Of a stretch of 64,000 bases of DNA, positions 1-64,000 are shown one piece after another. Position 1 is the first letter of the stretch. Each line of letters opens with the position of its first letter. The notes under the pieces were generated by a model, which worked only from the letters and a program-made list of their open reading frames with translations, had not been told where the DNA came from and ran no database searches. Source of the DNA: an uncultured Acidobacteriota bacterium. Lineage in GTDB: Bacteria; Acidobacteriota; Thermoanaerobaculia; Gp7-AA8. The stretch lies in NCBI GenBank assembly GCA_963821585.1, contig CAWGEI010000005.1, positions 1,094,603-1,158,602 on the forward strand, in the 5' to 3' direction. The translations under genes were made by a program, and so were the position numbers.

Positions 1-291
1 CACGAACGCAAACGCCATCACCACCCACGCCGCCGCGTACGACCCGTACAGTCCGAGGGTCTCCGGAGCGCTGAGCGGCTGATTGCGGAACAGCATCACC
101 GCCGTCATCGGCAACGCCGCGAACGCCGCGATCAGCAGCGCCGCCTTGAGCGCCACCGTTGCCAGCTCCACCCAGAACGTCCGCGAGCTCCACGGATCGA
201 GCGCGAACCACCGCTCGATGCCGTGGGTCAGGTAACCCCGGTCGCGTAACTGGGCGCGCAGCGCCTCGACATCGGACACGGCGCGGATCAT
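1..291 (-). CDS. hypothetical membrane protein, N-terminal 97 codons only (gene continues past the left edge)
   Basis: The minus-strand frame is open from base 1 to an ATG (complement of 289-291): MIRAVSDVEALRAQLRDRGYLTHGIERWFALDPWSSRTFWVELATVALKAALLIAAFAALPMTAVMLF... Almost every third position is G/C and there is a hydrophobic segment. It is absent from the ORF track because it is edge-truncated. Confidence 0.4.
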   Translation of the reverse strand, partial: MIRAVSDVEALRAQLRDRGYLTHGIERWFALDPWSSRTFWVELATVALKAALLIAAFAALPMTAVMLFRNQPLSAPETLGLYGSYAAAWVVMAFAFV

Positions 292-305
292 AACGAAGAG
301 GGCAC

Positions 306-380
306 GAGCGCAGAGGGCAGAGGGCAGAAGAATCACGACAACGTTTCGGTTCCGGCTTCTGCGCTCTGCCCTCTGCGCTC
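306..380. repeat. long hairpin with a stem made of CAGAGGG heptamers (arms 306-330 / 356-380, 1 mismatch)
   Basis: GAGCGCAGAGGGCAGAGGGCAGAAG ... CTTCTGCGCTCTGCCCTCTGCGCTC. It sits between two divergent start codons (291 and 412). Confidence 0.8.
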
Positions 381-411
381 TGCCCTCCCATCCCTTTCGG
401 AATACGGCCCG

Positions 412-1263
412 ATGGCCACGTTGTACTGCCCGGTCCCCATGACCGCAACGTCCCGGCGCCGCTCGCTGCCGAAAATCCTCTCAGGTCTCATCCTGCTCCT
501 CGGCGTCATCGCGCTGAAGGCCAAAGGCCTGCTCCTCCTGTTCTTCGACAAGGTCCGGGTCTTCTTCGTCAATCCCTTCGAAGGCTTCGGCACCGTGCAG
601 TACGCCATCGCGGGCGGCTCTTTCGTCGTCACCATCGCCGCCTACACCACCCAGTTCCCCCTCGGCGTCGTCACCGGCTTCGTCGGCATCACCCTGATCC
701 ACGAGATCGGCCACGCCATGGCCATCCGCGCCAAGGGCCTCCGGGCCGGCTTCATGGTCTTCATCCCCTTCATCGGCGGCGCCGTCACCATGAAAGGCCA
801 GCCGCGGACCGTCTTCGACGACGCCATCATCGGCCTGGCCGGGCCGGCTTCGCGGACTTTGGCCTCGCTCGTGATCCTGCAGGTCTACAAGTGGACGTAC
901 GACCCGCTCTACCTCCTGATCGCCTTCGTCGGGTTCGTCCTCAACCTGATGAATCTATTGCCGATCGGGATGCTCGACGGCGGCCGCATCTCCGCGGCCA
1001 TGACCAAGTGGATGTGGGTCCTCGGCGGCGGCGCGATCGTCTACAAGGTGGTCGACCAGCCCAACCCCCTGACCATCATCATTGCCGTGCTCGCCGCGTT
1101 CCAGGTCTACGCCTCGATCGTCCGCGAGAAGACCGACCCCCGTTTCTACGAGATCACCGCCTTCCAGCGCGCGGCAATTGCCGTGCTCTATTTCGGGTTG
1201 GTGATCTTCTTAGGACACCAGACCTGGATGGCGTACGACCGGCTGGAGCTCTTGAGACAGTAG
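412..1263 (+). CDS. site-2 protease family zinc metalloprotease (peptidase M50)
   Basis: HEIGHAM (HExxH) lies in a hydrophobic segment, followed by NLMNLLPIGMLDGGRI (NxxPxxxLDG). The protein is a multi-pass membrane protein. Confidence 0.85.
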   Translation: MATLYCPVPMTATSRRRSLPKILSGLILLLGVIALKAKGLLLLFFDKVRVFFVNPFEGFGTVQYAIAGGSFVVTIAAYTTQFPLGVVTGFVGITLIHEIGHAMAIRAKGLRAGFMVFIPFIGGAVTMKGQPRTVFDDAIIGLAGPASRTLASLVILQVYKWTYDPLYLLIAFVGFVLNLMNLLPIGMLDGGRISAAMTKWMWVLGGGAIVYKVVDQPNPLTIIIAVLAAFQVYASIVREKTDPRFYEITAFQRAAIAVLYFGLVIFLGHQTWMAYDRLELLRQ

Positions 1264-1327
1264 TTGGCAGTTGACAGGAGAGCACGCCCGCCCTGGTCGG
1301 GTGGGGGCCTCCTGTCAACTGCCAACT
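1262..1327. repeat. GTTGGCAGTTGACAGGAG-family hairpin, terminator-like (arms 1262-1280 / 1309-1327)
   Basis: AGTTGGCAGTTGACAGGAG ... CTCCTGTCAACTGCCAACT is a perfect 19-bp stem. The TAG stop of the M50 gene (1261-1263) is part of the repeat. Confidence 0.8.
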
Positions 1328-1355
1328 GCAAACTGCCAACCCGGATTTGATAAGC

Positions 1356-1361
1356 TAGTTT
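1356..1361 (+). promoter_or_regulatory. -10-like hexamer TAGTTT exactly 6 nt upstream of the ATG at 1368 (possible leaderless start)
   Basis: TAnnnT hexamer with no Shine-Dalgarno sequence. The same geometry occurs at 12733 and 13512. Confidence 0.25.
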
Positions 1362-1367
1362 GACCCC

Positions 1368-1616
1368 ATGACGCTCTGCTTCTTCATCGCAATCGCCCTG
1401 AGCTTCCTGACCGACGCGGCCGTGTCGCGTCCGGCGCTGGTCAGCGTGGCGATTGCCCGTGACTCGCGCCGCTCCCAGCGGGCGAGGCAGACCGTGGTGC
1501 GCTTCGCGCGCGACGGCCGCGCCCGGCGCCCGGTTTTCGGCGCGGTCCGCGTCCGCCGCGTCCTCGCGCCCCTCACCGGCGCCGCCTCGCCGCGCGCCCC
1601 CGCGACCGGCTGCTGA
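1368..1616 (+). CDS. small ORF (82 aa) immediately upstream of secA; hydrophobic N-terminus, Arg-rich body, C-terminus ...SPRAPATGC
   Basis: By my count 77 of 82 codons end in G/C, which is the coding signature of this genome. The N-terminus is MTLCFFIAIALSFLTDAAV. The ORF stops 70 nt before the secA ATG. I recognise no homolog. Confidence 0.4.
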   Translation: MTLCFFIAIALSFLTDAAVSRPALVSVAIARDSRRSQRARQTVVRFARDGRARRPVFGAVRVRRVLAPLTGAASPRAPATGC

Positions 1617-1685
1617 GCGTCTCCTTTCCGTCGCCCGGGCGTGGTGGTTGCTGCGCCTTTCACCTTTCCGTATTGGGAGATCCCC

Positions 1686-4419
<2,734 letters not shown>

Positions 4420-4421
4420 GG

Positions 4422-4462
4422 TCTCTGTGCCTCTGTGGACTCACCACAGAGGCACAGAGGAC
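4422..4462. repeat. CTCTGTG-family hairpin directly after the secA stop (terminator-like)
   Basis: GTCTCTGTGCCTCTGTGGA ctca CCACAGAGGCACAGAGGAC. Confidence 0.75.
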
Positions 4463-4682
4463 ACAGAGGAGGACGGAGACTTTTTTTCTAGGAATGCGGT
4501 GGCGCGGGCGGCCGGGCGGGTGGAGCCACCGCTCTGGTACGGAGGCGGCCCCCGTCCCGCTCTTGCCATAACCCGGGATTGTGGTGCCGGCGCCCTCGCC
4601 GGCCGTAACGCCGGCGCCTCGCCGGCCGGGAAGGCGACGCCGAGCCGCAACCAAGATTCTTGCAAACGAAGCCTCTGTGGTC

Positions 4683-4738
4683 TCTGTGGTGAACGGTCTC
4701 TTCATCGTGGCAGGAACGCAGGAGGACCGTTCACCACA
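4683..4738. repeat. CTCTGTGGTGAA-family partial element with 15-bp inverted arms
   Basis: CTGTGGTGAACGGTC (4683-4697) pairs with GACCGTTCACCACAG (4724-4738) and is preceded by CCTCTGTGGTCTCTGTGG. Confidence 0.65.
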
Positions 4739-4784
4739 GGCCCCATGGACGGCAGCCGGCCACCGGTAACGAAGTGGTGCAGAC

Positions 4785-4896
4785 GAGCCAACGTAGGGCG
4801 TGGCTTCAGCCCGCCTCTCGGGCGGGGTGGGGACTTTACGAACCTGCCATGCTCACAGCGGGGAGGCGGGCTGAAGCCACGCCCTACATTGGCTCG
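4785..4896. repeat. ~110-bp palindromic element, GTAGGGCGTGGCTTCAGCCCGCC family (copy 1 of 2)
   Basis: GAGCCAACGTAGGGCGTGGCTTCAGCCCGCC ... GGCGGGCTGAAGCCACGCCCTACATTGGCTC forms 31-nt arms with 1 mismatch. The second copy is at 50288-50385. Confidence 0.85.
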
Positions 4897-5007
4897 TCGT
4901 GGATGCAAGGAGACTTTCGCAGCAGAGAACACAGAGAGCACAAAGGGTTCGCGGCGAAATCGTTGCGGCACGCGTCACTCGGGAACGCGTTATCCTCCCC
5001 ACACCCC

Positions 5008-5223
5008 ATGGACCCGAGGCAGATCATTCACTCCGATCCCGAGATCGTCAGCGGTACGCCGGTGTTCGTTGGAACCCGCGTTCCCGCCCAGGCTCTCCTC
5101 GACTACCTCGAGGGCGGGGAAACGATCGACGAATTCCTCGATGACTTCCCGACCGTATCGCGCGAACAGGTCATCGCATTTCTGGAAGAGGCCGGGCGGG
5201 CATTGCTCGCCAACATCGCGTAA
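5008..5223 (+). CDS. DUF433 domain protein (antitoxin-like small DNA-binding protein)
   Basis: MDPRQIIHSDPEIVSGTPVFVGTRVPAQALLDYLEGGETIDEFLDDFPTVSREQVIAFLEEAG is the typical DUF433 pattern. The internal ATG at 5008 was chosen because the upstream part of ORF 4774.. overlaps a palindromic repeat. Confidence 0.7.
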   Translation: MDPRQIIHSDPEIVSGTPVFVGTRVPAQALLDYLEGGETIDEFLDDFPTVSREQVIAFLEEAGRALLANIA

Positions 5224-5225
5224 GG

Positions 5226-5306
5226 CTCCGTCCCCTCTTGTGCTCTCTGCGCCTCTGTGGTGAATCCCACGCTCCCATTCCCCACAGAGCCACAGAGAAC
5301 ACAGAG
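5226..5306. repeat. CTCTGTG-family inverted repeat after the DUF433 gene
   Basis: CTCCGTCCCCTCTTGTGCTCTCTGCGCCTCTGTGGTGAAT ... CCACAGAGCCACAGAGAACACAGAG. Confidence 0.7.
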
Positions 5307-5508
5307 GGCGAAGATTACGGTCGAACCGCGAGGTCCCGCTTTCCCGTGGATGTGAGCTTGCCCCCGTTCATCCGCGCGAGAAACGCGTTCGCGATTCTGA
5401 GGTGACCGGCATTTTCGGGATGAGCCCGGTCGCCGGAACCGTCTACATTCAACCGCTCCGGTCGGTTGGAGCGCAGCGTTGGGCGGCCGCCGCATTGACG
5501 TCACGTGA

Positions 5509-5841
5509 ATGATGACTCAGACTAACTTCGTGCAACTGTCTCAGGCCGCTTGGGCCACGCTCGGTAAAGTTGGCGCCGGTTTGGTTACGGTGCTAACAAT
5601 AATACTAATCGGCCTGCAAATCTCGGATGCGCTGAGTAAACCGGATGTAACCGCTGTATTTCGCAAGCGCGAGAACAACCTTTCGCCGAAGCAGCGCGAG
5701 GACGTGAAGGAGCGGGTTCCGCGGAAGCGTCTACAAACGATGATCGTGCCGGGGAAAAGAGTGGTGAGCGCGCGGATAAGATCCTCGGTTCTATCAAGGA
5801 CGAACTGGCCAAGGACCGGTCCGAGTTCGACTTCGCATTGA
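5509..5841 (+). CDS. hypothetical protein with an N-terminal TM helix; the C-terminal third looks out of frame
   Basis: Lower-GC region. The sequence MMTQTNFVQLSQAAWATLGKVGAGLVTVLTIILIGLQI is plausible. After ~5715 the translation turns R/S/P-rich, while the frame of the next ORF reads protein-like (DKILGSIKDELAKDRSEFDFA). Confidence 0.35.
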   Translation: MMTQTNFVQLSQAAWATLGKVGAGLVTVLTIILIGLQISDALSKPDVTAVFRKRENNLSPKQREDVKERVPRKRLQTMIVPGKRVVSARIRSSVLSRTNWPRTGPSSTSH

Positions 5842-6341
5842 TAGGTCTCGAATCATTGACCTCGGGAGCATGGTTAGTTGAGGTTACTAACAACAGTGGC
5901 GAGGTTGCCAAGGATGTTCGCCTCATCATACCGGGGTCCGGCAAGGCCGATATCTCAGTGCGACCGCTCGGCAGTTTCGACTTGAGCAAGTCCGCGGTTG
6001 ACTGGAAACAGGAAATACCTCTCGGATCAATCCCGCCGAATGGACGCGTTCAGCTTCTCGTCTGGCCTGACGAATCGCTCTTTCTCACATTCTTCGGAGT
6101 CAATGCAGGCGTAGTGCACGACAAGGGTTCCGGTGTGGTTCGCGAAGCCCACGAGTTCTTCGGCTGGGATGCCGATCTCGTTGCTTGGTTCCTTGGTCAG
6201 ACGGCGGTGACTCGCTATTCTCTGGGACTCCTCGCACTTGCGATCTTGATCGCACCCGTTTGGCTGCTTCGCAGGCGTGGTTATGTGGTATCTCGTCGGG
6301 GCGAAGGTGATGCGCCAGCAGCGACGACTGACAGTCCGTGA
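5838..6341 (+). CDS. hypothetical protein with a C-terminal TM helix (possibly the downstream part of a frameshifted 5509-6341 gene)
   Basis: A TTG start overlaps the previous stop (TTGA). The C-terminus carries a TM segment, YSLGLLALAILIAPVWLL. I recognise no homolog. Confidence 0.45.
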   Translation: MIGLESLTSGAWLVEVTNNSGEVAKDVRLIIPGSGKADISVRPLGSFDLSKSAVDWKQEIPLGSIPPNGRVQLLVWPDESLFLTFFGVNAGVVHDKGSGVVREAHEFFGWDADLVAWFLGQTAVTRYSLGLLALAILIAPVWLLRRRGYVVSRRGEGDAPAATTDSP

Positions 6342-6445
6342 TTTCGGTCCGCCGGACTTGACTTAGGCAGCAATCTACCACGCCAAACACCGCACATCCC
6401 GCCGCCTCCCGTCGCCCGCGCGGTGGGATATCCAGTGCTTCTCAA

Positions 6446-6545
6446 ATCGGCCTCCGTGGCTACGGCCAGCGCGACCCGCTGGTCGAGTACAAGCGCGAAT
6501 CCTTCGAGCTCTTCCAGTCCATGATGGAGCGCATCCAAGACCGCG
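6446..6545 (+). pseudogene. 100-nt fragment of a secA gene (equivalent to secA 4084-4183)
   Basis: 96/100 nt are identical to 4084-4183. The 4 differences are all third-position and synonymous (cgc>cgt, ccc>ccg, ctc>ctg, cag>caa). Homology ends abruptly on both sides. Confidence 0.9.
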
Positions 6546-6617
6546 CCGTGACGCCGTCACGCTTGCGACGCCGCAGCCAGCCGCCCCGGGTTCCGCCGCA
6601 ACCAGGTTTTCGCCGCG

Positions 6618-6652
6618 AAGCCTCTGTGCTCTCTGTGTCTCTGTGGTGAATC
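6618..6652. repeat. solo half-copy of the CTCTGTG...GTGGTGAAT repeat
   Basis: GCCTCTGTGCTCTCTGTGTCTCTGTGGTGAATCGG is nearly identical to the left arm at 55636-55666. No partner arm is visible. Confidence 0.7.
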
Positions 6653-6700
6653 GGTTCCCCTTCGTGCCTGCCGCGCCTGGGACCCGCGGTCGAGAAGAAG

Positions 6701-7201
6701 ATGGATCCCGAGCTGTACATCGAGTTTCGCGGGCCTGCCGGTCGACTCGTTGTCGCACACGAGCTCGGGTCGGGCCCGTGGGTAGAAGTTGCGGTTCCCA
6801 CCGCAAGTGGCCGGGAACGCTCGTTCGGCCTGCACACCATCGTCGAACATCGTGAAGGCTCGCCCCACTCGTTCGACGCAACGACCAAAGCAGCCAGCCT
6901 GGACGCACAAGTGCGGATGCTGGCCGATCTCACCAGCAAACACGCCGGCAGCCCGCTCAAAGAGCGGACCGCCAACCTTAGCTGTGTGCCCTGGGAATGC
7001 CGTTTTCTGTTCGATCCCTGTCTGTTGCGTGCGCTTGACATCAGGGATCGCGGGGATGCGCTTGCAACGGATTCTTTGAGGGGCCTCGTTCACGAGCAGC
7101 CGGGCCAGCGCACTCGCATTCCTGCGGCCCTCGAGAAGCTAGTTTCTCAGGGCGTCTCCGCGGTTGACGTGATCCGCGATGCGATCCGGTTGCGCTATTA
7201 A
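6701..7201 (+). CDS. hypothetical protein
   Basis: 166-aa ORF with moderate codon bias. No motif recognised. Confidence 0.4.
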   Translation: MDPELYIEFRGPAGRLVVAHELGSGPWVEVAVPTASGRERSFGLHTIVEHREGSPHSFDATTKAASLDAQVRMLADLTSKHAGSPLKERTANLSCVPWECRFLFDPCLLRALDIRDRGDALATDSLRGLVHEQPGQRTRIPAALEKLVSQGVSAVDVIRDAIRLRY

Positions 7202-7367
7202 CGCGGAGTTGGAGATGGCGTGGGGAGTTCCCTGAAGACTGTCGCCGTTCGGCCGACCTGGCCACGGGGAGCGCGCCCGCCTGCTGATGGGACGAGGACA
7301 GGTCAACGCGCAGAGAGTCGCGTCACTGACCTGCCTCGTCGTATTGCCTTATGGTGTCGCGGACGTC

Positions 7368-7799
7368 TTAGTCAAGGCCCCAGCTCACCTGGCAGTCCAT
7401 CTGGCTGCCGGACGACGCTGCTTTCTGGAGCGTGACACGGATGCTGCTCGTGAAGCGGACGTTGAACGGAACCCAGCCGGTGTACGCAACCACATAGCCC
7501 GGATCGCCGACTTGCGGCAGATAGCCCGGACGCAGCGTGACGGATTGCGCCGCTCCGCCGTTCACGTAGAACTTGACCAGGGCGTCCGGGAGGTTCCCCC
7601 ATCCGTCCTGGTTCAATGCGCAAATAATGCCCTTGACATTGCCGGCGCCATTCGTCGTCGCAATGAGGTCCGTCGGCGTAGTGTTTGAATTGTTGCTCGC
7701 CGTGTTCAGTTTCGGCTGCGTCAGACCGTCATCCGCGGCCATTGCGGCAGGCGACACACATAAAATACCGACAACGAGCACTACCAATAGGTTTCTCAC
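7368..7799 (-). CDS. small secreted hypothetical protein
   Basis: A GTG start is preceded by GGGAGA with a 5-nt spacer. The signal peptide is VRNLLVVLVVGILCVSPAAMA/ADD. The body is beta-rich and GC is lower than in the backbone. Confidence 0.55.
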   Translation of the reverse strand: MRNLLVVLVVGILCVSPAAMAADDGLTQPKLNTASNNSNTTPTDLIATTNGAGNVKGIICALNQDGWGNLPDALVKFYVNGGAAQSVTLRPGYLPQVGDPGYVVAYTGWVPFNVRFTSSIRVTLQKAASSGSQMDCQVSWGLD

Positions 7800-8013
7800 G
7801 TTGTTCTCCCGTAGTTGAATTGACAACTCAGACGATGCATCCGACAGAGATGTTCTTCATCGAGCTCATTCTGTCGGGTTTGTCATTCCGGACGACGTCG
7901 CAATGATGCGGAAATGGTGGATATGCAGCTAGAGACATTATGTGACGCAGAAGGTTCGACCAGCGGGATGCGCATATGGACGATGGGCAAGGAACGCATA
8001 CCCGTAGTTGGGA

Positions 8014-8019
8014 TATCGT
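8014..8019 (+). promoter_or_regulatory. -10-like hexamer TATCGT 7 nt upstream of the ATG at 8027
   Basis: TAnnnT hexamer with no Shine-Dalgarno sequence before 8027. Confidence 0.2.
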
Positions 8020-8026
8020 GTTGCCG

Positions 8027-8395
8027 ATGCGAACGATCGGTGTGCTCCTGCTGCTGTTGTCGTCAGTCGCGGCGCGTGGTGAAGAGGCGGCGCCAGCGCC
8101 CAGGTTCTTCCTCGTGCAGTTCACGGTGGGGGAGGCGTGGGCCAAGGACAAGGCGCCGCACGAGCAGGCTTATTTTGCCGAGCACTCGGCAAACCTCAAG
8201 CGATTGCGCACGGAAGGGAAGTTACTTCTCGGCGGGCGTTACGCGGACAAGGGAATCATCATCGTGGCGGGTGTGTCGGAAGAGGCGGTACGGGCGGAGA
8301 TCGATCGGGATCCGTCTGTGGTGAACGGCACGTTCACGGCCGCCGTGCATCCGTTCGCTCCGTTCTACGAGGGCTGCGTCGAGCGGCGGGAATGA
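8027..8395 (+). CDS. YciI-like (YCII-related) domain protein with a signal peptide
   Basis: MRTIGVLLLLLSSVAARGEE... is followed by FFLVQFTVGEAW...EHSANLKRLRTEGKLLLGGRYADKGIIIVAGVSEEAVRAEIDRDPSV, the typical YciI-like pattern. Confidence 0.6.
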   Translation: MRTIGVLLLLLSSVAARGEEAAPAPRFFLVQFTVGEAWAKDKAPHEQAYFAEHSANLKRLRTEGKLLLGGRYADKGIIIVAGVSEEAVRAEIDRDPSVVNGTFTAAVHPFAPFYEGCVERRE

Positions 8396-8398
8396 CGG

Positions 8399-8986
8399 AT
8401 GCTCTTCAAGCGCGACGTTCTCGCGGCGATCGCACGAGGTGAGGTGGCGGTCGCCTTCAGACGGTGGCGGCGCCCGACCGTTCGTGCCGGAAGCCGCCTG
8501 CGTACGGCGGCGGGCGTCCTGCTGATTGAGTCCGTGGAGCCTGTGGAGGTGGAGGCCGTTTCGGAGCAGGCGGCTCGCGAGGCGGGCTACGCATCCCGAG
8601 AGGAAGCTTTCCAGCATCTTACCGTCGGCGACGGTTCGGTCTATCGGATTCGCTTTCGCGTGGCCGGCGAGGATTCCCGCGTCGCGCTTCGTGAGGAGGT
8701 GCCGCCGGATCGATCGGGTTTCGAGGCGGTCGCGGCGGCCCTCGAGCGGCTGGACCGGAAGAGTCCATGGACGCGACGCTTCCTGGAGCTGATCCGGCGC
8801 AATCCGGGAGCTCCTGCGCAGGCGATGGCGGACGAAGAAAAGATGGAGCGGCTCGCGTTCAAGCGGCGGGTGCGCCAACTGAAAGAGCTTGGTCTGACGG
8901 AGAGTCTTCCCGTCGGATACCGGCTTTCCCCACGAGGCGAGGCCTTGGTCCGGTACGTCGATTCCATACGCCAGACGAAGTCGTGA
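8399..8986 (+). CDS. ASCH-like domain protein with a C-terminal helical (wHTH-like) region
   Basis: The N-terminus MLFKRDVLAAIARGEVAVAFRRWRRPTVRAGSRLR...LIESVEPVEV...AAREAG resembles ASCH-domain proteins. This is an assignment by eye only. Confidence 0.45.
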   Translation: MLFKRDVLAAIARGEVAVAFRRWRRPTVRAGSRLRTAAGVLLIESVEPVEVEAVSEQAAREAGYASREEAFQHLTVGDGSVYRIRFRVAGEDSRVALREEVPPDRSGFEAVAAALERLDRKSPWTRRFLELIRRNPGAPAQAMADEEKMERLAFKRRVRQLKELGLTESLPVGYRLSPRGEALVRYVDSIRQTKS

Positions 8987-9041
8987 CGTCCCGCTGCCGG
9001 ATCGCATGAGGCCCAGACCCTGGGGGACCCAGGCTCCGGCG

Positions 9042-9488
9042 GAGTCCTGACGTCACCAAGCCGTATGCCTCGCGAGGCACAGGCTGTGGTAACGAAACCA
9101 GACGGAGTCCTATCGTTACCAGACCGTGTGCCTCGCGAGGCACAGCCCTGTCCTAACGAAGCCAGACCGAGTCCTATCGTTACCAGACCGTGTGCCTCGC
9201 GAGGCACAGCCCTGTCCTGACGAAACCAGACCGAGTCCTATCGTTACCAGACCGTGTGCCTCGCGAGGCACAGCCCTGTCCTGACGAAACCAGACGGAGT
9301 CCCATCGTTACCAGACCGTGTGCTTCGCGAGGCACAGCCCTGTCCTGACGAAACCAGACGGAGTCCTATCGTCACCAGGCCGTGTGCTTCGCGAGGCACA
9401 GCCCTGTCCTGACGATGCCAGACGGAGTCCTATCGTCACCAGACCGTGTGCCTCGCGAGGCACAGCCTGTCGTGACGAAGGCACCCGC
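9042..9488. repeat. tandem array, 7 units of 64 bp (first unit 63 bp, last degenerate), each containing the perfect 18-bp palindrome TGTGCCTCGCGAGGCACA
   Basis: GAGTCC unit starts fall at 9042, 9105, 9169, 9233, 9297, 9361 and 9425. The units are near-identical over their full length. Confidence 0.95.
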
Positions 9489-9983
9489 GGATGTTGCCGC
9501 AGGACTCGGGCGTCGTGCGGCGGCACGATCACAGGTGCTGCTAGTCCTGTATAAAAACTCTAGTGTTTTTCTCTTGACTTTGTTTGCGAGCCGGTGCATT
9601 CTGTCCTGGCCGTGGGCGACTCCTGAAGTTGGCGGAGGGTCATGCGGCGGCTTGCGGCGGGTGATCTCCTTCCGCAGGCGCGGTGAGCACGATCCGGAGC
9701 CGGCACGAGCCGGTAGCCTGGACGGAAGCCACTCAGGCACGGCCGGTTTCGGCGCGCGATCAAAAGCCGCGCCTTCTGCCCGGCGGTGCATCCCCAAATC
9801 AGGACTCGTGTACGCACTCGCAAACGGTGCGCGTGCCCGAGTCACGCCTCCCGAGGCCCGCGGCTTCGGGGAACATGGACCCGGAGCTCCGGCGCGTGGC
9901 CGGATCACTCCACCGGGCGTCTTCCGCCAGCCGGCGGCGGACCAGCGTCCGGCTGACCGCAAAATGAGAAAGGGACAACCATC

Positions 9984-10514
9984 ATGATCAAGACCTCCGA
10001 TCCGAAGATCCCCAACGCGGCGGCGGACGGTGCCGTGCCGCTCCCTCCGGAACAATTCGTGGATCACCTGCGGATGCTCCGCGAGCACGTGCCGGATTTC
10101 GGCCCGCTGCCGGTTCCCGCGGCCCGGGCCCTGCGTACGACGGCGCACATTCCCGCCGAGTTCCTGCTGGCGTCGTTCAACACGGTCGGTGCGGAAAAGA
10201 CGATCGCGGACATGCTCGGTGCCGGTGCCCCGGCGCTGCAGGCCGAGAACGCGGACGTGGCGCGCTGGAGTGCCGTCGAGGACGAGCTGCGCACCATGCT
10301 CGTGGGCGTGGCCGCGGCGAATCTGGCCCGCCGTTATCGTCTCGGGCTGGCCGCGCTGCAGACGTACAGCATCGCCCGCCAGCTGGTGCGCAAGAAGGCG
10401 CACGCCGATCTCCTGCCGCACGTGGAGAACATGCGCCGCCTGAATCCGTTCGGACGCAAGCGCGCGACGCCGGAGCCCGTGAAGCCCGATCCCGCCTCCC
10501 CGGTGAAGCCGTAG
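9984..10514 (+). CDS. hypothetical protein
   Basis: 176-aa ORF with strong GC3 bias and a Pro/Lys-rich C-terminus. No motif recognised. Confidence 0.55.
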   Translation: MIKTSDPKIPNAAADGAVPLPPEQFVDHLRMLREHVPDFGPLPVPAARALRTTAHIPAEFLLASFNTVGAEKTIADMLGAGAPALQAENADVARWSAVEDELRTMLVGVAAANLARRYRLGLAALQTYSIARQLVRKKAHADLLPHVENMRRLNPFGRKRATPEPVKPDPASPVKP

Positions 10515-10541
10515 CCCCGCGGCCGCGGTAAACGTTCCCCC

Positions 10542-10571
10542 GGACCGGGCGCGCCGAAGCGCGCCCGGTCC
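10542..10571 (+). terminator. GC-rich hairpin after the 9984-10514 gene
   Basis: GGACCGGGCGCGC cgaa GCGCGCCCGGTCC is a 13-bp stem followed by TCTCTCTG, a weak U-tract. Confidence 0.5.
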
Positions 10572-10685
10572 TCTCTCTGAACAAACGGACGGGTCCGGTC
10601 AGAAAACGTCTCTATCTTCCGTCCTGCCGGATCTCCATCATCTCCATCGGGGGCGCGGGACCGCCCTGACCGAAAGGAGATGTTC

Positions 10686-11045
10686 ATGAAGAAGCGCCTG
10701 CTTTCGCTGTTCGCACTCACCCTCATCGTCCTCGTTGGCGTGGTCCCTGCCGCGCTGGCGGATCACTGCTCGAGATGCTCGACCGGCATGAAATGCCGTC
10801 CCGCTGCCGGGGGCGGCGCCGCCTCGTGTAATGACTCGGTTCCCGGCGTGTGCACCCTCTCCGGCACCTGCGGCGGTCCGCATCCGTTCGTCGAAACGGA
10901 GGACCCGTTCGCCGCCGACTTCATCGTGGCCTCGGTCGAGCGCCTTGACGAGCACACTGCCGGGCACACTGACGAGCCGCGTTCCACCGCATCCTCCGAG
11001 CCGCAGGTAGCGTCGCTCGAGACGCCGCCGGCCGCAAAACGCTGA
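10686..11045 (+). CDS. secreted Cys-rich small protein, paralog A
   Basis: AAAGGAG lies 7 nt before the ATG at 10686. The signal peptide is MKKRLLSLFALTLIVLVGVVPAALA/DH. There are six Cys in the first ~45 mature residues. It is a paralog of 11872-12228. Confidence 0.65.
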   Translation: MKKRLLSLFALTLIVLVGVVPAALADHCSRCSTGMKCRPAAGGGAASCNDSVPGVCTLSGTCGGPHPFVETEDPFAADFIVASVERLDEHTAGHTDEPRSTASSEPQVASLETPPAAKR

Positions 11046-11062
11046 TCCACCCCGGTCCCGCG

Positions 11063-11758
11063 TCACCCCGACTTTCTGGCGAATCGGAGCAGGCTGAAGC
11101 CGAAGACCAGCATCCAGACGGGCAGCAGGTAGTTGTTCACTTCCGCGATGGGGGCGACGGCTGAGGTCACGTTGCGGAACATGCCGATGAGACCGGCGGC
11201 GCTGGTGACGATCCCCAGCCAGCCGGTCCAGCGGGGGAAGCCGCTGCCGTCCTTGAGCATCGCCGACGCGGACAGCAGGAAGAACACGCTGAAGCACAAC
11301 TCGCCGAGGAACTCGCCGATATAGTTGCCGAGGTAGCTGTTCGTTGCATTGAAGACCGCTTCCAGCGCGGGCCGGGCGTCCGGTTGTGCGGCCCAGGTCT
11401 GCGCCAGCTCCCAGTGGAAGCTCGGCCAGCGCATGAGGCCGAGGATCATGGCGAGCGCGGAGATCGCGGCGAAGTACATGCCGAGGCGCACCAGCCCCTC
11501 GCTCCGGGGCCGCAGCGCGTGAAACGCGCCGACCGCGGCGGGGATCCAGAACAAGGGAAGCAGGGCGTAGATCGCCCAGACCGCGCGCCCCGAGGGACCC
11601 GTCGCCAGCAGCGCCGGCAGGACGTCCGCCGCGCGTCCGTCGAGTACGTCCGGATAGTGGAACTGCGCCGCGAGATACGTGAATACCGCCATGAAGGCGA
11701 TAGCGGCGATGATGAGGGAGAAGCCGCTGATACGGATGATGCCGCGGTCACTGTTCAT
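11063..11758 (-). CDS. multi-pass membrane protein (DUF4386-like)
   Basis: Six or more hydrophobic helices; the overall pattern resembles the DUF4386 family. It is convergent with paralog A. Confidence 0.55.
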   Translation of the reverse strand: MNSDRGIIRISGFSLIIAAIAFMAVFTYLAAQFHYPDVLDGRAADVLPALLATGPSGRAVWAIYALLPLFWIPAAVGAFHALRPRSEGLVRLGMYFAAISALAMILGLMRWPSFHWELAQTWAAQPDARPALEAVFNATNSYLGNYIGEFLGELCFSVFFLLSASAMLKDGSGFPRWTGWLGIVTSAAGLIGMFRNVTSAVAPIAEVNNYLLPVWMLVFGFSLLRFARKSG

Positions 11759-11871
11759 TCACGCCAGTATGAACGGACGGGCCCGGTCAGAAAACGTCTC
11801 TATCTTCCCTCCTGCCGGATCTCCATCATCTCCCTCGGGGCGCGGGACCGCCCGACCGAAAGGAGCTGTTC

Positions 11872-12228
11872 ATGAAGAAACGCCTGCTTTCGCTGTTCGC
11901 ACTCACCCTCATCGTCCTCGTTGGCGTGGCCCCTGCCGCGCTGGCGGATCACTGCCACAGATGCTCGGCCGCCGGCACCAAATGCCTTCCCGCTTTCGGT
12001 TCCGGCGGCGCCCAGTGGTGCGACGACATCACGACTCCCGGCACGTGCGTCCTCACCGGCTGGTGTCGCGGTCCGCATCCGCTGATCGAAACGACGGACC
12101 CGTTCGCCGCCGACTTCATCGTGGCCTCGGTCGAGCGCATCGATGAGCATACTGCCGAGCCGCGTTCCACCGCATCCTCCGAGCCTCAGGTAGCGTCGCT
12201 CGCGCCGCCGCCGGCCGCAAAACGCTGA
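11872..12228 (+). CDS. secreted Cys-rich small protein, paralog B
   Basis: MKKRLLSLFALTLIVLVGVAPAALA/DHCHRCSAAGTKCLP... The upstream 100 nt, signal peptide and C-terminal half are nearly identical to paralog A, while the Cys-rich core has diverged. Confidence 0.65.
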   Translation: MKKRLLSLFALTLIVLVGVAPAALADHCHRCSAAGTKCLPAFGSGGAQWCDDITTPGTCVLTGWCRGPHPLIETTDPFAADFIVASVERIDEHTAEPRSTASSEPQVASLAPPPAAKR

Positions 12229-12674
12229 TCCACAGCGGTCCCGCGTCCTATCATTGCGACGATCGGCAGCCCGACGAAGAACACATGACCGACGAGCTGA
12301 ATCCACCAGCGGATGGTGATGTTCGGCGGTCGGTGGACAAGCAGCGGGATGACCACCAGCGACATCACCAGCCACACGAACGGACCGTAAATCGCCGCGA
12401 CCTTCACGATCCCGCCGTGGCGGAGGCGCGGGAAGTACGTGACGAGCAGCAGAAACACGGCGGACCACGCGAAGGCGACGCCGATATGCATCAGAACGCC
12501 GATCAGCGCGGTGCGGGTCCCGCCCTCCAGGGCCGAGGGCCCGAGGAGCACGGAGGCCACGTTCTGCCAGAGCCGCGTGATCGTGGAGCCGTAGAACCCC
12601 TTCGCCAGCACGCAGGCAAAGAGGCCGTCGGTGAGCGCGGTCGCCAGACCGGCAGCGATCAGCCTCCGTAACAT
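12186..12674 (-). CDS. membrane protein, hypothetical
   Basis: Four or five TM helices and good GC3 bias. Its 3' end overlaps the 3' end of paralog B by 43 nt (convergent). Confidence 0.5.
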   Translation of the reverse strand: MLRRLIAAGLATALTDGLFACVLAKGFYGSTITRLWQNVASVLLGPSALEGGTRTALIGVLMHIGVAFAWSAVFLLLVTYFPRLRHGGIVKVAAIYGPFVWLVMSLVVIPLLVHRPPNITIRWWIQLVGHVFFVGLPIVAMIGRGTAVDQRFAAGGGASDAT

Positions 12675-12684
12675 CGGCGACCAT

Positions 12685-12714
12685 TATGGAGTGCGGCCGT
12701 CGCCGCACTCCATA
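12685..12714. repeat. hairpin TATGGAGTGCGGC cgtc GCCGCACTCCATA
   Basis: Perfect 13-bp stem between divergent starts at 12674 and 12745. A related GGAGTGCGGC...GCCGCACTCC hairpin lies at 43996-44021. Confidence 0.7.
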
Positions 12715-12732
12715 TTCACTGCGAGCCCGACG

Positions 12733-12738
12733 TAGAAT
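12733..12738 (+). promoter_or_regulatory. -10-like TAGAAT 6 nt upstream of the GTG at 12745 (possible leaderless transcript)
   Basis: The 10-mer ACGTAGAATC is identical to the one at 13509-13518. There is no Shine-Dalgarno sequence. Confidence 0.3.
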
Positions 12739-12744
12739 CAACAC

Positions 12745-13062
12745 GTGACGCCTCTCGCGATTGCCATCGACAAGGACAAGCTTCGCGACTTCTGCCGCAG
12801 GTGGAAGATCACGGAGTTTGCTCTTTTCGGGAGCGCGGTGCGGCCTGGAGAGTTTCGCTCGGACAGCGACGTCGACGTCATGGTGACTTTCGCGCCGGAC
12901 ACGCGGTGGACGTTGCTCCACATGGTTGATATGAAGGAACAGCTCGAAGCATTGTTCGGCCGGCCCGTGGATCTATTGACTCGCCGGGGCGTGGAGCGAA
13001 GCCACAATCGGTTCCGGCGCGAGTCGATCCTGGACTCTGCGGTGGTGTTGGATGTCGCCTGA
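12745..13062 (+). CDS. mntA: nucleotidyltransferase-domain antitoxin (MNT/MntA type)
   Basis: LFGSAVRPGEFRSDSDVDVMV carries the GS...DxD minimal nucleotidyltransferase motif. The gene overlaps the downstream HEPN gene by 11 nt. Confidence 0.85.
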   Translation: MTPLAIAIDKDKLRDFCRRWKITEFALFGSAVRPGEFRSDSDVDVMVTFAPDTRWTLLHMVDMKEQLEALFGRPVDLLTRRGVERSHNRFRRESILDSAVVLDVA

Positions 13063-13381
13063 CCGCACTTTCCTCGAAGATATCCTTCATTCGGGACGGC
13101 TGGCGCTGCACTACGTCGAAGGGATGTCCCTTGCCGGGTTCGAAGCGGATCTCAAGACACAGGACGCGGTCATCCGGCGTCTCGAGGTCATCGGCGAAGC
13201 CGTGAAGTGGGTCGAGTCCGACGTGAAGGCGGCGATACCTACCGTGCAATGGCGGCGCATCAGCGGGATGCGCAACTTTGTGATCCATGAATACTGGGAC
13301 GTCGACCTGACGATCGTCTGGAGTACCGTGCACGACGATCTCCCACCATTGATCGAGGCAATCGAAAGGCATCTTTCATGA
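13052..13381 (+). CDS. hepT: HEPN/DUF86 toxin (HepT type)
   Basis: DUF86 pattern with the Rx4HxY motif (RNFVIHEY). Confidence 0.85.
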   Translation: MSPDRTFLEDILHSGRLALHYVEGMSLAGFEADLKTQDAVIRRLEVIGEAVKWVESDVKAAIPTVQWRRISGMRNFVIHEYWDVDLTIVWSTVHDDLPPLIEAIERHLS

Positions 13382-13391
13382 CCATTTCCTC

Positions 13392-13504
13392 GAGCCCGCT
13401 CCGCGGGCAAGCGGCTGCCGTAGGCAGCTGGAGGCAATAGCCCCCGGCTTCCAGCCGGGGGAAGGGGCGGGGGGCGCGAAACGAGCCCGCGTAGCGGGCG
13501 GCAG
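13392..13504. repeat. half copy of the ~190-bp nested-palindrome (REPIN-like) family
   Basis: GAGCCCGCTCCGCGGGC ... AATAGCCCCCGGCTTCCAGCCGGGGG ... AAACGAGCCCGCGTAGCGGGCGGCAG. Confidence 0.75.
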
Positions 13505-13511
13505 GAGAACG

Positions 13512-13517
13512 TAGAAT
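13512..13517 (+). promoter_or_regulatory. -10-like TAGAAT 6 nt upstream of the proC ATG (possible leaderless transcript)
   Basis: ACGTAGAATC cccgc ATG has the same geometry as 12733 and 1356. Confidence 0.3.
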
Positions 13518-13523
13518 CCCCGC

Positions 13524-14342
13524 ATGCGCACCATCGGCTTTATCGGCGCCGGCAACATGGCTGAGGCCATGATCCGGGGGCTGCTCCGCGGGAACGACTT
13601 CGCGCCGGAGCATGTCTCCGCCTCGGGGCCGCGCGAGGAGCGGGCGGCGGAGCTGCGGGAGAAGTACGGGATCGACGCCACCACGAACAACAAAACCCCC
13701 GCGCAGAAGGACATCGTCGTCCTCAGCGTGAAGCCGCAGATCATGAGCCGGGTGCTCGACGAGGTCGCGGACGCGATTCGCGCGGACGCGCTGGTGATCA
13801 GCATCGCCGCAGGGGTCCCGGTCGCGACGATCCAGTCTCGGCTGGCGAGCGGGACGCGCGTCGTGAGGGCGATGCCCAACACGCCCGCGCTGGTCGACGC
13901 CGCGGCGACGGCGATCGCGGGAGGGGAGCACGCAAGCGAGTCCGATCTGGCGGATGCGAAGAAGATCTTCGACGCCATTGGCCTGACCGTGATCCTCGAG
14001 GAATCCGCGCTCGACGCCGTCACCGGCCTCTCCGGCTCCGGGCCCGCGTACGTCTTCCTCATCCTCGAGGCCCTCAGCGACGCGGGCGTGAAGGTCGGCC
14101 TCTCCCGCCGCACCGCGCAGCTCCTCGCCGCGCAGACGGTCCTCGGATCTGCCAAACTGCTCCTGGAAACCAACGAGCATCCCGGCCGTTTGAAGGACAT
14201 GGTCACGTCGCCGGGCGGCACGGCCATCACCGGCCTGCACACGCTCGAGCACGGAGGCCTCCGGACGACGCTGATGAACGCTGTCGAAGCGGCCACGCGC
14301 CGCTCGCGCGAGCTCGGCGAGGCGATGCTGAAGAAGGAGTAG
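13524..14342 (+). CDS. proC: pyrroline-5-carboxylate reductase
   Basis: IGFIGAGNMAEAMIRGLL Rossmann N-terminus and SPGGTAITGLHTLE C-terminal ProC signature. Confidence 0.9.
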   Translation: MRTIGFIGAGNMAEAMIRGLLRGNDFAPEHVSASGPREERAAELREKYGIDATTNNKTPAQKDIVVLSVKPQIMSRVLDEVADAIRADALVISIAAGVPVATIQSRLASGTRVVRAMPNTPALVDAAATAIAGGEHASESDLADAKKIFDAIGLTVILEESALDAVTGLSGSGPAYVFLILEALSDAGVKVGLSRRTAQLLAAQTVLGSAKLLLETNEHPGRLKDMVTSPGGTAITGLHTLEHGGLRTTLMNAVEAATRRSRELGEAMLKKE

Positions 14343-14343
14343 C

Positions 14344-14889
14344 TTGGATCCGCTCGAAGACGTCGAGAAAGAGTTGAACGAAGCCACCCGCCGCGCCTGG
14401 ACGCTGGTCCAGTCGACGGACGGACGCCTGTTCACCGTCCGCCCGAAGGCATCGAGCTGGTCGGCGGCGGAGTGCCTCGCGCACCTGAGCATCTCCACCG
14501 AGATGTTCCTTCCCGTCCTGCGCACGAGCATCGACCAGGCCCGAAAGAAGAAGCGCAAAGGCACGGCGACCATGGACATCGTCGGCCGCGTCCTGGCGTG
14601 GTTCCTCGAGCCGCCGATCCGGAAGAAGGTCAGGACGGCGGCGCCGTTCGTCCCGAAATCGACGCGGGCGAAGGCCGAGGCGTTCGGCGAGTTCGTCTCG
14701 CTGCAGGAGAAGCTGATCGACCTCCTCCGCGAGGCGCGCGACACCGATCTGCGCGCGAAAATCGTCTCGCCGTTCAACAAACGGGTGCGCTACAACCTCC
14801 TCTCCGCCTTCCGCATCGTCGCCGCCCACGAGCGCCGCCACCTCTGGCAGGCGGAGCAGGTCATCGCGGAATTACGCGCCCGGCCGTAA
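14344..14889 (+). CDS. DinB-family protein
   Basis: WSAAECLAHL ... AAHERRHLWQAE is the His-containing four-helix DinB_2 pattern. TTG start, 1 nt after the proC stop. Confidence 0.65.
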   Translation: MDPLEDVEKELNEATRRAWTLVQSTDGRLFTVRPKASSWSAAECLAHLSISTEMFLPVLRTSIDQARKKKRKGTATMDIVGRVLAWFLEPPIRKKVRTAAPFVPKSTRAKAEAFGEFVSLQEKLIDLLREARDTDLRAKIVSPFNKRVRYNLLSAFRIVAAHERRHLWQAEQVIAELRARP

Positions 14890-14927
14890 CCGAGCTGTGG
14901 GGTGGCACGTCACACTCCTGCACTAAT

Positions 14928-16196
14928 ATGTCGCCCCGCATGAGATCCGTCGCCCTGTCCCTCTGTCTTTTCCTCGCCGCCACAGCCTCCTACGCGCAGG
15001 AGCCGGCGCGCTATCGCCTCGAGCGCGTCATCGTCGAAGGCTCGAACATCGACGAGGACACCGTCCGCGCCGAGACGCGCCTCGAAGAAGAGCAGAGCTA
15101 CACCGAGGAGGACTTCCGGCAGGGCGTGTACCGCGTGCGGCGGCTGCCGTTCGTCACCGACGCCGTGTACCGCATCGAGCCCGGCGTGACCGGCGGCGGG
15201 ACGACCCTCGTCATCCGCATCCTCGACACCATGCCGATCTACTACGGCCTCAACGCCGGCACCACGCAGGGCGGCGAGGGCGAATCCGAGACCACCGGGG
15301 ATTTCCTCCTCGGCGGCCGCTGGCTCCTCGACAACCTCGGCGTCCTCGAAGGCGCGGTCCAGAAGACGAAGGACGAGGACGGCTTCCTGGCCGGCTTCGC
15401 CTATCGCGCGTACAACATCTACGGCACCGGCGGCTACGCGAGCCTCGCGGTGGCGCAGCGCTTCAAGGGCGAGCCGTTCTACTACGACCCGACCGTGGTC
15501 CTCAACCTCGGCTATCCGCTGACCCAGAAGCAGACGCTGACGTTCACGGCGTCGCGCGTGAAGTCCCGCCTCCCGAGCGAGTTCGACGTCGAAGGCGACG
15601 ACGACGATCCGGACGTCGACGATGACGAGGCCGAGGACGACAACCAGACCCTCACCCAGCGCGACCGCTTCGAGTTCGCGGAGCTCCGCTGGTGGTACGA
15701 GACCATCGACGATCCGCTCTTCACCACCCGCGGCGTGCAGTTCTCCGCCGGCCCGCGGTGGTCGACGATCGAGCACGTGGCCGAGGTGTACGACGTGGGC
15801 GACGCGGATCCGGACGAGGTCGTGCTCGCGACCAAGACCGGCACCTCCTCCCTCGGCTTCGCGTTCGACGGCGCGGGCTACAGGCCGTTCACGCCGCGGA
15901 ACTCCGCGTTCCTCCGGTTCGGCGGTGATTACGCGAAGACCGACGAGGAGTCGGACCTGCAGTTCCTCAACGGCGCGGCGCGCGTCGGGGTGACGCACGA
16001 CTTCCACTCGCACGAGGAGAACGTCCTGCGTCCGTTCAAGGCGCGCTTCGAGATCGGTGCGGGCTATCGCGCGTCGATCCTGCGTCCGGCGAGCGGCGAC
16101 GAGTTTCGCGACACGAACGCGTTCGGCGAGGCCGCGTTCGTGATGCGGCACCGCTGGGGCACGATCCGTCTGTCGGCGTTCTACGACGCCGACTGA
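14928..16196 (+). CDS. outer-membrane beta-barrel protein with a POTRA-like N-terminal domain and an acidic insert
   Basis: Signal peptide MSPRMRSVALSLCLFLAATASYAQE. RYRLERVIVEGSNIDEDTVR is POTRA-like. The body alternates beta strands and has a poly-acidic stretch, GDDDDPDVDDDEAEDD. The ORF-track start at 14472 is an upstream read-through. Confidence 0.45.
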   Translation: MSPRMRSVALSLCLFLAATASYAQEPARYRLERVIVEGSNIDEDTVRAETRLEEEQSYTEEDFRQGVYRVRRLPFVTDAVYRIEPGVTGGGTTLVIRILDTMPIYYGLNAGTTQGGEGESETTGDFLLGGRWLLDNLGVLEGAVQKTKDEDGFLAGFAYRAYNIYGTGGYASLAVAQRFKGEPFYYDPTVVLNLGYPLTQKQTLTFTASRVKSRLPSEFDVEGDDDDPDVDDDEAEDDNQTLTQRDRFEFAELRWWYETIDDPLFTTRGVQFSAGPRWSTIEHVAEVYDVGDADPDEVVLATKTGTSSLGFAFDGAGYRPFTPRNSAFLRFGGDYAKTDEESDLQFLNGAARVGVTHDFHSHEENVLRPFKARFEIGAGYRASILRPASGDEFRDTNAFGEAAFVMRHRWGTIRLSAFYDAD

Positions 16197-16831
16197 CGCT
16201 CGCGCTCGCGCTTCGAGTTTCTGCGCGCGCGCAGATACTCGATGATGCCGGGCAGCAGCGAGAGGAAGATCACGATGATGATCACCTTCTCGATGTGCTG
16301 CTCGGTCGCCGGGAACATCGTCACCAGCCCGTAGCCGAGCATGGTCATCGAGAACACCCAGCCGATGCCGCCGACGATGTTGAACAGGGCGAAGCGGCGG
16401 TAGCTCATGCCGGCCATGCCGGCGACGACGGGCGCGAAGGTGCGGACGATCGGCACGAAGCGGGCGATGATGATGGTCTTGCCGCCGTGGCGCTCGTAGA
16501 ACTCGTGCGTGGCGATGAGGTGCTTCTTCTTGAACAGCAGCGAGTCTTCCTTGCGGAAGAGCGCGGGGCCGAGCTTCTTGCCGATGTAGTAGCCGGTGGC
16601 GTCGCCGAGGATGGCGCAGGTCATCAGCAGCAGGTTGAGGTAGACGATGTTCAGGTCGCCCTTCGCCGCGAAGAGGCCCGCGGTGACGAGCAGCGAGTCG
16701 CCGGGGAGGAAAAATCCGATCATCAATCCCGTCTCGGTGAAGACAATGATGGCCAGGGCAATGTAGCCTCCGGCCTGCACGAGACCGCGGACGTCGGTCA
16801 GGAAATGAAACCAGTCACGAAGGGTTTCCAT
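16181..16831 (-). CDS. DedA family membrane protein
   Basis: FTETGLMIGFFLPGDSLLVTAG ... GKTIIIARFVPIVRTFAPVVAGM is the DedA/SNARE-associated signature. Confidence 0.85.
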   Translation of the reverse strand: METLRDWFHFLTDVRGLVQAGGYIALAIIVFTETGLMIGFFLPGDSLLVTAGLFAAKGDLNIVYLNLLLMTCAILGDATGYYIGKKLGPALFRKEDSLLFKKKHLIATHEFYERHGGKTIIIARFVPIVRTFAPVVAGMAGMSYRRFALFNIVGGIGWVFSMTMLGYGLVTMFPATEQHIEKVIIIVIFLSLLPGIIEYLRARRNSKRERERQSAS

Positions 16832-16850
16832 CAGGGGCGCGAATCCTAGC

Positions 16851-18356
16851 ATGCAGCCATTGCAAGATCGGTACGACGTCGTGATTCTGGGAGGCGCCTT
16901 CAGCGGTGCGTCCGCCGCGATCCTCCTGCGCCGCGAGTGCCCCGATCTCAGCGTGCTGATCGTCGAGAAGGCCGAGCGCTTCGACGAGAAAGTGGGGGAG
17001 GCGACGACCGAGATGTCGGCGATGTTCCTCACCCGCCGCCTGGCGATGTGGCGGCACCTCGAGAACGAGCAGCTCCCGAAGGAGGGGCTGCGCTACTGGT
17101 TCTCGAACGACAAGGTGACGGGCCATGCGAACGCGAGCGAGACCGGCGGGTTCATCCGCAGCACGGTGCCGGCGTTCCAGCTCCGCCGCGACGCGCTCGA
17201 CGAGCACCTGCTCGCGACGGCGGTCGCGGAGGGCGCCGAGCTGTGGCGGAACGCGCGGGCGACAGACGTCGCGATCGGCGACTTCGAGCACCAGGTCACG
17301 GTCGAGGGACGGGTGATCTCGTGCCGCTGGCTCCTCGACGCCACGGGCCGCGCGAACTTCCTCGGCCGCAGGCTCGATCTGATCGAGCGCAATGACGAGC
17401 ATCCGACCGCCGCGATCTGGTGCCGCTGGAAGAACGTGCGGCACATCGACGACATCGCGGCGCGGGGCGGGTTTTCGGCGAGCAACGTGGGCTCGCGCCG
17501 CCTGGGCACGAATCACTACACCGGCTACGGCTACTGGATCTGGGTGATCCCCCTCGGCAACGGCGAGACGAGCATCGGCGTGGTGTTCGACAAGCGGCTG
17601 ATCGGGCTGCACCAGTCGAAGAACCGGGCCGAGGATTTCATCGGGTTCCTGAAGGCGATCCCGTCGCTGGCGGAGCTGCTCGAAGGGGCGGAGCCGCGGC
17701 TCGAAGACCTGCGGTTCTATTCGAGTCTCGCGTACGCCACGAAGCAGTACATGGGCCGCGGCTGGGCACTCCTCGGCGACGCGGCGGCGTTCCTGGATCC
17801 GTATTACTCGCCGGGGCTGGACCACGCGTCGTTCACCTCCGAGGCGACGGTGGAGATGATCAAGAAGGACCGGATGGGCGAGGACCTGACCGCGCGTATC
17901 GCGGAGCACAACGAGACGTTCGTGCGGTCGTACTGGCGGTTCTTCTACGCGGCGTACAAGGACAAGTACTACTACATGGGCGAGGCCGACCTGCTCAGCG
18001 CGGCCATGCTCATCGACACGGCGCAGTACTACATCTTCGTGGTCATCCCGGCGTACAAGTTCCTGAAGCGCTTCGACTGGATGCCGGTCCTCGGCCCGAA
18101 GCCGGCGTTCCTCAGCTACCAGATGATGCAGATGTACAACCGCCGGTTCAAAACGATCGCGGAGAAACGGCGTGCGGCGGGCCGGGCGGGGATGTACAAC
18201 GACGGACGCCGGATCGTCGCGTATTTCAACCTCGGCGTGGCGCCGCTGCAGATGGTGTTGCGCGGGGTGAAGTTGTGGCTGCGCGCGGAGTGGGGGGCGC
18301 TGTGGATGCGGCGTGTTTCGGAGACGTCACGTCCACAAGAATCGCTCGTCGGGTGA
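16851..18356 (+). CDS. FAD-dependent oxidoreductase of the flavin-dependent halogenase family
   Basis: N-terminal DVVILGGAFSG (GxGxxG), the W-I-W-V-I-P sequence matching the WxWxIP halogenase-family motif, and GDAAAFLDPYYSPGL. Confidence 0.7.
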   Translation: MQPLQDRYDVVILGGAFSGASAAILLRRECPDLSVLIVEKAERFDEKVGEATTEMSAMFLTRRLAMWRHLENEQLPKEGLRYWFSNDKVTGHANASETGGFIRSTVPAFQLRRDALDEHLLATAVAEGAELWRNARATDVAIGDFEHQVTVEGRVISCRWLLDATGRANFLGRRLDLIERNDEHPTAAIWCRWKNVRHIDDIAARGGFSASNVGSRRLGTNHYTGYGYWIWVIPLGNGETSIGVVFDKRLIGLHQSKNRAEDFIGFLKAIPSLAELLEGAEPRLEDLRFYSSLAYATKQYMGRGWALLGDAAAFLDPYYSPGLDHASFTSEATVEMIKKDRMGEDLTARIAEHNETFVRSYWRFFYAAYKDKYYYMGEADLLSAAMLIDTAQYYIFVVIPAYKFLKRFDWMPVLGPKPAFLSYQMMQMYNRRFKTIAEKRRAAGRAGMYNDGRRIVAYFNLGVAPLQMVLRGVKLWLRAEWGALWMRRVSETSRPQESLVG

Positions 18357-18779
18357 GATGCCGTGACGCGCAAGTAATCGCACGTATTCATCGCGGAACG
18401 ATGTTTTCGCGTGATGGATCTTCTGGCGTTCAATGTAGCGCGCAACGATCGCCAGTTGCGACTGGCTGACGCTGAATGCGCTGTAGCCGCGTTGCCATTC
18501 GAAGCGGGTGTGTTCGGGAAAGGTCTCGTGGATCCACTTTGAGGCGCAGCCTTTCACCTTTCCCACGATCTCGGCGGAGGATGCCGTTGGGGGCATGGAG
18601 AGGAGGATGTGCAGGTGGTCCTCGACGCCGTTGATGTTGAGGAGTTTCCCGTGCAATTCGCGGACGATGCCGCCGATGTAGGGGTACAGGCGTTCTTCGA
18701 GGGCGGGATCGATTTGCGGTTTGCGGTCCCTGGTCGAGAACACCACGTGGGTGTAGAGAGCGTTGTAGCTGTGCGGCAT
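18327..18779 (-). mobile_element. IS200/IS605-type Y1 (HUH) transposase-like gene, probable REP-associated tyrosine transposase (RAYT)
   Basis: HLHILLS (HUH) and ARYIERQ (catalytic Tyr, YIxxQ) motifs in 150 aa. No tnpB and no IS ends are seen. A REPIN-like element lies ~50 bp upstream. The 3' end overlaps the oxidoreductase 3' end by 30 nt. Confidence 0.8.
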
Positions 18780-18827
18780 GCGTATCGACGCATGCGGAAG
18801 TCCCGCGGGGATGGTACCTCGGATGTT

Positions 18828-19020
18828 CTGTCGCCCGCTACGCGGGCTCGTTTTTCGTGTCCGCGTCCCGGTTCCCCCGGCTGAAGCCGGCGGCTATTAC
18901 CTAAAGCCTGCTACGCAGGCAACCTCTTGCCCGCGTAGCGGGCAGCCAGACAATAGACCCCGGCTTCAGCCGGGGGACGCGACGAGCGCGCAAGCGGGGA
19001 GCCCGCGTAGCGGGCGACAG
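18828..19020. repeat. ~190-bp nested-palindrome (REPIN-like) element, full copy
   Basis: CTGTCGCCCGCTACGCGGGCTCGTTT ... CCCCCGGCTGAAGCCGG ... GCCCGCGTAGCGGGC ... AATAGACCCCGGCTTCAGCCGGGGG ... GAGCCCGCGTAGCGGGCGACAG. Confidence 0.9.
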
Positions 19021-19029
19021 AAACGCACC

Positions 19030-20325
19030 CTACAACGCCGCCAGCGCCGCGCGTTTGATCTTGCCGCGCTCGTCGACCGGCATCTGCTCGATGAGCTTCA
19101 CGATGCGTGGAACCTTGTGCAACGACAACCGCGTGCGGCAGAACTCGCGCACCTGCTCCCGTGTCACGTCCGGCGTCGCCACGATCGCCGCGGCCACGAC
19201 TTCGCCGCGCGCACCGGCGGGCTCGCCGTACACCTTGGCCTCGCTGACGCCTTCGATCTGCAGCAATACCGCTTCGACCTCGCGCGGGTTGACCTTCTTC
19301 CCCGCGGTGTTGATCAAATCACTCGCGCGGCCGATGAGGGCGATCTCGCCGTCGCGCTCCTCGACGAGATCGTCCGAAACGAACGAACCCTCGGCGAACG
19401 CCTCGAACGTATTCGCGTCGAACAGATACCCCGCCGCAACAGAGCGGCTGCGCACCGACAACCGCTTCGCGTCCGTCGCCAGCGTCACGCCTTCGAGCGC
19501 ACCGCCGACCGTCCCCCGCTCCACCGCCCCGCCGCGGCGGTCGTACGTGATCCCGCCGCACTCGCTGCAGCCATAGAACGAGTGCACGTCGATGCCGAAC
19601 CGCTCGCGGAACTTCCGCGACGTCGACGCCGGCAGCGGCGCGCCCGCGGAGATGAACGTCCGCACGGTCTCGAACGCCCCGTGTGCGGCAATGGCGAGGT
19701 GCTCGAACACCATCGGGATCAGCGGTGCCACCGTGCAGCGGTACTCATTCGCCAGATCGACGAGCGACTGCGGCAGGTAGTCGTTCGACACGACCACCGG
19801 CGTCCCCTGCACGAGCAGCGGCATCACCAGGTTCGAGAAGCCGTAGGAGTGCGAGAACGGGATCGCGCCGAGGTTCACGTCATCCGGCGTGATGCCCATC
19901 GTGGCGCAGATGTTCGTGCAGTCCGCGATGAGGTTCGCCTCCGTCGTCACGATCCCCTTCGGCATCGCCGTCGAGCCGGACGTCAGCTTCACCAGCCGCG
20001 CGTCCGAGGGAACGTCGGCGCGGCGGCCGATCCCGAAGTGGCGGTGGATGCCGGCGACCTCGGTGCCGGTCGCGTCGCGGTCGATGAGGAACACGACCAG
20101 GTCGAGTTTCACCGCGGCCAGGAACGTGGCTACGAAGTCGACCGAGTTCGGGAGCTGGATGGCGAAGCCGTCCCGGGCCTGCACACCCGACGCGGCGAGG
20201 TGGGCCGCGAGCTCGTCGGCGCGGCCGAGGAGCATGGCCCGGGTGGTGACGAAACCGGTGGTGCCGTCGATCAGCGCCGCCGCCTCGGGGGCCTCGCGCA
20301 CGAGTGACTCAAATCGTTGGTGCAT
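19030..20325 (-). CDS. AMP-dependent acyl-CoA/acyl-ACP ligase
   Basis: LTSGSTAMPKG (AMP-binding core motif), FYGCSECGG, GRASDLINTAGKKVNPREVE and a terminal DERGKIKR. The internal ATG (MHQRF) was chosen; the longer track ORF overlaps the ACP gene. Confidence 0.8.
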   Translation of the reverse strand: MHQRFESLVREAPEAAALIDGTTGFVTTRAMLLGRADELAAHLAASGVQARDGFAIQLPNSVDFVATFLAAVKLDLVVFLIDRDATGTEVAGIHRHFGIGRRADVPSDARLVKLTSGSTAMPKGIVTTEANLIADCTNICATMGITPDDVNLGAIPFSHSYGFSNLVMPLLVQGTPVVVSNDYLPQSLVDLANEYRCTVAPLIPMVFEHLAIAAHGAFETVRTFISAGAPLPASTSRKFRERFGIDVHSFYGCSECGGITYDRRGGAVERGTVGGALEGVTLATDAKRLSVRSRSVAAGYLFDANTFEAFAEGSFVSDDLVEERDGEIALIGRASDLINTAGKKVNPREVEAVLLQIEGVSEAKVYGEPAGARGEVVAAAIVATPDVTREQVREFCRTRLSLHKVPRIVKLIEQMPVDERGKIKRAALAAL

Positions 20326-20347
20326 TGGACTTAAAGGGCAGAATAAC

Positions 20348-20632
20348 ATGCACGATATGACCACTGACCTCAGACGAAAACTCAAGGAGCTGCTCATCGA
20401 GCGGCTGAAGTTCGAAGACATGACCCCGGACGACATCCCGGACGACGAGCCGCTCTTCGCCGGCGGCCTCGGCCTGGACTCCATCGACGCGCTGGAGATC
20501 GTGGTGATGCTGGAGAGCGAGTTCGGGATCAAGGTGAAGAACGAGACGTCGGCGCGCGAGTCGTTCCGCTCGATCTCCACGCTCGCGGACTACGTCGGCG
20601 TGAAGCTCGCGCTCGAGCAGCCGCAGGCGTGA
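20348..20632 (+). CDS. acyl carrier protein
   Basis: GGLGLDSIDALEIVVMLESEFG phosphopantetheine attachment motif in ~94 aa. Confidence 0.85.
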   Translation: MHDMTTDLRRKLKELLIERLKFEDMTPDDIPDDEPLFAGGLGLDSIDALEIVVMLESEFGIKVKNETSARESFRSISTLADYVGVKLALEQPQA

Positions 20633-20633
20633 C

Positions 20634-21002
20634 GTGACTTGGCTCAGAAACCTGCCTCATCAGATTCCGTTTCGCGCGGCGAGTGCCGCGCGGAGAATCG
20701 ATGAGAAGACCATCGAGGGCGAGTATCTCGTCACCGCGAACGACACGCTGCCGGTCGGCGTGATGGCGGTCGAGGCGATGGCGCAGTGCGCGGGCGGGCT
20801 GGTGTTCGAGGAGCAGGGCTTCTTCAGCGGCATCGATCGTTGCGAGCTCGTCCGGCAGCTGGAAGTCGGCGATGTCCTGGTCTGCACGGTCACGTTGGAA
20901 GCGGACTTCGGCGGCACGTTCCGCTTCAGTGGAATCGGACGGGTCGATGGAGTAGAAGTCGTGAGGGGCAGGTTCTATCTGTCCGCCCGTGCGCATCCCT
21001 GA
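20634..21002 (+). CDS. hot-dog fold dehydratase-like protein (ApeI/FabZ-like)
   Basis: Size, position between the ACP and KS genes, and the pattern PVGVMAVEAMAQCAGGL...GRVDGVEVVRGRFYL. Confidence 0.55.
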   Translation: MTWLRNLPHQIPFRAASAARRIDEKTIEGEYLVTANDTLPVGVMAVEAMAQCAGGLVFEEQGFFSGIDRCELVRQLEVGDVLVCTVTLEADFGGTFRFSGIGRVDGVEVVRGRFYLSARAHP

Positions 21003-22176
21003 TCTGGACACGCGAATCGCCGTCACCGGTGCCGGCATCGTCTGCTCCATCGGCCGGAACAAGGCCGAGGTGTGGCGGTCGATCGTGGAGTCGCGGGCGG
21101 GGATCGCGAAGCTGACGCGGTTCGAAGGCGAGACCTTCCCCACGGACCTTGCGGCTGAGGTGGACGTGGCGCTGCCGAAAAGCAAGCGGTTGTCGCGGAC
21201 GGATCTGCTCGCGGTCGTTGCGGCACGGGAGGCAATCGAACAGGCGGGAGAGATCCCGCTCGAGCGAGCGGTCGTCTCAACGGGCACGAGCACGGGCGGT
21301 CTGCTGGAAGGCGAGGATTACTACCTCCGCCGCCTGATCCACGGACGGCGCCGCGCACCCGCCTCGCGCGTGCTGCAGCAGCCGACCTCCGGTCCCTCGG
21401 ACGCCGTCGCTCAGGCGTTCCAACTCGGCGGCGGCGTGGTCTCGAATGCGACGGCGTGCGCGTCGGCCGGCGCGGCGATCGGGATGGCCGCGGATTACCT
21501 CCGCTCTCATCACGCGGACGTCGCGATCGCGGGCGGCAGCGACGCGCTCTGCCGGCTGACGTACAGCGGCTTCAACGTGCTCCAGGCGGTCGATCCCGAG
21601 CCGTGCTCGCCGTTCGGCGCAAACCGCAAAGGCATCACCCTTGGCGAAGGCGCGGGCTATCTCGTCCTCGAGCGCTGGGACGACGCGGTCGCGCGCGGCG
21701 CGACCATCCTCGCCGAGCTCTCCGGCTACGGTGCGTCGTGTGATGCGCACCATCCGACGGCTCCCGCGGAAGACGGCCGCGGCGCGGAGGCGGCGATGCG
21801 CGGTGCGTTGTCGGAAGGACGGTTGGCGCCTGCGTCGGTGGACTACGTGAACGCGCACGGCACCGGCACCACCCTCAACGACGCCGCCGAGACCCGCGCG
21901 ATCATCGCCGCCCTCGGCACGGACGTTCCGGCGTCGTCCAGCAAGTCGTACTTCGGCCACACGCTCGGCGCGTCCGGCGCGATCGAGGCGGTGGTGACCG
22001 TGCTCGCGCTGCAGAACCAGATCGCGCCGCCGACGCTGCGTTTGCACGAACGGGCCGTGGAGTGCGCGCTGGACTACATCCCCGAAACGCCGCGCCCGAT
22101 GGCGATGACGAACGTGCTGTCGAACACGTTCGGGTTCGGCGGGAGCAACGTGTCGCTGCTTTTCCGCCGCGTCTGA
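20989..22176 (+). CDS. beta-ketoacyl synthase (KS-alpha, FabF-like)
   Basis: Active-site Cys in NATACASAG, His in CDAHHPTAP and NAHGTGT, and the C-terminal FGFGGSN. Confidence 0.9.
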   Translation: MRIPDLDTRIAVTGAGIVCSIGRNKAEVWRSIVESRAGIAKLTRFEGETFPTDLAAEVDVALPKSKRLSRTDLLAVVAAREAIEQAGEIPLERAVVSTGTSTGGLLEGEDYYLRRLIHGRRRAPASRVLQQPTSGPSDAVAQAFQLGGGVVSNATACASAGAAIGMAADYLRSHHADVAIAGGSDALCRLTYSGFNVLQAVDPEPCSPFGANRKGITLGEGAGYLVLERWDDAVARGATILAELSGYGASCDAHHPTAPAEDGRGAEAAMRGALSEGRLAPASVDYVNAHGTGTTLNDAAETRAIIAALGTDVPASSSKSYFGHTLGASGAIEAVVTVLALQNQIAPPTLRLHERAVECALDYIPETPRPMAMTNVLSNTFGFGGSNVSLLFRRV

Positions 22177-22180
22177 CGCC

Positions 22181-22368
22181 CTGTCGCCCGCTACGCGGGC
22201 TCGTTTGCATCCTGCCGCGCGTTCCCCCGGCTGAAGCCGGGGTCTATTTTCTGGCTGCCCGCTACGCGGGCAAGAGGTTGCCTGCGGAGCAGGCTTCAGG
22301 GAATAGACCCCGGCTTCAGCCGGGGGACGCGCGGCAGGATGCAAACGAGCCCGCGTAGCGGGCGACAG
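22181..22368. repeat. ~190-bp nested-palindrome (REPIN-like) element between the KS-alpha and KS-beta genes
   Basis: Same termini as the 18828 copy. The internal spacers 22207-22221 and 22328-22342 are perfect reverse complements. Confidence 0.9.
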
Positions 22369-22396
22369 ACCACCGCGTGCTATAACCCCGCCCCGC

Positions 22397-23458
22397 GTGC
22401 GCATCCCCATCACCGGCATCGGCGTGATCGCTCCCGGCGCGATCGGCATCGAGGCGTTCCGTGCGTTGCTGGCGAGCGGGGCGAGTGCGGTGGCGGAGGT
22501 CGATCGGTTCGACACCACCGGACTCTCCGCGCACACGGCCGCTCTCGTGCGCGACTTCAAGCCGAAGGACTTCATCCCGGTGATGAAGATGCGGCGGATG
22601 AACGCGCTCTCGCGCCTCGGCGTGGCGGCGGCGAAGCTGGCGATCGAGGACTGCGGCGGCGTGCTGACACCGGAGACGGGTGTGGCGATCGGGACGGCGT
22701 TCGGGCCGGTGCAGACATCGGTCGAGTACATGCAGGAGTATGTCGAGAAGGGCGCGGCGCTGGCGCCTCCGCAGCTGTTCGCGGAGTCGGTGGCGAACGC
22801 GCCGGGGAGTCACATCGCGATCGAGTGGGGATTGCGCGGGTTCAACGTGACGATCACGCAGCGGGAGTCGTCCGCACTCGCCGCGACGATGTACGCGGCG
22901 GCGCAGCTGGCGAAGGGCACGGTGCGCGCGGCGCTGATCGGCGGGGTGGAGGAGGCGAACGAGATGCTGTTCAGCGTGCTCGATCGCATCGGCGCCCTCG
23001 CACACGACAATCACCCGGGCATCATCCTCGGCGAAGGGGGCGCGGTGCTGGTCGCAGGTGCGGGAACGCGGAAGCCGTACGGCTGGCTCGCGGGTTTCGG
23101 CATCGCGCGCGACACGACGGCGACGATCTCGAACTACGGAAGCGATCCGCGCGCGATCGTGAGGGCCGTACAGGCAGCGATGGACGACGCGGGCGTGTCT
23201 CACATCGACGCGATCTACCCGTCGATGAATGGGTCGGTGATGGGCGACGCCACGGAGAGGGCAGCGCTGGACGCTCTTCCGCAGGTGGAGCTGGTGCCGA
23301 CGAAGCAGGTCTTCGGCGAGTACGCCGCCGGCGGCGCGCTGCAGATCGCGGCGGCGCTGGTCGCGCTGGATGAAGGGCGCTACCGCAACGTGCTGGTGAA
23401 TTCCATCTCCGCCGGCGGCGGTATCGTCTGCGCTGTACTTTCCCGGGAGGCCGCGTGA
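22397..23458 (+). CDS. KS-like protein lacking the active-site Cys (chain-length-factor / KS-beta type)
   Basis: Thiolase-fold pattern (ITGIGVIAPG...), but Ser occupies the Cys position (TQRESSALAA) and the His-His pair is not evident. Confidence 0.7.
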   Translation: MRIPITGIGVIAPGAIGIEAFRALLASGASAVAEVDRFDTTGLSAHTAALVRDFKPKDFIPVMKMRRMNALSRLGVAAAKLAIEDCGGVLTPETGVAIGTAFGPVQTSVEYMQEYVEKGAALAPPQLFAESVANAPGSHIAIEWGLRGFNVTITQRESSALAATMYAAAQLAKGTVRAALIGGVEEANEMLFSVLDRIGALAHDNHPGIILGEGGAVLVAGAGTRKPYGWLAGFGIARDTTATISNYGSDPRAIVRAVQAAMDDAGVSHIDAIYPSMNGSVMGDATERAALDALPQVELVPTKQVFGEYAAGGALQIAAALVALDEGRYRNVLVNSISAGGGIVCAVLSREAA

Positions 23459-24123
23459 TCGTTGCAATCATCCCCGCGTTGAACGCCGAGCGCACGGTGC
23501 GCGCCGTCATCGAACAGGCGCTGCAGCAGATCCAGCCGGTGCTCGTCATCGACGACGGCTCGAGCGATCGGACCGGGGACGTCGCGCGCGCCGCGGGCGC
23601 GATCGTGCTGCGGCACGAAGTGAACCGCGGCAAGGGCGCGGCGCTGAAGACGGGCTTCGCCTGGGCGCGGGAGAACGGCTACGACGGCGTCATCACGCTC
23701 GACGCGGACGGCCAGCACCTCCCGTCGGAGATCCCGAAGTTCCTCCGCCAGCGCGAGACCGGCGGCGAAGACCTGATCATCGGCGGACGCGCGCACCTCT
23801 TCGGCCAGATGCTTCCGCGCCGCCGCAACGCGAACCGCTTCTCCGCGTGGTGCATCGCCAAATGCTCCGGCGTGGCCATCACCGACTCGCAGAGCGGCTT
23901 CCGCTTCTACTCCGCCGGCCTGATCGACGGCATCCAGCTGCACACCAACGGCTTCGACATGGAGAGCGAAGTGATCGTGCGTGCGGGGCGCAAGGGGTTC
24001 CGGATCGTGACCATCCCGATCGACCTGGGGTTTGTGGATGGGTTGTCGACCAGCCACTACAAGCCGCTGAAGGACACGTTGCGGATTGCCTGGACGGTCA
24101 CGCGCGCAAGGTTGTTCTGGTAA
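23455..24123 (+). CDS. glycosyltransferase family 2
   Basis: IIPALNAE...VIDDGSSDRT...NRGKGAAL...LDADGQH...DSQSGFR. The GTG start overlaps the previous stop (GTGA). Confidence 0.85.
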   Translation: MIVAIIPALNAERTVRAVIEQALQQIQPVLVIDDGSSDRTGDVARAAGAIVLRHEVNRGKGAALKTGFAWARENGYDGVITLDADGQHLPSEIPKFLRQRETGGEDLIIGGRAHLFGQMLPRRRNANRFSAWCIAKCSGVAITDSQSGFRFYSAGLIDGIQLHTNGFDMESEVIVRAGRKGFRIVTIPIDLGFVDGLSTSHYKPLKDTLRIAWTVTRARLFW

Positions 24124-24157
24124 GTATGGTTGGGGTCAGACCGCCAACCATACTTAC
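24120..24157. terminator. bidirectional hairpin between convergent genes
   Basis: GTAAGTATGGTTGG ggtcagaccg CCAACCATACTTAC is a perfect 14-bp stem. Confidence 0.6.
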
Positions 24158-24163
24158 CAGGTC

Positions 24164-25714
24164 CTATTCCACCGGTTTGCGCGGGATCATCTGCTCGCGG
24201 TTGGCCGATTCCCAGACGAACGTGGCCACCACCACCGCGGCCTGCATGAGGTCTTCGCGCTGGAGGCGCTCGTAGGTGTCCCAGTTCGTGTGGTGGGTGC
24301 GCGTCGAGTACTCCACCTGGTCCTGGATGAACTGGAAGCCGGGGATGCCGGACTCGTCGAAGGGCACGTGGTCCGTGCTGCCGGTGTTGCGCATGGTCAC
24401 GGTCGTAGCGCCGATGTCGTGGAAGGGCTTGAGCCAGGCTTCGAACAGCGGCGCGGCGGCCGCGTTCTCCTGCGCGTAAATCCCGCGGATCTTGCCCGTG
24501 CCGTTGTCGACGTTGAAGTACGCCGACACCTTCGGCCAGCCGGGCTTCTTCTGCAGCTCACCCTTCTCCGTGCGCGCCCAGGACGGGAGCTTGGCCTGCT
24601 CCGGGTCCTTCGGCTCCGCGCGCTTCGCGAAGTGCTCCTCGACGTACGCGCGCGAGCCGAGGAGTCCCTGCTCCTCGCCGCTCCAGAGCGCGATGCGGAT
24701 GGTGCGCTTCGGCGTGCCGAGGGTCTTGAGGATGCGCGCGGCTTCCATCATCACGACCACGCCGGCCGCGTTGTCCGTCGCGCCCGTGCCGGTGTGCCAC
24801 GAGTCGAGGTGCGCGCCCATCATCACCAGCTCGCCCTTCTTGTCCGAGCCCGCGATGTCGGCGACGGTGTTGTACGCGTTGAGGTCCTGATCGTGGTACT
24901 GGGCGCGGATGTCGATCTCAAGCTCCACGTCGATCTTCTCGTCGATCAGGCGCGCGATGCGCGCGTAGTGCTCCGGCGCGAGGCCGATCGCGGTCACGCC
25001 GACCGGCTCATCGTCGCGCCACGTGCCGCCGCCCTGCACGCGGAACACGCCACCGTCGCCGTTGCCCGGCTGCACGACCGCGGCGATCTTCTCGTCCATC
25101 GCGAACTGCGCCAGCTGCTTGCGGAACTCGCGGCGGTTCATGAACTCCCCGCGCCGCGCCGAATCGCGCGCCTGCGGGATCTCGTACTGCGAGAGCTTCA
25201 GCAGCTCGTCGTCGTCGTAGCGCTCGAGGGCCGCCTTGTCCAGCGGCTTCATTTCCTTCGGCTCCGCGATCATGAGGATCGCGCCGGCGAACTTGCCCTT
25301 GTTCTTCTCGAGATCTTCCTTCGACTCCAGCTTGGCCTTCATCACCTTGCCGCGGATCGGGCCGGTCGTTCCCGGCGACCATGCCATCGGCAGGCCGTAC
25401 AGCTGCTGGACATCCGGGGAGAGCATGCGCACCGAGGCGTAGTCCGAAGACCAGCCGCGGCCGAACTTGAACGGCTCGAGGTGCGCGTTGACGAGACCCA
25501 TCTTCGTCAACTCGTCACGCGTCCACTCGTTCGCTTTCTTCATGTTCGGCGAGCCAGTGAGACGGCCGCCGATGCGGTCGGTGAGGGCCTCCGCGTACTC
25601 CATGACCTTGGAGTTGCGGAAACCTTCGTTGCGGATGCGGGAGACGGTCGTGAGGTCCTGGGCCGAGGCGACGACTGCTACGAACAGCACACAAAGGGTA
25701 GCCAACCACTTCAT
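24164..25714 (-). CDS. M28 family aminopeptidase with signal peptide
   Basis: MKWLATLCVLFVAVVASAQD signal peptide. Zn-ligand regions GAHLDSWHTGTGATDNAAG, WSGEEQGLLGS and STDHVPF. Confidence 0.8.
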   Translation of the reverse strand: MKWLATLCVLFVAVVASAQDLTTVSRIRNEGFRNSKVMEYAEALTDRIGGRLTGSPNMKKANEWTRDELTKMGLVNAHLEPFKFGRGWSSDYASVRMLSPDVQQLYGLPMAWSPGTTGPIRGKVMKAKLESKEDLEKNKGKFAGAILMIAEPKEMKPLDKAALERYDDDELLKLSQYEIPQARDSARRGEFMNRREFRKQLAQFAMDEKIAAVVQPGNGDGGVFRVQGGGTWRDDEPVGVTAIGLAPEHYARIARLIDEKIDVELEIDIRAQYHDQDLNAYNTVADIAGSDKKGELVMMGAHLDSWHTGTGATDNAAGVVVMMEAARILKTLGTPKRTIRIALWSGEEQGLLGSRAYVEEHFAKRAEPKDPEQAKLPSWARTEKGELQKKPGWPKVSAYFNVDNGTGKIRGIYAQENAAAAPLFEAWLKPFHDIGATTVTMRNTGSTDHVPFDESGIPGFQFIQDQVEYSTRTHHTNWDTYERLQREDLMQAAVVVATFVWESANREQMIPRKPVE

Positions 25715-27003
25715 TCCAATTCGCTCCAATCGATTGTTGTGGGAACGTTCGACTTCGCGAACAGCGAAGTCAGCATTTCCGCGGGAGTGTAAACGCGAAC
25801 GTCGCCGAGCTCACTCGGGCGCCGGTGCTTCATGGAGAACAGCGTCCGTTGCGTGACGTATTCGAAGTTCGCGTAGTAGTCGTCGTCCTTGCGCTGGTCG
25901 AACATCGCTTTCAGCGTCTCGAGCTGGCGGGTGAGGGGGTCGTCGAGGCTTCGAGTCGCCGAGTCGACGAGAGGCCCTTGACGACTCGACGACTTGTCGG
26001 CCCGGCGACTCGTTCTCGGGGGCTCCAGTCCCACCATCGCCCGGATGTCCAGCTCCGCCGGCTTCTTCCGCTTCGGCTCGCGGTGCGGCATCAGCAGCGC
26101 CGGGATCTTCAGGCAGTTCGCCTGATGGATCGCGTCGCTGCGCGTGATCCAGCCGAGGTTTGTCACCCCGCAGCGCGCCGACACGTTCCGCGTGAGATTG
26201 TCCAGGAACGGCTTCACCGCCGTTTCGAACGAGTCCTCCACGCCGTTGAACAGATTCAGCACGTAGTGAACGCGGAACTCGTCGATCGTCGTCTGCACCG
26301 TCCGCGTGATCGGGTGATCGCCGAGGTTCTCGGCCAGATCGAAGCCGAACGCGTCGAGGTTCTGCACCGACGAGTCGTACACGTCCTCCACCTGATCGAT
26401 CAGCTCGTTGATCAGCTTGAACGAGAACGCGCTGTCCGGGACCGTGTCGAAGAACGGCGAGCTCTTACTGAAGATCAGGCGCAGCTTCCGGAAGAGGATC
26501 GCCTTCACGATGTCCGAGGCGGCGAGCGTTGCGCTCGGGAGGTGCGGCGTGAAGACCAGGACCCCCGAATTCGAGAACGGGAGGAAGTCGATCACGTTCG
26601 CGTCCAGGCCCGCCCGCATGTCCAGGATCACGTAATCCGCCGGCAGCGTGTTGATCGCCTCGATCAGCTTCGCCTTGTGCGCCGCGCCGAAGTTCGTGAT
26701 CTCCTCGATGAGGTGCAGCGGCCCCGCGACGAAGCCGAAGTTGCTGTAGCGCTTCTCCGGATCGAGGCGGTCGTCGAGCGTGGTCACACAGTTCGCGAGC
26801 GGCTCCCCGCGGCGGAAGAAATGGTAGAGATCCTTCCCGATCGGGACGTCGATGGCGTTGCGGATCGCGGACGTGCCGGTGTCGAGATCGACGAGGATGG
26901 TGCGTCCCTGGCGAGAGAGCGCGAGCGCGAAATTGATGGCGAACGTGGTCTTGCCCACGCCGCCCTTCCCGGACGAGACAGGGATGATGCGCTTGATCGC
27001 CAC
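25711..27003 (-). CDS. MinD/ParA-family P-loop ATPase with a ~170-aa C-terminal extension
   Basis: Deviant Walker A SSGKGGVGKTT and ILDMRAGLD (Walker B-like). A GTG start at 27003 was chosen, since upstream track sequence overlaps the crp-like gene on the other strand. The stop overlaps the M28 gene start. Confidence 0.7.
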   Translation of the reverse strand: MAIKRIIPVSSGKGGVGKTTFAINFALALSRQGRTILVDLDTGTSAIRNAIDVPIGKDLYHFFRRGEPLANCVTTLDDRLDPEKRYSNFGFVAGPLHLIEEITNFGAAHKAKLIEAINTLPADYVILDMRAGLDANVIDFLPFSNSGVLVFTPHLPSATLAASDIVKAILFRKLRLIFSKSSPFFDTVPDSAFSFKLINELIDQVEDVYDSSVQNLDAFGFDLAENLGDHPITRTVQTTIDEFRVHYVLNLFNGVEDSFETAVKPFLDNLTRNVSARCGVTNLGWITRSDAIHQANCLKIPALLMPHREPKRKKPAELDIRAMVGLEPPRTSRRADKSSSRQGPLVDSATRSLDDPLTRQLETLKAMFDQRKDDDYYANFEYVTQRTLFSMKHRRPSELGDVRVYTPAEMLTSLFAKSNVPTTIDWSELE

Positions 27004-27042
27004 CAGACTCAGTCTAACAACAGTTACAATTCCGCCACCCTC

Positions 27043-27726
27043 ATGCAAACCTCCTTCTTCAGAAAATTTCCCCTCTTCGCGGATCTGGACGACCGCGAGC
27101 TGGCGGCGATCGCCGCGGTGGCCAAGAGCCGCCGCTACGCGAAAGACGAGGTTGTTTTCTATGCCGACGAGAGCGGAGACATCTTCTGCCTGATCCGCGA
27201 AGGGCAGGTGAAGGTCACGATGATCTCGCCCGAGGGCAAGGAGATCATCCTCAAGCTCCTCGGTCCCGGAGACTTCTTCGGCGAGATGGCGCTGCTCGAC
27301 GACGAGCCGCGCTCCGCCACCGTCGTCTCCACCGAGCCGCTCGAGCTGGTGACCATCTGGCGGAACGACTTCCTGCAGATCCTCGCCGAGAACTTCACCC
27401 TCACGCGCAAAGTGCTGGCCGAGCTGTCGCGCCGCCTGCGCAGTGCGTCCAGCCGCATCGAGTCGCTGGCGACGATGGACGTCTACGGCCGCCTGGCGCG
27501 CTTCTTCCTCGACCTCGCGCGCGACCAGGGCAAGGTCCTCGACAACGGCTACATCGCCGTCACGCGCCCGACGCACCAGGCCATGGCCAACATGATCGGC
27601 ACGTCCCGCGAGACCGTCTCCCGCCTCATCCACGACCTGATGCGGCAGAACCTCCTGATCTCCGAGGGAAAGACGATCTATCTGAAGAAGACGGCGATCG
27701 AGCAGTTCAAGGAAGAAGCAACGTAG
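27043..27726 (+). CDS. CRP/FNR family transcriptional regulator
   Basis: cNMP-binding domain (GDFFGEMALLD...RSATV) and a C-terminal HTH (MIGTSRETVSRLIHDL). Confidence 0.9.
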   Translation: MQTSFFRKFPLFADLDDRELAAIAAVAKSRRYAKDEVVFYADESGDIFCLIREGQVKVTMISPEGKEIILKLLGPGDFFGEMALLDDEPRSATVVSTEPLELVTIWRNDFLQILAENFTLTRKVLAELSRRLRSASSRIESLATMDVYGRLARFFLDLARDQGKVLDNGYIAVTRPTHQAMANMIGTSRETVSRLIHDLMRQNLLISEGKTIYLKKTAIEQFKEEAT

Positions 27727-27727
27727 A

Positions 27728-27790
27728 AGTCCTGAGTCCTCAGTCCTGAGTCCTGAGTAGGGCGGGACTCAGGACTCAGGACTCAGGACT
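27728..27790. repeat. hairpin built of GTCCTGA heptamers (arms 27728-27758 / 27767-27790)
   Basis: AGTCCTGAGTCCTCAGTCCTGAGTCCTGAGT agggcggg ACTCAGGACTCAGGACTCAGGACT. It starts 2 nt after the crp-like stop and ends 5 nt before the next ATG. Confidence 0.85.
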
Positions 27791-27795
27791 CGTTC

Positions 27796-28365
27796 ATGCG
27801 CCACATCCCCAATATCCTGACCTGCGCCCGCTTAGTGCTGGTGCCGTGCTTCCTCTTCGCGTCGATGCGGGGGATGTTCGTCGTGGCGTTCGTGATCTTC
27901 GTCTCCGCCGCGGTCACCGATATTCTCGACGGCATGATCGCGCGGCGGTTGAACGTGAAGTCGCGTCTCGGGGCGCTGCTCGATCCGGCGGCCGACAAGA
28001 CGCTGATGGTGTGCGGGTTCATCTACTACACGTTCGGGGACAACGTTCCGCGGCTGCCGCTGCCGGGATGGCTGACGTTCACGGTGTTCATCCGCGATTT
28101 CCTGATCGCGGCCTTCGCCTATCTGATGTACACGCGCGTCCACATCACGCGCTTCCCGCCGACCTGGGCGGGGAAGACGTCGACGGTGATTCAGGCCGTG
28201 ACGCTGGCGGCGACGGTGGCGGTGAATGCGTTCCTGCCGCAGCTCCGCGTTTTCGCCGAACTGCTCTTCCGGCTGTCGCTCGTCATGACCCTGTTTTCGG
28301 GCTGGGGATACATGCGCCGCGCGTCGCTGATGCTGCGCGAAGACACCCTTCCCGCGCAGGCTTGA
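27796..28365 (+). CDS. pgsA: CDP-alcohol phosphatidyltransferase (PgsA-like)
   Basis: DILDGMIARRLNVKSRLGALLDPAADK matches the DG(x)2AR...G(x)3D(x)3D motif. 189 aa, multi-pass. Confidence 0.8.
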   Translation: MRHIPNILTCARLVLVPCFLFASMRGMFVVAFVIFVSAAVTDILDGMIARRLNVKSRLGALLDPAADKTLMVCGFIYYTFGDNVPRLPLPGWLTFTVFIRDFLIAAFAYLMYTRVHITRFPPTWAGKTSTVIQAVTLAATVAVNAFLPQLRVFAELLFRLSLVMTLFSGWGYMRRASLMLREDTLPAQA

Positions 28366-28419
28366 CAGCCGCGGCAAACGGAAATACCGTGCGCCTCCAT
28401 TTGTTGTACGGAGCCCCGA

Positions 28420-28495
28420 GCCTCCATAGCTCAATTGGTAGAGCAGCGGACTCTTAATCCGTTGGTTCTAGGTTCAAGTCCTAGTGGGGGCACCA
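28420..28495 (+). tRNA. tRNA-Lys (anticodon CTT), CCA encoded
   Basis: Acceptor stem GCCTCCA/TGGGGGC, D arm GCTC..GAGC, anticodon loop CT-CTT-AA, T arm CTAGG-TTCAAGT-CCTAG, then A-CCA. Confidence 0.9.
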
Positions 28496-28509
28496 AACCG
28501 AATAGAATC

Positions 28510-28533
28510 GAGGGCGGGCATCAGCCCGCCCTC
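28510..28533. other. GC hairpin between the two tRNA genes
   Basis: GAGGGCGGGC atca GCCCGCCCTC. Confidence 0.5.
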
Positions 28534-28542
28534 CGTGTATTT

Positions 28543-28628
28543 GCGAAAGTGGCGGAATTGGCAGACGCGCTGGACTTAGGATCCAGTGGCCCAAAGCCGT
28601 GTGGGTTCGAGTCCCACCTTTCGCACCA
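28543..28628 (+). tRNA. tRNA-Leu (anticodon TAG), long variable arm, CCA encoded
   Basis: Acceptor stem GCGAAAG/CTTTCGC, anticodon stem-loop CTGGA-CT-TAG-GA-TCCAG, T arm GTGGG-TTCGAGT-CCCAC, then A-CCA. Confidence 0.9.
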
Positions 28629-28631
28629 ACC

Positions 28632-28725
28632 CAGTTGACAGTTCGCAGTTGGCAGTTGACAGGAACCATCGGCCGAAGCCGCGTCCCTGAGCTCCTGTCA
28701 ACTGCCAACTGTCAACTGCCAACTG
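28632..28725. repeat. GTTGGCAGTTGACAGG-family hairpin (33-nt arms of CAGTTGN heptamers)
   Basis: CAGTTGACAGTTCGCAGTTGGCAGTTGACAGGA ... TCCTGTCAACTGCCAACTGTCAACTGCCAACTG. Confidence 0.85.
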
Positions 28726-28731
28726 AAGACT

Positions 28732-30003
28732 ATGACCGTTCTTAATTACGAAGAGCTTTCCCCCGTCCAGAAGACCATCGAAGTCGAGATCCCTGCCGCT
28801 CTGCTGACCCGCGAGGCGGACCGCGTGACGAACGAGTTCGGCCGCCAGGCCAACGTTCCCGGTTTCCGTCCCGGCAAGATCCCGGCGAGCGTGATCCGTT
28901 CGCGCTTCGCGAAGGAGATCCAGGAGGAAGTGGTCACCCGCGTTCTCGGGGAATCCTTCCGCCACGCGATGCAGGAGAAGGGGCTCGAGCCGGTCGGTGA
29001 GCCGCGCCTGGAGCACATCGATCCGTTCATCGAGGGCGCGCCGATGAAGTACAAGGCGGTCTTCGAAGTGAAGCCGCAGATCGACCTCGGCGAGTACCGC
29101 GGCATCGAGGTCTCGGAGCCGACGATCGAGGTGACGGAGACGGACGTCGACGCGATGATCGAGCGCCTGCGCGATCAGGCCAGCGCGTACCGCGTCGAGA
29201 CCGAGCGCGGGCTCGACGACGGCGACTTCGCCGTGATCGAGATCGCCTCCTCCGCCGACGACATCGAGACCAAGACCGACGCCGGCCACTTCAAGATGGG
29301 CGAGGAGACGCCGCTGCCCGAGCTGCACGACGAGCTGCGCGGCAAGAAGGCCGGCGAGGTGGCCTCGTTCGACAAGGCCTACGGCGAGGACGCGAGCCAG
29401 GAAGGATGGCGCGGCAAGACCATCCACCACGACGTCACGCTGAAAGAGATCCGCATCCAGGAGAAGCCCGAGGTCAACGACGAGTTCGCGAAATCCGTCG
29501 GCGGCTGGGACACGGTCGCGCTGATGCGCGAGACCATCGAGGGCGACATCCGCAAGCACCGCGAGGTCGAGGCCCAGCGCTTCAAACGCACCCAGGTCGG
29601 CGAGAAGCTGCTCGCCGCGCACACCTTCGACGTGCCGGACACGCTGGTCGACGAAGAGCTCGGGAAGTCGCTGAACAACTACGCGCGCTACCTCGCGTCG
29701 CAGGGAGTGAACCTGGAGCAGGCGGAGATCGACTGGCGCAAGATCGGGGAGGAGTTCCGCCCCGAGGCCGTCAAGCGCGTGAAGCGGTCGCTGATCCTCG
29801 AAGCGATCGCGAAGAAAGAAGGACTCGACGTGAGCGACGTGGAAGTCGACGCCGAGATCCGCCGCGCCGCCCGCGAGCAGGAGCGCGAGTTCGCCGACGT
29901 GAAGCACCACCTCAAGCACGAAGGCGGCTACGAAGCGCTGCGCGGGTCCCTGGCGCAGGAGCGGGCGCTGGAGCTGGTGCTGAGCGAGGCGAAGGCGCAC
30001 TGA
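28732..30003 (+). CDS. tig: trigger factor
   Basis: The N-terminal ribosome-binding region contains GFRPGKIPASVIRSRF. Full-length Tig architecture, located upstream of clpP-clpX-lon. Confidence 0.95.
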   Translation: MTVLNYEELSPVQKTIEVEIPAALLTREADRVTNEFGRQANVPGFRPGKIPASVIRSRFAKEIQEEVVTRVLGESFRHAMQEKGLEPVGEPRLEHIDPFIEGAPMKYKAVFEVKPQIDLGEYRGIEVSEPTIEVTETDVDAMIERLRDQASAYRVETERGLDDGDFAVIEIASSADDIETKTDAGHFKMGEETPLPELHDELRGKKAGEVASFDKAYGEDASQEGWRGKTIHHDVTLKEIRIQEKPEVNDEFAKSVGGWDTVALMRETIEGDIRKHREVEAQRFKRTQVGEKLLAAHTFDVPDTLVDEELGKSLNNYARYLASQGVNLEQAEIDWRKIGEEFRPEAVKRVKRSLILEAIAKKEGLDVSDVEVDAEIRRAAREQEREFADVKHHLKHEGGYEALRGSLAQERALELVLSEAKAH

Positions 30004-30008
30004 AAAGG

Positions 30009-30079
30009 CGTGACCCGTTGCCCGTGACCCGTGACCTGTCCGTGGAAGCCGGGCAACGGGCAACGGATCACGGGTCACG
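30009..30079. repeat. imperfect hairpin of CGTGACC / CGTTGCC heptamers after tig
   Basis: CGTGACCCGTTGCCCGTGACCCGTGACC ... GGGCAACGGGCAACGGATCACGGGTCACG. Confidence 0.7.
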
Positions 30080-30125
30080 ATTGACGGGTGTGGTTAGATA
30101 CCGGCAGTGAAGGAGACCGAAACCC

Positions 30126-30713
30126 ATGGTGTTGATCCCGATGGTCGTCGAGCAGACCTCGCGCGGCGAGCGTGCTTACGACATTTACTCCCGACTCCTC
30201 AAAGACAACGTCATCTTCCTCGGCCAGCCGATCGACGACAACATCGCGAATCTGGTGATCGCGCAGTTGCTGTTTCTGGAGGCGGAGAACCCGGAGAAGG
30301 ACATCTCCCTGTACATCAATTCGCCGGGCGGGTCGATCACGGCCGGCTTCGCGATCTACGACACGATGAAGTACGTGAAGCCTGACATTGCAACAATTTG
30401 TATCGGGCAGTGTGCCTCGTTCGCGGCTGTGCTACTCGCCGCGGGGACGAAAGGCAAGCGTTACGTGCTGCCGAACTCCCGCGTCCTGATCCATCAGCCG
30501 TGGCTCCAGGGCCTCGGCGGCCAGGCGTCCGATATCGACATCCACGCGAAGGACATCCTGCGTATGCGCCATCGGCTCAATGAGATCCTCGCGGATCACA
30601 CCGGCCAGCCGATCGAGCGGATCGAGCGGGATACCGACCGCGACTACATTCTGGAGGCCAAGGCGGCGCAGGAATATGGCATCGTCGACCAGGTGATCAC
30701 CAAGCGCGACTGA
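30126..30713 (+). CDS. clpP: ATP-dependent Clp protease proteolytic subunit
   Basis: [21 protein letters not shown]... with catalytic Ser in GQCASFAA and His in IHQP. Confidence 0.97.
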
Positions 30714-30807
30714 CGGGGGCTCGGAATGAGCTGACTCTACGCTCAGTTGACTTGGGAGGCGCTCAGGAGCAATCTTGAGCAAGCTCACAAAAAGGACCCA
30801 ATCGGAC

Positions 30808-32058
30808 ATGTCGAAGAAGGGGAACAGCGGCGACGTCCTTCGTTGCAGCTTCTGCAACAAGTCACAGCGTGACGTCAAGAAGTTGATCGCCGGGCCCACC
30901 GTCTATATCTGCGATGAGTGCGTAGACATCTGTCTCGACATCATCGCGGAGGATCGCAAGGACGAGCCGGGCGCGCTGGAAGGCGCCGGGCACCTGCCGA
31001 AGCCCAAGGAGATCAAGGACTTCCTCGATCTCTACGTCATCGGCCAGGAGCGCGCCAAGAAGAAGCTCGCGGTCGCTGTGTACAACCACTACAAGCGGAT
31101 CGACTACCAGTCGCGGAACACGCGCCAGGACGTCGAGCTGCAGAAGTCGAACATCCTCCTGATCGGCCCCACCGGCACCGGCAAGACTCTGCTCGCGCAG
31201 ACTCTGGCCCGGATGCTCTCGGTGCCGTTCACGATTGTCGACGCGACCACGCTCACCGAGGCCGGCTATGTCGGTGAGGACGTCGAGAACATCATCCTCA
31301 AGCTCTACCAGGCCGCCGGCAACGACAAGGAAAAGACCCAGCGCGGCATCGTCTACATCGACGAGGTCGACAAGATCTGCCGCAAGGGCGACAACCCGTC
31401 GATCACGCGCGACGTGAGCGGCGAGGGCGTCCAGCAGGCCCTGCTGAAGATCCTCGAGGGCACGGTCGCCAACGTTCCGCCGCAGGGCGGCCGCAAGCAC
31501 CCCCACCAGGAGTTCATCCAGATCGACACGACGAACATCCTCTTCATCTGCGGAGGCGCGTTCGTGGGCCTGGACGGCGTCATCGAGCGCCGCCTGTCCC
31601 AGACGTCGATGGGCTTCGGCGCGAAGATCGCCTCGAAGAAGGAGAGGAAGACCGGCGAGCTGCTCGCGCAGTCGCATCCGGAAGACCTCATCCGCTTCGG
31701 CCTGATCCCGGAGTTCGTCGGCCGCCTGCCGGTGGTCGCGACGCTGGCCGAGCTGGACAAGGCCGCGCTCATCGAGATCCTCCGCGAGCCGAAGAACTCC
31801 CTGGTCCGCCAGTACCAGACCATCATGGGCTTCGAGAGCGTCGAGCTCCGCTTCACGGACGACGCCCTCGAGGCGATCGCCGAGGAAGCGCTGAAGCGCA
31901 ACGTCGGCGCGCGCGGCCTGAAGATCATCATCGAAGAGCTGATGCTCGAGATGATGTACACGATCCCCTCGGAGCACTCGATCACGGAGTGCGTGATCAC
32001 GAAGGAAGTCGTGGAGAATCGCACCCAGCCGATCACGCTTTACAAGAAAGCGGGGTAG
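30808..32058 (+). CDS. clpX: ATP-dependent Clp protease ATP-binding subunit ClpX
   Basis: Zinc-finger [26 protein letters not shown], Walker A GPTGTGKT, and the pore loop GYVG. Confidence 0.97.
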
Positions 32059-32183
32059 TTGGCAGTCTGTAGTTGGCAGTTCACAGGAGAGAACACCCAT
32101 GACGGGCCGCGAAAGCGGCCCGTTTCGTTTTGAACCACTTCGTATTCCCGCTCCTGTCAACTGCAAACTGCAAACTGCCAACT
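32057..32183. repeat. GTTGGCAG-family hairpin (arms 32057-32089 / 32151-32183) enclosing a canonical terminator
   Basis: AGTTGGCAGTCTGTAGTTGGCAGTTCACAGGAG ... CTCCTGTCAACTGCAAACTGCAAACTGCCAACT. The clpX TAG stop is the first 2 nt of the repeat context TAGTTGGCAG. Confidence 0.85.
32102..32131 (+). terminator. intrinsic terminator after clpX
   Basis: ACGGGCCGC gaaa GCGGCCCGT followed by TTCGTTTT. Confidence 0.75.
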
Positions 32184-32231
32184 CCGTTCGGGAAGTTTTT
32201 CCCTCGTATTCGGCGTATAACAGACTCGAAC

Positions 32232-34637
<2,406 letters not shown>

Positions 34638-34667
34638 GGACGGCCGGTCATCATTTGCGGACATCGA

Positions 34668-34700
34668 CGGCGGGCTTCGGCCCGCCGTTTCGCGTATTTC
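34668..34700 (+). terminator. intrinsic terminator after lon
   Basis: GGCGGGC ttcg GCCCGCC followed by GTTTCGCGTATTTCG. Confidence 0.6.
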
Positions 34701-34758
34701 GGAATGTTTTTACTGGCACACGGACGGCAGAAGACGGCAGCTTCCCGGAGGTCATCGA

Positions 34759-36312
34759 GTGCGAATCCTCCCCCTGGTGGTCCTGCTGCTGGCCGTCCCG
34801 CTGTTCGCGCAGCGCTTCGACGACTCCGTCACGGTCAACGTCGTGGACGTCCCGGTGTACGTCGAGCGCTTCGGCGTTCCGATCGAGGGCCTCACGCGCG
34901 AGGACTTCACGCTGTTCGTCGACGGCAAGCCGCAGCCGATCGAGTACTTCGACATGGTCGAGGACCAGCGCGGACCGGAGAAGGCGGTGGCGGACGTTCA
35001 CGCGGACCTGAAACGGCGCCGGCTCATCGTCCTCCTCTTCGACGTAGCCGCCTCCTCTCATTCGCTGCAGCGCTCGCGCGAGGCGGCGATGAAGTACGTG
35101 TCCGCGGGATCGGCGGGAGACAGCTTCGCGGTGGCGACGATCGGCCGTTCCGGCGTTCGCTTCGTCGCGGCATTCACGAACGACCGCGTGGCCGTGCAGC
35201 GCGCGATCGGGACGCTCGCTCCGAGCGCGTCGCACGATCCGTTTCGCATCGCCACCCTCGACGCCGAGCGGTCGATGTGGGCCCAGGCCACGCGCGGCGG
35301 CGCGGAGGCGGGCAGCGGTTCGTTCAGCGACATCTGGAGCGACCAGATCGCACCGGGTGGCGTGGGGACCTCCAGCGCCGCGGCGAATGCCGCGCAATTC
35401 GAGCGAACCGTCCGGGAGATGGAAGCGCTGGAGGAGGAAGGGCTCAGCATCGGATTCATCGAGCACCTCACGAGACTGGCGGACCGGCTCGCGCCGCTGG
35501 AGGGCGTGAAGCAGGTCGTGCTGATGTCGGAACGGCGCAACGACGACGACGAGGACGAGGGCTTCGTGAACCGGCGAGCGACGCGCCTCCATGCGCACTA
35601 TCGCGCGGCGGGTGTGATCCTGAACGGCGTCGACATCCGTCCCCTGACCGTCCCCGCGGGGGAGGCGATCTCCACGGAGCCCGGCGGCCGCTCGCGCGCG
35701 CCGAGCGCGCTCGTATCCAACTTCCTCTACATGCTGGCGCTGGACACGGGCGGCATCGTGACGTCGACGCTGCCGCAGCTGCTGGATCGCAACCGCATCG
35801 CCTACGTGATCGGATTCCAGACCCGTCCCGGAGTCACGAAAGGCTCGATCCGCGTGGAGGTGAAGGACCTGCCTCTGCTCGCCGACGTCCGGTACCGCAA
35901 ATCGTTCGACCTCGGCGCGGCAAAGACCGCCGACAAGGGACTGTTCCTCGCCGACACGCTGCTGAACGACATCCCGCAGAACGGGGTGACGCTCGAGCTG
36001 CGGGTGAAGGGCACCGAAGTCACGGCGAGCATCCCGGGGGTGGAGCTGTTGTCGTATGCGTCCGGCAAGCCGCTCGGTCTGGAAGTGTTCTTCTACGTCT
36101 TCGACGGTGAAGGGCGGCCGTTCGCGTGGAACCTGTTGCAAGTCGCCGTCGACCTGGAGCAGGGGCGAGACTTTCTGAGCGCCAATCCGTACACCATGAG
36201 GCAGGACCTCGCGTTACAGCCCGGGCGTTACGTGGTGAAGGCGCTCGTGCGGATCGCGGGGACCGACCGGGTGGGTTTCCGGCGCGCGGAACTGACCGTT
36301 CCGGCGTCCTGA
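34759..36312 (+). CDS. secreted VWA-domain protein of the 'VWFA-related acidobacterial' type
   Basis: Signal peptide [18 protein letters not shown], then [46 protein letters not shown] and [12 protein letters not shown], the hallmark N-terminus of that family as I recall it. Confidence 0.7.
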
Positions 36313-36351
36313 TCTGGCAGCGGATCTGCACCAGCCCGTGTATCCCGTTCA

Positions 36352-36380
36352 TTGACAGAGGGCCAGAATATCTCCACAAT
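36352..36380 (+). promoter_or_regulatory. candidate sigma70-type promoter (TTGACA - 17 nt - CACAAT)
   Basis: Located in a lower-GC spacer ~145 nt upstream of engB. Confidence 0.3.
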
Positions 36381-36524
36381 CTCCCCCGTTCATCTCCCAT
36401 AAGCTCTTCACCGTTTACCCGCGTAGCTCACACACCGGGGCTTTTGTAACCAGAAACAATGCATCCTCGACGAATCCGGTTCTCCGGATCGCCGTAGTTA
36501 CAGCAAGCCAGCTTTAACCCAATT

Positions 36525-37106
36525 TTGGACATCCGATCAGTTACGTTCCATCGGGCGGCGTACCAGCCTGGCGACTTTCCACGTGATCGACGGCCTCAGT
36601 TCGCGATGGTCGGCCGGTCCAACGTCGGCAAGTCGTCCCTGATCAACGCCGTGTTGAACCGCAAAGGCATTGCCCGCGTCAGCCAGACTCCGGGGAAGAC
36701 GCAGGCGATTCAGTTCTATCTGATCAATGAAAAGTTCTATCTCGTGGACCTTCCGGGCTACGGCTACGCGAAGGTACCGAAAAGTGTCGTCAGTACGTGG
36801 GGGGAGCTCATGCGCAGCTACCTCGAGAATGCCGCCGACCTGAAGACGATCTTTCTCCTGCTCGACATCCGGCGCGAGCCGGGCGAGCACGACCTGGACA
36901 TGCACGCCTGGGCCCGCGCGCTCGACGGCGTCGCGGAAAAGATCGTGCTGACGAAGAGTGACAAATTGTCGAACAACCAGATCGCGCAGCAGCGCAGCGT
37001 CATTGCGAAACAACTCGAGATGGATGACGAAGACCTCATTACCGCATCCGTCGTATCCAAGAAGGGCATCGACCAGATCCGGCGCGAGATGATCGCGCGT
37101 CTGTAA
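36525..37106 (+). CDS. engB: ribosome-biogenesis GTPase EngB/YsxC
   Basis: GRSNVGKSSLINAV (G1), DLPGYGYA (G3), LTKSDK (G4). TTG start. Confidence 0.85.
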   Translation: MDIRSVTFHRAAYQPGDFPRDRRPQFAMVGRSNVGKSSLINAVLNRKGIARVSQTPGKTQAIQFYLINEKFYLVDLPGYGYAKVPKSVVSTWGELMRSYLENAADLKTIFLLLDIRREPGEHDLDMHAWARALDGVAEKIVLTKSDKLSNNQIAQQRSVIAKQLEMDDEDLITASVVSKKGIDQIRREMIARL

Positions 37107-37115
37107 GAGGAAACC

Positions 37116-38732
<1,617 letters not shown>

Positions 38733-38740
38733 TCCCATTG

Positions 38741-38762
38741 AGGGCGGGCTTCGGCCCGCCCT
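38741..38762 (+). terminator. GC hairpin after rho
   Basis: AGGGCGGGC ttcg GCCCGCCCT followed by a weak T tail. Confidence 0.5.
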
Positions 38763-38775
38763 TTGACGTGCGGCC

Positions 38776-41274
38776 ATGGCTGCGGACAGAGCACGCGAAG
38801 ACGCCGCTGAAGAACGCATCGCGGAGTGGCAGCGCGATCGGAGAATGATCGACGATCCGCGCGATCGATTCTTCCGGAATCGGGGCGTGAAGACCCGCGC
38901 GCTGGCTCTCGACGTGCTGGGTCTCACTCGAGTGCCGGAGAGCATACGCGAGCTGCGCGATCTGGAAGTGCTCGACCTCTGGGACAACTCCATCACGGAG
39001 TTGCCGGCCTGGCTCGGTGAGCTCAAGCAACTGAAGGGATTGCTGCTGAACGGCAATTTCCTGGGAAGCCTGCCGCCGGAGATCGGGACGCTGCAGAACC
39101 TGCGGGGGCTATGGGTCGGCCGCAATAAGCTCACTGCTCTTCCCGAGGAGCTCCGGAACCTGGAGTTGACGGATCTCGATCTGATGGCAAATCCGGCGTT
39201 GGAGATTCCGGAGAGCGTTCTCGGCAGGCCGCCGGAGGAGATCCTCCGCTACTACTTCGAGGCCCGCGAAGACAGCCGCCCTCTGCTGGAGCTGAAGCTC
39301 CTGATCATTGGTCCCGGAAGCGCGGGGAAGACCACGCTGCTGAAACGGCTGGCGGGGGGCGAGCCGAACGCCCATGAGCCTGAGACGCACTCCATCGACA
39401 TCCGGCCGATCGAGCTGCGCTGTCCCCGCGGCGTCGTCCGCGCGCGGGCCTGGGATTTCGGCGGGCAGGAGATCCTCCACGCCACGCACCAGTTCTTTCT
39501 CTCCGAGCGGAGTCTGTACCTGCTCGTCCTCGAGCCGCGCAGCGGGCTCGCGCAACGCCAGGCCGAATACTGGCTCAAGCTCGTCGAGACGCAGGGCGCG
39601 GCATCTCCGGTGATCGTCGTGCTCAACTGGAGTCGCAACCGCCCCTGGCGAGTCGACGATGTGAAGCTGCGGCGGAAGTTCCCCTTCATCGTCGACTTCA
39701 TTTCGACGGACGCGCTGCACGGCGAGGGAATCGATGCGCTGCTCGAGCTGATCACCGAAACGGTCGAGGAGCGGATGACGGACGTCTGGCTGCCGTTCCC
39801 GAAACGGTGGCGGCAGATCAAGGATTCCGTGGCCACGATGTCCGAGAATTTTCTGACGTACCACCGCTACGCCGATCTCTGCGCGAGGCTCGGCGAGCCG
39901 CGGCCCGATGCGCAGGCCGACCTCGCAGGCATTCTTCACGCCCTCGGCCTCGCGTTGTATTACGGACGCGATCCCCGCCTTCACGACACGCGCGTGCTGA
40001 ATCCGGGATGGGTCACGGGCGGCGTCTATGCCGTGATCCGTGCGCCTTCGGTGGCCGCGAACGCCGGACAGCTCGCCGTCTCCGACATGCCGCGCATTCT
40101 TCTCGAGGCCGAACAGCAGAAAGCGATCCTTGCCTCCGACTATCCCGAGGAGACGCACGCGTTCATCCTGGAACTGATGCGCGCCTTTCAGCTCTGCTAC
40201 GCGAGCGAAGAGGAGAACGGGAAAGCGTCGCGATACCTCGTCCCCGAGCTGCTGCCGGAGTTCGAGCCGGATCTGTACCAGGCGTGGGACCAGGCGCCGA
40301 TCCGTCTGCGCTATCGATACGGCGTGCCGCCGCCGGGACTGCTGTCCCGCTTCATCGTGCGCACGCACGCGCTCAGCGAGGGAGCGCCTCACTGGCGCCA
40401 CGGCGTGGTGCTCCGCCATGCCGGTGCCGAGGCTCTGATCCGCGAGGAGCTCGACCGGCCGGAGCTGCACGTGTTCATTGTTGAAGGAACGGAGGAGACA
40501 CGCCGCGTCCTGGTTGCGATCGTCCGCCGCGAGCTCGAGATCCTGCACACCGAGATGAAGATGCAGCCGATCGAGGAGCTGGAGCTGCCGGGCGACAGCG
40601 ATCAGTGGATCAGCGTGAAGGCATTGCGCGAGGTGGAAGCGTCCGACCAGCCCGTGCAGAAGCTGGCCGTGCAACCCGAGGGGACGGCCAGCGTCTCCGT
40701 CATCAGGGAGCTCGACAAGCTCACGCCCGCGGAAGCGCGAGCCATCGATCGCGATCCGGCCACGGCGCCGCGGCCGATTCGCCTCTTCGTCAGCTACGCG
40801 CACGCCGACGAACGGCACCTCAAGCGTCTCGATGCCATGGTCGACGTACTGGAGCACCAGCACGGACTGGCGGCGTGGCGTGACAGGCGTTTGCTCGCCG
40901 GTGAGGAATGGGAGCGGAGCATCCATGACCGGCTCGAGGAGATGGACATCTTCCTCATCATCGCCAGCGCCCTGTCGCTCGCCAGCCCATACGTGAGGAA
41001 AGAGCGTCAACGCGCCCGCGAGCGCTACGAAGCCGGCGAAGTGGAGATCGCGATCGTGAAGCTCGAGCCCTGCGCCTGCGACGAGGACGAATTCCTCGGC
41101 AGATTTCAACGGCTGGCGCCGAATCACGAGAGCATCGTCGAAGCGGCCCAGGAGTCGCGCGCCTGGGAGGACGTGCGGAAGGATCTTCTCGCAGTCATCC
41201 GGCGCGTGCGCGAGAAGAAACAGATCGGCGCTACAGGATCACCGGATACCGGTCCGGCCGCGCCTCGTGCATGA
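38776..41274 (+). CDS. ROCO-type protein: LRR - Roc GTPase - COR - C-terminal TIR domain
   Basis: LRRs span aa ~45-145 (LEVLDLWDNSITELPAWLGELKQLKGLLLNGNFLGSLPPEIGTLQNLRGLWVGRNKLTALP). The Roc P-loop is IIGPGSAGKTTLL with WDFGGQE. COR hallmarks are WLPFPKRWRQIKD, VLNPGWVTGGVYAVI, FILELMRAFQLCY, YLVPELLP and LRYRYGVPPPGLLSRFIVRTH. The TIR-like domain from aa ~668 reads IRLFVSYAHADERHL...IFLIIASALSLASPYVRKE. Confidence 0.8.
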   Translation: MAADRAREDAAEERIAEWQRDRRMIDDPRDRFFRNRGVKTRALALDVLGLTRVPESIRELRDLEVLDLWDNSITELPAWLGELKQLKGLLLNGNFLGSLPPEIGTLQNLRGLWVGRNKLTALPEELRNLELTDLDLMANPALEIPESVLGRPPEEILRYYFEAREDSRPLLELKLLIIGPGSAGKTTLLKRLAGGEPNAHEPETHSIDIRPIELRCPRGVVRARAWDFGGQEILHATHQFFLSERSLYLLVLEPRSGLAQRQAEYWLKLVETQGAASPVIVVLNWSRNRPWRVDDVKLRRKFPFIVDFISTDALHGEGIDALLELITETVEERMTDVWLPFPKRWRQIKDSVATMSENFLTYHRYADLCARLGEPRPDAQADLAGILHALGLALYYGRDPRLHDTRVLNPGWVTGGVYAVIRAPSVAANAGQLAVSDMPRILLEAEQQKAILASDYPEETHAFILELMRAFQLCYASEEENGKASRYLVPELLPEFEPDLYQAWDQAPIRLRYRYGVPPPGLLSRFIVRTHALSEGAPHWRHGVVLRHAGAEALIREELDRPELHVFIVEGTEETRRVLVAIVRRELEILHTEMKMQPIEELELPGDSDQWISVKALREVEASDQPVQKLAVQPEGTASVSVIRELDKLTPAEARAIDRDPATAPRPIRLFVSYAHADERHLKRLDAMVDVLEHQHGLAAWRDRRLLAGEEWERSIHDRLEEMDIFLIIASALSLASPYVRKERQRARERYEAGEVEIAIVKLEPCACDEDEFLGRFQRLAPNHESIVEAAQESRAWEDVRKDLLAVIRRVREKKQIGATGSPDTGPAAPRA

Positions 41275-43711
41275 TCGCGCAGACCTCGGCGATGATCGAC
41301 TCCCGGTTGGGCTTGGACCAGTAGTCTCCATCCCAGCCGTACGCGGGCCGGTGCTCTTTCGCGGCGATCGCGCGCGGTCGGGAGTCGAGCCAGTCGTAGC
41401 CGCGATCGCGATCGAGGACGTTCTGCATCATGAACGCGGTCGCGCCGCCGGGAACGTCTTCGTCGATGAATGCCACCCGGTTCGTCTTCTTCAGCGATTC
41501 GGCGATCGCTCCGTGACGGTCGAACGGCAGCAGCGTCTGCACGTCGATCACTTCCGCATCGATGCCGGCCTGGGTCAGCAGCTCGGCGGCTTCGAGCACG
41601 ATGCGCAGCGTCGCGCCATAGGAGACGAGTGTGACGTCGTTGCCTGCGCGCAGGATCTCCGGTACGCCGAGAGCCACCCGGTAGTCGCCGATGTTGGAGG
41701 GCAGCTTTTCCTTGGTGCGATACCCACTCAGCACTTCCACGACGATGGCGGGATCGTCGGACGACAGCAGCGTGTTGTACAGGCCCGCGGCCTGGGTCAT
41801 GTTCCGCGGCACGCACAGGTGCATGCCGCGCACGAGATTGAGGATCCCGGCCATCGGTGAGCCGGAATGCCAGATGCCCTCGAGCCGGTGGCCACGGGTG
41901 CGGATGATGGCCGGCGCCTTCTGTCCTCCCGCGGAGCGCCAGCGCAACGTCGCCAGATCGTCGGACAGCGTCTGCAGCGCGTACAGGATGTAGTCGAGAT
42001 ACTGGATCTCGGCGATCGGCCGGAAGCCGCGCAGCGCGGCGCCGATGGCCTGGCCGACGATCGTACACTCGCGCACGCCGGTATCCATCACGCGCCAGAC
42101 TCCGTACTTGTCTTGCAGACCCAGGCAGCCCTGATTGACGTCGCCGAGCTTCCCGACGTCCTCTCCGAAGATGATGATGCGCGGATCGCGCCTCAGCGCG
42201 CGATCGAAGCAGTGATTGATAATTTCGTAGCCGTTGACGGCTGGAGCATCGTCCTCGTATGCGGCCTTCACCGCGCTGACGTTCAAGGCGCCTTCATCAC
42301 TTTCGCTGGAGAGATGAGCGCCGTACCGGTGGTCGCCTTCGGCGATCCGGCGGCGAAGCCAATCCAACGCGTCGTCATTGCGGTGCCGCAGCAAGGCATG
42401 GGAAACCGCGCGAATGGCATCGCGGCGGTACAGCGCTTCCGAGGAAGGGATTTCCCTTCCCCGATCCCAGGGCCGATCGCTCGGGACCGACTTCAGATCG
42501 TCCACGCCGAGCCGGCCGAGGATCGTGCGCGCCTCGCGCAGCTCTGCGTCGATCGGCGCGCGAAACGCCGTCCAGGCACGACGTTGCGCCTCCATCACGA
42601 GGGCTCGGCCTTCCCGCTCCATCGCGTCGAGCTCGGCCGCGGCGGCGATGCCCTGCGCGATGATCCAGTCGCGCATCCTTTTGATGCAGTCGAATTCCAC
42701 TTCGAACTCGAGCCGCTGCGCCGACTTGTAGCGCTCGTGACTTCCCGACGTCGAGTGCCCCTGCGGCTGCGTGAGCTCCGTCACGTGTACGATCGCAGGC
42801 ACATGCTCCCGACGGACGACCTCGGCGGCGGCGAGGTAGGTCTCGCACAGCGCCGGATAGTCCCAGCCGCGGACGGTGTAGAGGTCGAAGCCCTTCTTGC
42901 CTCCCGACTCGCGCTGGAAGCCTTGCAGCAGCTCGGAGATGTTCGCCTTCGTGATCTGGAGCTCGTTCGGTACGGAGATGCCGTAGCCGTCATCCCAGAT
43001 GGAGACGACCATCGGGATTCCCAGGACGCCCGCGGCGTTCAGCGACTCGAAAAACATCCCTTCGGCGCAACTGGCGTTGCCGATCGCGCCCCACGCGATC
43101 TCGTCGCCATTGCGCGAGAACTGCTCCGCTCCGGACGTGCCGAGCTCGCGATAGAGCCGCGACGCCCAAGCCAGACCGACGAGGCGCGGCATCTGCGCGC
43201 CGTTCGGCGAGAGATCGGCGGCGACGTTGAACGCGTCGACCTGAGGCTTGAAGTTGCCGTCGGCGTCGAGGAGGCGCGAAGCGAAACTCGAGTTCATCGC
43301 GCGGCCTCCGCTGGAGGGCTCGTGCTCGATGTCGGCGTTTGCGTAGAGTTGCGCGAAGAATTGCTCGACAGTGATCGCGCCGAGCGCGAACATCAGTGTC
43401 TGGTCGCGGTAGTAGCCGGAGCGCCAGTCCCCGCGCCGGAATGCGCGCGCCCACGCAAGCTGCGCGACCTCCTTGCCGTCCCCGAAAATGCCGAACTTTG
43501 CCTTCCCGGTCAGCACCTCTCTGCGGCCGAGGAGGCTCGCATCGCGGCTTCGCACGGCGACGCGATAGTCGTCGAGGATGCTTTCGCGAGTGAGCTGCGT
43601 GCGTGTCGTGGGGCTCGATGGGGACACGGTCGGAGAATGTACCACCCCGTATCGCGGAGCAGTCCTTTCATCGGCGGAGGTGGCTGCATCGTTGTGATGA
43701 CCGTGGGTCAC
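41231..43711 (-). CDS. TPP-dependent 2-oxoacid dehydrogenase E1 component, fused alpha+beta subunits
   Basis: E1-alpha-like N-half (GDGKEVAQLAW...GNASCAEGMFFESLNAAGVLGIPMVVSIWDDGYGISV) and transketolase-like beta half (IIFGEDVGKLGDVNQG...MDTGVRECTIVGQAIGAA). The start is uncertain. GTG at 43711 was preferred, with GGAGA 8 nt upstream. The track ORF extends to 44026 through a tandem repeat and a hairpin. Confidence 0.75.
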   Translation of the reverse strand: MTHGHHNDAATSADERTAPRYGVVHSPTVSPSSPTTRTQLTRESILDDYRVAVRSRDASLLGRREVLTGKAKFGIFGDGKEVAQLAWARAFRRGDWRSGYYRDQTLMFALGAITVEQFFAQLYANADIEHEPSSGGRAMNSSFASRLLDADGNFKPQVDAFNVAADLSPNGAQMPRLVGLAWASRLYRELGTSGAEQFSRNGDEIAWGAIGNASCAEGMFFESLNAAGVLGIPMVVSIWDDGYGISVPNELQITKANISELLQGFQRESGGKKGFDLYTVRGWDYPALCETYLAAAEVVRREHVPAIVHVTELTQPQGHSTSGSHERYKSAQRLEFEVEFDCIKRMRDWIIAQGIAAAAELDAMEREGRALVMEAQRRAWTAFRAPIDAELREARTILGRLGVDDLKSVPSDRPWDRGREIPSSEALYRRDAIRAVSHALLRHRNDDALDWLRRRIAEGDHRYGAHLSSESDEGALNVSAVKAAYEDDAPAVNGYEIINHCFDRALRRDPRIIIFGEDVGKLGDVNQGCLGLQDKYGVWRVMDTGVRECTIVGQAIGAALRGFRPIAEIQYLDYILYALQTLSDDLATLRWRSAGGQKAPAIIRTRGHRLEGIWHSGSPMAGILNLVRGMHLCVPRNMTQAAGLYNTLLSSDDPAIVVEVLSGYRTKEKLPSNIGDYRVALGVPEILRAGNDVTLVSYGATLRIVLEAAELLTQAGIDAEVIDVQTLLPFDRHGAIAESLKKTNRVAFIDEDVPGGATAFMMQNVLDRDRGYDWLDSRPRAIAAKEHRPAYGWDGDYWSKPNRESIIAEVCAIMHEARPDRYPVIL

Positions 43712-43770
43712 GGCACGATTCTCCGTCTGAAAGATTCGGCCTGAGCCAGGGGAGGCCGCTGTCGTCGTGA

Positions 43771-43985
43771 GAAAGATCTGATTGACGAAGAGATCGATCC
43801 GATCGATGAAGAGAAAGATCTGATCGATGAAGAGATCGATCTGATCGACGAAGAGAAAGATCTGATCGATGAAGAGATCGATCTGATTGACGAAGAGGAA
43901 GATCTGATCGACGAAGAGAAAGATCTGATGGATGAAGAGATCGACCCGATCGATGAAGAGAAAGATCCGATCGATGAAGAGATCT
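43771..43985. repeat. tandem array of 10 x 21 bp (alternating GAAAGATCTGATCGATGAAGA / GATCGATCTGATCGACGAAGA), very GATC-dense
   Basis: Units start at 43771, 43792, 43813 ... 43960, giving a 42-bp higher-order period. GC is lower than the surroundings. Confidence 0.95.
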
Positions 43986-43995
43986 TTCTTATGGT

Positions 43996-44021
43996 GTGCG
44001 GCGGCGTCGTTGCCGCCGCAC
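43996..44021 (-). terminator. hairpin directly downstream of the 44028 stop
   Basis: GTGCGGCGGC gtcgtt GCCGCCGCAC is a perfect 10-bp stem with no clear U-tract. Confidence 0.45.
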
Positions 44022-44027
44022 TCCAAA

Positions 44028-45284
44028 CTACCGCGAGAGGTTCGACGGCAGCATGGGCGTCGAGATCAGCTCCTTGAACATGTCCCAGTTCTTCACGTGC
44101 CCCCGCACCAGGTCCAGGCCGACGTTGTAGTTGATGACGTAGCTGCGGTAGCGCTCGATGAACTTCATCTGCTGTTCCGCGCGCTCGGGGGTGGAGAGGC
44201 TGTACTTCACGAGCCACGCTTTCGCTTCGTCGCGGGACACTTCGCCGTTGAGCCAGCGGCGCGCTGCTTCGTTGGAGGCGTAGCCGAGGGCGGTGCCGAG
44301 TTTGGAGACGCGGTGGAAGCGCTCGGCTTCCGCGGGATCGAGTCCGGCGAGAGGGAACAGGACGTCGCGGTCGAACTTCATGCGCTCGTCGCCGGGGAAC
44401 GCGATCTCCAGGCCGAAGTTCCCGGTCCCCTCGGCGATCAGCGACTGCGGGCTGTTGAGGGGGTAGACGGTGTACTCGACCCAGCCGCGGTCGCGCACGA
44501 GGTTCTTTTCGAGCAGCGCGTTGTAGACGTGGTGTCCGGGATAGCCCTCGTGACACGCGAGGTCGAGGGTGCGGGACACGCCGACGGGGAGGTCGGTGTT
44601 GACCTGGATGAGGCTCGTGAAGTTGCCCTTGTACCAGTTGTACGCGGACCACGGCTGGTTCTTCACGTACTCGAGCGTGAACTTCTCTTCCGCGGGCAGC
44701 TGGATGTGCTGCAGCGTGCGCGCGCGGCACTCGTCGAGGGCCTTGCGCATGACGACGTCGAGCTTGTCCGCGGGGATCTCGAACCGCTTGCGATAGGTCT
44801 CGATGCGTTGCCCGAGGGGGGCGTCGCCGGGGAGCTCTTTCTCCAGCGCCGCGATGGCGTTGGCGAAGAACGCATCGTCATGACGCGGCGGCGTGACGCC
44901 GTACAGCAGCCGGGCCTCCTCGTCGAAGGTGAATTTCTTCCCCTGCAGCATCTCGGCCTTGGTGATGGTCGCGCCGAGCTGCTCGATGAGGTAGTTGCGC
45001 CGCAGCGCGAGCAGTCGGTCGCCGGGCACGGGCACGCGCTGCACCGTCTCACGCAGCGCCGTCGCCTCGGCGTGGATGTCCGCGATGCTCTTCTTCTCGG
45101 CCTTGACCGCCTCCCGCCACTCCGGCGGTCCGTAGTACGCGTCGACCCAGTCGGCGTCGTGCTCGCCGAGGGCGAGGGCGAGCTTCACGTAGCTCGTGGC
45201 GTGGGCGTCCAGAGACGGCGGCGGCTGGACCGAGGCACAGGCGGCGGTGAGAAACAGGAAAACAAATGCGGTCAATCGCTTCAT
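44028..45284 (-). CDS. DUF885-like lipoprotein (putative metallopeptidase fold)
   Basis: Lipobox MKRLTAFVFLFLTAAC and an HEGYPGHH motif typical of DUF885. Confidence 0.6.
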   Translation of the reverse strand: MKRLTAFVFLFLTAACASVQPPPSLDAHATSYVKLALALGEHDADWVDAYYGPPEWREAVKAEKKSIADIHAEATALRETVQRVPVPGDRLLALRRNYLIEQLGATITKAEMLQGKKFTFDEEARLLYGVTPPRHDDAFFANAIAALEKELPGDAPLGQRIETYRKRFEIPADKLDVVMRKALDECRARTLQHIQLPAEEKFTLEYVKNQPWSAYNWYKGNFTSLIQVNTDLPVGVSRTLDLACHEGYPGHHVYNALLEKNLVRDRGWVEYTVYPLNSPQSLIAEGTGNFGLEIAFPGDERMKFDRDVLFPLAGLDPAEAERFHRVSKLGTALGYASNEAARRWLNGEVSRDEAKAWLVKYSLSTPERAEQQMKFIERYRSYVINYNVGLDLVRGHVKNWDMFKELISTPMLPSNLSR

Positions 45285-45379
45285 GTTGGCTCTATGGTCC
45301 CCAATTCGAGTGTACGCACGGATTGCGATTCCGCAACATTCGTGTTCTCTTCCCCGCTGAAACAGGAGGCAAGTTTCGA

Positions 45380-47542
45380 ATGAAAACCCGTCTATTCGCA
45401 CTGCTGGCGCTGCTGGCCGTGCCGATTGCAGCCGTCGCCGACGATGGCATGTGGATGCCGCAGCAGGTCCCGGCGCTGGCCGGTGAGCTGAAGAAGCTCG
45501 GCCTGCAGATCGACCCGAATTCCTTCGCCGACCTCACCGCCTTTCCCATGGGCGCGATCGTGAGCCTCGGCGGCTGCAGCGCCTCGTTCGTGTCGCCCGA
45601 GGGGCTCGTGGCCACGAACCACCACTGCGTGTACGGCTCGCTGCAGTACAACTCCACCCCCCAGAACGACCTCGTGAAGAACGGCTTCCTGGCCAAGGAC
45701 AAGGGCCAGGAGATCGAGATCTCGCCGGGCGGGCGGATGTTCGTCACGCAGAGCATCGAGGACGTGACGAAGCAGGTCCTGGCCGCGTTCCCCGCGAACA
45801 CGTCCGACGCCGAGCGCGCCCGCACCATCACGCGCCGCCGCCGGCAGATGATCGAGGACTGCGAGAAGGGCGGCGGCAAGCGCTGCGTCGTGGCCTCGTT
45901 CTTCGAGGGCGGGCAGTACCTGAAGATCACGCAGATGGAGATCCGCGACGTCCGTCTGGTCTACGCGCCGGCCCTGGGCGTCGGCAACTTCGGCGACGAG
46001 ATCGACAACTGGATGTGGCCGCGCCACACCGGCGACTTCGGGTTCTACCGCGCGTACGTCGGCAAGGACGGCAAGCCCGCGGACTTCTCGAAGGAGAACG
46101 TCCCCTACCGGCCGAAGCACTGGCTGAAGATCTCCACGCGCAACCTGAACCCCGACGACCTGGTGATGGTCATCGGCACGCCGGGCGTGACCGAGCGCCA
46201 CGTGACCGTGTCCGAGGTCGAGGCGGCTGCGGAGTTCGAGCTGCCCACGTCCGTGCGGTATCGCCGGATGCTCACCGACCTCCTGCAGGCGCGCGGCAAG
46301 GACGATCGCGACATCGCCCTCAAGAACGCCAGCCGCATCGCCGGCCTGGAGAACTACCTGAAGAAGCACACCGGGACGCTCGAAGCGTTCGAGCGCGGCG
46401 ATTACGTCGAGGCGAAGCGGAGCATCGACCAGCGCGACCGCGCCGCGCTCGATGCGGCGCTCCGGCCGAAGTACGAGGCCGCGGAGAAAGAGCTCCTGGC
46501 GCTGCTGGAGAAGGAGCGCGCCACGCGCGACCGCGATCTCGTCTTCTCCTGGCTGTATCAGGCGTCGCCGATCCTCTCGCAGGCGAACTCGATCTACCGC
46601 CTGAGCGTCGAGAAGACCAAGGCGGACCTCGACCGCGCCGAGCCCTATACGGAGCGCAATCGCAAGAACCTCCTCAGCGGCGTGACGCGCCAGCGCCGCA
46701 ACATGGAGCCGGGCAGCGACCGCGCCGGTCTGCGGCTGTTCCTCCTCGAGGCCACGAAGCTGCCGGCCGGCCAGCGCATCCCGCCGGTCGACGCCGCGCT
46801 CGCGGCGACGGGGCAGGCCAATCCGGAAGCGCAGGTCGACGCGCTGCTGGACAAGCTCTACGGCTCGACGCAGATCGGCAACGCCGACGCGGAGACGAAG
46901 ATGCTCGGCGAGACCACCGCGCAGCTCACCGCGCGCAATGACTCGATGCTCAGCTTCGCGGCGTCGCTGCGCGCGTTCGCCGCGAACCTCGACGAAGACT
47001 CGAAGACGTTCGAAGGCGCGATGTCGCGCATCCGGCCGGTCATGCTCGACGCCCTGCGCGTCGCGCGCGGCGGGCGCCTGTACCCCGACGCGAACGGCAC
47101 GCTGCGCTTCGGCTTCGGCCAGGTGAAGGGCTACGCGCCGCGCAACGCGATGTGGTACTTGCCGCAGACCGACGTCCGCGGCGTGATCGAGAAGGAGACG
47201 GGCGAGGAGCCGTTCGCCAGCCCGGCCCGCCTGCTCGAGCGCGCGAAGGCGAAGGAGTTCGGCCCCTACGCGGATCCGGAGCTGAAGTCGCTGCCGGTGG
47301 GATTCATCTCGACGAACGTGGTCACGAACGGCAGCTCCGGCTCCGCGACGCTCAACGCGTGGGGCGAGCTGTGCGGTCTGGCGTTCGACTCGAACTGGGA
47401 AGGGGTAGGTTCGGACTACCTGGTCGAGGAAGAGATCACGCGCACGATCCACGTGGACTCGCGGTACATGTTGTGGGTGATGGACGCGGTGGACAACGCG
47501 GACAACCTGCTCACGGAGATGGGGATCACGCCGCAGTTGTAA
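45380..47542 (+). CDS. S46 family dipeptidyl-peptidase (DPP7/DPP11-like)
   Basis: Signal peptide, then DDGMWMPQQ and SLGGCSASFVSPEGLVATNHHC (His of the triad), with C-terminal TNVVTNGSSGSATLN (Ser). AGGAGG precedes the ATG. Confidence 0.85.
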   Translation: MKTRLFALLALLAVPIAAVADDGMWMPQQVPALAGELKKLGLQIDPNSFADLTAFPMGAIVSLGGCSASFVSPEGLVATNHHCVYGSLQYNSTPQNDLVKNGFLAKDKGQEIEISPGGRMFVTQSIEDVTKQVLAAFPANTSDAERARTITRRRRQMIEDCEKGGGKRCVVASFFEGGQYLKITQMEIRDVRLVYAPALGVGNFGDEIDNWMWPRHTGDFGFYRAYVGKDGKPADFSKENVPYRPKHWLKISTRNLNPDDLVMVIGTPGVTERHVTVSEVEAAAEFELPTSVRYRRMLTDLLQARGKDDRDIALKNASRIAGLENYLKKHTGTLEAFERGDYVEAKRSIDQRDRAALDAALRPKYEAAEKELLALLEKERATRDRDLVFSWLYQASPILSQANSIYRLSVEKTKADLDRAEPYTERNRKNLLSGVTRQRRNMEPGSDRAGLRLFLLEATKLPAGQRIPPVDAALAATGQANPEAQVDALLDKLYGSTQIGNADAETKMLGETTAQLTARNDSMLSFAASLRAFAANLDEDSKTFEGAMSRIRPVMLDALRVARGGRLYPDANGTLRFGFGQVKGYAPRNAMWYLPQTDVRGVIEKETGEEPFASPARLLERAKAKEFGPYADPELKSLPVGFISTNVVTNGSSGSATLNAWGELCGLAFDSNWEGVGSDYLVEEEITRTIHVDSRYMLWVMDAVDNADNLLTEMGITPQL

Positions 47543-47544
47543 GT

Positions 47545-47738
47545 CTGTCGCCCGCTACGCGGGCTCGTTTTTGCGTTGCCAACGAAGCCCCCGGCTGAAA
47601 GCCGGGGGCTATTTTCTTTTGCCCGCTACGCGGGCTCAGTCTCTTGCCCGCGTAGCGGGCTGCAGACAATAGCCCCCGGCTTCAGCCGGGGGACGCGCGG
47701 GGCGTCATCGTTGGAGAGCCCGCGTCAGCGGGCGACAG
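47545..47738. repeat. ~190-bp nested-palindrome (REPIN-like) element
   Basis: CTGTCGCCCGCTACGCGGGCTCGTTT ... GAGCCCGCGTCAGCGGGCGACAG. It begins 2 nt after the peptidase stop. Confidence 0.9.
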
Positions 47739-47830
47739 ACGTTGGCGCGATATTCGAAAGTACCGGCTCAGACCGCCGCACTCCAAAGAGTAATATTCAG
47801 CGACCCGCTATCGTTCAGACGACTCGCGAC

Positions 47831-50287
47831 ATGGCTAAACGCTCGCGCATCAAAGACTTCTTCTGGCGCCATTCCGCCGGGATTGCTTTCCTGGTGATGC
47901 TCGCCTTCGTCGCCTTCCTCGGCTACGTCGGCTACAACTACGTCGTCATCACCAAGAAATTCGAGTCCGCGCGGCGCTGGGACCTGCCCAGCCGCGTCTA
48001 CTCCGACTCGACCCAGATCGTCCCCGGCATCCGCTACACGAAAGAGCTGCTCGAGCCCAAGCTCAACCATGTCGGCTATCGCAAGGTGGCGGGCCGCGTC
48101 GAGAACCCCGGCGAGTACCGCTACATCGGCGACGACCTCGAGATCTTCCTCAACAACTTCGAGTACCCGGATATGGAGTTCCACGCCATGCCCGTGCTCG
48201 TCGAGATGAACGGCTCGCAGGTCCGCTCCATCAAGCGGCTCACCGACAACATCACCCTGCGCGGGGTGCGCATCGAGCCCGAGCTCATCACCTCGATCTA
48301 CGACAACGCCATGGAAGACCGCATCCCGGTCTCCCTCGACGCCGTCCCCCAGGTTCTCACCGACGCCATCATCGCCACCGAGGACCGGACGTTCTACAGC
48401 CACCAGGGCATCTCGCCGCGAGGCATCCTCCGCGCGATCTGGACCGACATCCGTGCCAAGGGACTCGTCGCCGGCGGCTCGACCCTCACCCAGCAGCTCA
48501 CCAAGAACCTCTTCCTCGACGCCTCGCGCACGTTCCGGCGCAAGGGGCAGGAAGCGCTGATGGCGATCCTGCTCGAGCTGCGCTACGACAAGCCCGAGAT
48601 TCTCGAGACCTACTGCAACGAGATCTACCTCGGCCAGAACGGCAGCGTGCAGATCGTCGGCGTGGAGCAGGCGTCGCAGGTGTACTTCGGCAAGAAGGTC
48701 ACCTACATCACGCTGCCCGAGGCGGCCACGCTCGCGCAGATGATCCGCTCGCCGAACGTCCTCTCGCCGCTGAAGAACCCCGAGCGCGCGAAGACCGGGC
48801 GCGACCGCGTCCTGCGGCTGATGCACGAGCAGGGCAAGATCACCCAGCGTCAGTACGAGGAAGCCGCCGCGACGCCGCTGTCCGTCACGCCGTTCCCGAA
48901 GACCACCCGCAGCGCGCCGTTCTTCGTCGACCTCGTGCTCAAGCAGCTCCGCGAGACGTATCCGGAGACCCAGCTCAAGACCGAGGGCCTGCGCATCTTC
49001 ACGTCGCTCGACATGATCATGCAGCGGTCGGCCGAGGAAGCGCTGAACAACGGCATCGCCAACCTGAGCAAGAAGTACAAGCACATCCGCAACTCCGACA
49101 CGCCGCTCGAAGGCGTCGTGCTCACGATCCAGCCGGGCACCGGCTACGTGAAGGCGCTGATCGGCGGACGCAACTACACGACGACGCAGTTCAACCGCGC
49201 GATCCAGGCGCGCCGCCAGCCCGGATCGCTCTTCAAGCCGTTCGTGTACGTGACGGCGATGGATCCGTCGCGCGGCGCTCAGACCTTCACGGCGTCCACG
49301 GTGCTCGACGACTCGCCGATCTCCGTCAAGGCCGGCACCGCCGACTGGAAGCCGCAGAACTACGACAACCGCTTCCACGGGCTGGTCACGGTCCGCGAGG
49401 CGCTGGCGCACTCGTACAACATCCCCGCCGTGCGCGCGGCGATCGATGCGGGCGTGCCGAACGTCATCAAGACCGCGGCGAACATCGGCGTGGAGAGCAA
49501 GCTCCAGCCGTATCCGTCGGTGTCGCTCGGTTCCTTCGAGGTGACGCCGCTGGAGATCGCCTACGCCTACTCCGCCTTCGCCAACCTCGGCGTGAAGTCC
49601 GAGCCGGTGACGATTCTCGCGGTGGTCCGCCCGGACGGCGAGCTGCTCGAGACGCGTAATCTGAAGATGAAGCGCGTCGCGCCGGCGTCGGTCTGCTACG
49701 TCATGAACGACGTGCTCAAGGACGTCTTCAGATACGGCACCGCCGGCCGTGCGCGCTCGCTCGGGTTCGAGCACGCGTTCGCGGGCAAGACCGGCACGAC
49801 CAGCAACTACCGCGACGCATGGATCATCGGCTACTCGCCGCGCATCCTGTCGCTGGTGTGGATCGGCTTCGACGACGGGCACAGCACGCGCCTCGCGGGC
49901 GGCGACGCCTGCCTGCCGATCTGGACGCGTCACATGAACCGCATCGACGGGATGATCCAGGACGTCGACTGGAAACGCCCCGACGACGTGACCGAGCGCG
50001 AGATCGATCCGCAGTCCGGGATGCTCGCCACGCCGTATTGCCCGAGGTCGCGGTCCGAGGTGTACGTCGCGGGGACCGAGCCCGAGTCGGTGTGCGCGTT
50101 GCACGCAGGGAGCGGAGAGCCGAGTCCGTTCTGGCCGCCTGAGTCCGACATCGTCGACGACGACCGCCGCGACGACGGGGCAGCCGCGCCGTCGCCGGAG
50201 GAGCTCCGGCGCCGCGCGGACGAAGATCGCCGCAAAGCGAGCCAGCGCAAGAAACCGTGGTGGCGCCGGGTTTTCGGAGATGGATGA
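47831..50287 (+). CDS. class A penicillin-binding protein (glycosyltransferase GT51 + transpeptidase)
   Basis: ATEDRTFYSHQGISPRG...GGSTLTQQLTKN (GT51), then the transpeptidase motifs QPGSLFKP (SxxK), SYN, and KTGTT. Confidence 0.9.
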   Translation: MAKRSRIKDFFWRHSAGIAFLVMLAFVAFLGYVGYNYVVITKKFESARRWDLPSRVYSDSTQIVPGIRYTKELLEPKLNHVGYRKVAGRVENPGEYRYIGDDLEIFLNNFEYPDMEFHAMPVLVEMNGSQVRSIKRLTDNITLRGVRIEPELITSIYDNAMEDRIPVSLDAVPQVLTDAIIATEDRTFYSHQGISPRGILRAIWTDIRAKGLVAGGSTLTQQLTKNLFLDASRTFRRKGQEALMAILLELRYDKPEILETYCNEIYLGQNGSVQIVGVEQASQVYFGKKVTYITLPEAATLAQMIRSPNVLSPLKNPERAKTGRDRVLRLMHEQGKITQRQYEEAAATPLSVTPFPKTTRSAPFFVDLVLKQLRETYPETQLKTEGLRIFTSLDMIMQRSAEEALNNGIANLSKKYKHIRNSDTPLEGVVLTIQPGTGYVKALIGGRNYTTTQFNRAIQARRQPGSLFKPFVYVTAMDPSRGAQTFTASTVLDDSPISVKAGTADWKPQNYDNRFHGLVTVREALAHSYNIPAVRAAIDAGVPNVIKTAANIGVESKLQPYPSVSLGSFEVTPLEIAYAYSAFANLGVKSEPVTILAVVRPDGELLETRNLKMKRVAPASVCYVMNDVLKDVFRYGTAGRARSLGFEHAFAGKTGTTSNYRDAWIIGYSPRILSLVWIGFDDGHSTRLAGGDACLPIWTRHMNRIDGMIQDVDWKRPDDVTEREIDPQSGMLATPYCPRSRSEVYVAGTEPESVCALHAGSGEPSPFWPPESDIVDDDRRDDGAAAPSPEELRRRADEDRRKASQRKKPWWRRVFGDG

Positions 50288-50385
50288 CCAACGTAGGGCG
50301 TGGCTTCAGCCCGCCCCCCTCGCGGGAGGGTGGCGGCCGTTCCCCCTCCCACGGGAGGGGCGGGCTGAAGCCACGCCCTACATTT
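50288..50385. repeat. palindromic element, GTAGGGCGTGGCTTCAGCCCGCC family (copy 2)
   Basis: CCAACGTAGGGCGTGGCTTCAGCCCGCC ... GGCGGGCTGAAGCCACGCCCTACATT. Confidence 0.85.
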
Positions 50386-50402
50386 AAGATGCACCGCACG
50401 AC

Positions 50403-51212
50403 ATGACCGCATCCACCCTTGAACGGCCCGCTCCGCCGGGATTTGTCCAGCGCACGCGCGAGCGCGCCAGCCGGACGTTTCTCTACATCGGCGGTTTGAC
50501 CGATCTCGCCGGCCAGACGCTCCAGCAGATCCGCCGCGGGTCGATCGAGCGGCCGCTGCTGATGCAGCAGTTCGAGCAGATCGGGGTCCGCTCGCTCTCC
50601 ATCGTGATCATCACCGCCGCGTTCATCGGCATGGTGCTCGCGTTGCAGACGGCGTACGCGCTGGAGGACTTCGGCGGGAAGCTGTTCGTCGGCGTGATCG
50701 TGTCGCTCTCGCTCGTGCGCGAGCTCGCGCCCGTGCTCATGGCCCTGATGGTCGGCGGCCGCGTCGGCGCGGGCATGACCGCGGAGCTGGGAACCATGAA
50801 AGTCACGGAGCAGATCGACGCGCTCCGCGCGCTGGCGACGAATCCGGTGCGCAAGCTGGTCGTCCCGCGCGTGATCGCGACCACGCTCATGTTCCCGCTG
50901 CTGACCGTCATCGCCATCGCCCTGGGCATCCTCGGCGGCATGCTCATCGCCGTGGCGAACCTCAATCTCAGCGCGAACTACTATCTCCGCAGCGTCATCG
51001 AGACCGTGAAGTACAACGACCTGGCGTCGGGCATCGGCAAGACGTTCTTCTTCGGCTTCGCCATCTCGCTCGTCGCCTGTTACAACGGCCTCCGCACCAG
51101 CGGCGGCGCGGACGGCGTGGGCCGTGCGACGACGACGACCGTCGTCACCGGCGCGATCACCGTCCTGATCATGGATTTCTTTCTGACCAAGCTGTTCCTG
51201 ATGATCCTCTGA
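50403..51212 (+). CDS. mlaE: MlaE-family ABC transporter permease
   Basis: GVRSLSIVIITAAFIGMVLALQ...VRELAPVLMALMVGGRVGAGMTAELGTMKVTEQIDAL. Confidence 0.85.
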   Translation: MTASTLERPAPPGFVQRTRERASRTFLYIGGLTDLAGQTLQQIRRGSIERPLLMQQFEQIGVRSLSIVIITAAFIGMVLALQTAYALEDFGGKLFVGVIVSLSLVRELAPVLMALMVGGRVGAGMTAELGTMKVTEQIDALRALATNPVRKLVVPRVIATTLMFPLLTVIAIALGILGGMLIAVANLNLSANYYLRSVIETVKYNDLASGIGKTFFFGFAISLVACYNGLRTSGGADGVGRATTTTVVTGAITVLIMDFFLTKLFLMIL

Positions 51213-52039
51213 TGAGCGAGACACTGATCCCCGACCGGCGCGCATCGGACCGTGGAGTGACGGACCGCCGCCGGCACGCGCGCGAGCCGTTCGTCGAGTT
51301 CGAGGACCTCTTCAAGAGCTACGGCCTGAAGCAGGTGCTGCGCGGTGCGACTCTCCAGGTCTTCCGCGGGGAGGTCATGGTCATCCTCGGCGGCTCGGGC
51401 TCGGGCAAGTCGGTCACCCTGCGGCACATGCTGGGTCTCGAGGCGCCGGACTCCGGCCGGGTGATCGTCGAGGAGGAGGACATCACCGATCTGCCGGAGG
51501 AGGAGCTGTACCGCGTCCGGAAGAAGTTCGGGATGCTCTTCCAGAGCGGCGCGCTGTTCGACTCGATGACGGTCTTCGAGAACGTGGCGTTCCCGCTGCG
51601 CGAGCACACGGAGATGAGCGAGGACGAGATCACGCGGGCGGTGCGCGAGAAGCTGGAGCTGGTGAATCTGCCCAACTCCGAGCACCTGATGCCGGTCGAC
51701 CTGTCGGGCGGCATGCGCAAGCGCGTGGGCCTGGCGCGGTCGATCGTCCTCGATCCGAAGGTGATCCTGTACGACGAGCCGACGACGGGACTCGATCCGA
51801 TCACGTCCCAGACGATCAACGAGCTGATCGTCGACCTGCAGGCAAAACTCAACGTGACGTCGGTGGTCGTCACGCACGACATCCACTCCGCGTTCTCGGT
51901 CGGAGACCGGATCGCGTTCCTCCACCAGGGCGTGTTCGAATGGGTCGGGTCGATGGACGAAGCGCGCGACACCGACAACCCCCGGCTGCGCGATTTCCTC
52001 AAGGCAAGCGCGGTCGTGGCGGCGCAGCCGACGAAATGA
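51212..52039 (+). CDS. mlaF: MlaF-type ABC transporter ATP-binding protein
   Basis: Walker A GGSGSGKS, signature LSGGMRKR, Walker B ILYDEPTTGLD. Confidence 0.85.
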   Translation: MSETLIPDRRASDRGVTDRRRHAREPFVEFEDLFKSYGLKQVLRGATLQVFRGEVMVILGGSGSGKSVTLRHMLGLEAPDSGRVIVEEEDITDLPEEELYRVRKKFGMLFQSGALFDSMTVFENVAFPLREHTEMSEDEITRAVREKLELVNLPNSEHLMPVDLSGGMRKRVGLARSIVLDPKVILYDEPTTGLDPITSQTINELIVDLQAKLNVTSVVVTHDIHSAFSVGDRIAFLHQGVFEWVGSMDEARDTDNPRLRDFLKASAVVAAQPTK

Positions 52040-53292
52040 ACGATATGGCGAAAAAGAGCGACAACAAATCCATCCGCGTCGGGATCATGGTCTCGGCGGC
52101 CCTCGTGATCCTGATGGTCTTCCTTTTCTTCATCGGATCGGAGCAGAAGATCTTCGCCCGCAAGAACGAGTACGAGGTGCGGCTGTCGAACGTGACCGGC
52201 CTCGCGGAAGGCAACCCGGTGAAGATGTCGGGCGTCACCATCGGCGTGATCCGCGACATCAAGCTGCCCCAGGACCCGAAGATGCAGCAGGTCGAGATCC
52301 TGCTGATGGTGGACCGCAAGTTCGAGGAGCGCGTCCGCGGCGACTCGCGCGTGCGCCTCAAGAAGCTGGGCCTCCTCACCGGCGACAGTTTCATCGAAGT
52401 CACGCCCGGCACGCCGCGGTTCCCGATGCTGGAGCCGGGCTCGATGATCCCCTCGCAGCGCCAGGCGGACGTCGAGGCGCTCCTCAGCTCGGGCGAAGAC
52501 CTGGTCGACAACTTCGTGCAGATCTCGTATTCGCTGAAGAACATCCTCCAGCGCATCGACCGCGGCGAAGGCCTCCTCGGCGAGCTCACCACGGCGCCGG
52601 AGACGAAGCAGCGCCTGACGGACACGCTGCTGACGACGCTGAACAAGACCAACGCGGTACTGACGCACGTCGAGAGCGGCAAGGGTGTGGTCGGGAAGCT
52701 CGTGTACGACGACGTGTACGCGGAGCAGCTCACGACGTCGCTCATGAGCGCCGCGCAGTCGCTGCAGGCGATCACGGCGAACGTGGAGAAGGGCTTCCAG
52801 ACGAACGAGGGCCTCGTGCCCGCGCTGATGAACGATCCCGCGGCGAAGACGCGCGTGTACGAGGTGGTGGAAAACCTCCGCCAGACGTCCGCGAATCTCG
52901 CGGCGTTCAGCGCGTCGATGCAGACGGGCCAGGGCCTGGTCCCGCGCCTGATCAACGACAAGGCCTACGGCGACGAAGCCCTCGGCGAGTTTACGACGCT
53001 GGTCAAGCAGCTGAACGTCACGGTGTCGAAGTTGAACAACGGAGAGGGGACGGCCGGGAAGGTCATCAACGATCCGTCGCTCTACGAGTCGATCAACGAC
53101 ATCCTCATCGGGATCAACGAGTCGAAGCTCCTCCGCTGGCTGATCCGCAACCGCCAGCAGTCGGGGATCGAGAAGCGGGTCGAGGAGCTGCAGAAAGTGC
53201 CGGGCACGACACCCCCGCCTCCGGTCGAGCCGGTGCCGGACGTGACGCCGGAGGACCTCCCGCCAACCATGACCGACACGACAGGGACATAG
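52036..53292 (+). CDS. mlaD: MlaD/MCE-domain protein with a long helical C-terminal region
   Basis: N-terminal TM helix and MCE domain (VRLSNVTGLAEGNPVKMSGVTIGVIRDIKL). ATGA overlap with the mlaF stop. Confidence 0.75.
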   Translation: MNDMAKKSDNKSIRVGIMVSAALVILMVFLFFIGSEQKIFARKNEYEVRLSNVTGLAEGNPVKMSGVTIGVIRDIKLPQDPKMQQVEILLMVDRKFEERVRGDSRVRLKKLGLLTGDSFIEVTPGTPRFPMLEPGSMIPSQRQADVEALLSSGEDLVDNFVQISYSLKNILQRIDRGEGLLGELTTAPETKQRLTDTLLTTLNKTNAVLTHVESGKGVVGKLVYDDVYAEQLTTSLMSAAQSLQAITANVEKGFQTNEGLVPALMNDPAAKTRVYEVVENLRQTSANLAAFSASMQTGQGLVPRLINDKAYGDEALGEFTTLVKQLNVTVSKLNNGEGTAGKVINDPSLYESINDILIGINESKLLRWLIRNRQQSGIEKRVEELQKVPGTTPPPPVEPVPDVTPEDLPPTMTDTTGT

Positions 53293-53355
53293 AGGGCGCG
53301 CCCTGCCCCTGTGATACCTTGCGCCGCCGTAATTAACTCACCCGCGGAGGGTTCT

Positions 53356-54681
53356 GTGGATATCGCTGTCATCGGTACCGGGTATGTCGGTCTCGTCACC
53401 GGCGCCGGGCTGTCGGACTTCGGCAACGACGTGATCTGCGTCGACGTCGACGTCAGGAAAATCGACGCGCTCAACAACGGCGTCATTCCCATCTACGAGC
53501 CCGGACTCGATACCCTCGTTTCGAAGAACGTCAGCGAAGGGCGGCTGCGTTTTTCCATCGATCTCGCCGATGCCATCCGCTCCTCGCGCGCCATCTTCAT
53601 CGCCGTCGGCACGCCTCCCAAGCCCGACGGCTCCGCCGACCTCCGCTACGTCGAAGAAGTCGCCCATACGATCGCGAAGCACATGAACGGGCCGAAGCTG
53701 GTCATCACCAAGTCGACCGTTCCCATCGGCACGGGACGTATGATCGAACAGATCATCGACTCCCACGGCACGGGCCACAAGGCCTCCATCGTTTCCAACC
53801 CGGAGTTCCTCCGCGAAGGCTCGGCCATCGAAGACTTCATGAAGCCCGACCGCGTGGTCGTCGGCGCGACCGACCCCGAGGCGGCGGACATGATGAAGGA
53901 GATCTACGCGCCGCTGCACTCGCTGGAGATCCCGTTCGTGGTCACCAACGTCGAGTCGTCGGAGTTGATCAAGTACGCGGCGAACGGCTTTCTGGCCGTG
54001 AAGATCACGTTCATCAACGAGATCGCCGTGGTCTGCGAGAAAGTCGGCGCGGACGTCCACGACGTCGCCATCGGCATGGGCCTCGACTCGCGCATCGGCC
54101 CGAAGTTCCTCCAGGCCGGCCCGGGCTTCGGCGGCTCGTGCTTCCCGAAGGACACCAGCGCGATGGCCAACATCTCCCGCCATCACGGCTACGACTTCCA
54201 GATCATGGAGGCCGTGCTGCGCGTCAATGACGCGGTCAAGCTGCGCATGATCGACAAGATCGTGGCGGCGCTCGACGGCGATGTCGAAGGCAAGACCGTG
54301 GCGATGCTCGGCCTGGCGTTCAAGCCCGAGACCGACGACATGCGCGACTCTCCGACCATCCCGATCGTCAAGGGACTGCAGCAGCGCGGCGCGACAATGC
54401 GCGCGTACGACCCCCAGGCGATGGAGAACGCGAAGACGATCTTCACGGACGTCGAGTACTGCGCGGACGCGTATCAGACCGCCGAAGGCGCGGACGTGCT
54501 CGTGCTGGCGACGGAGTGGAACGAGTTCCGCGCGCTGAACTTCGAGCGCATCGGCAAGGCGCTGCGCCAGCCGGTGATCGTGGACCTCCGCAACGTCTAC
54601 GATCCCCACCGCATGGCCGCCCTCGGCTTCCGCTACACGTCCGTCGGCCGCGCCGACGACCTGCGCAAGAGGCCGCGCTGA
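53356..54681 (+). CDS. ugd: UDP-glucose 6-dehydrogenase
   Basis: [16 protein letters not shown], catalytic Cys in [10 protein letters not shown]. The GTG start is preceded by GGAGG. Confidence 0.9.
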
Positions 54682-55616
54682 TGCCGCGTACTCTCATCAC
54701 CGGCGGCGCGGGCTTCCTGGGCTCCCACCTGTGCGAGCTGTTCCTCGCGCGCGGGCATGAAGTGGTCTGCATGGACAACTTCATCACCGGCTCGCCCGAC
54801 AACATCAAGCACCTCTTCGGCCGCGATGGCTTCATGTTCATCAAGCAGGACGTGACGCAGTACATCCACATCGACGGGCCGCTCGACTACGTCCTGCACT
54901 TCGCCTCGCCGGCCAGCCCGATCGACTACCTCGAGAAGCCCATCCAGACCCTCAAGGTCGGCTCCCTCGGCACCCACAAGACCCTCGGCGTCGCCAAGGA
55001 CAAGAACGCCCGTTACCTGATCGCGTCGACGTCGGAGACCTACGGCGATCCGCTCGTCCATCCGCAGCGCGAGGACTACTGGGGCAACGTCAATCCCGTC
55101 GGCCCGCGCGGTGTGTACGACGAGGCCAAGCGGTTCGCCGAGGCCATGACCATGGCCTATCACCGCTTCCATGGCATCGAGACGCGCATCGTGCGCATCT
55201 TCAACACCTACGGCGAGCGCATGCGCGTCAACGACGGCCGCGTCGTCCCCGCCTTCATCTCCCAGGCCCTGCGCAACGAGCCCCTCACCGTCTTCGGCGA
55301 CGGCTCCCAGACCCGCTCGTTCTGCTACGTCTCCGACCTCATCGAAGGCATCTACCGGCTGCTCATGTCCGACGAAGTCCAGCCCACCAACATCGGCAAC
55401 CCCGCCGAGATGACCGTCCTCCAGTTCGCACAAGTCATCACCAAACTCACCGGCACCAGCGCCCCCATCCAGTTCCGCCCCCTCCCCGAGGACGACCCCA
55501 AGGTCCGCCGCCCGGACATCACCAAGGCCCGGACCATCCTCGGCTGGGAACCGCGCGTGCCGTTGGAAGAGGGCCTGACCCGGACGATCGACTACTTCCG
55601 CACGGTCGTTCAGTAG
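54681..55616 (+). CDS. uxs: UDP-glucuronate decarboxylase (UDP-xylose synthase)
   Basis: [27 protein letters not shown] (SDR YxxxK). TGATG overlap with ugd. Confidence 0.9.
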
Positions 55617-55623
55617 GGTCAGC

Positions 55624-55736
55624 CTCTCCGTCCCCCTCTGTGCTCTCTGTGTCTCTGTGGTGAATACCCAAGTGCCTCGCGCGTGGCGCGTTCGTATTCA
55701 CCACAGAGACACAGAGATACAGAAGGGGACGGAGAG
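55624..55736. repeat. CTCTGTG...GTGGTGAAT family, complete inverted pair (43- and 42-nt arms)
   Basis: CTCTCCGTCCCCCTCTGTGCTCTCTGTGTCTCTGTGGTGAATA ... TATTCACCACAGAGACACAGAGATACAGAAGGGGACGGAGAG. Confidence 0.9.
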
Positions 55737-55791
55737 TGCGATCAAAGGATTTGCGGGGCCTGTTGTATATCCCTTCGGAGGAGCAACCTGC

Positions 55792-56352
55792 ATGGCCAAA
55801 GCCGACGACGAATTCGCCAACATGGTCCGCAATCTCGAGGAGAAGACCGGCAAGACTCTGGAGCAATGGATTGGCGTCGCGAAGAAGAGCGGTGCGCAGA
55901 AGCACGGCGAGATCGTAAAGAACCTCAAGGAGAACGGCCTCACCCACGGCTACGCCAACCTCGTCGCGCACTCCATGCTGCAGTCCGCGTCCGTCCACGC
56001 CGACGCCGGCGACCTGATCGAAGAGCAGTACTCCGGCGCCAAAGCCGCGCTGCGCCCGGCGTACGACAAGCTGATGAAGGAGCTCGAACAGTTCGGCGGC
56101 GACGTCGAAGTCGCGCCGAAAAAGGGCTACGTCAGCCTGCGCCGCAAGAAACAGTTCGGCCTCATCCAGCCCAGCACCGCCACCCGGCTGGACGTCGGCG
56201 TCAACCTCAAAGGCACGCCCGCCGCGGGGAGGTTGGAGGCATCAGGGAGCTTCAACGCGATGGTAAGCCATCGCGTGCGGGTGGCGTCGGCGGACGAGGT
56301 GGATAGGGAGTTGGTCGGCTGGCTGAAGCAGGCCTACGACGCGGCGGGGTAG
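55792..56352 (+). CDS. DUF4287/DUF5655-like protein
   Basis: FANMVRNLEEKTGKTLEQWIGVAKKSG...HGEIVKNLKENGLTHGYANLV, then a second domain KKGYVSLRRKKQFGLIQPS. GGAGGAG precedes the ATG. Confidence 0.6.
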   Translation: MAKADDEFANMVRNLEEKTGKTLEQWIGVAKKSGAQKHGEIVKNLKENGLTHGYANLVAHSMLQSASVHADAGDLIEEQYSGAKAALRPAYDKLMKELEQFGGDVEVAPKKGYVSLRRKKQFGLIQPSTATRLDVGVNLKGTPAAGRLEASGSFNAMVSHRVRVASADEVDRELVGWLKQAYDAAG

Positions 56353-56359
56353 GTGCTCT

Positions 56360-56548
56360 CTGTCGCCCGCTGACGCGGGCTCGTTTCGTGCCCGCGCGTT
56401 GTCCCCGGCTGAAGCCGGGGTCTATTCTCTATCGCCCGCTACGCGGGCGGGAGAACGGGCCCGCGTAGCGGGCCAAAGGAAATAGCCCACGGCTTCAGCC
56501 GTGGGAAGACGGTGTGGGAGCAAACCAGCCCGCGTCAGCGGGCGACAG
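56360..56548. repeat. ~190-bp nested-palindrome (REPIN-like) element
   Basis: CTGTCGCCCGCTGACGCGGGCTCGTTT ... CAGCCCGCGTCAGCGGGCGACAG. Confidence 0.9.
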
Positions 56549-56650
56549 CCCATCGCGCGATCACGGTTAACGGGTCAGTTCCGCGGACGAGGTGGGCAAG
56601 GAGTTGGTCGGCTGGTACGATCAACAGATGGAGAATGACACCACCGGAAT

Positions 56651-57589
56651 GTGTGGATGTCCTCCAGCGGAATGGTCAAGAGGGTCGTGCACATCGATCG
56701 GAGTGCGGTCGCAAAAGACGGCCGCGTGACCGCGTTCGTGGTGATCGGCGATGGGCGAGGGCGTGTGGGCTTCGGATCAGGGAAGGCCAGAGCGAGTTCG
56801 GCAGCGATCAGGCACGCCTTTGAAGTCGCGAAGAAAAACACCATCGTGGTCGCGCTGTGCGGAGGCACGATCCCTTTTGCGGCCGTGGGCTATCACGGCG
56901 CAGGGAAAGTCCTCTTGAAACCCGCTTTCGACGGAGCGGGAATCATGGGAGCGGGCGCGATCAAGGTGATCATGGAGTCGGTCGGCATCCGGAACATCCT
57001 GACGAAGTCTGTCGGTTCGGAGAATCCGGGGACCGTCCTCAACGCCACGTTCGAGGCGTTGAAGAACCTGTCGGCCGATGTCGCCGCGGTGTTTCCTGAC
57101 GAAATTCCGAGCGCCGTTTCGAGCAGTGAGCAGATACGGCGGATGATCGCAGCGATGGTTGCACCGACTCCGATTCCGCTGCCGCAGCATGTCCTGCAGG
57201 CGCGGCGGAATGCGGTTGCCCGGGACACGATGTTGCGCGAGTTCGGCGCCCTTACCGGTGCCGACATCGCAGAGTTTGCCGGTTCGAAGTCGCGGAACCG
57301 CACCGCGCTCGCGCAACGCTGGAAAAGCGACGGTCGGATCTTCTGTGTCTTGTATCAGGGCCTGAGCTACTTCCCCGGGTTTCAATTTTCGAAGGAGTGT
57401 CAGCCTCTCCCGGTGATTGCCGATGTTGTGAAAATTCTAGGAGAAGTACTTTCGCCATGGGAGCTCGCGATCTGGTTCTGCAAGAACAACGGTGCGTTGG
57501 GCGGAGCGCGTGCCGTCGACCTGCTGACGAGTGCGCCGCTGCGCGTCATCGATGCAGCGAAGGAGGAGGCCGAGGAGCTCGTATTCTGA
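56651..57589 (+). CDS. ribosomal protein S5-like domain fused to an Xre-HTH / DUF2384-like (antitoxin-type) C-terminal module
   Basis: Residues ~8-140 align with bacterial S5 over both S5 domains ([86 protein letters not shown]). The C-terminal ~150 aa carry ...FPGFQF... and [18 protein letters not shown], resembling Xre/MbcA/ParS-type antitoxins. Confidence 0.7.
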   Translation: [312 protein letters not shown]

Positions 57590-57795
57590 GCAGAGCCGTA
57601 TGACCGTTCCTCAGACGACAGGCCTGCCGAAGGCTTGGCCAACCAGCGCTGTCGGCCGTGCCGACCCGTCCCATTTTCGGACACTCCCATCCCAACCACG
57701 CACGAGAACCGTGTGAACGAACGGTCTAACTCCTTGCGAACAAACGCCCACCACCGTGGCACCTCCGTTGCGCTAGAGGCGCGGCAATCGTTGCC

Positions 57796-59049
57796 ATGGA
57801 CGTCCATAGACCTGACCTCGCAAACGCCCGCCGCCGCAAGCGGCTGATCGTCGCCGGTGTCCTCACCGCCGCCGTTGCCGTCGCCACCTTTGGCGTCTCG
57901 CGCCTCAAGCCCGCCGCGCCTGAAGTCGAGGGCGGCGGGTTGTTCATCGACACCGTCAAGCGCGGCTCGTTCGTCCGCCAGGTGCGCGGCACAGGCGTGC
58001 TCGTGCCCGAGCTGGTCCGCTGGATCCCGGCGTCGACCGAGGCGCGCGTCGAGCGCATCCTCGTCCGGCCGGGCACCGTCGTGACCGCCGACACCGTCAT
58101 CCTCGAGCTGAGCAACCCCGAGGTCGAGCAGGCGGCGCGCGACGTGGAACTGCAGCTCGGGTCCGCGGTCGCGGAGCTGCGCCGGAGAGAGATCGAGCTC
58201 CAGAGCGCGATCCTCAGCCAGCAGGCCCTCGCGGCCGACATCGAGGCCCAGCGCACCGACGCGGAGTCACAGGCCGCCGTCGACGACGAGCTCGCGCGCA
58301 ACGGCCTGACATCCGAGCTGACGCGCAAGCGCTCCCGCAACCGCGCGGACCAGCTGCAGAACCGCAGCACCATCGAGAAGCAGCGCCTCGAGATCGCGCG
58401 TAAGGTCTCCGAAGCCGACATGCTCATGCAGCGCTCGCGCGTCGATCAGCTCCGCGCGCTGCACGACCTCAGACAACAGCAGCGGGGCGCACTGCAGGTC
58501 CGCGCCGGCATCGACGGCGTCCTCCAGCAACTCCCCATCGAAGTCGGCCAGCGCGTCGCGGGCGGCACCAACCTCGCGCGCGTGGCGCAGCCGATGCCGC
58601 TGAAGGCCGAGCTGCGCATCGCCGAGACCCAGGCGCGCGACGTCGCGCCCGGACAGCCCGTGACGATCGACACCCGCAACGGCACCGTCACCGGACGCGT
58701 CACCCGCGTCGACCCCGCCGTGCAGAACGGCACCATCGGCGTCGACGTCGGCTTCGAGGGCGCGCTCCCGCGCGGCGCGCGCCCGGACCTCACCGTCGAC
58801 GGCGTGATCGAGCTCGAGCGCCTCGACAACGTCCTCTACACCGGCCGCCCCGTGCAGGGCAGCGACGGCGCGACGATCGGTCTGTTCAGGATCACCGCCA
58901 CCGGCGACGAAGCCGCGCAGACCAGCGTCGCCATCGGCCGCACCTCAGTTAGCAGCGTCGAGATCCGCTCCGGCCTGAAGGAAGGGGATCGCGTGATCCT
59001 CTCCGACATGTCCGCGTGGAGCGAGCACAAGCGCATCCGCCTCAAATAG
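57796..59049 (+). CDS. HlyD-family periplasmic adaptor (MacA-like)
   Basis: N-terminal TM helix, barrel-sandwich/lipoyl halves flanking a long coiled-coil (EQAARDVELQLGSAVAELRRREIELQ...), upstream of the ABC genes. Confidence 0.8.
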   Translation: MDVHRPDLANARRRKRLIVAGVLTAAVAVATFGVSRLKPAAPEVEGGGLFIDTVKRGSFVRQVRGTGVLVPELVRWIPASTEARVERILVRPGTVVTADTVILELSNPEVEQAARDVELQLGSAVAELRRREIELQSAILSQQALAADIEAQRTDAESQAAVDDELARNGLTSELTRKRSRNRADQLQNRSTIEKQRLEIARKVSEADMLMQRSRVDQLRALHDLRQQQRGALQVRAGIDGVLQQLPIEVGQRVAGGTNLARVAQPMPLKAELRIAETQARDVAPGQPVTIDTRNGTVTGRVTRVDPAVQNGTIGVDVGFEGALPRGARPDLTVDGVIELERLDNVLYTGRPVQGSDGATIGLFRITATGDEAAQTSVAIGRTSVSSVEIRSGLKEGDRVILSDMSAWSEHKRIRLK

Positions 59050-59059
59050 GAGAAACGCC

Positions 59060-59791
59060 ATGCCGCCTCTCATTCACCTCGAAGGTCTCACCAAAGTCTT
59101 CTACACCGACGAGATCGAGACCCACGCGCTCGACGGCGTCCATCTCGACATCGAGAAGGGCGAGTACGTCGCCATCGCCGGCCCTTCCGGCTGCGGCAAG
59201 TCCACGCTCCTCGCCATCCTCGGGCTGCTGCACGGTCCCACCGGCGGCCGCTACACGCTCAACGGCACGCCCGTCGAGCAGCTGTCGACCGCCGACCGCG
59301 CGCGCATCCGCAACCGGGAGGTCGGGTTCATCTTCCAGAGCTTCAACCTCATCGGCGATCTCACCGTGCAGGAAAACGTCGAGCTCCCGCTGACCTACCG
59401 CAAGATGCCGATCGCCGAGCGGAAGAAGCGGGTGACCGAGGCGCTGGAGCGCGTGGGGATGGCGCACCGGATGAAGCACTATCCCGGGCAGCTCTCCGGC
59501 GGCCAGCAGCAGCGCGTCGCCGTCGCCCGTGCGATCGTCGGCAGCCCGTCCATCGTCCTCGCCGATGAGCCCACGGGCAACCTCGACTCGCGCAACGGCG
59601 AGTCCGTGATGACGCTCATGCGCGAGCTCAATCGCGAGGGCGCGACCATCTGCATGGTCACGCACGACCCGCGCTACGCGAAGCACGCCGACCGCTCCGT
59701 ACACCTCTTCGACGGCCGCATCGTCGAGGAAGAGCGCATGCCCATCGAAGAGCACGAGCTCCGCGAGAGCGGCTTCCACGGTCAGGGATAA
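59060..59791 (+). CDS. ABC transporter ATP-binding protein (MacB/LolD-type)
   Basis: Walker [10 protein letters not shown], signature [14 protein letters not shown], Walker [12 protein letters not shown]. Confidence 0.9.
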
Positions 59792-59802
59792 ACGGAGCAA
59801 GG

Positions 59803-62142
59803 ATGAACGAGCTCCGGCACGCCGTCCGCCGCCTGCTGCGCGCGCGCGGCTTCACGATCGCCGCGGTCGCGACGCTGGCCCTCGGCATCGGCGCCACGAC
59901 GGCCATCGTGACGCTGGCGAACGCGCTGTTTCTCCGCCCGCTGCCGTATCGCGACGCCGACCAACTCGTCCACCTCTGGGAGATCCGCGCGTCGAAGAAC
60001 TACGGGCGCTCCGAGACCTCCTTCCCGAGCTTCGAGGACTGGCGCGCGTCGAGCCGCACGGTCGAGATGTTCGCCGGCTACGGCTGGCCGCGCGTGACGC
60101 TGCGGGGCAGCGGCGGCGCGGAACAGCTCCAGGCCGCGCGGGTCAGCGACACTTTCTTCGACGTCCTCGGCACCCGCGCGCAGCTCGGACGCACGTTCGT
60201 CCGCGGTGAAGACGTCTCGAACGGCCCGCGCGTGGCCATCCTCAGTGACGGACTGTGGCGCCGCCGTTTCGGCTCGGACACCAGGATCGTCGGCCGCGCC
60301 ATCAACGTCGACGGCACCGCGTACGAGGTGATCGGCGTCCTCCCGCCGGCGTTCCACTTCGCGCCGTCCCGCGGCGCCGAGCTCTGGGTGCCCCTGCAGC
60401 CGAACGACTCGATGCGCACCCGCCGCTCGATGCGCTGGGTGAACGTGATCGCCAGGCTGAAGCCGGGAGTCACGCCGGAAGCCGCGGACCGCGAGCTCGA
60501 CGCGATCGCCGCGGGTCTCGCCCGCAGTCATCCCGACTCGAACGCGGGCGCCAGTGTCGAGGTCGTGCCTCTGCGCGAACAACTCGTCGGACCGGTGCGC
60601 GGCCCGGTCATCCTCCTCGCGATCGCCGCGCTGTTCGTGCTGCTGATCGCGTGCGTGAACGTCGCCAGTCTGATGATCGGCCGCGTCGCGGCCCGCCGCC
60701 ACGACGTCGCCGTCCGCTTCGCCCTCGGCGCCACGCGCGCGAGCGTGGCCCGCTCGCTCGTGGTCGAGGCCCTCGTGCTCTCCGCCGTGGGGGCGGCGGC
60801 CGGTGCGGCCGTCGGCGTCTCGGCGCTGCGCGCGATGGTGATGACCGTCCCGCCCGACCTGCTCGCGCTGATGCCGTACCTGCGGACGCTCACGGTCGAC
60901 GCGCGCGTGCTCGCCGTCGTCTGTCTGGCGGTTGCGGCGTGCGCGGTGCTGATCGGCGTCTGGCCTGCGCTCCGCGCCTCGCGCGAATGGCACCTCGGCA
61001 CACGCGGCACCACCACGAAGCGCACGCTTCGCTCGGCGCTCGTGGTCGCGGAGATCGCGCTCGCCCTCGTGCTCCTCACCGGCGCGGCCCTGACGCTGCG
61101 CAGCCTCTCCGCGCTCGCCGCCGTCGATCCGGGCTATCGCGCCGAGAACGTCCTGACGCTGCGCGTGGCGTTCCCGGCCGACCGCTACGACGACGACGCG
61201 AAGCTCATCGGCATCCACCACCGCGTGCTCGACGCCATTCCCGGCGCCGCGATGATCGACAAGCTCCCGTCCCTCGGCGGCGGCACGATCTCGTTCACCA
61301 CGGCCGCCGATCCGGAAAAGCGCGAGGCGAACGTCCGCGCCATCAGCCCGCGATACTTCGCGGTGATGAGCGTTCCCCTGCTGCGTGGACGCGACTTCGA
61401 CACGCGCGACCGCCTCGACTCCCCGCCGGTCGCCATCGTCAACCGCGAGCTCGCGCGCCGCTATCTCGGCACCGAGGATCCGGTGGGGCGCGTGCTGCGG
61501 ATCGGGAGCTATGAGCTGCAGGTCGTCGGCGTGTCCGGCGACGAGCGCATCGGACCGCTCGACGAGCCCGTGACGCCCGTCGTCTACGTCGCGCTGACCC
61601 AGGCCGCGGATGATTCCGTCGCGATCGTCGTGCAGAACGCGGATGCGGCCGGCGTCGTCCGCACGCTCCAGCAACTCGACCGCGACATCGCGGTCGCGGG
61701 CGTCGCACCGATGACCGCGATCGTCGCCTCGTCGCCGGCCATCTTCCTCCGCCGCGCGACCAGCATCGTCATCGCCGCGTTCGCGGTTGCATCACTGCTC
61801 CTCGCCCTGGTCGGCCTCTACGCTGTGATCACCGAGGCCGTGACCGCGCGCACGCGCGAGATCGCGGTGCGTGTGAGCGTCGGCGCGAAGCCGGGCGAGA
61901 TCATCGCGCTCATCGCCCGCGACGGCGCACGCCTCGGCGTCATCGGCGTCGCCATCGGAATCGCCGGCGGTCTGCTGCTGACGCGTTCCATGGAGTCGCT
62001 GCTCTTCGGCGTCGGCGTCTATGACCCCGTCGCCTTCGGCGGAACGTCCGCCCTGCTCCTCGTGACCGCGATCGCCGCGTCGCTGATCCCCGCGTTGCGC
62101 GCGACCCGCATCGATCCCGCCGTTGCCCTGCGACAGGAGTGA
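59803..62142 (+). CDS. duplicated FtsX-domain permease (ADOP-type)
   Basis: N-terminus [35 protein letters not shown] and two MacB_PCD+FtsX halves in ~780 aa, the pattern of the acidobacterial duplicated orphan permease family as I recall it. Confidence 0.85.
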
Positions 62143-62147
62143 CCTCG

Positions 62148-64000
62148 ATGAACGACCTGAAATTCGCGATCCGCAACCTGGCCAAGTCCCCCGGCTACGC
62201 CGCCGCGGCCATCCTCACCCTGGCCATCGCCATCGGCGCGAACACGTCGATGTTCAGCATCCTCTACGCCGTCGTGCTGCGGCCGCTCGCCTTCCGCGAA
62301 CCGGAGCGCGTCGTGCGCATCTGGCAGACCGATCTCCACAACGACAGCCAGCGCGAAGGCGCGTCGTCGCCCGATCTGCGCGACTGGAAACAGCAGCAGC
62401 GCGTCTTCTCCGCGATCGCCGGAACGACCGGCCGCACGTTCAACATCACAGATTCGAGGGCCGAGGCGGAGCGCATCACCGCGACCGGCGTGTCGCACGA
62501 CTACTTCTCCATGCTCGGTCTGCGGCCCCTCTCCGGACGCGCCTTCCTCCCCAGCGACGACCGCGAAGGTGCGGAGCCCGTGGCCATCGTCAGCGACGCC
62601 TTCGCACAGCGCCGGTTCGGCAGCGCGAACGTCGCCGGCCGCAGCATCACCCTCGACGGCAAGGCGTTCCAGATCGTCGGCGTCATGCCGAAGGACGCGT
62701 CCCTCACCCGCGCCAGCGTCACCGAAGTCTGGATTCCGCTGACGCCCGCCGTCGTCCCGTTCGGCGAGGTGCGCGGCGTCCACAACGTCTATGTCCTCGC
62801 GCGCCTGAAAGACGGCGTCACGGTCGCCCAGGCGCAGAGCGCGATGGACGTCATCTCCAAACGCCTCGAACAACAGTACGCCGACGACAACAAGGGCCGC
62901 GGCGCGTTCGTCGAGCCGGTGCTCGACTCCATGGTGCGCGACGCGCGGCCGAGGCTGTGGGTGCTCTCCGCGGCCGTGCTGGCGGTGCTGCTCATCGCCT
63001 GCATCAACGTCGCCGGCCTGATGCTCGCCCGCGCCGACACCCGCGCCCGCGAGCTGGCCATCCGCGCCAGCCTCGGCGCCTCGCGCGGCCGCATCGTCCG
63101 CCAGTTGCTCACCGAGTCCGTGGCTCTCGCCGCGATCGGCGGGGCGCTCGGGATCGCGCTCGCGTACTGGATGACGCGCACGGTGCTCGCGCTCGCGCCG
63201 GCACTGCCGCGCGCGGACGCGATCCGCATCAGCATCCCGGTGCTCGGTTTCGCGGTCGCGGCGACCATGCTCTCCGCGATCCTCTTCGGCGTCATCCCGT
63301 CGCTGCGCACTTCCGCCGTCCATCCCGCGAGCGCGCTGGCCGCCGGCTCGCGCGGGGTCATCCGCGGCACGCGCACCGCGGGACGCGGCGTGCTGGTGAT
63401 CGTGGAAGTCGCGCTCGCGGTCATCCTGGTCATCGGTGCGGGACTGCTGCTCAAGAGCTTCTCGCGTCTCCTCGCCGTCGACGTCGGCCTCGGACGGCGA
63501 ACATCGTCACGTTCTCCATGACGTTGCCGGAGGCGAAGTACCCGACGCCTTCGCGCGACCAGTATCCGGACTGGCCGTCGGCGCAGAACTTCTTCGACGA
63601 GCGCCTGGATGAGCGCGTCCAGATGGTGCCGCGACGTGCGAAGCGTGGCGCTGGCAATGGCGCATCCGCTCGATTGCGGATTCACGTCGCGGACGCAGGT
63701 CGTCGGACGTCCCGCCGGTGACGGGCCGCCGGACGAAGTGCGCATCCGCCCGGTCTCGTCCACGTACTTCGAAGCCCTCGGCATCCCGCTGCAGCGCGGC
63801 CGCATGCTCACGCGCGACGACCGCGTCGAATGCGCCGGCGACGATCCTGATCAACGAAGCGCTCGTGCGGAAGTACTTCCCCAGCGAGGACCCGGTCGGG
63901 CAAGCAGATCGAGTTCTGGGGCCAGCCGAGCACGATCGTCGGCGTCGTGAAAGGGGAGCGCTTCGGCGGCCCGCAGAGCGAAGTCGAGCCCGCGCTGTAC
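62148..64000 (+). pseudogene. second ADOP-type permease, frame broken at least 4 times after ~63485; runs off the right edge
   Basis: The gene is intact through [33 protein letters not shown]... to [14 protein letters not shown]. It then continues in other frames ([21 protein letters not shown]...; VRSVALAMAHPLDCGFTSRTQVVGRP...STYFEALGIPLQRGRML; ILINEALVRKYFPSEDPVG; KQIEFWGQPSTIVGVVKGERFGGPQSEVEPALY). Confidence 0.75.

What the first reader, a model, noticed from the sequence alone, without database searches (positions are those of the whole stretch)
18327..19020. RAYT-like Y1 transposase next to a ~190-bp nested-palindrome repeat family (REPIN-like, 5 copies)
The copies lie at 18828-19020, 22181-22368, 47545-47738 and 56360-56548, with a half copy at 13392-13504. 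The conserved termini are CTGTCGCCCGCTACGCGGGCTCGTTT and AAACGAGCCCGCGTAGCGGGCGACAG. The internal modules are CCCCGGCTGAAGCCGGGG, a central GCCCGCTACGCGGGC / GCCCGCGTAGCGGGC pair, and AATAGACCCCGGCTTCAGCCGGGGG. The left and right halves are reverse complements, so the element can fold into one long hairpin or into six small ones. In copy 22181 the copy-specific spacers (22207-22221 GCATCCTGCCGCGCG and 22328-22342 CGCGCGGCAGGATGC) are perfectly complementary, which is covariation that preserves pairing. One copy lies ~50 bp upstream of a stand-alone IS200/IS605-type Y1 transposase gene carrying HLHIL and YIERQ, with no TnpB and no IS ends. This is the REP/REPIN-RAYT relationship described mainly in proteobacteria. 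Copies begin within a few nt of stop codons, and one splits the KS-alpha/KS-beta gene pair.
Basis: partly seen in the sequence, partly recalled or inferred. Interest (0 to 1): 0.6.

Follow-up and report, generated by a model that had tools for sequence, protein, structure and literature searches.

The report
Hairpin repeat family with its Y1 transposase
A 190-base six-hairpin palindrome scattered about 180 times through this soil Acidobacterium's genome is tied to the one small IS200-like DNA-cutting enzyme gene beside it, in an enzyme subclass that the literature says has no partner repeats.

Summary
All five window copies are where stated, except that the half copy starts at 13382. Genome-wide there are 179 loci, 92 of them full length.

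The neighbouring 150-aa gene is the only close copy in the 8.2-Mb genome. It is not a RAYT in the strict sense. NCBIfam scores it 79.6 bits for IS200 and 22.4 bits for the REP transposase model, and it shows no similarity to E. coli RayT. It carries the DHxH, WQ and Y---Q--HH signature of TnpA-Y1 subclass 1.2, which is published as having no REP.

The REP/RAYT-style relationship still holds:
- Orthologues and paralogues in relatives are bracketed by inverted copies of the same CTGYC-tagged hairpins.
- In the genus, the hairpin occurs only in genomes that have the gene.
- In 201 Acidobacteriota, the inner two-hairpin module, which scores as the orphan Rfam motif Acido-Lenti-1, co-occurs with the gene (36/3/14/148, p = 8e-25).
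- Homologues in other phyla carry the same module on both sides.

Relatives show empty sites for two window insertions, and there are no target duplications.

No two copies exceed 88% identity, so the family is old.

Verdict: a new variant of a known kind, of moderate to good interest.

The parts
18327..18779 (-). Single-copy Y1/HUH gene, 150 aa, of TnpA-Y1 subclass 1.2 type. It carries DHLH (HUH), WQ and YIERQKIHH motifs and a C-terminal FxxE..L..H...D..LW tail.
   Evidence: Pfam Y1_Tnp scores 95 bits. NCBIfam transpos_IS200 scores 79.6 bits against 22.4 for REP_Tyr_transpos. tblastn finds one close copy in the genome. The motifs are invariant in the 21-sequence alignment.
18776..18795 (-). 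Leader hairpin GCATGCG-TCGATA-CGCATGC whose 3' arm contains the ATG start codon. It lies in a conserved 48-nt leader (18780-18827) between the element end and the gene.
   Evidence: It is conserved in 5 genomes, and 2 of 8 stem pairs change on both sides with pairing kept (sequences).
18828..19020 (.). Full element copy 1, which abuts the Y1 leader. It consists of:
- CTGTC tag 18828-18832
- terminal hairpin 18833-18847
- inner hairpin plus CTATT ~18875-18898
- central hairpins 18906-18920 and 18929-18943
- AATAG plus hairpin 18952-18975
- terminal hairpin 19001-19015
- GACAG 19016-19020
   Evidence: nhmmer covers the full model, positions 1-190, at 154.6 bits. The ssDNA fold is -88 kcal/mol with z = -14.
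18317..19029 (.). Approximate extent of the inserted block (Y1 gene, leader and element) between the convergent flavoprotein and AMP-ligase genes.
   Evidence: In G001 and G012 the two genes abut or overlap directly, giving an empty site. In relatives the flavoprotein match ends about 10 aa before the G000 stop codon.
22181..22368 (.). Full element copy 2, between the KS-alpha stop (22176) and the KS-beta start (22397). It is the one window copy with complementary spacers.
   Evidence: nhmmer scores 163.8 bits. The arms are 98% complementary over 47 nt. The ssDNA fold is -121 kcal/mol. The site is empty in G001, G007 and G012.
47545..47738 (.). Full element copy 3, starting 2 nt after the stop codon of ORF 45266-47542.
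56360..56548 (.). Full element copy 4, starting 7 nt after the stop codon of ORF 55657-56352. Its inner stem carries a compensated variant (CCCACGGC/GCCGTGGG).
13382..13504 (.). Partial copy covering model positions 1-127, with a CTGCC terminus variant.

Best explanation
The ~190-nt elements are non-autonomous composite palindromes of the REPIN/BIME type. Each is two inverted ~95-nt units. One unit reads: CTGYC tag, 6-bp terminal hairpin, ~17-nt free spacer, 7-8-bp hairpin followed by CTATT (AATAG on the other strand), then a second 6-bp hairpin.

The adjacent single-copy gene encodes their cognate single-strand DNA nuclease/transposase. It is an HUH/Y1 enzyme of the IS200-related subclass 1.2.

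Inferred mechanism, by analogy with IS608 TnpA and E. coli TnpA-REP: the enzyme binds the hairpins when DNA is single-stranded. It cuts and rejoins at the tag, about 5 nt outside the terminal hairpin foot. Units, dimers and the gene-carrying block are thereby excised and inserted without target duplication, mostly just after stop codons. The gene's own translation is probably held down by a hairpin that buries its ATG.

Shown here:
- the family census and anatomy;
- compensated hairpins;
- absence of target duplications;
- empty sites in relatives;
- gene-repeat adjacency and co-occurrence across genomes and phyla.

Inferred only: catalysis on these hairpins, the exact cleavage positions, and whether the system is still active.
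For: - **Census.** There are 179 loci, 92 of them full length. The boundary is sharp at CTGTC, with a pyrimidine at -1 in 81% of ends.
- **Adjacency in this genome.** Only this Y1 gene has an element next to it, 48 nt away. The other two Y1-domain ORFs are 11 and 38 kb from any copy.
- **Orthologues.** Orthologues at 57-69% identity in G008, G021, G023 and G007 abut the same termini. The GACAG/CTGTC ends face the gene, about 48 nt before the ATG and 2 nt after the stop. The neighbouring genes differ between genomes.
- **Paralogues and distant homologues.** These are bracketed by inverted hairpin modules of their own sequence. The variant CTGYC-GCCCC-TCC-GGGGC is multi-copy only in genomes that have the gene, and it starts 6-7 nt after the gene's stop codon in G002 and G013.
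- **Genus-level co-occurrence.** The hairpin 15-mer occurs in 7 of 25 genomes, and all 7 have a Y1 homologue (p = 2.5e-4).
- **Phylum-level co-occurrence.** Across 201 Acidobacteriota, Acido-Lenti-1 against the Y1 gene gives 36 both, 3 gene only, 14 motif only and 148 neither (odds ratio 127, p = 8e-25).
- **Other phyla.** RF01687 hits at or above the gathering score lie within ~350 nt of the gene in 16 of 30 loci. The degenerate AATAGCCC-N5-TTNA-N5-GGG module is multi-copy in 9 of 16 genomes, with 0 control hits and N5 stretches that nearly always pair.
- **Hairpin selection.** Small-hairpin stems show 154 doubly compensated cells against 53 broken ones.
- **No target duplications**.
- **Mobility.** Relatives show empty sites for both the Y1 block and the KS-alpha/beta copy.
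- **Catalytic residues.** The HUH motif and Tyr/Gln align with those of IS608 TnpA.
Against:
- No two full copies exceed 88% identity, and the spacers are near-random (mean 0.38). There is therefore no sign of recent bursts, and something other than copying keeps the hairpins conserved.
- In this genome the gene has an element on its 5' side only.
- Fourteen genomes carry the motif without the gene, four of them (G141, G099, G193, G153) with 4-21 hits.
- G002, G013 and G014 carry the GCCCGC hairpin but only 43-46%-identical paralogues.
- Orientation shows no bias against GC skew.
- The published survey of subclass 1.2 found no REP (PMC6006769).
Confidence: 0.7

Rival explanations
1. This is an ordinary autonomous IS200-type insertion sequence, and the 190-nt palindromes are its gene-less (MITE/PATE-like) derivatives. 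The system would be purely selfish and not REPtron-like.
For: - The protein is class 1 and passes the NCBIfam IS200 equivalog cut-off.
- Its best solved relatives are IS608 and ISDra2 TnpA.
- The gene is patchily distributed in the genus, in 10 of 25 genomes.
- Its neighbours differ between genomes.
- The ~710-bp gene-plus-element block is an insertion relative to G001 and G012.
- There are no target duplications.
- The start codon is buried in a hairpin, which resembles my recollection of IS200.
Against: - There is one gene copy against 179 repeats.
- Copies within other genomes are only 32-57% identical to the query, as divergent paralogues rather than IS copies.
- The element termini face the gene, so the gene lies outside the repeat units rather than between LE- and RE-type ends.
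- The flanking hairpins are inverted, not direct.
- The protein has the Y---Q--HH motif and C-terminal tail of the non-IS subclass 1.2 (PMC6006769).
Confidence: 0.15
2. The adjacency reflects target preference. An IS200-like gene inserts next to pre-existing hairpin repeats, as REP-targeting insertion sequences do. The repeats are spread or maintained by something else.
For:
- 14 of 50 motif-positive genomes lack the gene.
- Repeat copies are old.
- That REP-targeting insertion sequences exist is my own recollection, not tested here.
Against: - The geometry is the same in every case: inverted units on both sides, the tag 2-7 nt after the stop codon and ~48 nt before the ATG.
- Each paralogue has its own hairpin variant.
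- Only 3 of 39 gene-positive genomes lack the motif, and most motif-only genomes have just 1-4 weak hits.
- The module flanks the gene across at least five phyla.
Confidence: 0.1
3. The elements are primarily host RNA or DNA structure elements, such as terminators, mRNA stabilisers or the 'Acido-Lenti-1 sRNA'. They would be unrelated to transposition.
For: - They lie just after stop codons and are enriched between convergent genes, 37% against 20% at random positions.
- Hairpin stems are compensated while spacers drift.
- Rfam lists the inner module as an sRNA gene (PMC2864571).
Against: - The elements are palindromic dimers present in both orientations.
- 16 of 179 lie inside long proxy ORFs.
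- Presence or absence differs at orthologous sites.
- They are tightly linked to a Y1 nuclease gene.
- A secondary terminator role is not excluded.
Confidence: 0.05

Closest known systems
REPtron / REPIN-RAYT systems (E. coli TnpA-REP with REP/BIME; Pseudomonas REPINs; PMC3116915, PMC5581495, PMC3479197)
   Same: - A single-copy Y1/HUH gene is bracketed by inverted hairpin repeats.
- The same repeats are dispersed in about 10^2 copies after genes, mostly as inverted dimers.
- Each gene variant has its own hairpin variant.
- There are no target duplications.
   Different: - The enzyme is class 1 (Y---Q--HH), not class 2 (Y---NP), and has no detectable similarity to RayT.
- The repeat unit has three hairpins and carries CTGYC and ATAG tags instead of GT[AG]G.
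- The gene is patchy in the genus and sits on an insertion, so it is not vertically stable.
- There is no master sequence and there are no identical copies.
TnpA-Y1 subclass 1.2 (Quentin et al. 2018, PMC6006769); possibly the 'IS200 Group 3' of Bertels et al. 2017 (PMC5581495)
   Same: - Motifs DHxH, WQ and Y---Q--HH.
- About 148-150 aa with a conserved ~30-aa C-terminal tail.
- Low copy number, with low identity between copies.
   Different: - The subclass was published as having no REP and as mostly Cyanobacteria and Bacteroidetes.
- Here it has a clear partner repeat, and it occurs in Acidobacteriota, Verrucomicrobiota, Planctomycetota, Chloroflexota and Nitrospirota loci.
- The equation with Bertels' Group 3, which had abundant flanking 16-mers and no duplicates, was not tested.
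Rfam RF01687 Acido-Lenti-1 RNA motif (Weinberg et al. 2010, PMC2864571)
   Same: - The inner module is an 8-bp hairpin, then GCUAUU, then a 5-6-bp hairpin.
- Hits at or above the gathering score flank the Y1 gene in many loci.
- They occur inside at least one full element of this genome, at 44.7 bits.
   Different: [quoted passage not shown]
- Here it behaves as a DNA repeat tied to a nuclease gene.
- The tested window copy (18828-19020) scores only 14.3 bits.
IS200/IS605 insertion sequences (IS608, ISDra2)
   Same: - Closest fold and sequence relatives.
- The HUH motif and Tyr/Gln catalytic residues align.
- Hairpin-dependent ssDNA chemistry without target duplication is the model borrowed here.
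   Different: - There are no multi-copy identical units.
- There is no tnpB.
- The flanking hairpins are inverted.
- Gene-less repeats outnumber the gene 179 to 1.
CGTC/TGTC-tagged REPs (Di Nocera et al. 2013, PMC3733652)
   Same: - An unpaired (C/T)GTC-like tag lies next to a small hairpin.
- Inverted dimers predominate.
- Those repeats were reported to lack a dedicated transposase.
   Different: Those families have 8-9-bp stems starting with A-T pairs, 4-5-nt loops and a CCA tail. Here the stem is a 6-bp all-GC stem with a 3-nt loop, so this is not a member.

Membership tests
RAYT / TnpA-REP (class 2 TnpA-Y1) | Protein matches the REP-associated tyrosine transposase model and has the Y---NP motif. 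| tested here: not met
   NF047646 scores 22.4 bits against a cut-off of 80. The motif is YIERQKIHH. BLASTP against E. coli RayT gives E = 0.21. The profile does not hit 4ER8 even at E <= 10.
RAYT / REPtron system | Single or low-copy gene flanked by inverted hairpin repeats that are also dispersed in high copy number. | tested here: met
   There is one close copy. An element lies 48 nt from the ATG in the window. Both sides are flanked in G008, G021 and G023. The genome holds 179 loci.
RAYT / REPtron system | GT[AG]G tetranucleotide at the 5' foot of the REP hairpin. | tested here: not met
   The tags are CTGTC at the terminal hairpin and (A)ATAG at the inner hairpin.
RAYT / REPtron system | Predominantly vertical inheritance at a stable locus. 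| tested here: not met
   The gene is present in 10 of 25 same-genus genomes. Its neighbours differ between genomes. It lies on a ~710-bp insertion absent from G001 and G012.
RAYT / REPtron system | The enzyme cleaves and joins its cognate REP ssDNA. | not testable with these tools
   This needs purified protein and oligonucleotide assays.
TnpA-Y1 subclass 1.2 (Quentin 2018) | DH[IV]H, WQ and Y---Q--HH motifs; ~148 aa with a conserved C-terminal domain. | tested here: met
   H55, H57, W95, Q96, Y115, Q119, H122 and H123 are invariant in 21 sequences. The C-terminal positions F128, E131 and L136 are invariant, and H139, D144 and L148 are at least 90% conserved. The protein is 150 aa. The window protein has DHLH, with L in place of I/V.
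TnpA-Y1 subclass 1.2 (Quentin 2018) | Low copy number with low identity between copies in one genome. | tested here: met
   There is 1 copy in G000 and 1-8 per genome elsewhere, at 32-57% identity to the query.
TnpA-Y1 subclass 1.2 (Quentin 2018) | No associated REP-like repeats (a published property). | tested here: not met
   Flanking, dispersed hairpin modules were found in nearly every locus examined.
IS200/IS605 insertion sequence (subclass 1.1) | TnpA passes the IS200 family model. | tested here: met
   NF033573 scores 79.6 bits against a cut-off of 55, and all 21 aligned homologues match it.
IS200/IS605 insertion sequence (subclass 1.1) | Multi-copy, near-identical units with LE/RE subterminal hairpins around the gene; W[TS] and Y[IV]ENQ motifs. 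| tested here: not met
   The gene is single-copy. The flanking hairpins are inverted and belong to a 179-member gene-less family. The motifs are WQ and Y---Q--HH.
Rfam RF01687 Acido-Lenti-1 | Covariance-model score of at least 37 bits. | tested here: inconclusive
   The window copy scores 14.3 bits. The genome has 18 hits at E <= 1e-3. The best scores 44.7 bits and lies inside full element C5:709500-709684. Homologous loci in other phyla score 37-51 bits.
DDE-type MITE | Terminal inverted repeats with target-site duplications. | tested here: not met
   The longest shared flank word has the same distribution in true and mismatched flank pairs, over 80 elements.
CGTC-tagged REP families 1-4 (Di Nocera 2013) | 8-9-bp stem beginning with A-T pairs, 4-5-nt loop, CCA tail. 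| tested here: not met
   The consensus is a 6-bp GCCCGC stem with a 3-nt loop and no CCA tail. Only the TGTC tag resembles those families.

The most novel reading that the evidence does not exclude
Subclass-1.2 Y1 genes and their multi-hairpin modules (the 'Acido-Lenti-1' motif) form a widespread, undescribed second lineage of REP-type systems across at least five phyla. It would have arisen on the IS200 side of the family rather than the RAYT side. In it the gene travels with its hairpins as a small cassette. The hairpins would be kept uniform not by copying but by enzyme-driven rewriting or conversion, while the spacers drift to randomness.
Probability: 0.3. Interest if true: 0.75.

Novelty: new variant of a known kind. 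Interest (0 to 1): 0.55.

Why it matters
- It extends the pairing of a domesticated-looking Y1 nuclease with its own genomic hairpin repeats from RAYTs to an IS200-like subclass that was published as repeat-free.
- It extends that pairing from Proteobacteria to Acidobacteriota and several other phyla.
- It offers a concrete explanation for an abundant orphan Rfam motif, Acido-Lenti-1. That motif would be a DNA-level repeat of a transposase-like enzyme rather than an sRNA.
- It provides a natural system for asking how hairpin repeats stay conserved without recent copying: the modules are conserved and the spacers are scrambled.
- It matters for annotation. These elements split operons, supply stop codons and alter the C-termini of genes in a PKS/FAS-like cluster.

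Tried and rejected
- **Pairing termini with a fuzzy 21-mer.** This confused terminal and central hairpins. I replaced it with profile coordinates.
- **Spacer complementarity as general covariation.** Rejected: the own-pair mean is 0.61 against 0.58 for mismatched pairs.
- **Target-site duplications.** None were found. The imperfect 9-nt repeat around copy 22181 is an isolated case.
- **Orientation bias against GC skew.** There is none (34:31). The skew is weak, so this is uninformative.
- **Rfam at gathering threshold on the window.** Only two tRNAs were found. The element's hits to plant miRNA models are far below threshold and reflect long-hairpin artefacts.
- **The other two Y1-domain ORFs of the genome as mobilisers.** They are 11-38 kb from any copy, and one is class 2.1/TIRYT-like.
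- **Membership in the CGTC-REP families.** Rejected on stem and loop geometry.
- **A formal tree against RAYT groups.** Not built. Model scores, motifs and PDB profile hits already separate class 1 from class 2, and loci of other genomes could not be read in the Python box.
Full report
**Observation**

The terminal 26-mer occurs five times in the window, against none in 100 shuffles. A profile built from the four full copies and iterated on the genome finds 179 non-overlapping loci. Of these, 92 are full length (165-200 nt) and about 48 are half units. The held assembly is 8.17 Mb, 66% G+C, in 5 contigs.

In the window the copies lie at 18828-19020, 22181-22368, 47545-47738 and 56360-56548. 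A partial copy lies at 13382-13504.

The 92-copy consensus reads as follows:
- CTGTC-GCCCGCTACGCGGGC-TCGTTT
- a ~17-nt spacer
- CCCCGGCTGAAGCCGGGG-TCTATT
- GCCCGCTACGCGGGC, then TG..CTCTT, then GCCCGCGTAGCGGGC
- AATAGA-CCCCGGCTTCAGCCGGGG
- a second spacer
- AAACGA-GCCCGCGTAGCGGGC-GACAG

The hairpin cores are at least 90% conserved (most positions). The spacers are near-random.

As ssDNA, copies 18828 and 22181 fold at -88 and -121 kcal/mol, with z-scores of -14 and -22. The window copies start 2-9 nt from stop codons.

- The perfect complementarity of the two spacers in copy 22181 is unusual. Across 92 copies, left-versus-right spacer complementarity averages 0.61 for true pairs and 0.58 for mismatched pairs. 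Only 7 copies reach 0.8.
- Compensation is seen in the six small hairpins instead, with 154 doubly changed but still paired cells against 53 broken ones.
- No two full copies are more than 88% identical. Module identity averages 0.84 and spacer identity 0.38.

The family is therefore old, and its hairpins are kept by something other than recent copying.

**The gene**

ORF 18327-18779(-) encodes 150 aa with a Pfam Y1_Tnp domain at 95 bits.
- NCBIfam places it in the IS200/IS605 transposase equivalog (79.6 bits, cut-off 55). It does not place it in REP-associated tyrosine transposase (22.4 bits, cut-off 80).
- Its solved relatives are IS608, ISDra2 and Sulfolobus TnpA. The E. coli TnpA-REP structure is not hit, even with a 21-sequence profile at E <= 10.
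- BLASTP against E. coli RayT is not significant.

An alignment with 20 homologues from several phyla shows invariant H55, H57, W95-Q96, Y115, Q119, H122 and H123, plus a conserved C-terminal tail. This is the signature Quentin et al. give for TnpA-Y1 subclass 1.2: DH[IV]H, WQ, YIKNQKEHH, a median of 148 aa and low copy number. They list that subclass as 'REP: no' and as mostly Cyanobacteria and Bacteroidetes (PMC6006769).

Bertels et al. noted an 'IS200 Group 3' with no duplicates, no plasmid copies and abundant flanking 16-mers. It may be the same group, but I did not test that.

The genome has one close copy of the gene. Two distant Y1-domain ORFs lie elsewhere. One carries a YVVLNP motif, which I read as class 2.1/TIRYT-like. 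They lie 11 and 38 kb from any element, whereas the window gene is 48 nt from one.

**Association in relatives**

Among 24 same-genus genomes, the hairpin 15-mer GCCCGCTACGCGGGC is present at 5-197 copies in six. It is absent from the rest, and controls give 0-1 hits. All six, and G000, have a homologue of the gene. No genome without the gene has the hairpin (Fisher p = 2.5e-4, not corrected for phylogeny).

Reading the loci gives the following picture:
- In G008 the gene lies between two full elements. They have the same termini but different inner modules.
- In G021 and G023 the gene lies between two half units. Their GACAG/CTGTC ends face the gene, about 48 nt before the ATG and 2 nt after the stop codon.
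- In G007 a full element follows the gene.
- The neighbouring genes differ in each genome.
- More distant paralogues (43-51% identity) in G002, G003, G013, G014, G015, G026 and G027 have inverted hairpin modules of their own next to the gene. These lie on both sides in all but G003, where they lie downstream only.
- The variant CTGYC-GCCCC-TCC-GGGGC is multi-copy in G013, G026 and G027. It starts 6-7 nt after the stop codon in G002 and G013.

The tag CTGYC is constant while the stems and loops vary.

**Beyond the genus**

More than 470 loci in species-representative genomes encode relatives at 45-55% identity. They come from Verrucomicrobiota, Planctomycetota, Chloroflexota, Nitrospirota and Acidobacteriota.

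In 12 of these loci the gene has inverted hairpin modules around or beside it. Many of them contain AATAG followed by a CCC...GGG hairpin.

The degenerate pattern AATAGCCC-N5-TTNA-N5-GGG is multi-copy in 9 of 16 such genomes, with zero control hits. The N5 stretches nearly always pair, although pairing was not required. Hits often come as inverted pairs 110-150 nt apart.

RF01687 (Acido-Lenti-1) hits these modules at or above its gathering score in 16 of 30 loci. The hits are almost always within ~350 nt of the gene and often on both sides in inverted orientation. The window copy scores only 14.3 bits. The genome nevertheless has 18 hits at E <= 1e-3, and the best, at 44.7 bits, lies inside a full element.

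Across 201 Acidobacteriota genomes the counts are as follows:

| Acido-Lenti-1 motif | Y1 gene (E <= 1e-15) | Genomes |
|---|---|---|
| present | present | 36 |
| absent | present | 3 |
| present | absent | 14 |
| absent | absent | 148 |

The odds ratio is 127 and p = 8e-25.

The motif was published as a candidate sRNA. [quoted passage not shown]

**Mobility**

- The flavoprotein and AMP-ligase genes that flank the Y1 block abut directly in G001 and G012. G000 therefore carries an insertion of about 710 bp, roughly 18317-19029, made of gene, leader and element. This insertion replaced the flavoprotein's native C-terminus.
- The copy between KS-alpha and KS-beta is absent from G001, G007 and G012.
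- Eighty elements show no target-site duplication beyond chance.
- The element boundary is sharp, with a pyrimidine at -1 in 81% of ends.
- Elements are enriched between convergent genes (37% against 20%) and are rarely found between divergent ones.
- Twenty-three tail-to-tail junctions with 1-18-nt gaps exist. This is the geometry the gene occupies elsewhere.

**Leader**

Between the element end and the ATG lies a conserved 48-nt leader. Its 7-8-bp hairpin includes the start codon. Two of its stem positions change on both sides across five genomes with pairing kept. This suggests translational restraint. It is an inference from few sequences.

**Interpretation**

The best reading (about 0.7) is a REP/RAYT-like system whose enzyme belongs to IS200-like subclass 1.2. 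The elements are its non-autonomous hairpin substrates, cut and joined as ssDNA near the CTGYC tag. Catalysis, the cleavage sites and current activity are all inferred.

The rivals are:
- an ordinary IS200 with gene-less derivatives (0.15);
- a gene that merely targets pre-existing hairpins (0.1);
- purely host RNA or terminator elements (0.05).

**Limits**

- There is no biochemical or read-level evidence.
- The gene model used for context is a GC3-based proxy covering 68% of the genome.
- The association tests are not corrected for phylogeny.
- The genome search scored at most 28 Rfam candidates per genome, so copy numbers saturate.

**Novelty**

This is a new variant of a known kind. The logic is that of REPtrons, but three things differ from what the searched papers report: the enzyme subclass, the three-hairpin unit with CTGYC/ATAG tags, and the link to Acido-Lenti-1. 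The host phyla are also wider than those published for this subclass.

Earlier AI notes of this scan reached similar readings. I treat them as leads and re-tested the parts I use.

Noticed in passing
window 16851-24123: A type II PKS/FAS-like cassette is interrupted twice by this repeat system. Relatives G001, G007 and G012 have it uninterrupted at both sites.
   Followed up: partly
window 18327-18356: The flavoprotein ORF (16851-18356) now ends inside the antisense of the Y1 gene's 3' end. Its last ~10 residues have no counterpart in 20 relatives, so the insertion rewrote its C-terminus.
   Followed up: partly
window 22165-22400: The KS-alpha stop codon TGA lies in 8 nt (CTGACGCC) just left of the element. 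The ancestral end ...CGCGTGCTATAAC now sits on the right of the element. This gives an imperfect 9-nt repeat (CCGCCGCGT / CCACCGCGT) that the family as a whole does not show.
   Followed up: partly
L097 (G013:C53), same convergent junction as window ~18320: G013 carries a different insert at the same junction between the flavoprotein and AMP-ligase genes: a run of short CCTATTCGT/CCTATAC-like repeats. The site seems to attract repeats.
   Followed up: no
genome C3, C4, C5 (e.g. C3:3385960-3386024, C3:3953489-3953552): There are 23 tail-to-tail junctions of two element termini, with gaps of 1-8 or 16-18 nt. The longer gaps share AGATCG.ACG.TCCTCTC. This is a second arrangement of the same units.
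   Followed up: no
window 4782-4898 and 50290-50384: Another palindromic repeat family is built on AACGTAGGGCGTGGCTTCAGCCCGCC (GTAG-containing arms). It is distinct from the family studied here.
   Followed up: no
window 1309-1340, 28628-28737, 32151-32188: Hairpins whose arms are runs of a CAACTGC-type heptamer.
   Followed up: no
window 9020-9531 and 43727-44020: Tandem arrays of a 64-nt unit (about 8 copies) and of a 21-nt unit (about 14 copies).
   Followed up: no
window 4437-4482, 5222-5268, 6612-6654, 55626-55717: A further short repeat, CTCTGTGCTCTCTGTGTCTCTGTGGTGAATCC, in direct and inverted copies.
   Followed up: no
genome C3:4404640-4404969 (L002) and C3:342112-342342 (L003): Two other Y1_Tnp-domain ORFs. 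L002 has a YVVLNP motif and a long C-terminal extension, so it looks class 2.1/TIRYT-like. Neither has a copy of this element nearby.
   Followed up: partly
window 4084-4183 and 6446-6545; 10665-11064 and 11851-12247: Two pairs of near-identical coding-looking segments, 96% and 84-93% identical, which suggests local gene duplications.
   Followed up: no

What the first reader, a model, noticed from the sequence alone, without database searches (positions are those of the whole stretch)
27728..27790. Shared architecture: long intergenic hairpins whose stems are tandem 7-nt units, in several unrelated sequence families
At least five sites have 20-33-nt hairpin arms that are themselves tandem heptamers. 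They are (CAGAGGG)n at 306-380, (GTCCTGA)n at 27728-27790, (CGTGACC/CGTTGCC)n at 30009-30079, and (CAGTTGN)n at 1262-1327, 28632-28725 and 32057-32183. The CTCTGTG family is similar but has 8-9-nt spacing. The heptamer sequences are unrelated to each other, yet the design is the same. That points to a common generating mechanism or a common structural requirement rather than a single mobile sequence. Slippage of 7-nt units would preserve pairing in register. Most sites follow stop codons and are terminator-like, but 306-380 lies between divergent starts. The right arm of 27728-27790 ends 5 nt before the pgsA-like ATG, so it would occlude any ribosome-binding site there. I do not recognise this as a described element class.
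Basis: seen in the sequence. Interest (0 to 1): 0.6.

Follow-up and report, generated by a model that had tools for sequence, protein, structure and literature searches.

The report
Gene-less copies of heptamer-armed hairpin cassettes
The long hairpins between genes, whose stems are runs of a 7-base word, are real and are gene-less miniature copies of a mobile-looking cassette whose full-length form carries a small four-helix-bundle gene known from ribosomal-RNA "intervening sequences"; this ties a decades-old puzzle (bacterial heptamer repeats) to a protein family of unknown function.

Summary
All six sites are real, very stable hairpins (-43 to -72 kcal/mol) with arms built of tandem 7-nt units.

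The design is strongly enriched genome-wide. Among 1336 long hairpins, 89 have period-7 arms, 15 period 8 and 15 period 9. No other period occurs, and none appears in shuffles.

The slippage idea is not supported. Each family is a discrete dispersed repeat with sharp ends and a fixed 4-5 units per arm. Five positions of each unit are conserved and 1-2 vary. Loops are unconserved.

The hairpins start a median 4 nt after stop codons, lack U-tracts, and almost always have the G-rich arm first.

Close relatives show clean filled and empty sites, and different families occupy the same spacer.

Decisive link: 4 of 5 PF05635 genes in this genome (23S-rRNA intervening-sequence protein, Avd-like) lie between such arms. 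So do 28 of 30 in 25 related genomes, against 1 of 74 controls. One own copy carries the same arms as three window hairpins. The protein tree matches the arm-unit families perfectly.

The hairpins are therefore best read as ORF-less members of IVS-like cassettes. Protein binding to the arms, RNase III cutting and the means of spread are inferred. Paired heptamer arrays are already in print (Geobacter 2009, Xanthomonas 2015); I found no paper making the link to this gene family.

The parts
27728..27790 (.). Hairpin with arms (AGTCCTG)4 / (CAGGACT)4 and a 7-nt loop, filling the spacer between a Crp-like gene (stop at 27724-27726) and a pgsA-like gene (ATG at 27796).
   Evidence: RNA fold -54.6 kcal/mol, z = -9.0. 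The same unit flanks a PF05635 gene in a relative (L114).
28632..28725 (.). CAGTTGN-family hairpin (4 units + CAGGA / TCCTG + 4 units, 28-nt loop) between a tRNA 3' end and the trigger-factor start codon.
   Evidence: Its arms align with those flanking the genome's own PF05635 gene. The same spacer is empty in several relatives.
32057..32183 (.). CAGTTGN-family hairpin between clpX and lon. The clpX stop codon TAG is the first three bases of the first unit. The 63-nt loop holds a small GC hairpin followed by a T-run.
1262..1340 (.). CAGTTGN-family hairpin after an M50-peptidase-like gene. The 5' arm is cut to 2 units by the coding region (stop TAG inside the first unit); the 3' arm keeps 4 units.
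30009..30079 (.). (CGTGACC/CGTTGCC)n hairpin inserted directly after the trigger-factor stop codon, upstream of clpP. The stem has periodic mismatches.
   Evidence: z = -4.0. It reads as a clean ~85-nt insertion relative to the closest relative L001. The same unit family flanks the own PF05635 gene at C3:1607071-1607385.
306..380 (.). (CAGAGGG/CAGAGCG)n + CAGAAG hairpin between divergent gene starts.
   Evidence: A related unit (CAGGGSG) flanks a PF05635 gene in relative L100.
27043..27726 (+). Crp/Fnr-like regulator gene. Its stop codon lies 1 nt before the 27728 hairpin.
   Evidence: Pfam cNMP_binding + HTH_Crp_2; gene model.
27796..28365 (+). pgsA-like CDP-alcohol phosphatidyltransferase gene. 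Its whole 5' leader, including the SD-like AGGA at -12..-9, lies in the 3' arm of the hairpin.
   Evidence: Pfam PF01066 from residue 3; fold.
28732..30003 (+). Trigger factor gene, with a heptamer hairpin on each side.
55636..55723 (.). Example of the related class with 8-9-nt units: (CTCTGTGNN)n ... (CACAGAGN)n.
   Evidence: Genome-wide there are 53 hairpins with period-8/9 arms.

Best explanation
The window hairpins are ORF-less (miniature) members of several families of one cassette class. A full-length cassette is about 450-560 nt. It has a G-rich arm of 4-5 heptamer modules, a PF05635/TIGR02436 four-helix-bundle gene, and the complementary C-rich arm. [quoted passage not shown] This is the same build as the ORF-bearing intervening sequences (IVS) of 23S rRNA, but placed in spacers between protein and tRNA genes.

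Each PF05635 lineage has its own heptamer word. The many short hairpins carry the arms without the gene.

Shown here: the physical association, co-diversification of protein and arm unit, fixed module number, gain, loss and replacement at orthologous spacers, placement right after gene 3' ends, and absence of U-tracts.

Inferred: (a) the pentameric protein reads the heptamer modules, roughly one per protomer, and is needed for spread or upkeep of both full and miniature copies; (b) in transcripts the ~30-bp stems are cut by RNase III, as shown for rRNA IVSs, or block exonucleases, so they separate or insulate neighbouring cistrons rather than terminate transcription; (c) where the stem spans stop to start, as at crp-pgsA, translation of the downstream gene depends on the upstream ribosome melting the stem base.
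For: - Own genome: 4 of 5 PF05635 genes lie between tandem-repeat inverted arms, each of a different unit family: CAGTTGN, AAAGGNN, CCCGTKR and GAAAATT.
- The CAGTTGN-armed gene copy has the same arms as window hairpins 28632, 32057 and 1262. The 526-nt element folds with the arms as its closing stem.
- Relatives: 28 of 30 PF05635 genes from 25 genomes are flanked by inverted repeats, and 24 of the 30 pairs of arms have period 7. Controls gave 1 of 74 with an inverted repeat and 0 with period 7.
- All 34 ORFs are intact. The protein tree needs the minimum possible number of arm-family changes (20). None of 300 label shuffles was as low (mean 25.9). Pairs from different genomes with the same arm family share 66% identity, against 39% for pairs with different arm families. 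Paralogues within one genome share 30-51% and always have different arms.
- Relative G129 has a single PF05635 gene. It sits between the arms of that genome's dominant hairpin family (203+226 pattern matches).
- The families are discrete elements. CAGTTGN has 4+4 units in 37 of 48 copies with sharp ends. Loops run 6-131 nt and are unconserved.
- Turnover: L022 and L036 show reciprocal filled and empty states at two adjacent spacers. The window has a clean ~85-nt insert relative to L001. L003 is filled where L005 is empty. Three different families occupy the same tRNA-tig spacer in the nearest relatives.
- The protein matches PDB 2GSC at E = 4e-23 (five chains in the entry), matches TIGR02436, and weakly matches Avd.
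- Literature: the Coxiella IVS carries a PF05635 ORF, a 28-bp stem, heptameric repeats and RNase III cuts in the stem (PMC4990558).
Against: - No enzyme, target-site duplication or actual movement was seen. PF05635 has no known catalytic activity.
- The GAGTSCT and CAGAGSG families, including the finding's own 27728 site, have no gene-bearing copy in this assembly. It is 88% complete. Gene-bearing copies with these arms were found only in relatives.
- PF05635 genes are also present in relatives whose tig region has few hairpins, and in 69 of 121 Acidobacteriota genomes. The gene alone therefore does not predict hairpin abundance.
- Agreement between tree and arm unit would also follow from plain linkage, without any protein-arm recognition.
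- Sense-strand mismatches are G.T 50 versus A.C 51, so there is no wobble signature of selection on the RNA stem.
- Gene context rests on my own crude gene caller.
Confidence: 0.7

Rival explanations
1. Pre-existing host hairpins came first, as regulatory or structural elements of the REP/STRR kind. PF05635 genes are separate small cassettes that home into the apical loops of such hairpins. On this reading the short hairpins are targets, not derivatives.
For: Other palindromic repeats are nested in the loops of two CAGTTGN hairpins, so loops do accept insertions. Gene-less copies outnumber gene-bearing ones by 50:1 to more than 100:1. Some abundant families have no gene copy in this genome.
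Against: Protein phylogeny follows arm family across genomes. Insertion would therefore have to be specific for the cognate arms, which again implies that the protein or cassette recognises the heptamer word. 28 of 30 genes are armed, and the ORFs fill the space between the arms compactly.
Confidence: 0.15
2. One reading: independent in-situ origin at each site by replication slippage of 7-nt units plus arm-to-arm template switching, under selection only for a stable stem. There would be no dispersal of a defined element.
For: The two arms mirror each other's unit variants more than chance allows: 316 mismatches against 548 +/- 17 after permuting units. Period 7 recurs in unrelated sequences.
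Against: Unit number is fixed (4+4 in 37 of 48) with sharp ends. Each family has a non-repeat inner core, CAGGAG/CTCCTG or CAGAAG/CTTCTG. Identical ordered strings of variant units occur at dozens of loci. Relatives show clean whole-element insertions. The same families occur in different genomes.
Confidence: 0.04
3. REP/REPIN-type repeats mobilised by a RAYT (Y1/IS200-like) transposase.
For: The repeats are extragenic, palindromic and multi-copy, and the genome has three Y1_Tnp genes, one of them in the window at 18327-18779.
Against: No heptamer array lies within 3 kb of any Y1 gene; the window's Y1 gene is flanked by a different nested palindrome. G129 has more than 100 hairpins and no Y1_Tnp hit, while hairpin-poor relatives have 6-10.
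Confidence: 0.03
4. Host cis-regulatory sites, such as binding arrays for a global DNA-binding regulator (as proposed for Geobacter) or functional terminators and attenuators kept by selection, with the PF05635 association incidental.
For: Certain spacers are occupied far more often than random expectation: tRNA-tig 33 of 50, crp-pgsA 22 of 50, tig-clpP 17 of 48. Flanking genes have high coding-score density (80th percentile, p = 9e-16). Geobacter authors proposed IHF/HU-type binding (PMC2700814).
Against: The word at one orthologous spacer differs among close relatives (at least 12 units at one spacer), which does not fit a conserved regulator site. There are no U-tracts. Sister genomes have empty alleles. 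Control segments show the PF05635 association is far from incidental.
Confidence: 0.08

Closest known systems
ORF-bearing intervening sequences (IVS) of 23S rRNA (Coxiella burnetii helix 45, Leptospira, Xanthomonas, Brucella), PMC4990558
   Same: The same gene family (PF05635/S23p) sits in the loop of a ~28-bp stem formed by terminal inverted repeats. Heptameric repeats are reported in the stem-proximal region. Size is similar: 428-444 nt against about 450-560 nt here. Mobility has long been suspected but never shown.
   Different: Here the elements lie in spacers between protein and tRNA genes, not in rRNA helices. Most copies have no ORF. Several cognate families coexist in one genome. RNase III cutting was not tested here.
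Paired tandem-repeat 'global regulator binding sites' of Geobacter metallireducens (classes 1-3; Aklujkar 2009, PMC2700814)
   Same: [quoted passage not shown] Each site is 3-5 tandem repeats of 7-9 nt (MTYCTGA x5, GTTGCTYN x4, TCTCCGTS[Y] x3), and one pair lies between the two genes proB and proA. The unit MTYCTGA resembles GTCCTGA here.
   Different: They were interpreted as IHF/HU-type protein sites, and no link to a PF05635 gene was drawn. I could not fetch that genome to test polarity or gene association.
Xanthomonas GGGAATC heptamer repeats with 70-75 convergent inverted pairs (Rehm 2015, PMC4692102)
   Same: Intergenic tandem heptamers, mostly four units, often paired so that the G-rich array comes first on each strand and a stem-loop can form.
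   Different: A single unit family, studied as a G-quadruplex former. Unit numbers of 2-26 were reported. No gene cargo was described.
REP / REPIN with RAYT transposases
   Same: Many short extragenic palindromes plus a few copies of a cognate gene flanked by the same repeats. The repeats are family-specific and lie in 3' UTRs and operon spacers. REPs act as mRNA stabilisers and partial Rho-dependent terminators without U-tracts (bioRxiv 10.64898/2026.03.23.713779).
   Different: The associated gene is a four-helix-bundle protein with no known nuclease or transposase fold, not a Y1 HUH enzyme. The arms are modular (7-nt phased). The RAYT link was tested and not met.
Cyanobacterial STRR and TAACTGA heptamer direct repeats (Mazel 1990, from my own knowledge; MacGregor 2015, PMC4679880)
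   Same: Intergenic tandem heptamers, often abutting start codons, carrying stop codons in all three frames. The words are similar (TAACTGA against CAACTGY).
   Different: Those are mostly direct arrays with variable copy number; only one inverted pair was reported in the Beggiatoaceae genome.
DGR accessory protein Avd (Bordetella phage BPP-1)
   Same: A distant homologue of PF05635 proteins (PMC10053308; NF033474 hit at 32.8 bits, below its cut-off). From my own knowledge it is a pentameric, basic, nucleic-acid-binding barrel.
   Different: Avd works with a reverse transcriptase. No RT is associated with these cassettes.

Membership tests
IVS-type PF05635 cassette (as in 23S rRNA intervening sequences) | Terminal inverted repeats forming a long (~25-35 bp) stem | tested here: met
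   Six window sites fold at -43 to -72 kcal/mol with arms of 20-35 nt. The genome-wide arm median is 29-30 nt.
IVS-type PF05635 cassette (as in 23S rRNA intervening sequences) | PF05635 (S23p) ORF between the arms | tested here: not met
   The six window copies have loops of 7-63 nt and no ORF. The feature is met by same-family copies elsewhere: C3:1280738-1281055 between CAGTTGN arms, and 28 of 30 PF05635 genes in relatives. The window copies are therefore filed as gene-less derivatives, not as full members.
IVS-type PF05635 cassette (as in 23S rRNA intervening sequences) | Heptamer repeats in the stem region | tested here: met
   Described for Coxiella in PMC4990558.
IVS-type PF05635 cassette (as in 23S rRNA intervening sequences) | Located inside an rRNA helix | tested here: not met
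   All six lie between protein or tRNA genes. rRNA genes of this genome were not examined.
IVS-type PF05635 cassette (as in 23S rRNA intervening sequences) | Excised from the transcript by RNase III | not testable with these tools
Only the stem geometry is compatible.
REP/REPIN-RAYT | Cognate Y1 (RAYT) transposase gene flanked by the repeats and present in genomes that hold them | tested here: not met
   No array lies within 3 kb of the three Y1_Tnp genes. G129 has more than 100 hairpins and no Y1_Tnp.
Intrinsic (Rho-independent) terminator | GC-rich stem followed directly by a U-tract | tested here: not met
   Only 7% have at least 6 T in the next 12 nt, with a mean of 2.65 T. Only 12% lie between convergent genes, against 36% of other long hairpins.
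MITE | Terminal inverted repeats plus target-site duplication plus a related transposase-bearing parent | tested here: inconclusive
   TIR-like arms are present. No duplication is visible in three filled/empty comparisons. The gene-bearing parent encodes PF05635, not a known transposase. Distant arm pairs enclose only ordinary genes.
Simple-sequence (slippage) repeat / STRR-type array | Tandem heptamers in intergenic DNA | tested here: met
Simple-sequence (slippage) repeat / STRR-type array | Copy number varying freely between loci and strains | tested here: not met
   4+4 units in 37 of 48 CAGTTGN copies. Arms are mostly 4-5 units. Orthologous copies in L001/L003 and L002/L004 have equal unit numbers.

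The most novel reading that the evidence does not exclude
PF05635 four-helix-bundle pentamers are sequence-specific readers of phased heptamer words, about one word per protomer. Gene, arms and gene-less miniatures together form a REPIN/RAYT-like self-propagating system without a classical transposase. It colonises transcribed junctions: rRNA helices, tRNA-mRNA boundaries and cistron boundaries. That would explain much of the unexplained heptanucleotide repeat DNA of bacteria, including Xanthomonas GGGAATC pairs, the Geobacter paired sites and possibly STRR and TAACTGA. It would also give the 30-year-old 'IVS protein' a function.
Probability: 0.3. Interest if true: 0.9.

Novelty: new variant of a known kind. 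Interest (0 to 1): 0.72.

Why it matters
Heptanucleotide repeats have been known to be over-represented in bacterial genomes since 1990-2007 without an explanation. The PF05635 '23S rRNA intervening-sequence protein' has had a solved structure since 2006 without a function. In this clade the two are one system: each protein lineage travels with its own 7-nt word, and gene-less copies of the arms fill operon spacers next to core genes such as tig, clpP, clpX and lon. This gives ready-made cognate and non-cognate protein-repeat pairs for direct binding tests. It also points to a widespread way of structuring polycistronic RNAs, through RNase III-type stems that begin at stop codons and can bury the next gene's ribosome-binding site. 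For annotation, these hairpins should not be called terminators, and ORF ends inside them may be element-derived.

Tried and rejected
- G.U versus A.C mismatch asymmetry on the sense strand, as a test for RNA-level selection: 50 versus 51, so uninformative to negative.
- T-tract test for intrinsic terminators: negative.
- Search for long autonomous elements between distant arm pairs. The two best candidates hold ordinary genes (alpha/beta hydrolase, GlgE) and no transposase.
- RAYT/Y1 transposase link: negative in the own genome and by phylogenetic profile.
- A local origin of the AACATTY unit from native flanking sequence, suggested by the L022 'empty' site keeping 1.5 units: rejected. The family is dispersed genome-wide in all three genomes, so L022 is a deletion scar.
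- The idea that stop codons in the 5' arm are the primary design feature. They are enriched (114 of 179 against 16 of 179 arms) but absent from whole families (CAGAGGG, GGCGGTT). They probably follow from the G-rich-first polarity.
- My first gene callers mis-assigned the Crp region. This was fixed with a best-start model and checked against Pfam.
- The first PF05635 tree was wrong because minus-strand loci were not reverse-complemented. It was redone.
- Rfam found only two tRNAs in the window.
- A telomere-like reading (two G-strand extensions joined head to head) was considered for the polarity rule. It was dropped for lack of any supporting enzyme or template.

Full report
OBSERVATION. The six sites are as described. 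Tandem Repeats Finder lists period-7 arrays in both arms of each. All six fold into single long stems at -42.7 to -71.5 kcal/mol, with z = -4.0 to -9.7 against dinucleotide shuffles. The window is C5:1094603-1158602 of an 8.17-Mb, 66% G+C assembly in 5 contigs. The trigger factor is 88% identical to soil MAGs labelled Thermoanaerobaculia, phylum Acidobacteriota.

IS IT MORE THAN CHANCE?
- Exact tandem arrays of at least 3 copies number 129 at period 7, against 1 in a Markov-3 shuffle. Periods 8, 9 and 10-11 give 17, 3 and 0.
- A looser scan finds 323 heptamer arrays in about a dozen unit families.
- I built my own inverted-repeat catalogue. Of 1336 hairpins with arms of at least 18 nt, 89 have arm autocorrelation of at least 0.8 at period 7, 15 at period 8 and 15 at period 9. 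None does at any other period from 3 to 12, and none does after shuffling the arms.
- With a looser threshold there are 179 heptameric hairpins.

ANATOMY.
- The families are discrete elements, not free-running microsatellites. The CAGTTGN family has 48 anchored copies. Its consensus is AGTTGaC AGTTgGC AGTTGGC AGTTGAC AGGA, then a loop, then the exact complement. Both arms have four units in 37 of 48 copies, and the 3' arm has four in 46 of 48. Conservation falls to background one base beyond the fourth unit.
- Within a unit five positions are nearly invariant and two vary.
- The CAGAGSG family has a similar build with an inner CAGAAG/CTTCTG core.
- Arms of all families are mostly 4-5 units.
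- Loops run 6-131 nt and are essentially unrelated between copies. Two loops contain other nested palindromes.
- Unit variants are mirrored between the two arms more than chance allows: 316 mismatches against 548 +/- 17 after permuting units.
- The order of arms is polar. Within 300 nt the G-rich arm precedes the C-rich arm 96 times and never the reverse, for three families. The 5' arm has G>C in 139 hairpins and C>G in 32 in this genome, against 636:497 for other hairpins. In 55 related loci the count is 62:3, or 29:2 counting each distinct unit once.
- Because a palindrome reads alike on both strands, this polarity has a simple meaning. In the sense of any flanking gene, the G-rich arm follows stop codons and the C-rich arm precedes start codons.
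- As a likely by-product, 5' arms carry stop codons in 114 of 179 hairpins and 3' arms in 16 of 179.

CONTEXT. These figures use my own gene caller, checked against Pfam at the Crp/ParA overlap.
- 112 hairpins lie between co-directional genes, 22 between divergent genes and 19 between convergent genes. 26 fall in called ORFs.
- Other long hairpins in the genome are 36% convergent.
- For 126 confident gene 3' ends facing a hairpin, the stem starts a median 4 nt after the stop. It starts within 12 nt in 82% and at or inside the stop codon in 25%. This holds whatever the loop length.
- TAG is used by 17 of 33 genes next to CAGTTGN-type hairpins, against 24% genome-wide, because the outermost unit is often TAGTTGG.
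- Only 7% are followed by a T-tract, so they are not intrinsic terminators.
- Sense-strand mismatches are G.T 50 and A.C 51, giving no wobble signature.
- Flanking genes have high coding-score density: the median is at the 80th percentile, p = 9e-16.
- At 27728-27790 the stem runs from 1 nt after the Crp-like stop to 5 nt before the pgsA-like ATG. It contains the only SD-like AGGA.

COMPARATIVE EVIDENCE.
- In 55 orthologous tig loci from other MAGs of the same family, heptamer arrays dominate again: 116 at period 7, against 12 at period 5, 12 at period 8 and 2 at period 9, in 533 kb.
- The same spacers are occupied far more often than the roughly 5-8% expected at random: pgsA-tRNA-tig 33 of 50, crp-pgsA 22 of 50, tig-clpP 17 of 48, clpX-lon 8 of 38 and clpP-clpX 5 of 44. 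At least a dozen different units occur at a single spacer.
- On a Tig tree, presence is patchy and the family at the tRNA-tig spacer changes between near neighbours: CAGTTGN in the window, AGCTGTT in L001 and L003, GCTGAGT in L002 and L004, and none in L005 and L009.
- Sister genomes L022 and L036 are reciprocal. L036 is filled at tRNA-tig and empty at tig-clpP; L022 is the opposite, with a 1.5-unit scar.
- Relative to L001, the window's tig-clpP hairpin is a clean ~85-nt insertion between TGA and a conserved TGTGGTTAGATA motif.
- No target duplication is visible in any of these comparisons.
- The units are genome-wide families in the relatives too. GAATGTT gives 57+58, 12+12 and 40+44 pattern matches in three genomes. 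GAATGMAGAAYGCAGAAYG gives 203+226 in G129, often with 0 mismatches, so a fixed 'sentence' of variant units is copied.
- Outside the family, tig regions of 4 other class members and 9 of 11 other Acidobacteriota had no arrays. One genome, G112, had CTCCTGA arrays.

THE LINK TO A GENE.
- One G129 copy with a 330-nt 'loop' contains an ORF that starts at the inner end of the 5' arm and stops in the first bases of the 3' arm. It is a TIGR02436 four-helix-bundle protein.
- The own genome has five PF05635 hits. Four lie between tandem-repeat inverted arms, each of a different family: CAGTTGN, AAAGGNN, CCCGTKR and GAAAATT. The last gene is degenerate.
- The CAGTTGN-armed copy aligns arm for arm with window hairpins 28632, 32057 and 1262. 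It folds with the arms as the closing stem.
- The CCCGTKR arms match the window's 30009 hairpin.
- In 30 PF05635 loci from 25 related genomes, 28 genes are flanked by inverted repeats, and 24 of the 30 pairs of arms have period 7. Three of the other four flanked pairs have period 6-9; the fourth shows no clear period. Of 74 control segments, one had an inverted repeat and none had period 7. The arms include AGTCCTG (the unit of the finding's own site) and CAGGGSG.
- After correcting a strand error, all 34 ORFs are intact and the protein tree follows the arm unit exactly. It needs 20 label changes, the minimum possible, and no shuffle of 300 was as low. Same-unit pairs from different genomes share 66% identity, against 39% otherwise. 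Paralogues within a genome share 30-51% and never share arms.
- G129 has one PF05635 gene, and it carries the arms of that genome's 100-plus hairpins.
- The protein matches the Xanthomonas XCC0516 structure 2GSC at E = 4e-23 (five chains in the entry) and weakly matches DGR Avd.
- PF05635 occurs in 69 of 121 sampled Acidobacteriota genomes. Heptamer arrays near tig were seen in 5 of 12 sampled PF05635-positive genomes and 0 of 8 negative ones. This is suggestive only.

WHAT IS KNOWN.
- Paired tandem 7-9-nt repeats on opposite strands, in three families, were catalogued in Geobacter metallireducens as putative global-regulator sites (PMC2700814).
- 70-75 convergent GGGAATC pairs, mostly of four units, were reported in Xanthomonas (PMC4692102).
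- TAACTGA direct repeats abutting start codons were reported in Beggiatoaceae and cyanobacteria (PMC4679880).
- The Coxiella 23S rRNA IVS is a PF05635 ORF inside a 28-bp stem with heptameric repeats, cut by RNase III within the stem, and has long been suspected to be a mobile element (PMC4990558).
- PF05635 resembles Avd (PMC10053308).
- I found no paper linking dispersed gene-less heptamer hairpins to PF05635. Earlier AI notes of this scan report the gene-plus-arms layout in other phyla. I had reached the link independently and tested it here.

MECHANISM.
- Shown: one cassette class with cognate gene-arm families; gene-less copies sharing the arms; turnover at gene 3' ends; no U-tract; no RAYT.
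- Inferred, in decreasing confidence:
  (i) the short hairpins derive from or depend on the gene-bearing cassettes (about 0.7-0.85);
  (ii) as RNA the ~30-bp stems are RNase III or exonuclease-barrier elements that split or insulate cistrons, by analogy with rRNA IVSs and REPs (about 0.5);
  (iii) the pentameric protein reads 4-5 heptamer modules (about 0.45);
  (iv) stems spanning stop to start impose translational coupling (about 0.4 for crp-pgsA).
- How copies spread is unknown.

LIMITS. All genomes are MAGs. Gene context rests on a home-made caller. Samples of relatives are 11-20-kb loci. No transcript or read data could be used. Agreement between protein and arms could reflect linkage alone.

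Noticed in passing
window 18327-18779 (-) and 18826-19022: An IS200/RAYT-like Y1 transposase gene (PF01797, 95 bits) sits next to a nested composite palindrome: GCCCGCTACGCGGGC arms with a 24-nt perfect outer inverted repeat 149 nt apart. This is a different repeat family from the heptamer hairpins.
   Followed up: partly
window 9040-9479: A 64-bp tandem repeat, 6.9 copies, 92% matches (TRF score 705), with a 43-bp sub-period. Not examined further.
   Followed up: no
window 43769-43982: A 21-bp tandem repeat, 10.2 copies (GAGAAAGATCTGATCGATGAA), rich in GATC within a GC-rich genome.
   Followed up: no
window 32099-32131 (inside the loop of hairpin 32057-32183): A canonical-looking small terminator, GACGGGCCGCGAAAGCGGCCCGTTTCGTTTT, lies inside the loop. 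The heptamer arms bracket what may be the native clpX terminator.
   Followed up: no
window 25711-27726: Two long ORFs overlap on opposite strands. Pfam shows a ParA/AAA_31-like gene on the minus strand and a Crp-like gene on the plus strand sharing a very short divergent spacer near 27003-27043. Longest-ORF callers mis-assign this region.
   Followed up: partly
window 4445-4470, 4673-4690, 5282-5306, 6622-6645, 55636-55723: CACAGAG/CTCTGTG units at 8-9-nt spacing occur in both arm orders, unlike the polar heptamer families. Genome-wide, 53 hairpins have period-8/9 arms, including (ATAGGACNN)n and (CGAGTCGN)n. Some PF05635 genes in relatives have period-8/9 arms (GGTTCCTC, L098 and L111).
   Followed up: partly
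window 1242-1263: The last codons of the M50-peptidase-like gene (GCTCTTGAGACAGTAG) resemble degenerate CAGTTGN units. The C-terminus and stop codon may be element-derived.
   Followed up: no
L077 (G112, another Acidobacteriota family): (CTCCTGA/CTCCTGT)n arrays near tig resemble Geobacter's MTYCTGA and the window's GTCCTGA. Similar words recur across distant lineages.
   Followed up: no
G000:C4:1095196-1095345 (L119): A truncated PF05635 remnant (model positions 30-79) still lies between (GAAAATT)4 arms. It may be an intermediate between gene-bearing and gene-less copies.
   Followed up: partly
G000 genome-wide, (GGCGGTT)n arrays: This family is mostly unpaired: 16 G-rich and 8 C-rich clusters, with only one pair within 300 nt. 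Some heptamer arrays therefore exist as half elements. Unpaired G-rich arrays tend to sit next to stop codons and unpaired C-rich arrays next to start codons.
   Followed up: partly

What the first reader, a model, noticed from the sequence alone, without database searches (positions are those of the whole stretch)
38776..41274. LRR-Roc-COR-TIR protein: candidate single-gene GTPase-switched immune sensor/effector
The 832-aa ORF sits alone between rho and a convergent E1 dehydrogenase gene. The sequence shows about four LRRs. It has a Roc GTPase with P-loop GPGSAGKT (K185) and DFGGQE, but the usual NKxD G4 box reads NWSR. Both COR halves carry their hallmark motifs. A C-terminal TIR-like domain follows (RLFVSYAHADERHL ... 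IIASALSLASPYVRKE, candidate catalytic Glu at E743). ROCO proteins (Roc+COR, e.g. LRRK2 and the Chlorobaculum Roco) are GTP-regulated dimeric switches. Bacterial TIR domains are NAD-consuming or signal-generating effectors in Thoeris, CBASS and some STAND systems. By analogy to NLR/STAND logic, an LRR sensor coupled through Roc-COR to a TIR effector would be a self-contained defence module. I am not aware of an experimentally characterised bacterial example. The 3' end overlaps the convergent gene by 44 nt.
Basis: partly seen in the sequence, partly recalled or inferred. Interest (0 to 1): 0.75.

Follow-up and report, generated by a model that had tools for sequence, protein, structure and literature searches.

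The report
Bacterial LRR–Roc–COR–TIR switch protein
This gene encodes a real single-protein fusion of a leucine-rich-repeat sensor, an LRRK2-type GTPase switch and a TIR (NAD-cleaving) domain; it is accessory cargo in a variable genome spot, belongs to a class predicted but never tested as bacterial immunity, and could give the Roco switch an easy enzymatic read-out.

Summary
ORF 38776–41274 (+, 832 aa) carries 4–5 LRRs, Roc, COR-A, COR-B and a TIR_2 domain, all above Pfam cut-offs. AlphaFold models match CtRoco/LRRK2 and solved TIR domains. K185, T204 and DFGGQE are invariant in the family. E743 is invariant too and aligns with the experimentally required Cat1 E74.

The odd G4 (N-W-S, no Asp) is conserved across the clade. 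Across diverse Rocos, loss of the G4 Asp co-occurs with an acidic G5 residue (here invariant D312), so guanine reading may have moved rather than been lost.

The gene is accessory. Three relatives share tig-clpPX-lon-engB-rho and two also share S46-PBP1-MlaE, but each carries different cargo after rho, including a PIN toxin–antitoxin pair. One homolog is bracketed by two IS copies. Close homologs (62–79% identity) span Acidobacteriota, Gemmatimonadota and Chlorobiaceae.

No defence-island enrichment was found, and some lineages keep the gene among housekeeping genes. The class (LRR–AP-GTPase–COR–effector, TIR included) was already predicted as a conflict system by Kaur et al. 2021. I found no experimental test.

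Verdict: a new member of a predicted, uncharacterised kind. An immune role is plausible but unproven.

The parts
38776..41274 (+). Complete ROCO-TIR ORF, 832 aa
   Evidence: identical protein P0001 on a 1.97-Mb contig
38742..38764 (+). GC-rich hairpin GGGCGGGC-TTCG-GCCCGCCC followed by TTT, between the rho stop and the ROCO-TIR ATG. It looks like a rho terminator; no sigma-70 promoter match lies in front of the gene.
   Evidence: read directly from the sequence; no hits in the promoter/terminator consensus scan
38776..38877 (+). N-terminal helical region (aa 1-34). Poorly conserved except for the EERIAEW motif.
38896..39225 (+). LRR domain (aa 41-150): four canonical repeats plus a degenerate cap. 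It is the most variable structured domain (48% mean identity to the family, versus 73-75% for Roc/COR).
39289..39780 (+). Roc G-domain (aa 172-335)
   Evidence: Pfam Roc; alignment to CtRoco and MbRoco2; Foldseek hits
39310..39333 (+). G1 P-loop GPGSAGKT (aa 179-186). G179, G184, K185 and T186 are invariant.
39454..39471 (+). G3 / switch II DFGGQE (aa 227-232), invariant in all homologs examined
39625..39633 (+). Non-canonical G4, N284-W285-S286 (99/92/98% conserved). The Asp of NKxD is absent, a one-residue deletion relative to MbRoco2 NKID.
39706..39714 (+). G5 T311-D312-A313. D312 is invariant and aligns with the Ser of S-C-K in MbRoco2. It is the candidate relocated base-reading Asp.
39799..40254 (+). 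COR-A (aa 342-493)
40300..40644 (+). COR-B (aa 509-623), the dimerisation half in CtRoco
40780..41175 (+). TIR domain (aa 669-800). A long alpha-E helix extends to aa 820.
41002..41004 (+). Codon of E743, the candidate catalytic Glu. A clade-unique one-residue deletion lies immediately before it.
41231..41274 (.). 44-nt convergent overlap with the 3' end of the E1 dehydrogenase ORF. It covers only the disordered, non-conserved C-terminal tail.
38733..45265 (.). Variable 'hotspot' interval between the conserved rho and S46 peptidase genes. Here it holds ROCO-TIR, E1 and an unknown 457-aa gene; relatives hold other cargo.

Best explanation
The gene encodes an intact, horizontally mobile, single-gene member of the bacterial LRR-Roc-COR-effector (ROCO / 'AP-GTPase') class, with a TIR domain as its output. 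The most likely working model has three steps. First, the short variable LRR binds a trigger, most plausibly a phage or other invader protein. Second, this releases the Roc-COR nucleotide switch from its closed state; Roc-COR cycles between nucleotide states that differ in oligomerisation, as shown for CtRoco. Third, the resulting change in quaternary arrangement lets the C-terminal TIR domains pair into composite active sites that cleave NAD+, causing growth arrest or abortive infection. What is shown: the domain architecture and folds, conservation of all nucleotide-binding and TIR active-site residues, LRR hypervariability relative to the rest, and accessory/mobile status. What is inferred: nucleotide dependence, NADase activity, the nature of the trigger and the immune role. 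The Roc domain probably still reads guanine, through G5 Asp D312 instead of the missing G4 Asp; this is inferred from covariation.
For: Architecture and folds: Pfam hits are above cut-offs. The full-length AF2 model (pLDDT 85.9) matches CtRoco LRR-Roc-COR 6hlu at E 4.5e-35, RocCOR 3dpu at TMt 0.81, MbRoco2 at TMt 0.80, and LRRK1/2. All top hits of the TIR-only model are TIR domains: RPS4, SPARTA TIR-APAZ, Roq1, EcThsB, SARM1, AbTir. Catalytic competence: K185, T186 and DFGGQE are 100% conserved and T204 is 99%. E743 is invariant in both tiers, and S673/D703/E743 align with Cat1 S7/D33/E74, residues that line the NADase site; the D33A and E74A mutants are defective. Sensor-like variability: LRR 48% identity versus Roc 73%, COR 75%, TIR 65%. 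Accessory and mobile: three relatives share tig-clpP-clpX-lon-engB-rho (Rho core 96-99% identical) and two also share S46-PBP1-MlaE, yet none has ROCO-TIR; one carries a DUF6364-PIN toxin-antitoxin pair at the same place. In L005 the gene lies between two IS copies that are 94% identical. Homologs at 62-79% identity occur in Acidobacteriota, Gemmatimonadota and Chlorobiaceae. One homolog sits next to LSDAT/SLATT + TPR-S conflict-type genes. No partner gene is conserved, so it acts as a single-gene module. Class-level prediction by Kaur et al. 2021. The Roc-COR monomer-dimer cycle is shown for CtRoco (PMC5714945). G4/G5 covariation: 65 of 68 Rocos without the G4 Asp have D/E at G5, against 13 of 43 with NKxD (Fisher p about 1e-13; table).
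Against: There is no defence-island enrichment. Of 58 + 123 neighbour ORFs around 23 homolog loci, only one methyltransferase, one SNF2/DpdE-like helicase and one PDC-S70 hit are defence-like; the rest are housekeeping genes. In Pyrinomonadaceae/Blastocatellia the gene keeps a fixed position between MoCF_biosynth and nuoA, downstream of carB, and the clade is unusually conserved, with about half of Roc/COR residues invariant. That is not typical of arms-race genes. PADLOC has no model for it beyond the TIR. In CtRoco the GTP state is monomeric, which is not obviously compatible with TIR activation by assembly. The window's copy deviates at 16 of 368 near-invariant columns (rank 4 of 118) and has a unique one-residue deletion just before E743. 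No biochemical or phage data exist.
Confidence: 0.5

Rival explanations
1. The protein is an endogenous stress or dormancy switch rather than an immune receptor. The Roc-COR module reads the cellular nucleotide state or a conserved host cue, and the TIR lowers NAD+ to impose reversible growth arrest.
For: The clade is very highly conserved and collapses into a single 50%-identity cluster. It holds a stable syntenic position among housekeeping genes (carB-MoCF-[gene]-nuoAB) in three or four genomes. No defence-island signal was found. The LRR is short, only 4-5 repeats. The altered G4/G5 base-reading motifs hint at unusual nucleotide sensing.
Against: The gene shows presence/absence polymorphism between very close relatives and sits in a variable hotspot that holds a toxin-antitoxin pair in a relative. 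It is flanked by IS copies in L005 and has a cross-phylum distribution. The LRR is the fastest-evolving domain. Bacterial TIRs characterised so far act in conflict systems.
Confidence: 0.2
2. The TIR is a signal generator, like Thoeris ThsB. It makes a cADPR-type or related nucleotide messenger that activates an effector encoded elsewhere in the genome, so the gene is not self-contained.
For: The best PADLOC match is ThsB1 (E 2e-18, aa 670-820), and a SAVED-TIR model also hits. EcThsB is among the structural hits.
Against: No ThsA-like (SIR2, Macro or SLOG) or other recurrent partner is found next to the gene in the window or among neighbours of 23 homolog loci. No conserved small ORF accompanies it. 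The gene seems to move alone. ThsB similarity is limited to the generic TIR fold.
Confidence: 0.15
3. The TIR is a non-enzymatic adaptor, or the protein is an LRR-type virulence or surface factor; sources annotate homologs as 'internalin A'.
For: JGI annotations call homologs 'internalin A'. NCBIfam gives weak, sub-threshold LRR matches to Xop effectors. TLR TIR domains are among the profile hits.
Against: The annotations rest on the LRR only and fall far below family cut-offs (56 bits versus 450). The catalytic Glu and other active-site residues are invariant. The architecture is cytoplasmic ROCO, and the hosts are free-living soil bacteria.
Confidence: 0.05
4. This particular copy is a functionally compromised or drifting allele of the family.
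For: It has 16 deviations at columns that are at least 93% conserved (median 6). These include P-loop R180P, D742K, L744R and a unique one-residue deletion directly before E743. Its GC3 (0.82) is lower than that of the flanking core genes (0.90-0.92).
Against: The 832-codon ORF is intact and all strictly invariant catalytic residues are retained. Its nearest relative P0002 is even more divergent, with 21 deviations, which suggests a divergent lineage rather than decay. The AF2 model is confident.
Confidence: 0.1

Closest known systems
Predicted prokaryotic LRR-AP-GTPase-COR-effector conflict systems (Kaur, Burroughs, Iyer, Aravind, eLife 2021, PMC8195603, Fig. 6D)
   Same: Identical architecture logic: a variable N-terminal LRR, a Ras-like AP-GTPase (Roc) + COR, and a C-terminal effector. 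TIR is explicitly listed among at least 24 effector domains.
   Different: That work is purely computational and emphasises multi-paralog arrays in multicellular bacteria. Here there is a single copy in 64 kb. It belongs to a tight, highly conserved clade of soil Acidobacteriota and Gemmatimonadota, with a clade-specific N-W-S G4 motif and only 4-5 LRRs.
Chlorobaculum tepidum Roco (CtRoco; PDB 6hlu, 3dpu, 8r4b) and Methanosarcina barkeri Roco2 (4wnr)
   Same: LRR-Roc-COR core. phmmer E 1e-64 (CtRoco 6hlu) and 5.5e-62 (MbRoco2 4wnr); Foldseek E 4.5e-35; RocCOR TMt 0.80-0.81. P-loop and DFGGQE are shared.
   Different: CtRoco has a 411-aa LRR, canonical NKID/SCK motifs, and a 155-aa C-terminal region of unknown function that my TIR profile does not detect. 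The window protein has 4-5 LRRs, NWS/TDA motifs and a bona fide TIR.
LRRK2 / LRRK1 / DAPK1 (eukaryotic ROCO proteins)
   Same: A Roc-COR switch flanked by LRRs and controlling a C-terminal catalytic output.
   Different: The output is a protein kinase (+WD40), not a TIR. These proteins are far larger, and identity is only 16-22%.
TIR-NLRs: plant TNLs (RPP1, Roq1) and bacterial STAND-TIR / Avs / bNACHT systems
   Same: Sensor repeat + NTP switch + TIR effector in one polypeptide. The TIR fold and Glu are shared.
   Different: The switch is a Ras-like GTPase + COR, not a STAND (NB-ARC/NACHT) ATPase. The domain order is reversed: LRR at the N-terminus and TIR at the C-terminus.
Enzymatic bacterial TIRs: Thoeris ThsB, Cat1, SPARTA TIR-APAZ, AbTir
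   Same: The TIR fold; active-site Ser/Asp/Glu aligned with Cat1 S7/D33/E74; ThsB HMM hit.
   Different: Those are activated by cOA, guide/target nucleic acids or capsid sensing, and work with partner proteins. Here the TIR is fused to a Roco switch, with no partner.

Membership tests
ROCO proteins (Roc + COR tandem) | Ras-like Roc G-domain with P-loop GxxxxGK[ST] and switch II DxxGQ | tested here: met
   Pfam Roc 71.7 bits (cut-off 27). GPGSAGKT and DFGGQE are invariant.
ROCO proteins (Roc + COR tandem) | COR-A and COR-B immediately C-terminal of Roc | tested here: met
   Pfam COR-A 3e-31 and COR-B 2e-16. Foldseek to 3dpu TMt 0.81 and 3dpt TMt 0.82-0.84.
ROCO proteins (Roc + COR tandem) | Nucleotide-dependent dimer/monomer cycling and GTP hydrolysis | not testable with these tools
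   Known for CtRoco (PMC5714945). It needs biochemistry here.
Canonical guanine-specific small GTPases | G4 motif [NT]KxD, whose Asp reads the guanine base | tested here: not met
   N284-W285-S286 with a one-residue deletion at the Asp position relative to MbRoco2 NKID. An invariant D312 at G5 co-varies with G4 Asp loss, so compensation is possible.
Enzymatic TIR domains (NADase / cADPR synthase) | TIR fold | tested here: met
   TIR_2 51.4 bits (cut-off 28). The top 24 Foldseek PDB hits are all TIR domains. Profile hits to Cat1 2.8e-10, TLR15/TLR6/TLR1/TLR2, AbTir, L6 and RPP1.
Enzymatic TIR domains (NADase / cADPR synthase) | Catalytic Glu at the start of helix alpha-C | tested here: met
   E743 is invariant in 118/118 close and all aligned tier-2 homologs. 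It aligns with Cat1 E74, and E74A is defective. No 3-D superposition of side chains was possible.
Enzymatic TIR domains (NADase / cADPR synthase) | NAD+ cleavage activity dependent on TIR self-association | not testable with these tools
   Requires an assay. No multimer prediction tool was available.
Thoeris | ThsB-type TIR protein encoded next to a ThsA effector (SIR2/Macro-SLOG or TM) | tested here: not met
   The ThsB HMM hits the TIR. However, no ThsA-like gene is present among the window neighbours or the recurrent neighbours of homologs.
STAND / NLR-type receptors (Avs, bNACHT, TNL) | STAND NTPase module (NB-ARC / NACHT) | tested here: not met
   Only sub-threshold AAA_16 noise at the P-loop (13.9 bits versus 32.6). 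The NTPase is Roc. It resembles an NLR in logic but is not a member.
LRR-AP-GTPase-COR-effector conflict systems (Kaur et al. 2021) | Rapidly evolving N-terminal LRR + AP-GTPase + COR + C-terminal effector from the conflict-system repertoire | tested here: met
   Domain order. The LRR is the most variable domain. TIR is a listed effector.
LRR-AP-GTPase-COR-effector conflict systems (Kaur et al. 2021) | Multiple paralogs per genome with different effectors; multicellular hosts | tested here: inconclusive
   There is no paralog in the 64-kb window or in the +/-10 kb of 84 loci. Whole genomes were not available.
Anti-phage defence genes in general | Enrichment next to known defence genes (defence islands) | tested here: not met
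   PADLOC census of 181 neighbour ORFs at 23 loci gave about 3 specific defence-like hits. The sample is small, there is no formal background, and PADLOC covers these phyla poorly. The gene is nevertheless accessory, in a hotspot, and IS-flanked.

The most novel reading that the evidence does not exclude
A large subclade of bacterial Roco proteins, including this clade, has moved the base-reading Asp from G4 (NKxD) to G5 (T-D-C/A). In this slow-evolving, partly vertically inherited ROCO-TIR clade, the switch may not be an arms-race phage receptor. It may instead be a conserved nucleotide-state or conserved-ligand sensor that gates an NAD+-consuming TIR. That would be a bacterial regulated-dormancy or cell-death switch whose enzymatic output directly reports Roc-COR conformational state.
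Probability: 0.2. Interest if true: 0.75.

Novelty: new member of a known kind. Interest (0 to 1): 0.5.

Why it matters
Prokaryotic Roco proteins are the main structural models for the Parkinson's-disease protein LRRK2. Their physiological role and output are nevertheless unknown: CtRoco's C-terminal region is 'of unknown structure and function', and a 2019 Roco review states that all prokaryotic Rocos identified so far have only the simple LRR-RocCOR arrangement. A compact 832-aa Roco with only 4-5 LRRs and a TIR output would provide an easily measured read-out, NAD+ consumption, of how nucleotide state and oligomerisation of Roc-COR control an effector. If the immune role is confirmed, it would be the first validated GTPase-switched (non-STAND) single-chain TIR receptor in bacteria. 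That would test the 2021 computational prediction and add a family missing from PADLOC. The G4-to-G5 Asp covariation is a concrete, testable point about nucleotide recognition in Roc domains.

Tried and rejected
(1) A single-sequence TIR search against PDB sequences found nothing. The close-family profile A2 gave only a marginal Cat1 hit at E 0.11. Adding tier-2 TIRs (A3) was needed to reach significance.

(2) I tested the idea that loss of the G4 Asp is specific to TIR-bearing Rocos. The association is only weak: counts 52/44/38/14, odds ratio about 3. It follows subclade structure, so I rejected it as a functional link.

(3) Conserved synteny with rho is rejected. None of the window's neighbours occur near 80 homologs.

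(4) I looked for a conserved small partner ORF downstream and found none. There are no paralogs in the window.

(5) There are no phage-encoded relatives. Plasmid-borne relatives are only distant non-TIR Rocos, at most 35% identity.

(6) CtRoco's C-terminal domain is not detected as a TIR by profile A3.

(7) Mapping the CtRoco catalytic arginine (R543) onto this protein failed because the paper (PMC2519104) is not held. R245 and R255 are both invariant, but I assign neither.

(8) The sigma-70 promoter and terminator scan around the gene gave no hits. The hairpin after rho was read by eye.

(9) dN/dS on the LRR was not attempted, because synonymous sites are saturated at 62-79% amino-acid identity.
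Full report
OBSERVATION. The ATG lies three codons after the upstream in-frame stop, and the N-terminus matches the family consensus. Pfam places LRR_14/LRR_8 at aa 41-145, Roc at 174-284 (E 8e-20), COR-A at 342-493 (3e-31), COR-B at 509-623 (2e-16) and TIR_2 at 671-778 (2e-13). All are above curated cut-offs. PADLOC recognises only the TIR part: ThsB1 2e-18 and SAVED-TIR 5e-8. NCBIfam gives only sub-threshold LRR and small-GTPase hits. A regular-expression scan finds four consensus LRRs at aa 63, 86, 109 and 131, preceded by a degenerate cap. The 44-nt overlap with the convergent gene (41231-41274) is real. It involves only a tail that is non-conserved and disordered in the model.

STRUCTURE. 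An AlphaFold2 model built on 106 homologs is confident: mean pLDDT 85.9, pTM 0.79. Its best PDB matches are the C. tepidum Roco LRR-Roc-COR crystal structure (6hlu, E 4.5e-35), the RocCOR tandem (3dpu, TMt 0.81), M. barkeri Roco2 (4wnr, TMt 0.80) and LRRK1/LRRK2. A separate model of aa 660-820 (pLDDT 78) hits TIR domains throughout the top of the list: RPS4, SPARTA TIR-APAZ, Roq1, IL-18R-beta, EcThsB, SARM1, AbTir and RUN1. A sequence profile combining close and distant ROCO-TIR C-termini (A3) hits many solved TIRs. These include Cat1 (2.8e-10), TLR15/TLR2, TLR6, TLR1, AtTIR, AbTir, L6, RPP1, PdTIR and Roq1.

KEY RESIDUES. I aligned 118 close homologs. K185 and T186 are 100% conserved, T204 is 99%, and D227-E232 are 100%. 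E743 is present in 118/118 and is also invariant in the 31-39%-identical second tier. In the profile alignment, S673, D703 and E743 pair with Cat1 S7, D33 and E74. The Cat1 paper reports that these residues line the NADase site and that D33A and E74A abolish the in-vivo growth-arrest phenotype (PMC12162218).

THE G4 ANOMALY. N284-W285-S286 is conserved at 99/92/98% in the clade. Relative to GDP-bound MbRoco2 (LNKIDENP), the Asp position is simply deleted. Second-tier ROCO-TIR proteins have NK-x-(K/E/R/A), also without the Asp, whereas many non-TIR Rocos keep NKxD.

In 150 RocCOR representatives at 50% clustering, the link between Asp loss and TIR is weak (counts 52/44/38/14), so I do not interpret it functionally. 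A different covariation is strong. I aligned 111 Roc domains: the query plus 110 of the representatives. Of the 68 lacking the G4 Asp, 65 have D or E at the G5 position occupied by invariant D312 ('T-D-C/A'). Of the 43 with NKxD, 29 have the classical G5 Ser (Fisher p about 1e-13; not corrected for phylogeny).

In Ras, the G5 Ser hydrogen-bonds the G4 Asp that reads guanine (my own knowledge). An Asp at that G5 position could therefore contact the base directly. I conclude that the Roc domain is probably still a guanine-nucleotide switch. This is an inference. The Roco review notes only that G4-G5 'show some variations' (PMC6337361).

FAMILY AND DISTRIBUTION. The 120 best database hits all have the same architecture, lengths of about 720-1190 aa (all but two between 750 and 950) and 62-78% identity. 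Named sources are Pyrinomonadaceae, Blastocatellia, Thermoanaerobaculia and Chlorobiaceae. The genome scan adds Bryobacterales, Gemmatimonadales and Longimicrobiaceae at 62-68% identity, followed by a gap down to 42% or lower. In the 1.84-billion-protein representative library the whole clade is a single 50% cluster (P0052) plus fragments. The next RocCOR modules are at most 47% identical. The superfamily has 3,112 representatives at E<=1e-30. 67 of the 150 nearest representatives carry this TIR type, usually at the C-terminus. The architecture is therefore common. Domain-wise identity to the query is LRR 48%, Roc 73%, COR-A 75%, COR-B 75% and TIR 65%, so the LRR is the variable part.

GENOMIC CONTEXT. 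The window neighbourhood is tig-clpP-clpX-lon-unknown-engB-rho-[ROCO-TIR], then a convergent fused E1 alpha/beta dehydrogenase, an unknown gene and S46 peptidase. It is not a defence island. None of these neighbours occurs within 10 kb of any of 80 homolog loci. Rho places the organism in Acidobacteriota.

Three relatives retain the left block, with the Rho core 96-99% identical; Lon (89-95%) and ClpX (95-98%) are present in the two loci that extend far enough upstream. Two of them also retain the right block, S46-PBP1-MlaE. None of the three has ROCO-TIR, E1 or the unknown gene. The interval after rho instead holds DUF2064 and a radical-SAM methyltransferase (L085), a DUF6364-PIN toxin-antitoxin pair (L086), or hypotheticals (L087). 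The gene is therefore accessory cargo of a variable hotspot.

In a Bryobacterales genome the homolog is bracketed by two same-orientation IS copies, with DDE_Tnp_1_4 transposases 94% identical. One homolog lies beside LSDAT/SLATT and TPR-S genes.

Against a classical defence-island picture, four Pyrinomonadaceae/Blastocatellia-type loci (L002, L082, L083 and the P0071 contig) keep the gene immediately between MoCF_biosynth and nuoA-nuoB, with carB a few genes upstream. A PADLOC census of 181 neighbour ORFs at 23 loci found only about three specific defence-like hits. Pfam shows mostly housekeeping genes. No conserved partner ORF and no paralog was seen. There are no phage-borne relatives, and plasmid-borne ones are only distant non-TIR Rocos.

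LITERATURE. Kaur, Burroughs, Iyer and Aravind (eLife 2021) describe prokaryotic AP-GTPase + COR proteins with rapidly evolving N-terminal LRRs and at least 24 alternative C-terminal domains. [quoted passage not shown] The Roco field's 2019 review still states that all prokaryotic Rocos identified have the simple LRR-RocCOR arrangement. Deyaert et al. [quoted passage not shown] Searches combining Roco, Roc-COR or AP-GTPase with phage, anti-phage, TIR or NADase found no experimental study. Neither did checks of two recent TIR-system preprints.

MECHANISM. CtRoco is dimeric when nucleotide-free or GDP-bound and monomeric and elongated with GTP (PMC11052575). Enzymatic TIRs need self-association to form composite active sites, for example Cat1 K121/Y122 from a second TIR.

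The best-supported model is that ligand binding to the variable LRR, coupled to the Roc nucleotide state, changes the quaternary arrangement so that the TIRs following COR-B can pair and cleave NAD+. It is unresolved which nucleotide state is 'on', and whether higher-order assembly is needed. I give the immune (abortive-infection) reading about 0.5. An endogenous stress or dormancy switch gets about 0.2. A Thoeris-like signal generator with an unlinked effector gets about 0.15. The remainder goes to non-enzymatic or degenerate alternatives.

A caveat specific to this copy: it differs from its family at 16 of 368 near-invariant columns (median 6). It also has a unique one-residue deletion right before E743. 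A consensus-like homolog should therefore be tested alongside it.

VERDICT. This is a new, compact and well-conserved member of a computationally predicted, experimentally untouched class. Its main value is as an experimentally attractive Roco with a measurable output. The G4/G5 covariation is a small new lead.

Noticed in passing
window 43769-43982: A 21-bp tandem repeat (consensus GAGAAAGATCTGATCGATGAA, 10.2 copies, 82% matches) lies between the E1 dehydrogenase gene and the next gene, inside the variable hotspot. The mechanical ORF 41231-44026 reads through it as FLFIDQI-type repeats, so the true E1 start is probably downstream of it.
   Followed up: partly
L005 7434-14750 (Bryobacterales MAG CBDCTD010000004.1): A tight-clade ROCO-TIR homolog is bracketed by two direct copies of an IS. 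The DDE_Tnp_1_4 transposases are 443 aa each and 94% identical, spaced 5855 bp apart. The arrangement resembles a composite transposon.
   Followed up: yes
window 38733-45265 versus L085, L086, L087: The interval between rho and S46 peptidase is a variable hotspot in related Acidobacteria. It carries a DUF6364-PIN toxin-antitoxin pair in L086, hypotheticals in L087 and different genes in L085.
   Followed up: yes
window 38742-38764: A perfect 8-bp GC hairpin with a TTCG loop followed by TTT lies 10 nt after the rho stop and 12 nt before the ROCO-TIR ATG. It is probably the rho terminator. No Shine-Dalgarno or sigma-70 promoter is evident for the ROCO-TIR gene.
   Followed up: partly
window 34759-36312 (+) and 44028-45401 (-): Two sizeable ORFs (517 aa and 457 aa) with high GC3 have no Pfam match at 1e-5. 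The first is conserved in relative L085 (75% identity) between lon and engB. The second is hotspot cargo with no counterpart in the relatives.
   Followed up: partly
L084 5267-9540 (7.7-Mb genome, protein P0046 locus): Directly upstream of a tight-clade ROCO-TIR homolog are an LSDAT_prok/SLATT_1 protein and a TPR-S protein. These are genes of predicted nucleotide-centric conflict systems.
   Followed up: no
proteins P0037, P0140, P0157, P0255, P0263: Architectural variants exist. P0037 (1194 aa) adds AAA_22/PF14516 domains to the LRR-Roc-COR-TIR core. Several more distant Rocos carry the TIR at the N-terminus instead of the C-terminus.
   Followed up: no
window 28420-28628: tRNA-Lys(CTT) and tRNA-Leu(TAG) lie immediately upstream of tig, and tRNA-Asn(GTT) is at 19403-19475. 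None is adjacent to the ROCO-TIR hotspot.
   Followed up: no

Follow-up and report, generated by a model that had tools for sequence, protein, structure and literature searches.

RES-Xre toxin–antitoxin (TA) systems, described as Xre-RES in P. putida, MbcTA in M. tuberculosis, ParST, NatRT in P. aeruginosa and VPA0769/0770 in V. parahaemolyticus, are the closest known counterparts of the gene analysed here. The RES toxins MbcT (PMC6436930) and NatT (PMC11535050) have been described as depleting NAD+. Our gene lies in a 64-kb stretch of DNA from an uncultured Acidobacteriota bacterium (the window, which refers throughout to the whole stretch analysed) and encodes a copy of ribosomal protein uS5 (RpsE) joined to a C-terminal module of antitoxin type. 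It resembles the RES-Xre systems in the gene order of its relatives, where the antitoxin gene is upstream of RES and overlaps it, and in matches to the profile PF09722 in part of its family; its fold matches MbcA and VPA0769 weakly. It differs from them in that the module represents a distant branch, with a sub-threshold Pfam score for the window protein and a predicted winged helix-turn-helix (HTH) in place of a cro/C1 HTH, in that the fusion family carries a variable N-terminal slot for copies of unrelated cellular proteins (occupied here by uS5), and in that the RES gene has been deleted from the window. Our preferred reading, to which we assign a probability of about 0.78, is that the gene encodes the antitoxin of a chromosomal RES-type (type II) TA cassette with S5 in an accessory slot, and that loss of the toxin gene has left it an orphan at this locus.

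The longest ORF opens with a GTG at 56651 and ends at 57589 on the forward strand (312 aa, confirmed in the sequence). A database copy of the fusion (P0001) starts at ATG 56657, giving a protein of 310 aa that is 100% identical, and Logan contig L001, assembled independently, contains the identical fusion sequence. The flanking genes encode sugar-nucleotide enzymes, a 231-aa protein without a family match and an HlyD/ABC/ADOP efflux operon, which places the gene outside any ribosomal operon, as an earlier note on this DNA had stated. The ADOP permease, together with the distribution of the fusion family, points to Acidobacteriota as the host taxon. Its remark that the gene uses more A/T-ending codons than its surroundings also held: GC3 is 0.743, the lowest of the neighbourhood, against 0.83–0.94 in the neighbours. 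A search of the entire 64-kb window detected no second copy of either the module or S5. The features of the locus are listed in Table 1.

Table 1. Features of the uS5-antitoxin locus, given in window coordinates.
Feature	Coordinates	Strand	Remarks
Nested palindromic REP-like element	56360..56548	.	Between upstream gene and duplicated tail; absent from L004-L007
Rearranged 5' region	56571..56650	+	56571-56615 repeats the 3' end of the gene for the 231-aa protein; ATG 56628, which corresponds to the start codon in relatives, is out of frame
uS5-antitoxin fusion ORF	56657..57589	+	310 aa from ATG 56657; longest ORF from GTG 56651 (312 aa); further in-frame ATG at 56672
uS5 N-terminal (dsRBD-like) domain	56711..56851	+	Residues 21-67; PF00333; 4-residue hairpin deletion immediately upstream
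uS5 C-terminal domain	56891..57073	+	Residues 81-141; PF03719, PDB S5 E~1e-33, Foldseek prob 1.00
Linker	57074..57142	+	Poorly conserved; stands in place of the canonical S5 C-terminal tail
RES-antitoxin module, ~148 aa	57143..57586	+	Predicted: long helix, winged HTH (~57257-57376), helical C-domain of MbcA/DUF2384 type (~57410-57583)
Scar, 75 nt	57590..57664	.	Relatives carry a 645-nt RES toxin gene here; without significant RES similarity
Conserved intergenic region before efflux adaptor gene	57665..57795	.	Right-hand deletion boundary

The N-terminal half of the protein is a true uS5 homolog, far beyond chance. Both Pfam S5 domains score above their gathering cut-offs (PF00333, 43.9 bits against 27.1; PF03719, 69.2 bits against 21.5), and a phmmer comparison of the fusion with PDB S5 chains returned E-values down to 1.4e-33 (~3.5e-29 for E. 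coli S5). Foldseek aligned the AF2 model with S5 in many ribosome structures at a probability of 1.00; in the full-length model (pTM 0.48) the second S5 domain and the arrangement of the domains are of low confidence. The resemblance to S5 that had earlier been read from the sequence by eye is therefore borne out by profiles and by predicted structure alike.

The N-terminal 140 aa represent a duplicated canonical bacterial uS5 that has diverged. This part has both Pfam domains and the same fold, and is 57–66% identical to the nearest canonical S5 group, with motifs common to both. Unlike canonical S5, it lies outside the spc operon and is fused to an antitoxin, scores below the cut-off of the NCBIfam rpsE equivalog TIGR01021 (122.5 bits against 164.05), has neither the basic N-tail nor the C-tail, and is lower in charge and GC3. 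Net charge is +6 to +8 in four fusions, among them the window protein at +8, and +11 in P0005, compared with +13 for canonical S5. The rRNA-contacting hairpin RVTKVVKGGKNFSF carries a deletion of 1+3 residues; the deletion had been reported before as roughly five residues, and it stands with its size corrected to four. Canonical S5 has 144 positions with conservation of at least 90%; the fusions keep 77–92 of these, and the window protein 77. Conserved basic core positions are kept at 14/18 in four of the five fusions and at 12/18 in P0005, and a test for preferential loss of conserved basic (RNA-contact-type) S5 residues did not find it (Fisher p 0.19–0.80). Because these residues are not preferentially lost, we do not claim that the S5 copy has lost RNA binding. 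A canonical relative, P0058 (L067), is encoded within the spc operon L14-L24-L5-S14-S8-L6-L18-S5-L30-L15-SecY. With the nearest canonical S5 type in such a standard operon, it is unlikely that the fusion is the sole rpsE of its genome, and its sub-equivalog score, non-ribosomal locus, missing basic tails and shortened hairpin indicate that it is not the rpsE of the cell.

The C-terminal module is modelled with AF2 pLDDT values of 89–98 over most of its length, and retains 36 of 41 family-conserved positions. Its relationship to known antitoxins is not evident from the window protein by itself: PF09722 gives 12.1–13.4 bits (E=0.2/0.077), short of the cut-off of 24.5, so that the profile comparison suggested earlier fails on this protein. 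Across the family, PF09722 is matched by 26 of 150 representatives (E<=1e-3, best 5.4e-6) and PF23125, the middle domain, by 3, which shows a distant relatedness to the Xre/MbcA/ParS antitoxins rather than clean membership. The antitoxin identity is convincing only by way of the relatives of the protein. In Foldseek, the best match to the module is the M. tuberculosis winged-HTH DNA-binding protein Rv2175c (2kfs; TM 0.60/0.62, E 6.7e-4, rmsd 2.9 Å over 121 columns). The match is non-significant at the sequence level (E 0.7–0.8), and one family member matches Pfam Rv2175c_C. Rv2175c is not known to belong to a RES operon. Weak matches were obtained to MbcA (6fkg_C; prob 0.84, E 0.17, TM 0.36/0.47) and to VPA0769 (8gug; prob 0.28). 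No Pfam match to an Xre HTH was found in the window protein, and neither of two family profiles, one narrow (A4) and one broad (A3), recovered a solved antitoxin from the PDB. For the DNA-binding part, the structural model predicts an Rv2175c-type winged HTH and not a cro/C1 Xre HTH. The module had previously been described as resembling an Xre HTH followed by a DUF2384-like domain, as in antitoxins that normally partner RES or ART toxins; the assignment as an antitoxin of RES type survives by way of the relatives, and the cro/C1 HTH gives way to the predicted winged HTH.

The relatives supply the toxin. A RES gene overlaps or abuts the stop codon of all four other S5 fusions, and RES is also found downstream in both S3 fusions and in one L10 fusion. 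A full-length RES gene is present at 49 of 56 genome loci of the module, with a projected start between -12 and +160 nt from the module stop, so that the search of homolog neighbourhoods proposed in the earlier note did reveal the expected partner. The relative L004 has the order S5-fusion, RES, HlyD gene, the last of these being 96.9% identical to window positions 57796–59049, and in L005 and L006 the genes that lie upstream in the window have orthologs. No adjacent toxin gene had been seen before, and tblastn with six RES sequences extends this to the entire 64-kb window, in which no RES was detected (best E 0.03). Local blastn shows that the window has 75 nt where L004 has 637 nt, and that window positions 57665–57800 correspond to 1697–1832 of L004 (89.7%, E 2e-43), where RES ends at 1693. 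Judged against these syntenic relatives, in which the S5 fusion, RES and the same efflux gene follow one another, the absence of the toxin is due to a clean deletion of its gene. An assembly artefact is made less likely by the independent contig L001, which has the same junction. A global MAFFT alignment had pointed to an internal deletion with 5' and 3' remnants of RES; this was dropped, as local blastn returned no significant remnant and homology resumes 4 nt past the RES stop. The window copy is an orphan antitoxin, and to describe the gene as a fusion of an orphan S5 paralog with an antitoxin-type module is sound in the sense that its S5 domains are real and that the RES partner is present in relatives and absent here. 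A second toxin-less module locus was found (L009). Like described orphan antitoxins and anti-addiction modules, the window gene, as L009, is an intact antitoxin ORF without a toxin; unlike them, its product has an additional S5 domain.

The 5' side of the gene is rearranged as well. Positions 56571–56615 form an 82% direct repeat of 56278–56322, the 3'-terminal part of the preceding gene (tblastn E 1.5e-6), and owing to a net change of +17 nt ATG 56628 no longer shares the frame of the S5 ORF. Together with the palindromic element, this duplicated tail accounts for what had been noted as a REPIN-like repeat and a gene remnant. The core motif of the REP-like element recurs at 47718. A scan for sigma-70-like promoters that was not tuned to this phylum found none upstream of the fusion gene.

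Selection on the two halves was compared among the fusions by rough Nei-Gojobori estimates, with dS near saturation. Among the toxin-bearing relatives L004, L006 and L007, dN/dS of the S5 part is 0.07–0.09, against 0.10–0.17 for the module, which indicates strong purifying selection on the S5 domain in these three; all five fusions retain the two S5 domains in full over a dS of ~1. S5 constraint is not uniform, since L005 has an intact RES gene yet a fast-evolving S5 part. The linker is poorly constrained, with 27–52% amino acid identity between the window protein or L005 and other fusions, dN/dS of 0.66–0.85 for the window against the other four, and low pLDDT. On the window branch, omega rises to 0.24–0.35 in S5 (~0.10 for L004 and L006) and is 0.14–0.26 in the module, and the 95% interval for the excess of dN in the S5 part lies above zero. 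This relaxed constraint would fit incipient decay. The TA locus differs from its flanks in divergence: dS is ~0.9–1.3 at the locus versus 0.18 in the flanks, as if the alleles were far older than their surroundings or had been exchanged.

These observations bear on whether the window gene is a dying relic that has had no function since its toxin was lost, which we consider possible, if doubtful. The loss of RES, the ancestral start that is now out of frame behind a REP-like insert and a duplication, the excess dN of the S5 part on the window branch and the lowest GC3 of the neighbourhood are all as would be expected of such a relic. The ORF, however, remains intact over 310 codons despite a dS of ~1 to its relatives and offers alternative in-frame starts, the module keeps most of the family-conserved residues, the omegas of the window branch are mostly well below 1 in both halves, and the sequence is identical in an independent assembly.

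On our preferred reading, the cassette would occupy a conserved locus, with the antitoxin co-transcribed with the overlapping RES gene in relatives. On the model of Xre-RES, MbcTA and ParST, the C-terminal ~150 aa would bind and neutralise RES and would probably repress the operon, and the S5 duplicate would fill an accessory slot that other members fill with other proteins. Deletion of RES and the 5' rearrangement would then have produced an orphan antitoxin with no cis-encoded toxin left to control, either kept for a toxin-independent role (as a repressor, or in protection from a related incoming RES) or in early decay. The S5 domain is, we infer, not a working ribosomal protein; it may be a sensor, a tether or a decoy. 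The roles put forward in the earlier note were a ribosomal-protein mimic or decoy, an rRNA-sensing regulator and a fused toxin target/antitoxin; what the data show is that selection maintains the S5 domain in relatives with a toxin, and that most of its conserved basic core residues are kept. Most likely it would act as a conditional RNA- or ribosome-binding sensor, or one that determines stability, and so make antitoxin availability depend on the condition of the translation apparatus. The triggers of chromosomal type II TA systems are a long-standing question, for which a family with swappable N-domains is a natural experiment: if the N-domain sets the condition for toxin release, its identity should predict the trigger. 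The window copy matters less here, as a toxin-less survivor that documents the disarming of a cassette.

The family to which the module belongs is large, with 2,191 clusters mainly from Acidobacteriota and Actinomycetota, and is an undescribed RES-antitoxin family with a swappable N-terminus, which we treat as a variant of RES-Xre systems. Pfam barely detects it, and NCBIfam has no model for the module and leaves the family unnamed. The earlier note knew of no described S5-antitoxin fusion, and we likewise found none in the searchable literature. Pieces of S5, S3, L10, sigma factor, HU, HSP20, phasin and BON proteins occur as N-termini; most N-termini match nothing, and an NCBIfam scan of ten that are Pfam-negative gave no matches. 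The S5 fusions form a single clade in the module tree. Among family sequences, S5 is one filling of an exchangeable slot and not a one-off. Short members of 172–181 aa have no large N-domain, which suggests that such a domain is optional and not required for antitoxin function as such.

The slot might be filled by nothing more than accident, the cassette recombining into or behind pieces of duplicated genes and gaining a start or expression signals from them, with S5 as a tolerated leader. N-termini have been exchanged between modules that are 88% identical, many are fragmentary or unrecognisable (the L10 pieces comprise the first ~60 aa only, the sigma pieces region 2 only), and within the L10 clade the L10 piece is 38–61% identical against 73–79% for the module, so that it decays faster; the donor genes are highly expressed, and the short forms do without a large N-domain. 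We nevertheless regard a neutral passenger as unlikely in the case of S5. Its dN/dS in L004, L006 and L007 is as tight as that of the module or tighter, both S5 domains are complete in five of five members, and the S3 piece, almost complete in length, shows 69% conservation between two fusions. Furthermore, rpsE and rpsC are internal to their operon (as in L067), and no promoter would come along with them.

A quite improbable but more far-reaching possibility is that the N-terminal copies of hub proteins (uS5, uS3, uL10, sigma, HU, sHSP, phasin) are integrated baits or guards. As decoys or sensors, they would allow an effector or a stress to disable the antitoxin, and the RES NADase would then bring about abortive infection; the trigger could be an attack on the copied component by a phage effector or a protease, or a failure in its assembly. 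The window gene would then be a relic of such a system, now disarmed. In plant NLR immune receptors with integrated decoys, and in CapRel and similar fusions of sensor and antitoxin, a protein of immunity or toxin control likewise incorporates a host-protein copy or a sensor domain; the parallel is conceptual only and implies no homology. NAD+ depletion is an established output of abortive infection. The contents of the slot are central, abundant cell components and not random proteins, the S5 part evolves under strong purifying selection and keeps most of its basic core residues, and old or exchanged TA alleles with swapped N-termini are patterns typical of conflict loci. Against this, a scan with the PADLOC-DB protein models matched 0 families, the module was not found in the viral contigs scanned, and an unsystematic look at the annotated neighbours noted no defence or mobile-element genes. 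Partial pieces, such as those of L10 and sigma, would not mimic a full target, the S5 copy has itself diverged from canonical S5 in identity, tails and hairpin, and most N-termini resemble no recognisable protein. Were the bait reading true, the family would be the counterpart in bacteria of the integrated decoys of plant NLRs, with the window gene as a disarmed member that carries an S5 bait.

It is very improbable that the fusion is a specialised ribosomal protein, that is, a stress-specific uS5 paralog which enters the 30S subunit and whose C-terminal extension acts on the ribosome. Both S5 domains and their fold are kept, as are most of the basic core residues in four of the five fusions. 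S5 and S3 are proteins of the mRNA entry channel, and both are found in fusions. The score below the rpsE equivalog cut-off, the loss of both tails and of four hairpin residues, the reduced charge and the retention of only 77–92 of 144 canonical-conserved positions all speak against a place in the 30S subunit, as do the constant operonic association with RES in relatives and the presence of the same module on non-ribosomal proteins. Least credible of all is that the RES toxin of the S5-fusion clade modifies uS5, with the fused copy as a competitive pseudo-substrate that aids inhibition: ParT, among the RES toxins, is an ADP-ribosyltransferase that acts on protein, and the S5 domain is conserved alongside RES, but closely related modules and RES genes (~50–56% identical to that of L004) go with quite different N-domains or none, so that the target would change with every swap, and the characterised RES toxins, to our knowledge, act on NAD+ or Prs and not on ribosomal proteins.

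The fusions also have a bearing on annotation. Members of the family are labelled as hypothetical or, wrongly, as ribosomal protein S5 or S3, which can distort analyses of metagenome-assembled genomes that use ribosomal proteins as markers; in JGI, P0002, P0027 and P0029 carry such ribosomal protein S5/S3 labels.

The fusion ORF was confirmed on the forward strand, and an identical protein of 310 aa, starting at ATG 56657, is encoded by two public contigs, one of 1.97 Mb at NCBI and the other a 2.2-kb Logan contig, assembled independently and with the same junction downstream of the gene. As the earlier note had proposed from sequence alone, the N-terminal half is uS5. Both Pfam S5 domains score above their gathering thresholds (43.9 versus 27.1 and 69.2 versus 21.5 bits), phmmer matches this half to S5 chains of many ribosome structures in the PDB (E down to 1.4e-33), and the AF2 model matches S5 with a Foldseek probability of 1.00. 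The deletion claimed in the N-domain is present at 4 residues rather than ~5, the gene is not part of any ribosomal operon, its reported excess of A/T-ending codons is borne out (GC3 0.743 versus 0.83–0.94 in the neighbours), and the upstream gene remnant does adjoin a palindromic repeat. The antitoxin likeness claimed for the C-terminal half does not hold for the fusion protein alone, whose matches to PF09722 are not significant (E 0.2 and 0.077, 12–13 bits, cut-off 24.5), and is recovered through the RES toxin gene that partners its relatives in their operons. The gene joins a uS5 paralog to a RES-associated antitoxin-type module.

In a homology search the last ~150 aa were shared with many proteins of differing N-termini (ribosomal S3, PF07650 plus PF00189; L10; sigma-24; phasin; BON) and with short forms of 172–181 aa. 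A RES-domain gene (PF08808, 214–215 aa) lies directly 3' of both S3 fusions, one L10 fusion and the four other S5 fusions (contigs L004–L007). It overlaps the fusion stop codon by 11 nt in both S3 fusions, the L10 fusion, L004, L005 and L007, and starts 47 nt past it in L006; the L006 and L007 contigs stop inside this gene, which is identified there from similarity to other RES proteins. In named genomes, a full-length RES likewise accompanies the module at 49 of 56 loci, with a projected start −12 to +160 nt from the module stop, mostly overlapping or abutting it. Among 150 family representatives, 26 match Pfam Xre_MbcA_ParS_C and 3 the corresponding middle domain. AF2 predicts a long helix, a winged HTH and a helical C-domain (pLDDT 79.5 for the module alone, mostly 89–98 inside the full-length model). 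The top PDB structural match is Rv2175c (TM 0.60, E 6.7e-4), followed with weak scores by the RES antitoxins MbcA (prob 0.84) and VPA0769, and a sequence-profile search of the PDB with the module family reached no solved antitoxin. We assign the module to a distant branch of the RES antitoxins, a placement supported strongly by the operon partner and only moderately by sequence and fold. By analogy with Xre-RES, MbcTA and ParST, it would neutralise RES and autoregulate. RES toxins are described as depleting NAD+ (PMC6436930, PMC11535050).

The earlier note's report that no toxin is adjacent extends to the whole 64-kb window, in which no RES was found. On L004 the gene order is S5 fusion, RES and a 417-aa HlyD-type gene 96.9% identical to that of the window, and orthologs of the window's upstream genes are found at 92–93% on L005 and L006; these shared flanking genes make the locus syntenic. 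In a local alignment homology restarts at window position 57665, equivalent to L004 position 1697 and 4 nt past the RES stop (89.7% identity, E 2e-43), so that 75 nt in the window stand for 637 nt of L004, and local alignment of this segment found no significant RES remnant. Within a small clade of syntenic loci, this fusion gene is the member without a toxin. Toxin loss beside an intact antitoxin happens repeatedly in the family: at L009 an intact short antitoxin (3836–4453) is followed, with no RES, by an unrelated 326-aa gene, at L059 RES is absent within 960 nt, and damaged toxins occur at L062 (frameshifted), L016 (truncated) and L039 (a short fragment). We class the locus type as a RES-type toxin–antitoxin (TA) system whose antitoxin is unusual in its architecture; the window copy is a disarmed example. 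Separately, locus L058 from a Chloroflexi MAG carries the module and a RES homolog in one frame with no intervening stop (3842–5104, 421 codons), which is either a natural antitoxin–toxin fusion or a sequencing error.

The 5' side of the gene is also altered, with a REP-like insert flanked on both sides by copies of a 45-nt repeat. The 19-nt core of the insert, GCCCGCGTCAGCGGGCGAC, also occurs at 47718–47736, and its 3 matches against 0.27 expected place the element in a dispersed repeat family. The 45-nt duplication looks tied to the insertion or rearrangement by which the fusion gene also lost its original 5' region. A net +17 nt has put the ATG at 56628, counterpart of the relatives' start codon, out of frame with the fusion ORF, so one of 56651, 56657 and 56672 must serve as the translation start.

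Features in and around the fusion locus (window positions)
Feature	Position	Description
Upstream gene	55657–56352	231 aa
REP-like insert	56360–56548	Nested palindrome; L004–L007 lack it in the corresponding intergenic region
Outer arms	56360–56405 / 56503–56548	78% complementary
Inner arms	56403–56448 / 56459–56504	85% complementary
45-nt direct repeat	56571–56615	82% identity; copies 56278–56322, 3' tail of the upstream gene
Fusion ORF	56651–57589 (+)	GTG start, 312 aa
RES-replacing segment	57590–57664	From local alignment with L004
HlyD-type efflux adaptor gene	57796–59049	
ADOP-family duplicated permease	59803–62142	758 bits, above cut-off

An exhaustive HMMER scan with the module hit 2,191 cluster representatives at E<=1e-3, of which 937 also reach E<=1e-10; in the best 150 of the 2,191 the module lies nearly always at, or a few residues from, the C-terminus, behind an extension of 10–250 aa. 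Its members in named genomes come mostly from Thermoanaerobaculia, other Acidobacteriota, Holophagales and Actinomycetota such as Solirubrobacterales, and no module was found in the viral contigs scanned. The N-terminal slot is variable across this large family. Phasin is the commonest recognisable domain, others being sigma-70 r2/r4, GerE, HU, S5, S3, L10, BON, PRC, TPR, a complete HSP20 domain (80.7 bits) and other HTHs, and many N-termini have no match at all. In the module tree the S5 fusions group in one clade, as do the S3 fusions and the L10 fusions, and sequence decay is quicker in the L10 piece than in the module attached to it. Replacement has been recent and recurrent, since in one clade three family proteins (P0033, P0036 and P0037) carry modules ~88% identical behind unrelated N-termini, either a BON domain or ECF-sigma region 2, the two sigma pieces being 24.6% identical to each other; this indicates a very recent exchange of the N-terminus, with the junction immediately before the conserved helix.

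The canonical S5 proteins closest to the fusions are 65 tightly clustered sequences (mean identity 92.6%) that share motifs such as MIDKVVHINR and KATFEALK with them, and one member is encoded in a standard spc operon. From this we infer that the fused domain arose by duplication of such an rpsE, to which it is now 57–66% identical. It lacks the canonical basic N-tail, the C-tail and 4 hairpin residues, carries a net charge of +6 to +8 in four fusions and +11 in P0005 (canonical ~+13), and matches canonical S5 at 77–92 of the 144 sites conserved there to at least 90%. Conserved basic residues of the two-domain core are not preferentially lost (14 of 18 survive in four of the five fusions), so the domain may still bind RNA. 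Its proposed role is that of a conditional element for RNA or ribosome binding or for stability.

On the window branch omega for the S5 part is ~0.24–0.35 versus ~0.10 for L004 and L006, and 0.14–0.26 versus 0.09–0.14 for the module, estimates that a dS close to 1 makes approximate. The dN excess is significant in the S5 part (95% interval above zero) and not in the module, which keeps 36 of 41 family-conserved positions. That the window copy is a dying relic is a tentative possibility; the pattern is consistent with constraint partly relaxed since the toxin was lost, rather than with neutral decay. It is doubtful that the S5 domain is a neutral passenger of gene capture, for all the turnover in its slot: among toxin-bearing L004, L006 and L007 its dN/dS is 0.07–0.09 (module 0.10–0.17), at least as constrained as the module and so no decaying passenger there. 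In these three close relatives selection acts on the S5 domain, an accessory part of the protein. An integrated bait, with the S5 likeness itself as the lure, is improbable, a specialised ribosomal protein very much more so, the domain scoring under the rpsE equivalog cut-off, and a pseudo-substrate is scarcely credible. The family pattern could make the question of what triggers TA systems directly testable. In the literature searched, with incomplete coverage, we found no account of antitoxin–ribosomal protein fusions, the S5 fusion included as the earlier note had said, or of the variable-slot family, which is not proof of novelty. JGI names the fusion proteins P0002, P0027 and P0029 'small subunit ribosomal protein S5' or 'S3'; paralogs misnamed in this way could pollute the sets of ribosomal-protein markers on which MAG trees and estimates of completeness rest.

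The window and L004 have a synonymous divergence of ~0.9–1.3 in the fusion gene versus 0.18 in the adjacent efflux adaptor gene, a contrast that points to old or exchanged alleles. The L004 and L007 antitoxins are 90% identical and their RES N-termini only 62%, and GC3 of the TA cassette is below that of its flanks in L004 too. The TA locus seems to carry old or recombined alleles in an otherwise closely related backbone. The upstream 231-aa gene has no NCBIfam match, is 93% conserved in L006 and is not at the syntenic position in L005. Downstream, the ADOP permease, whose family is typical of Acidobacteriota and so supports placing the window in that phylum, follows a MacB-like ATPase and the HlyD-type adaptor.
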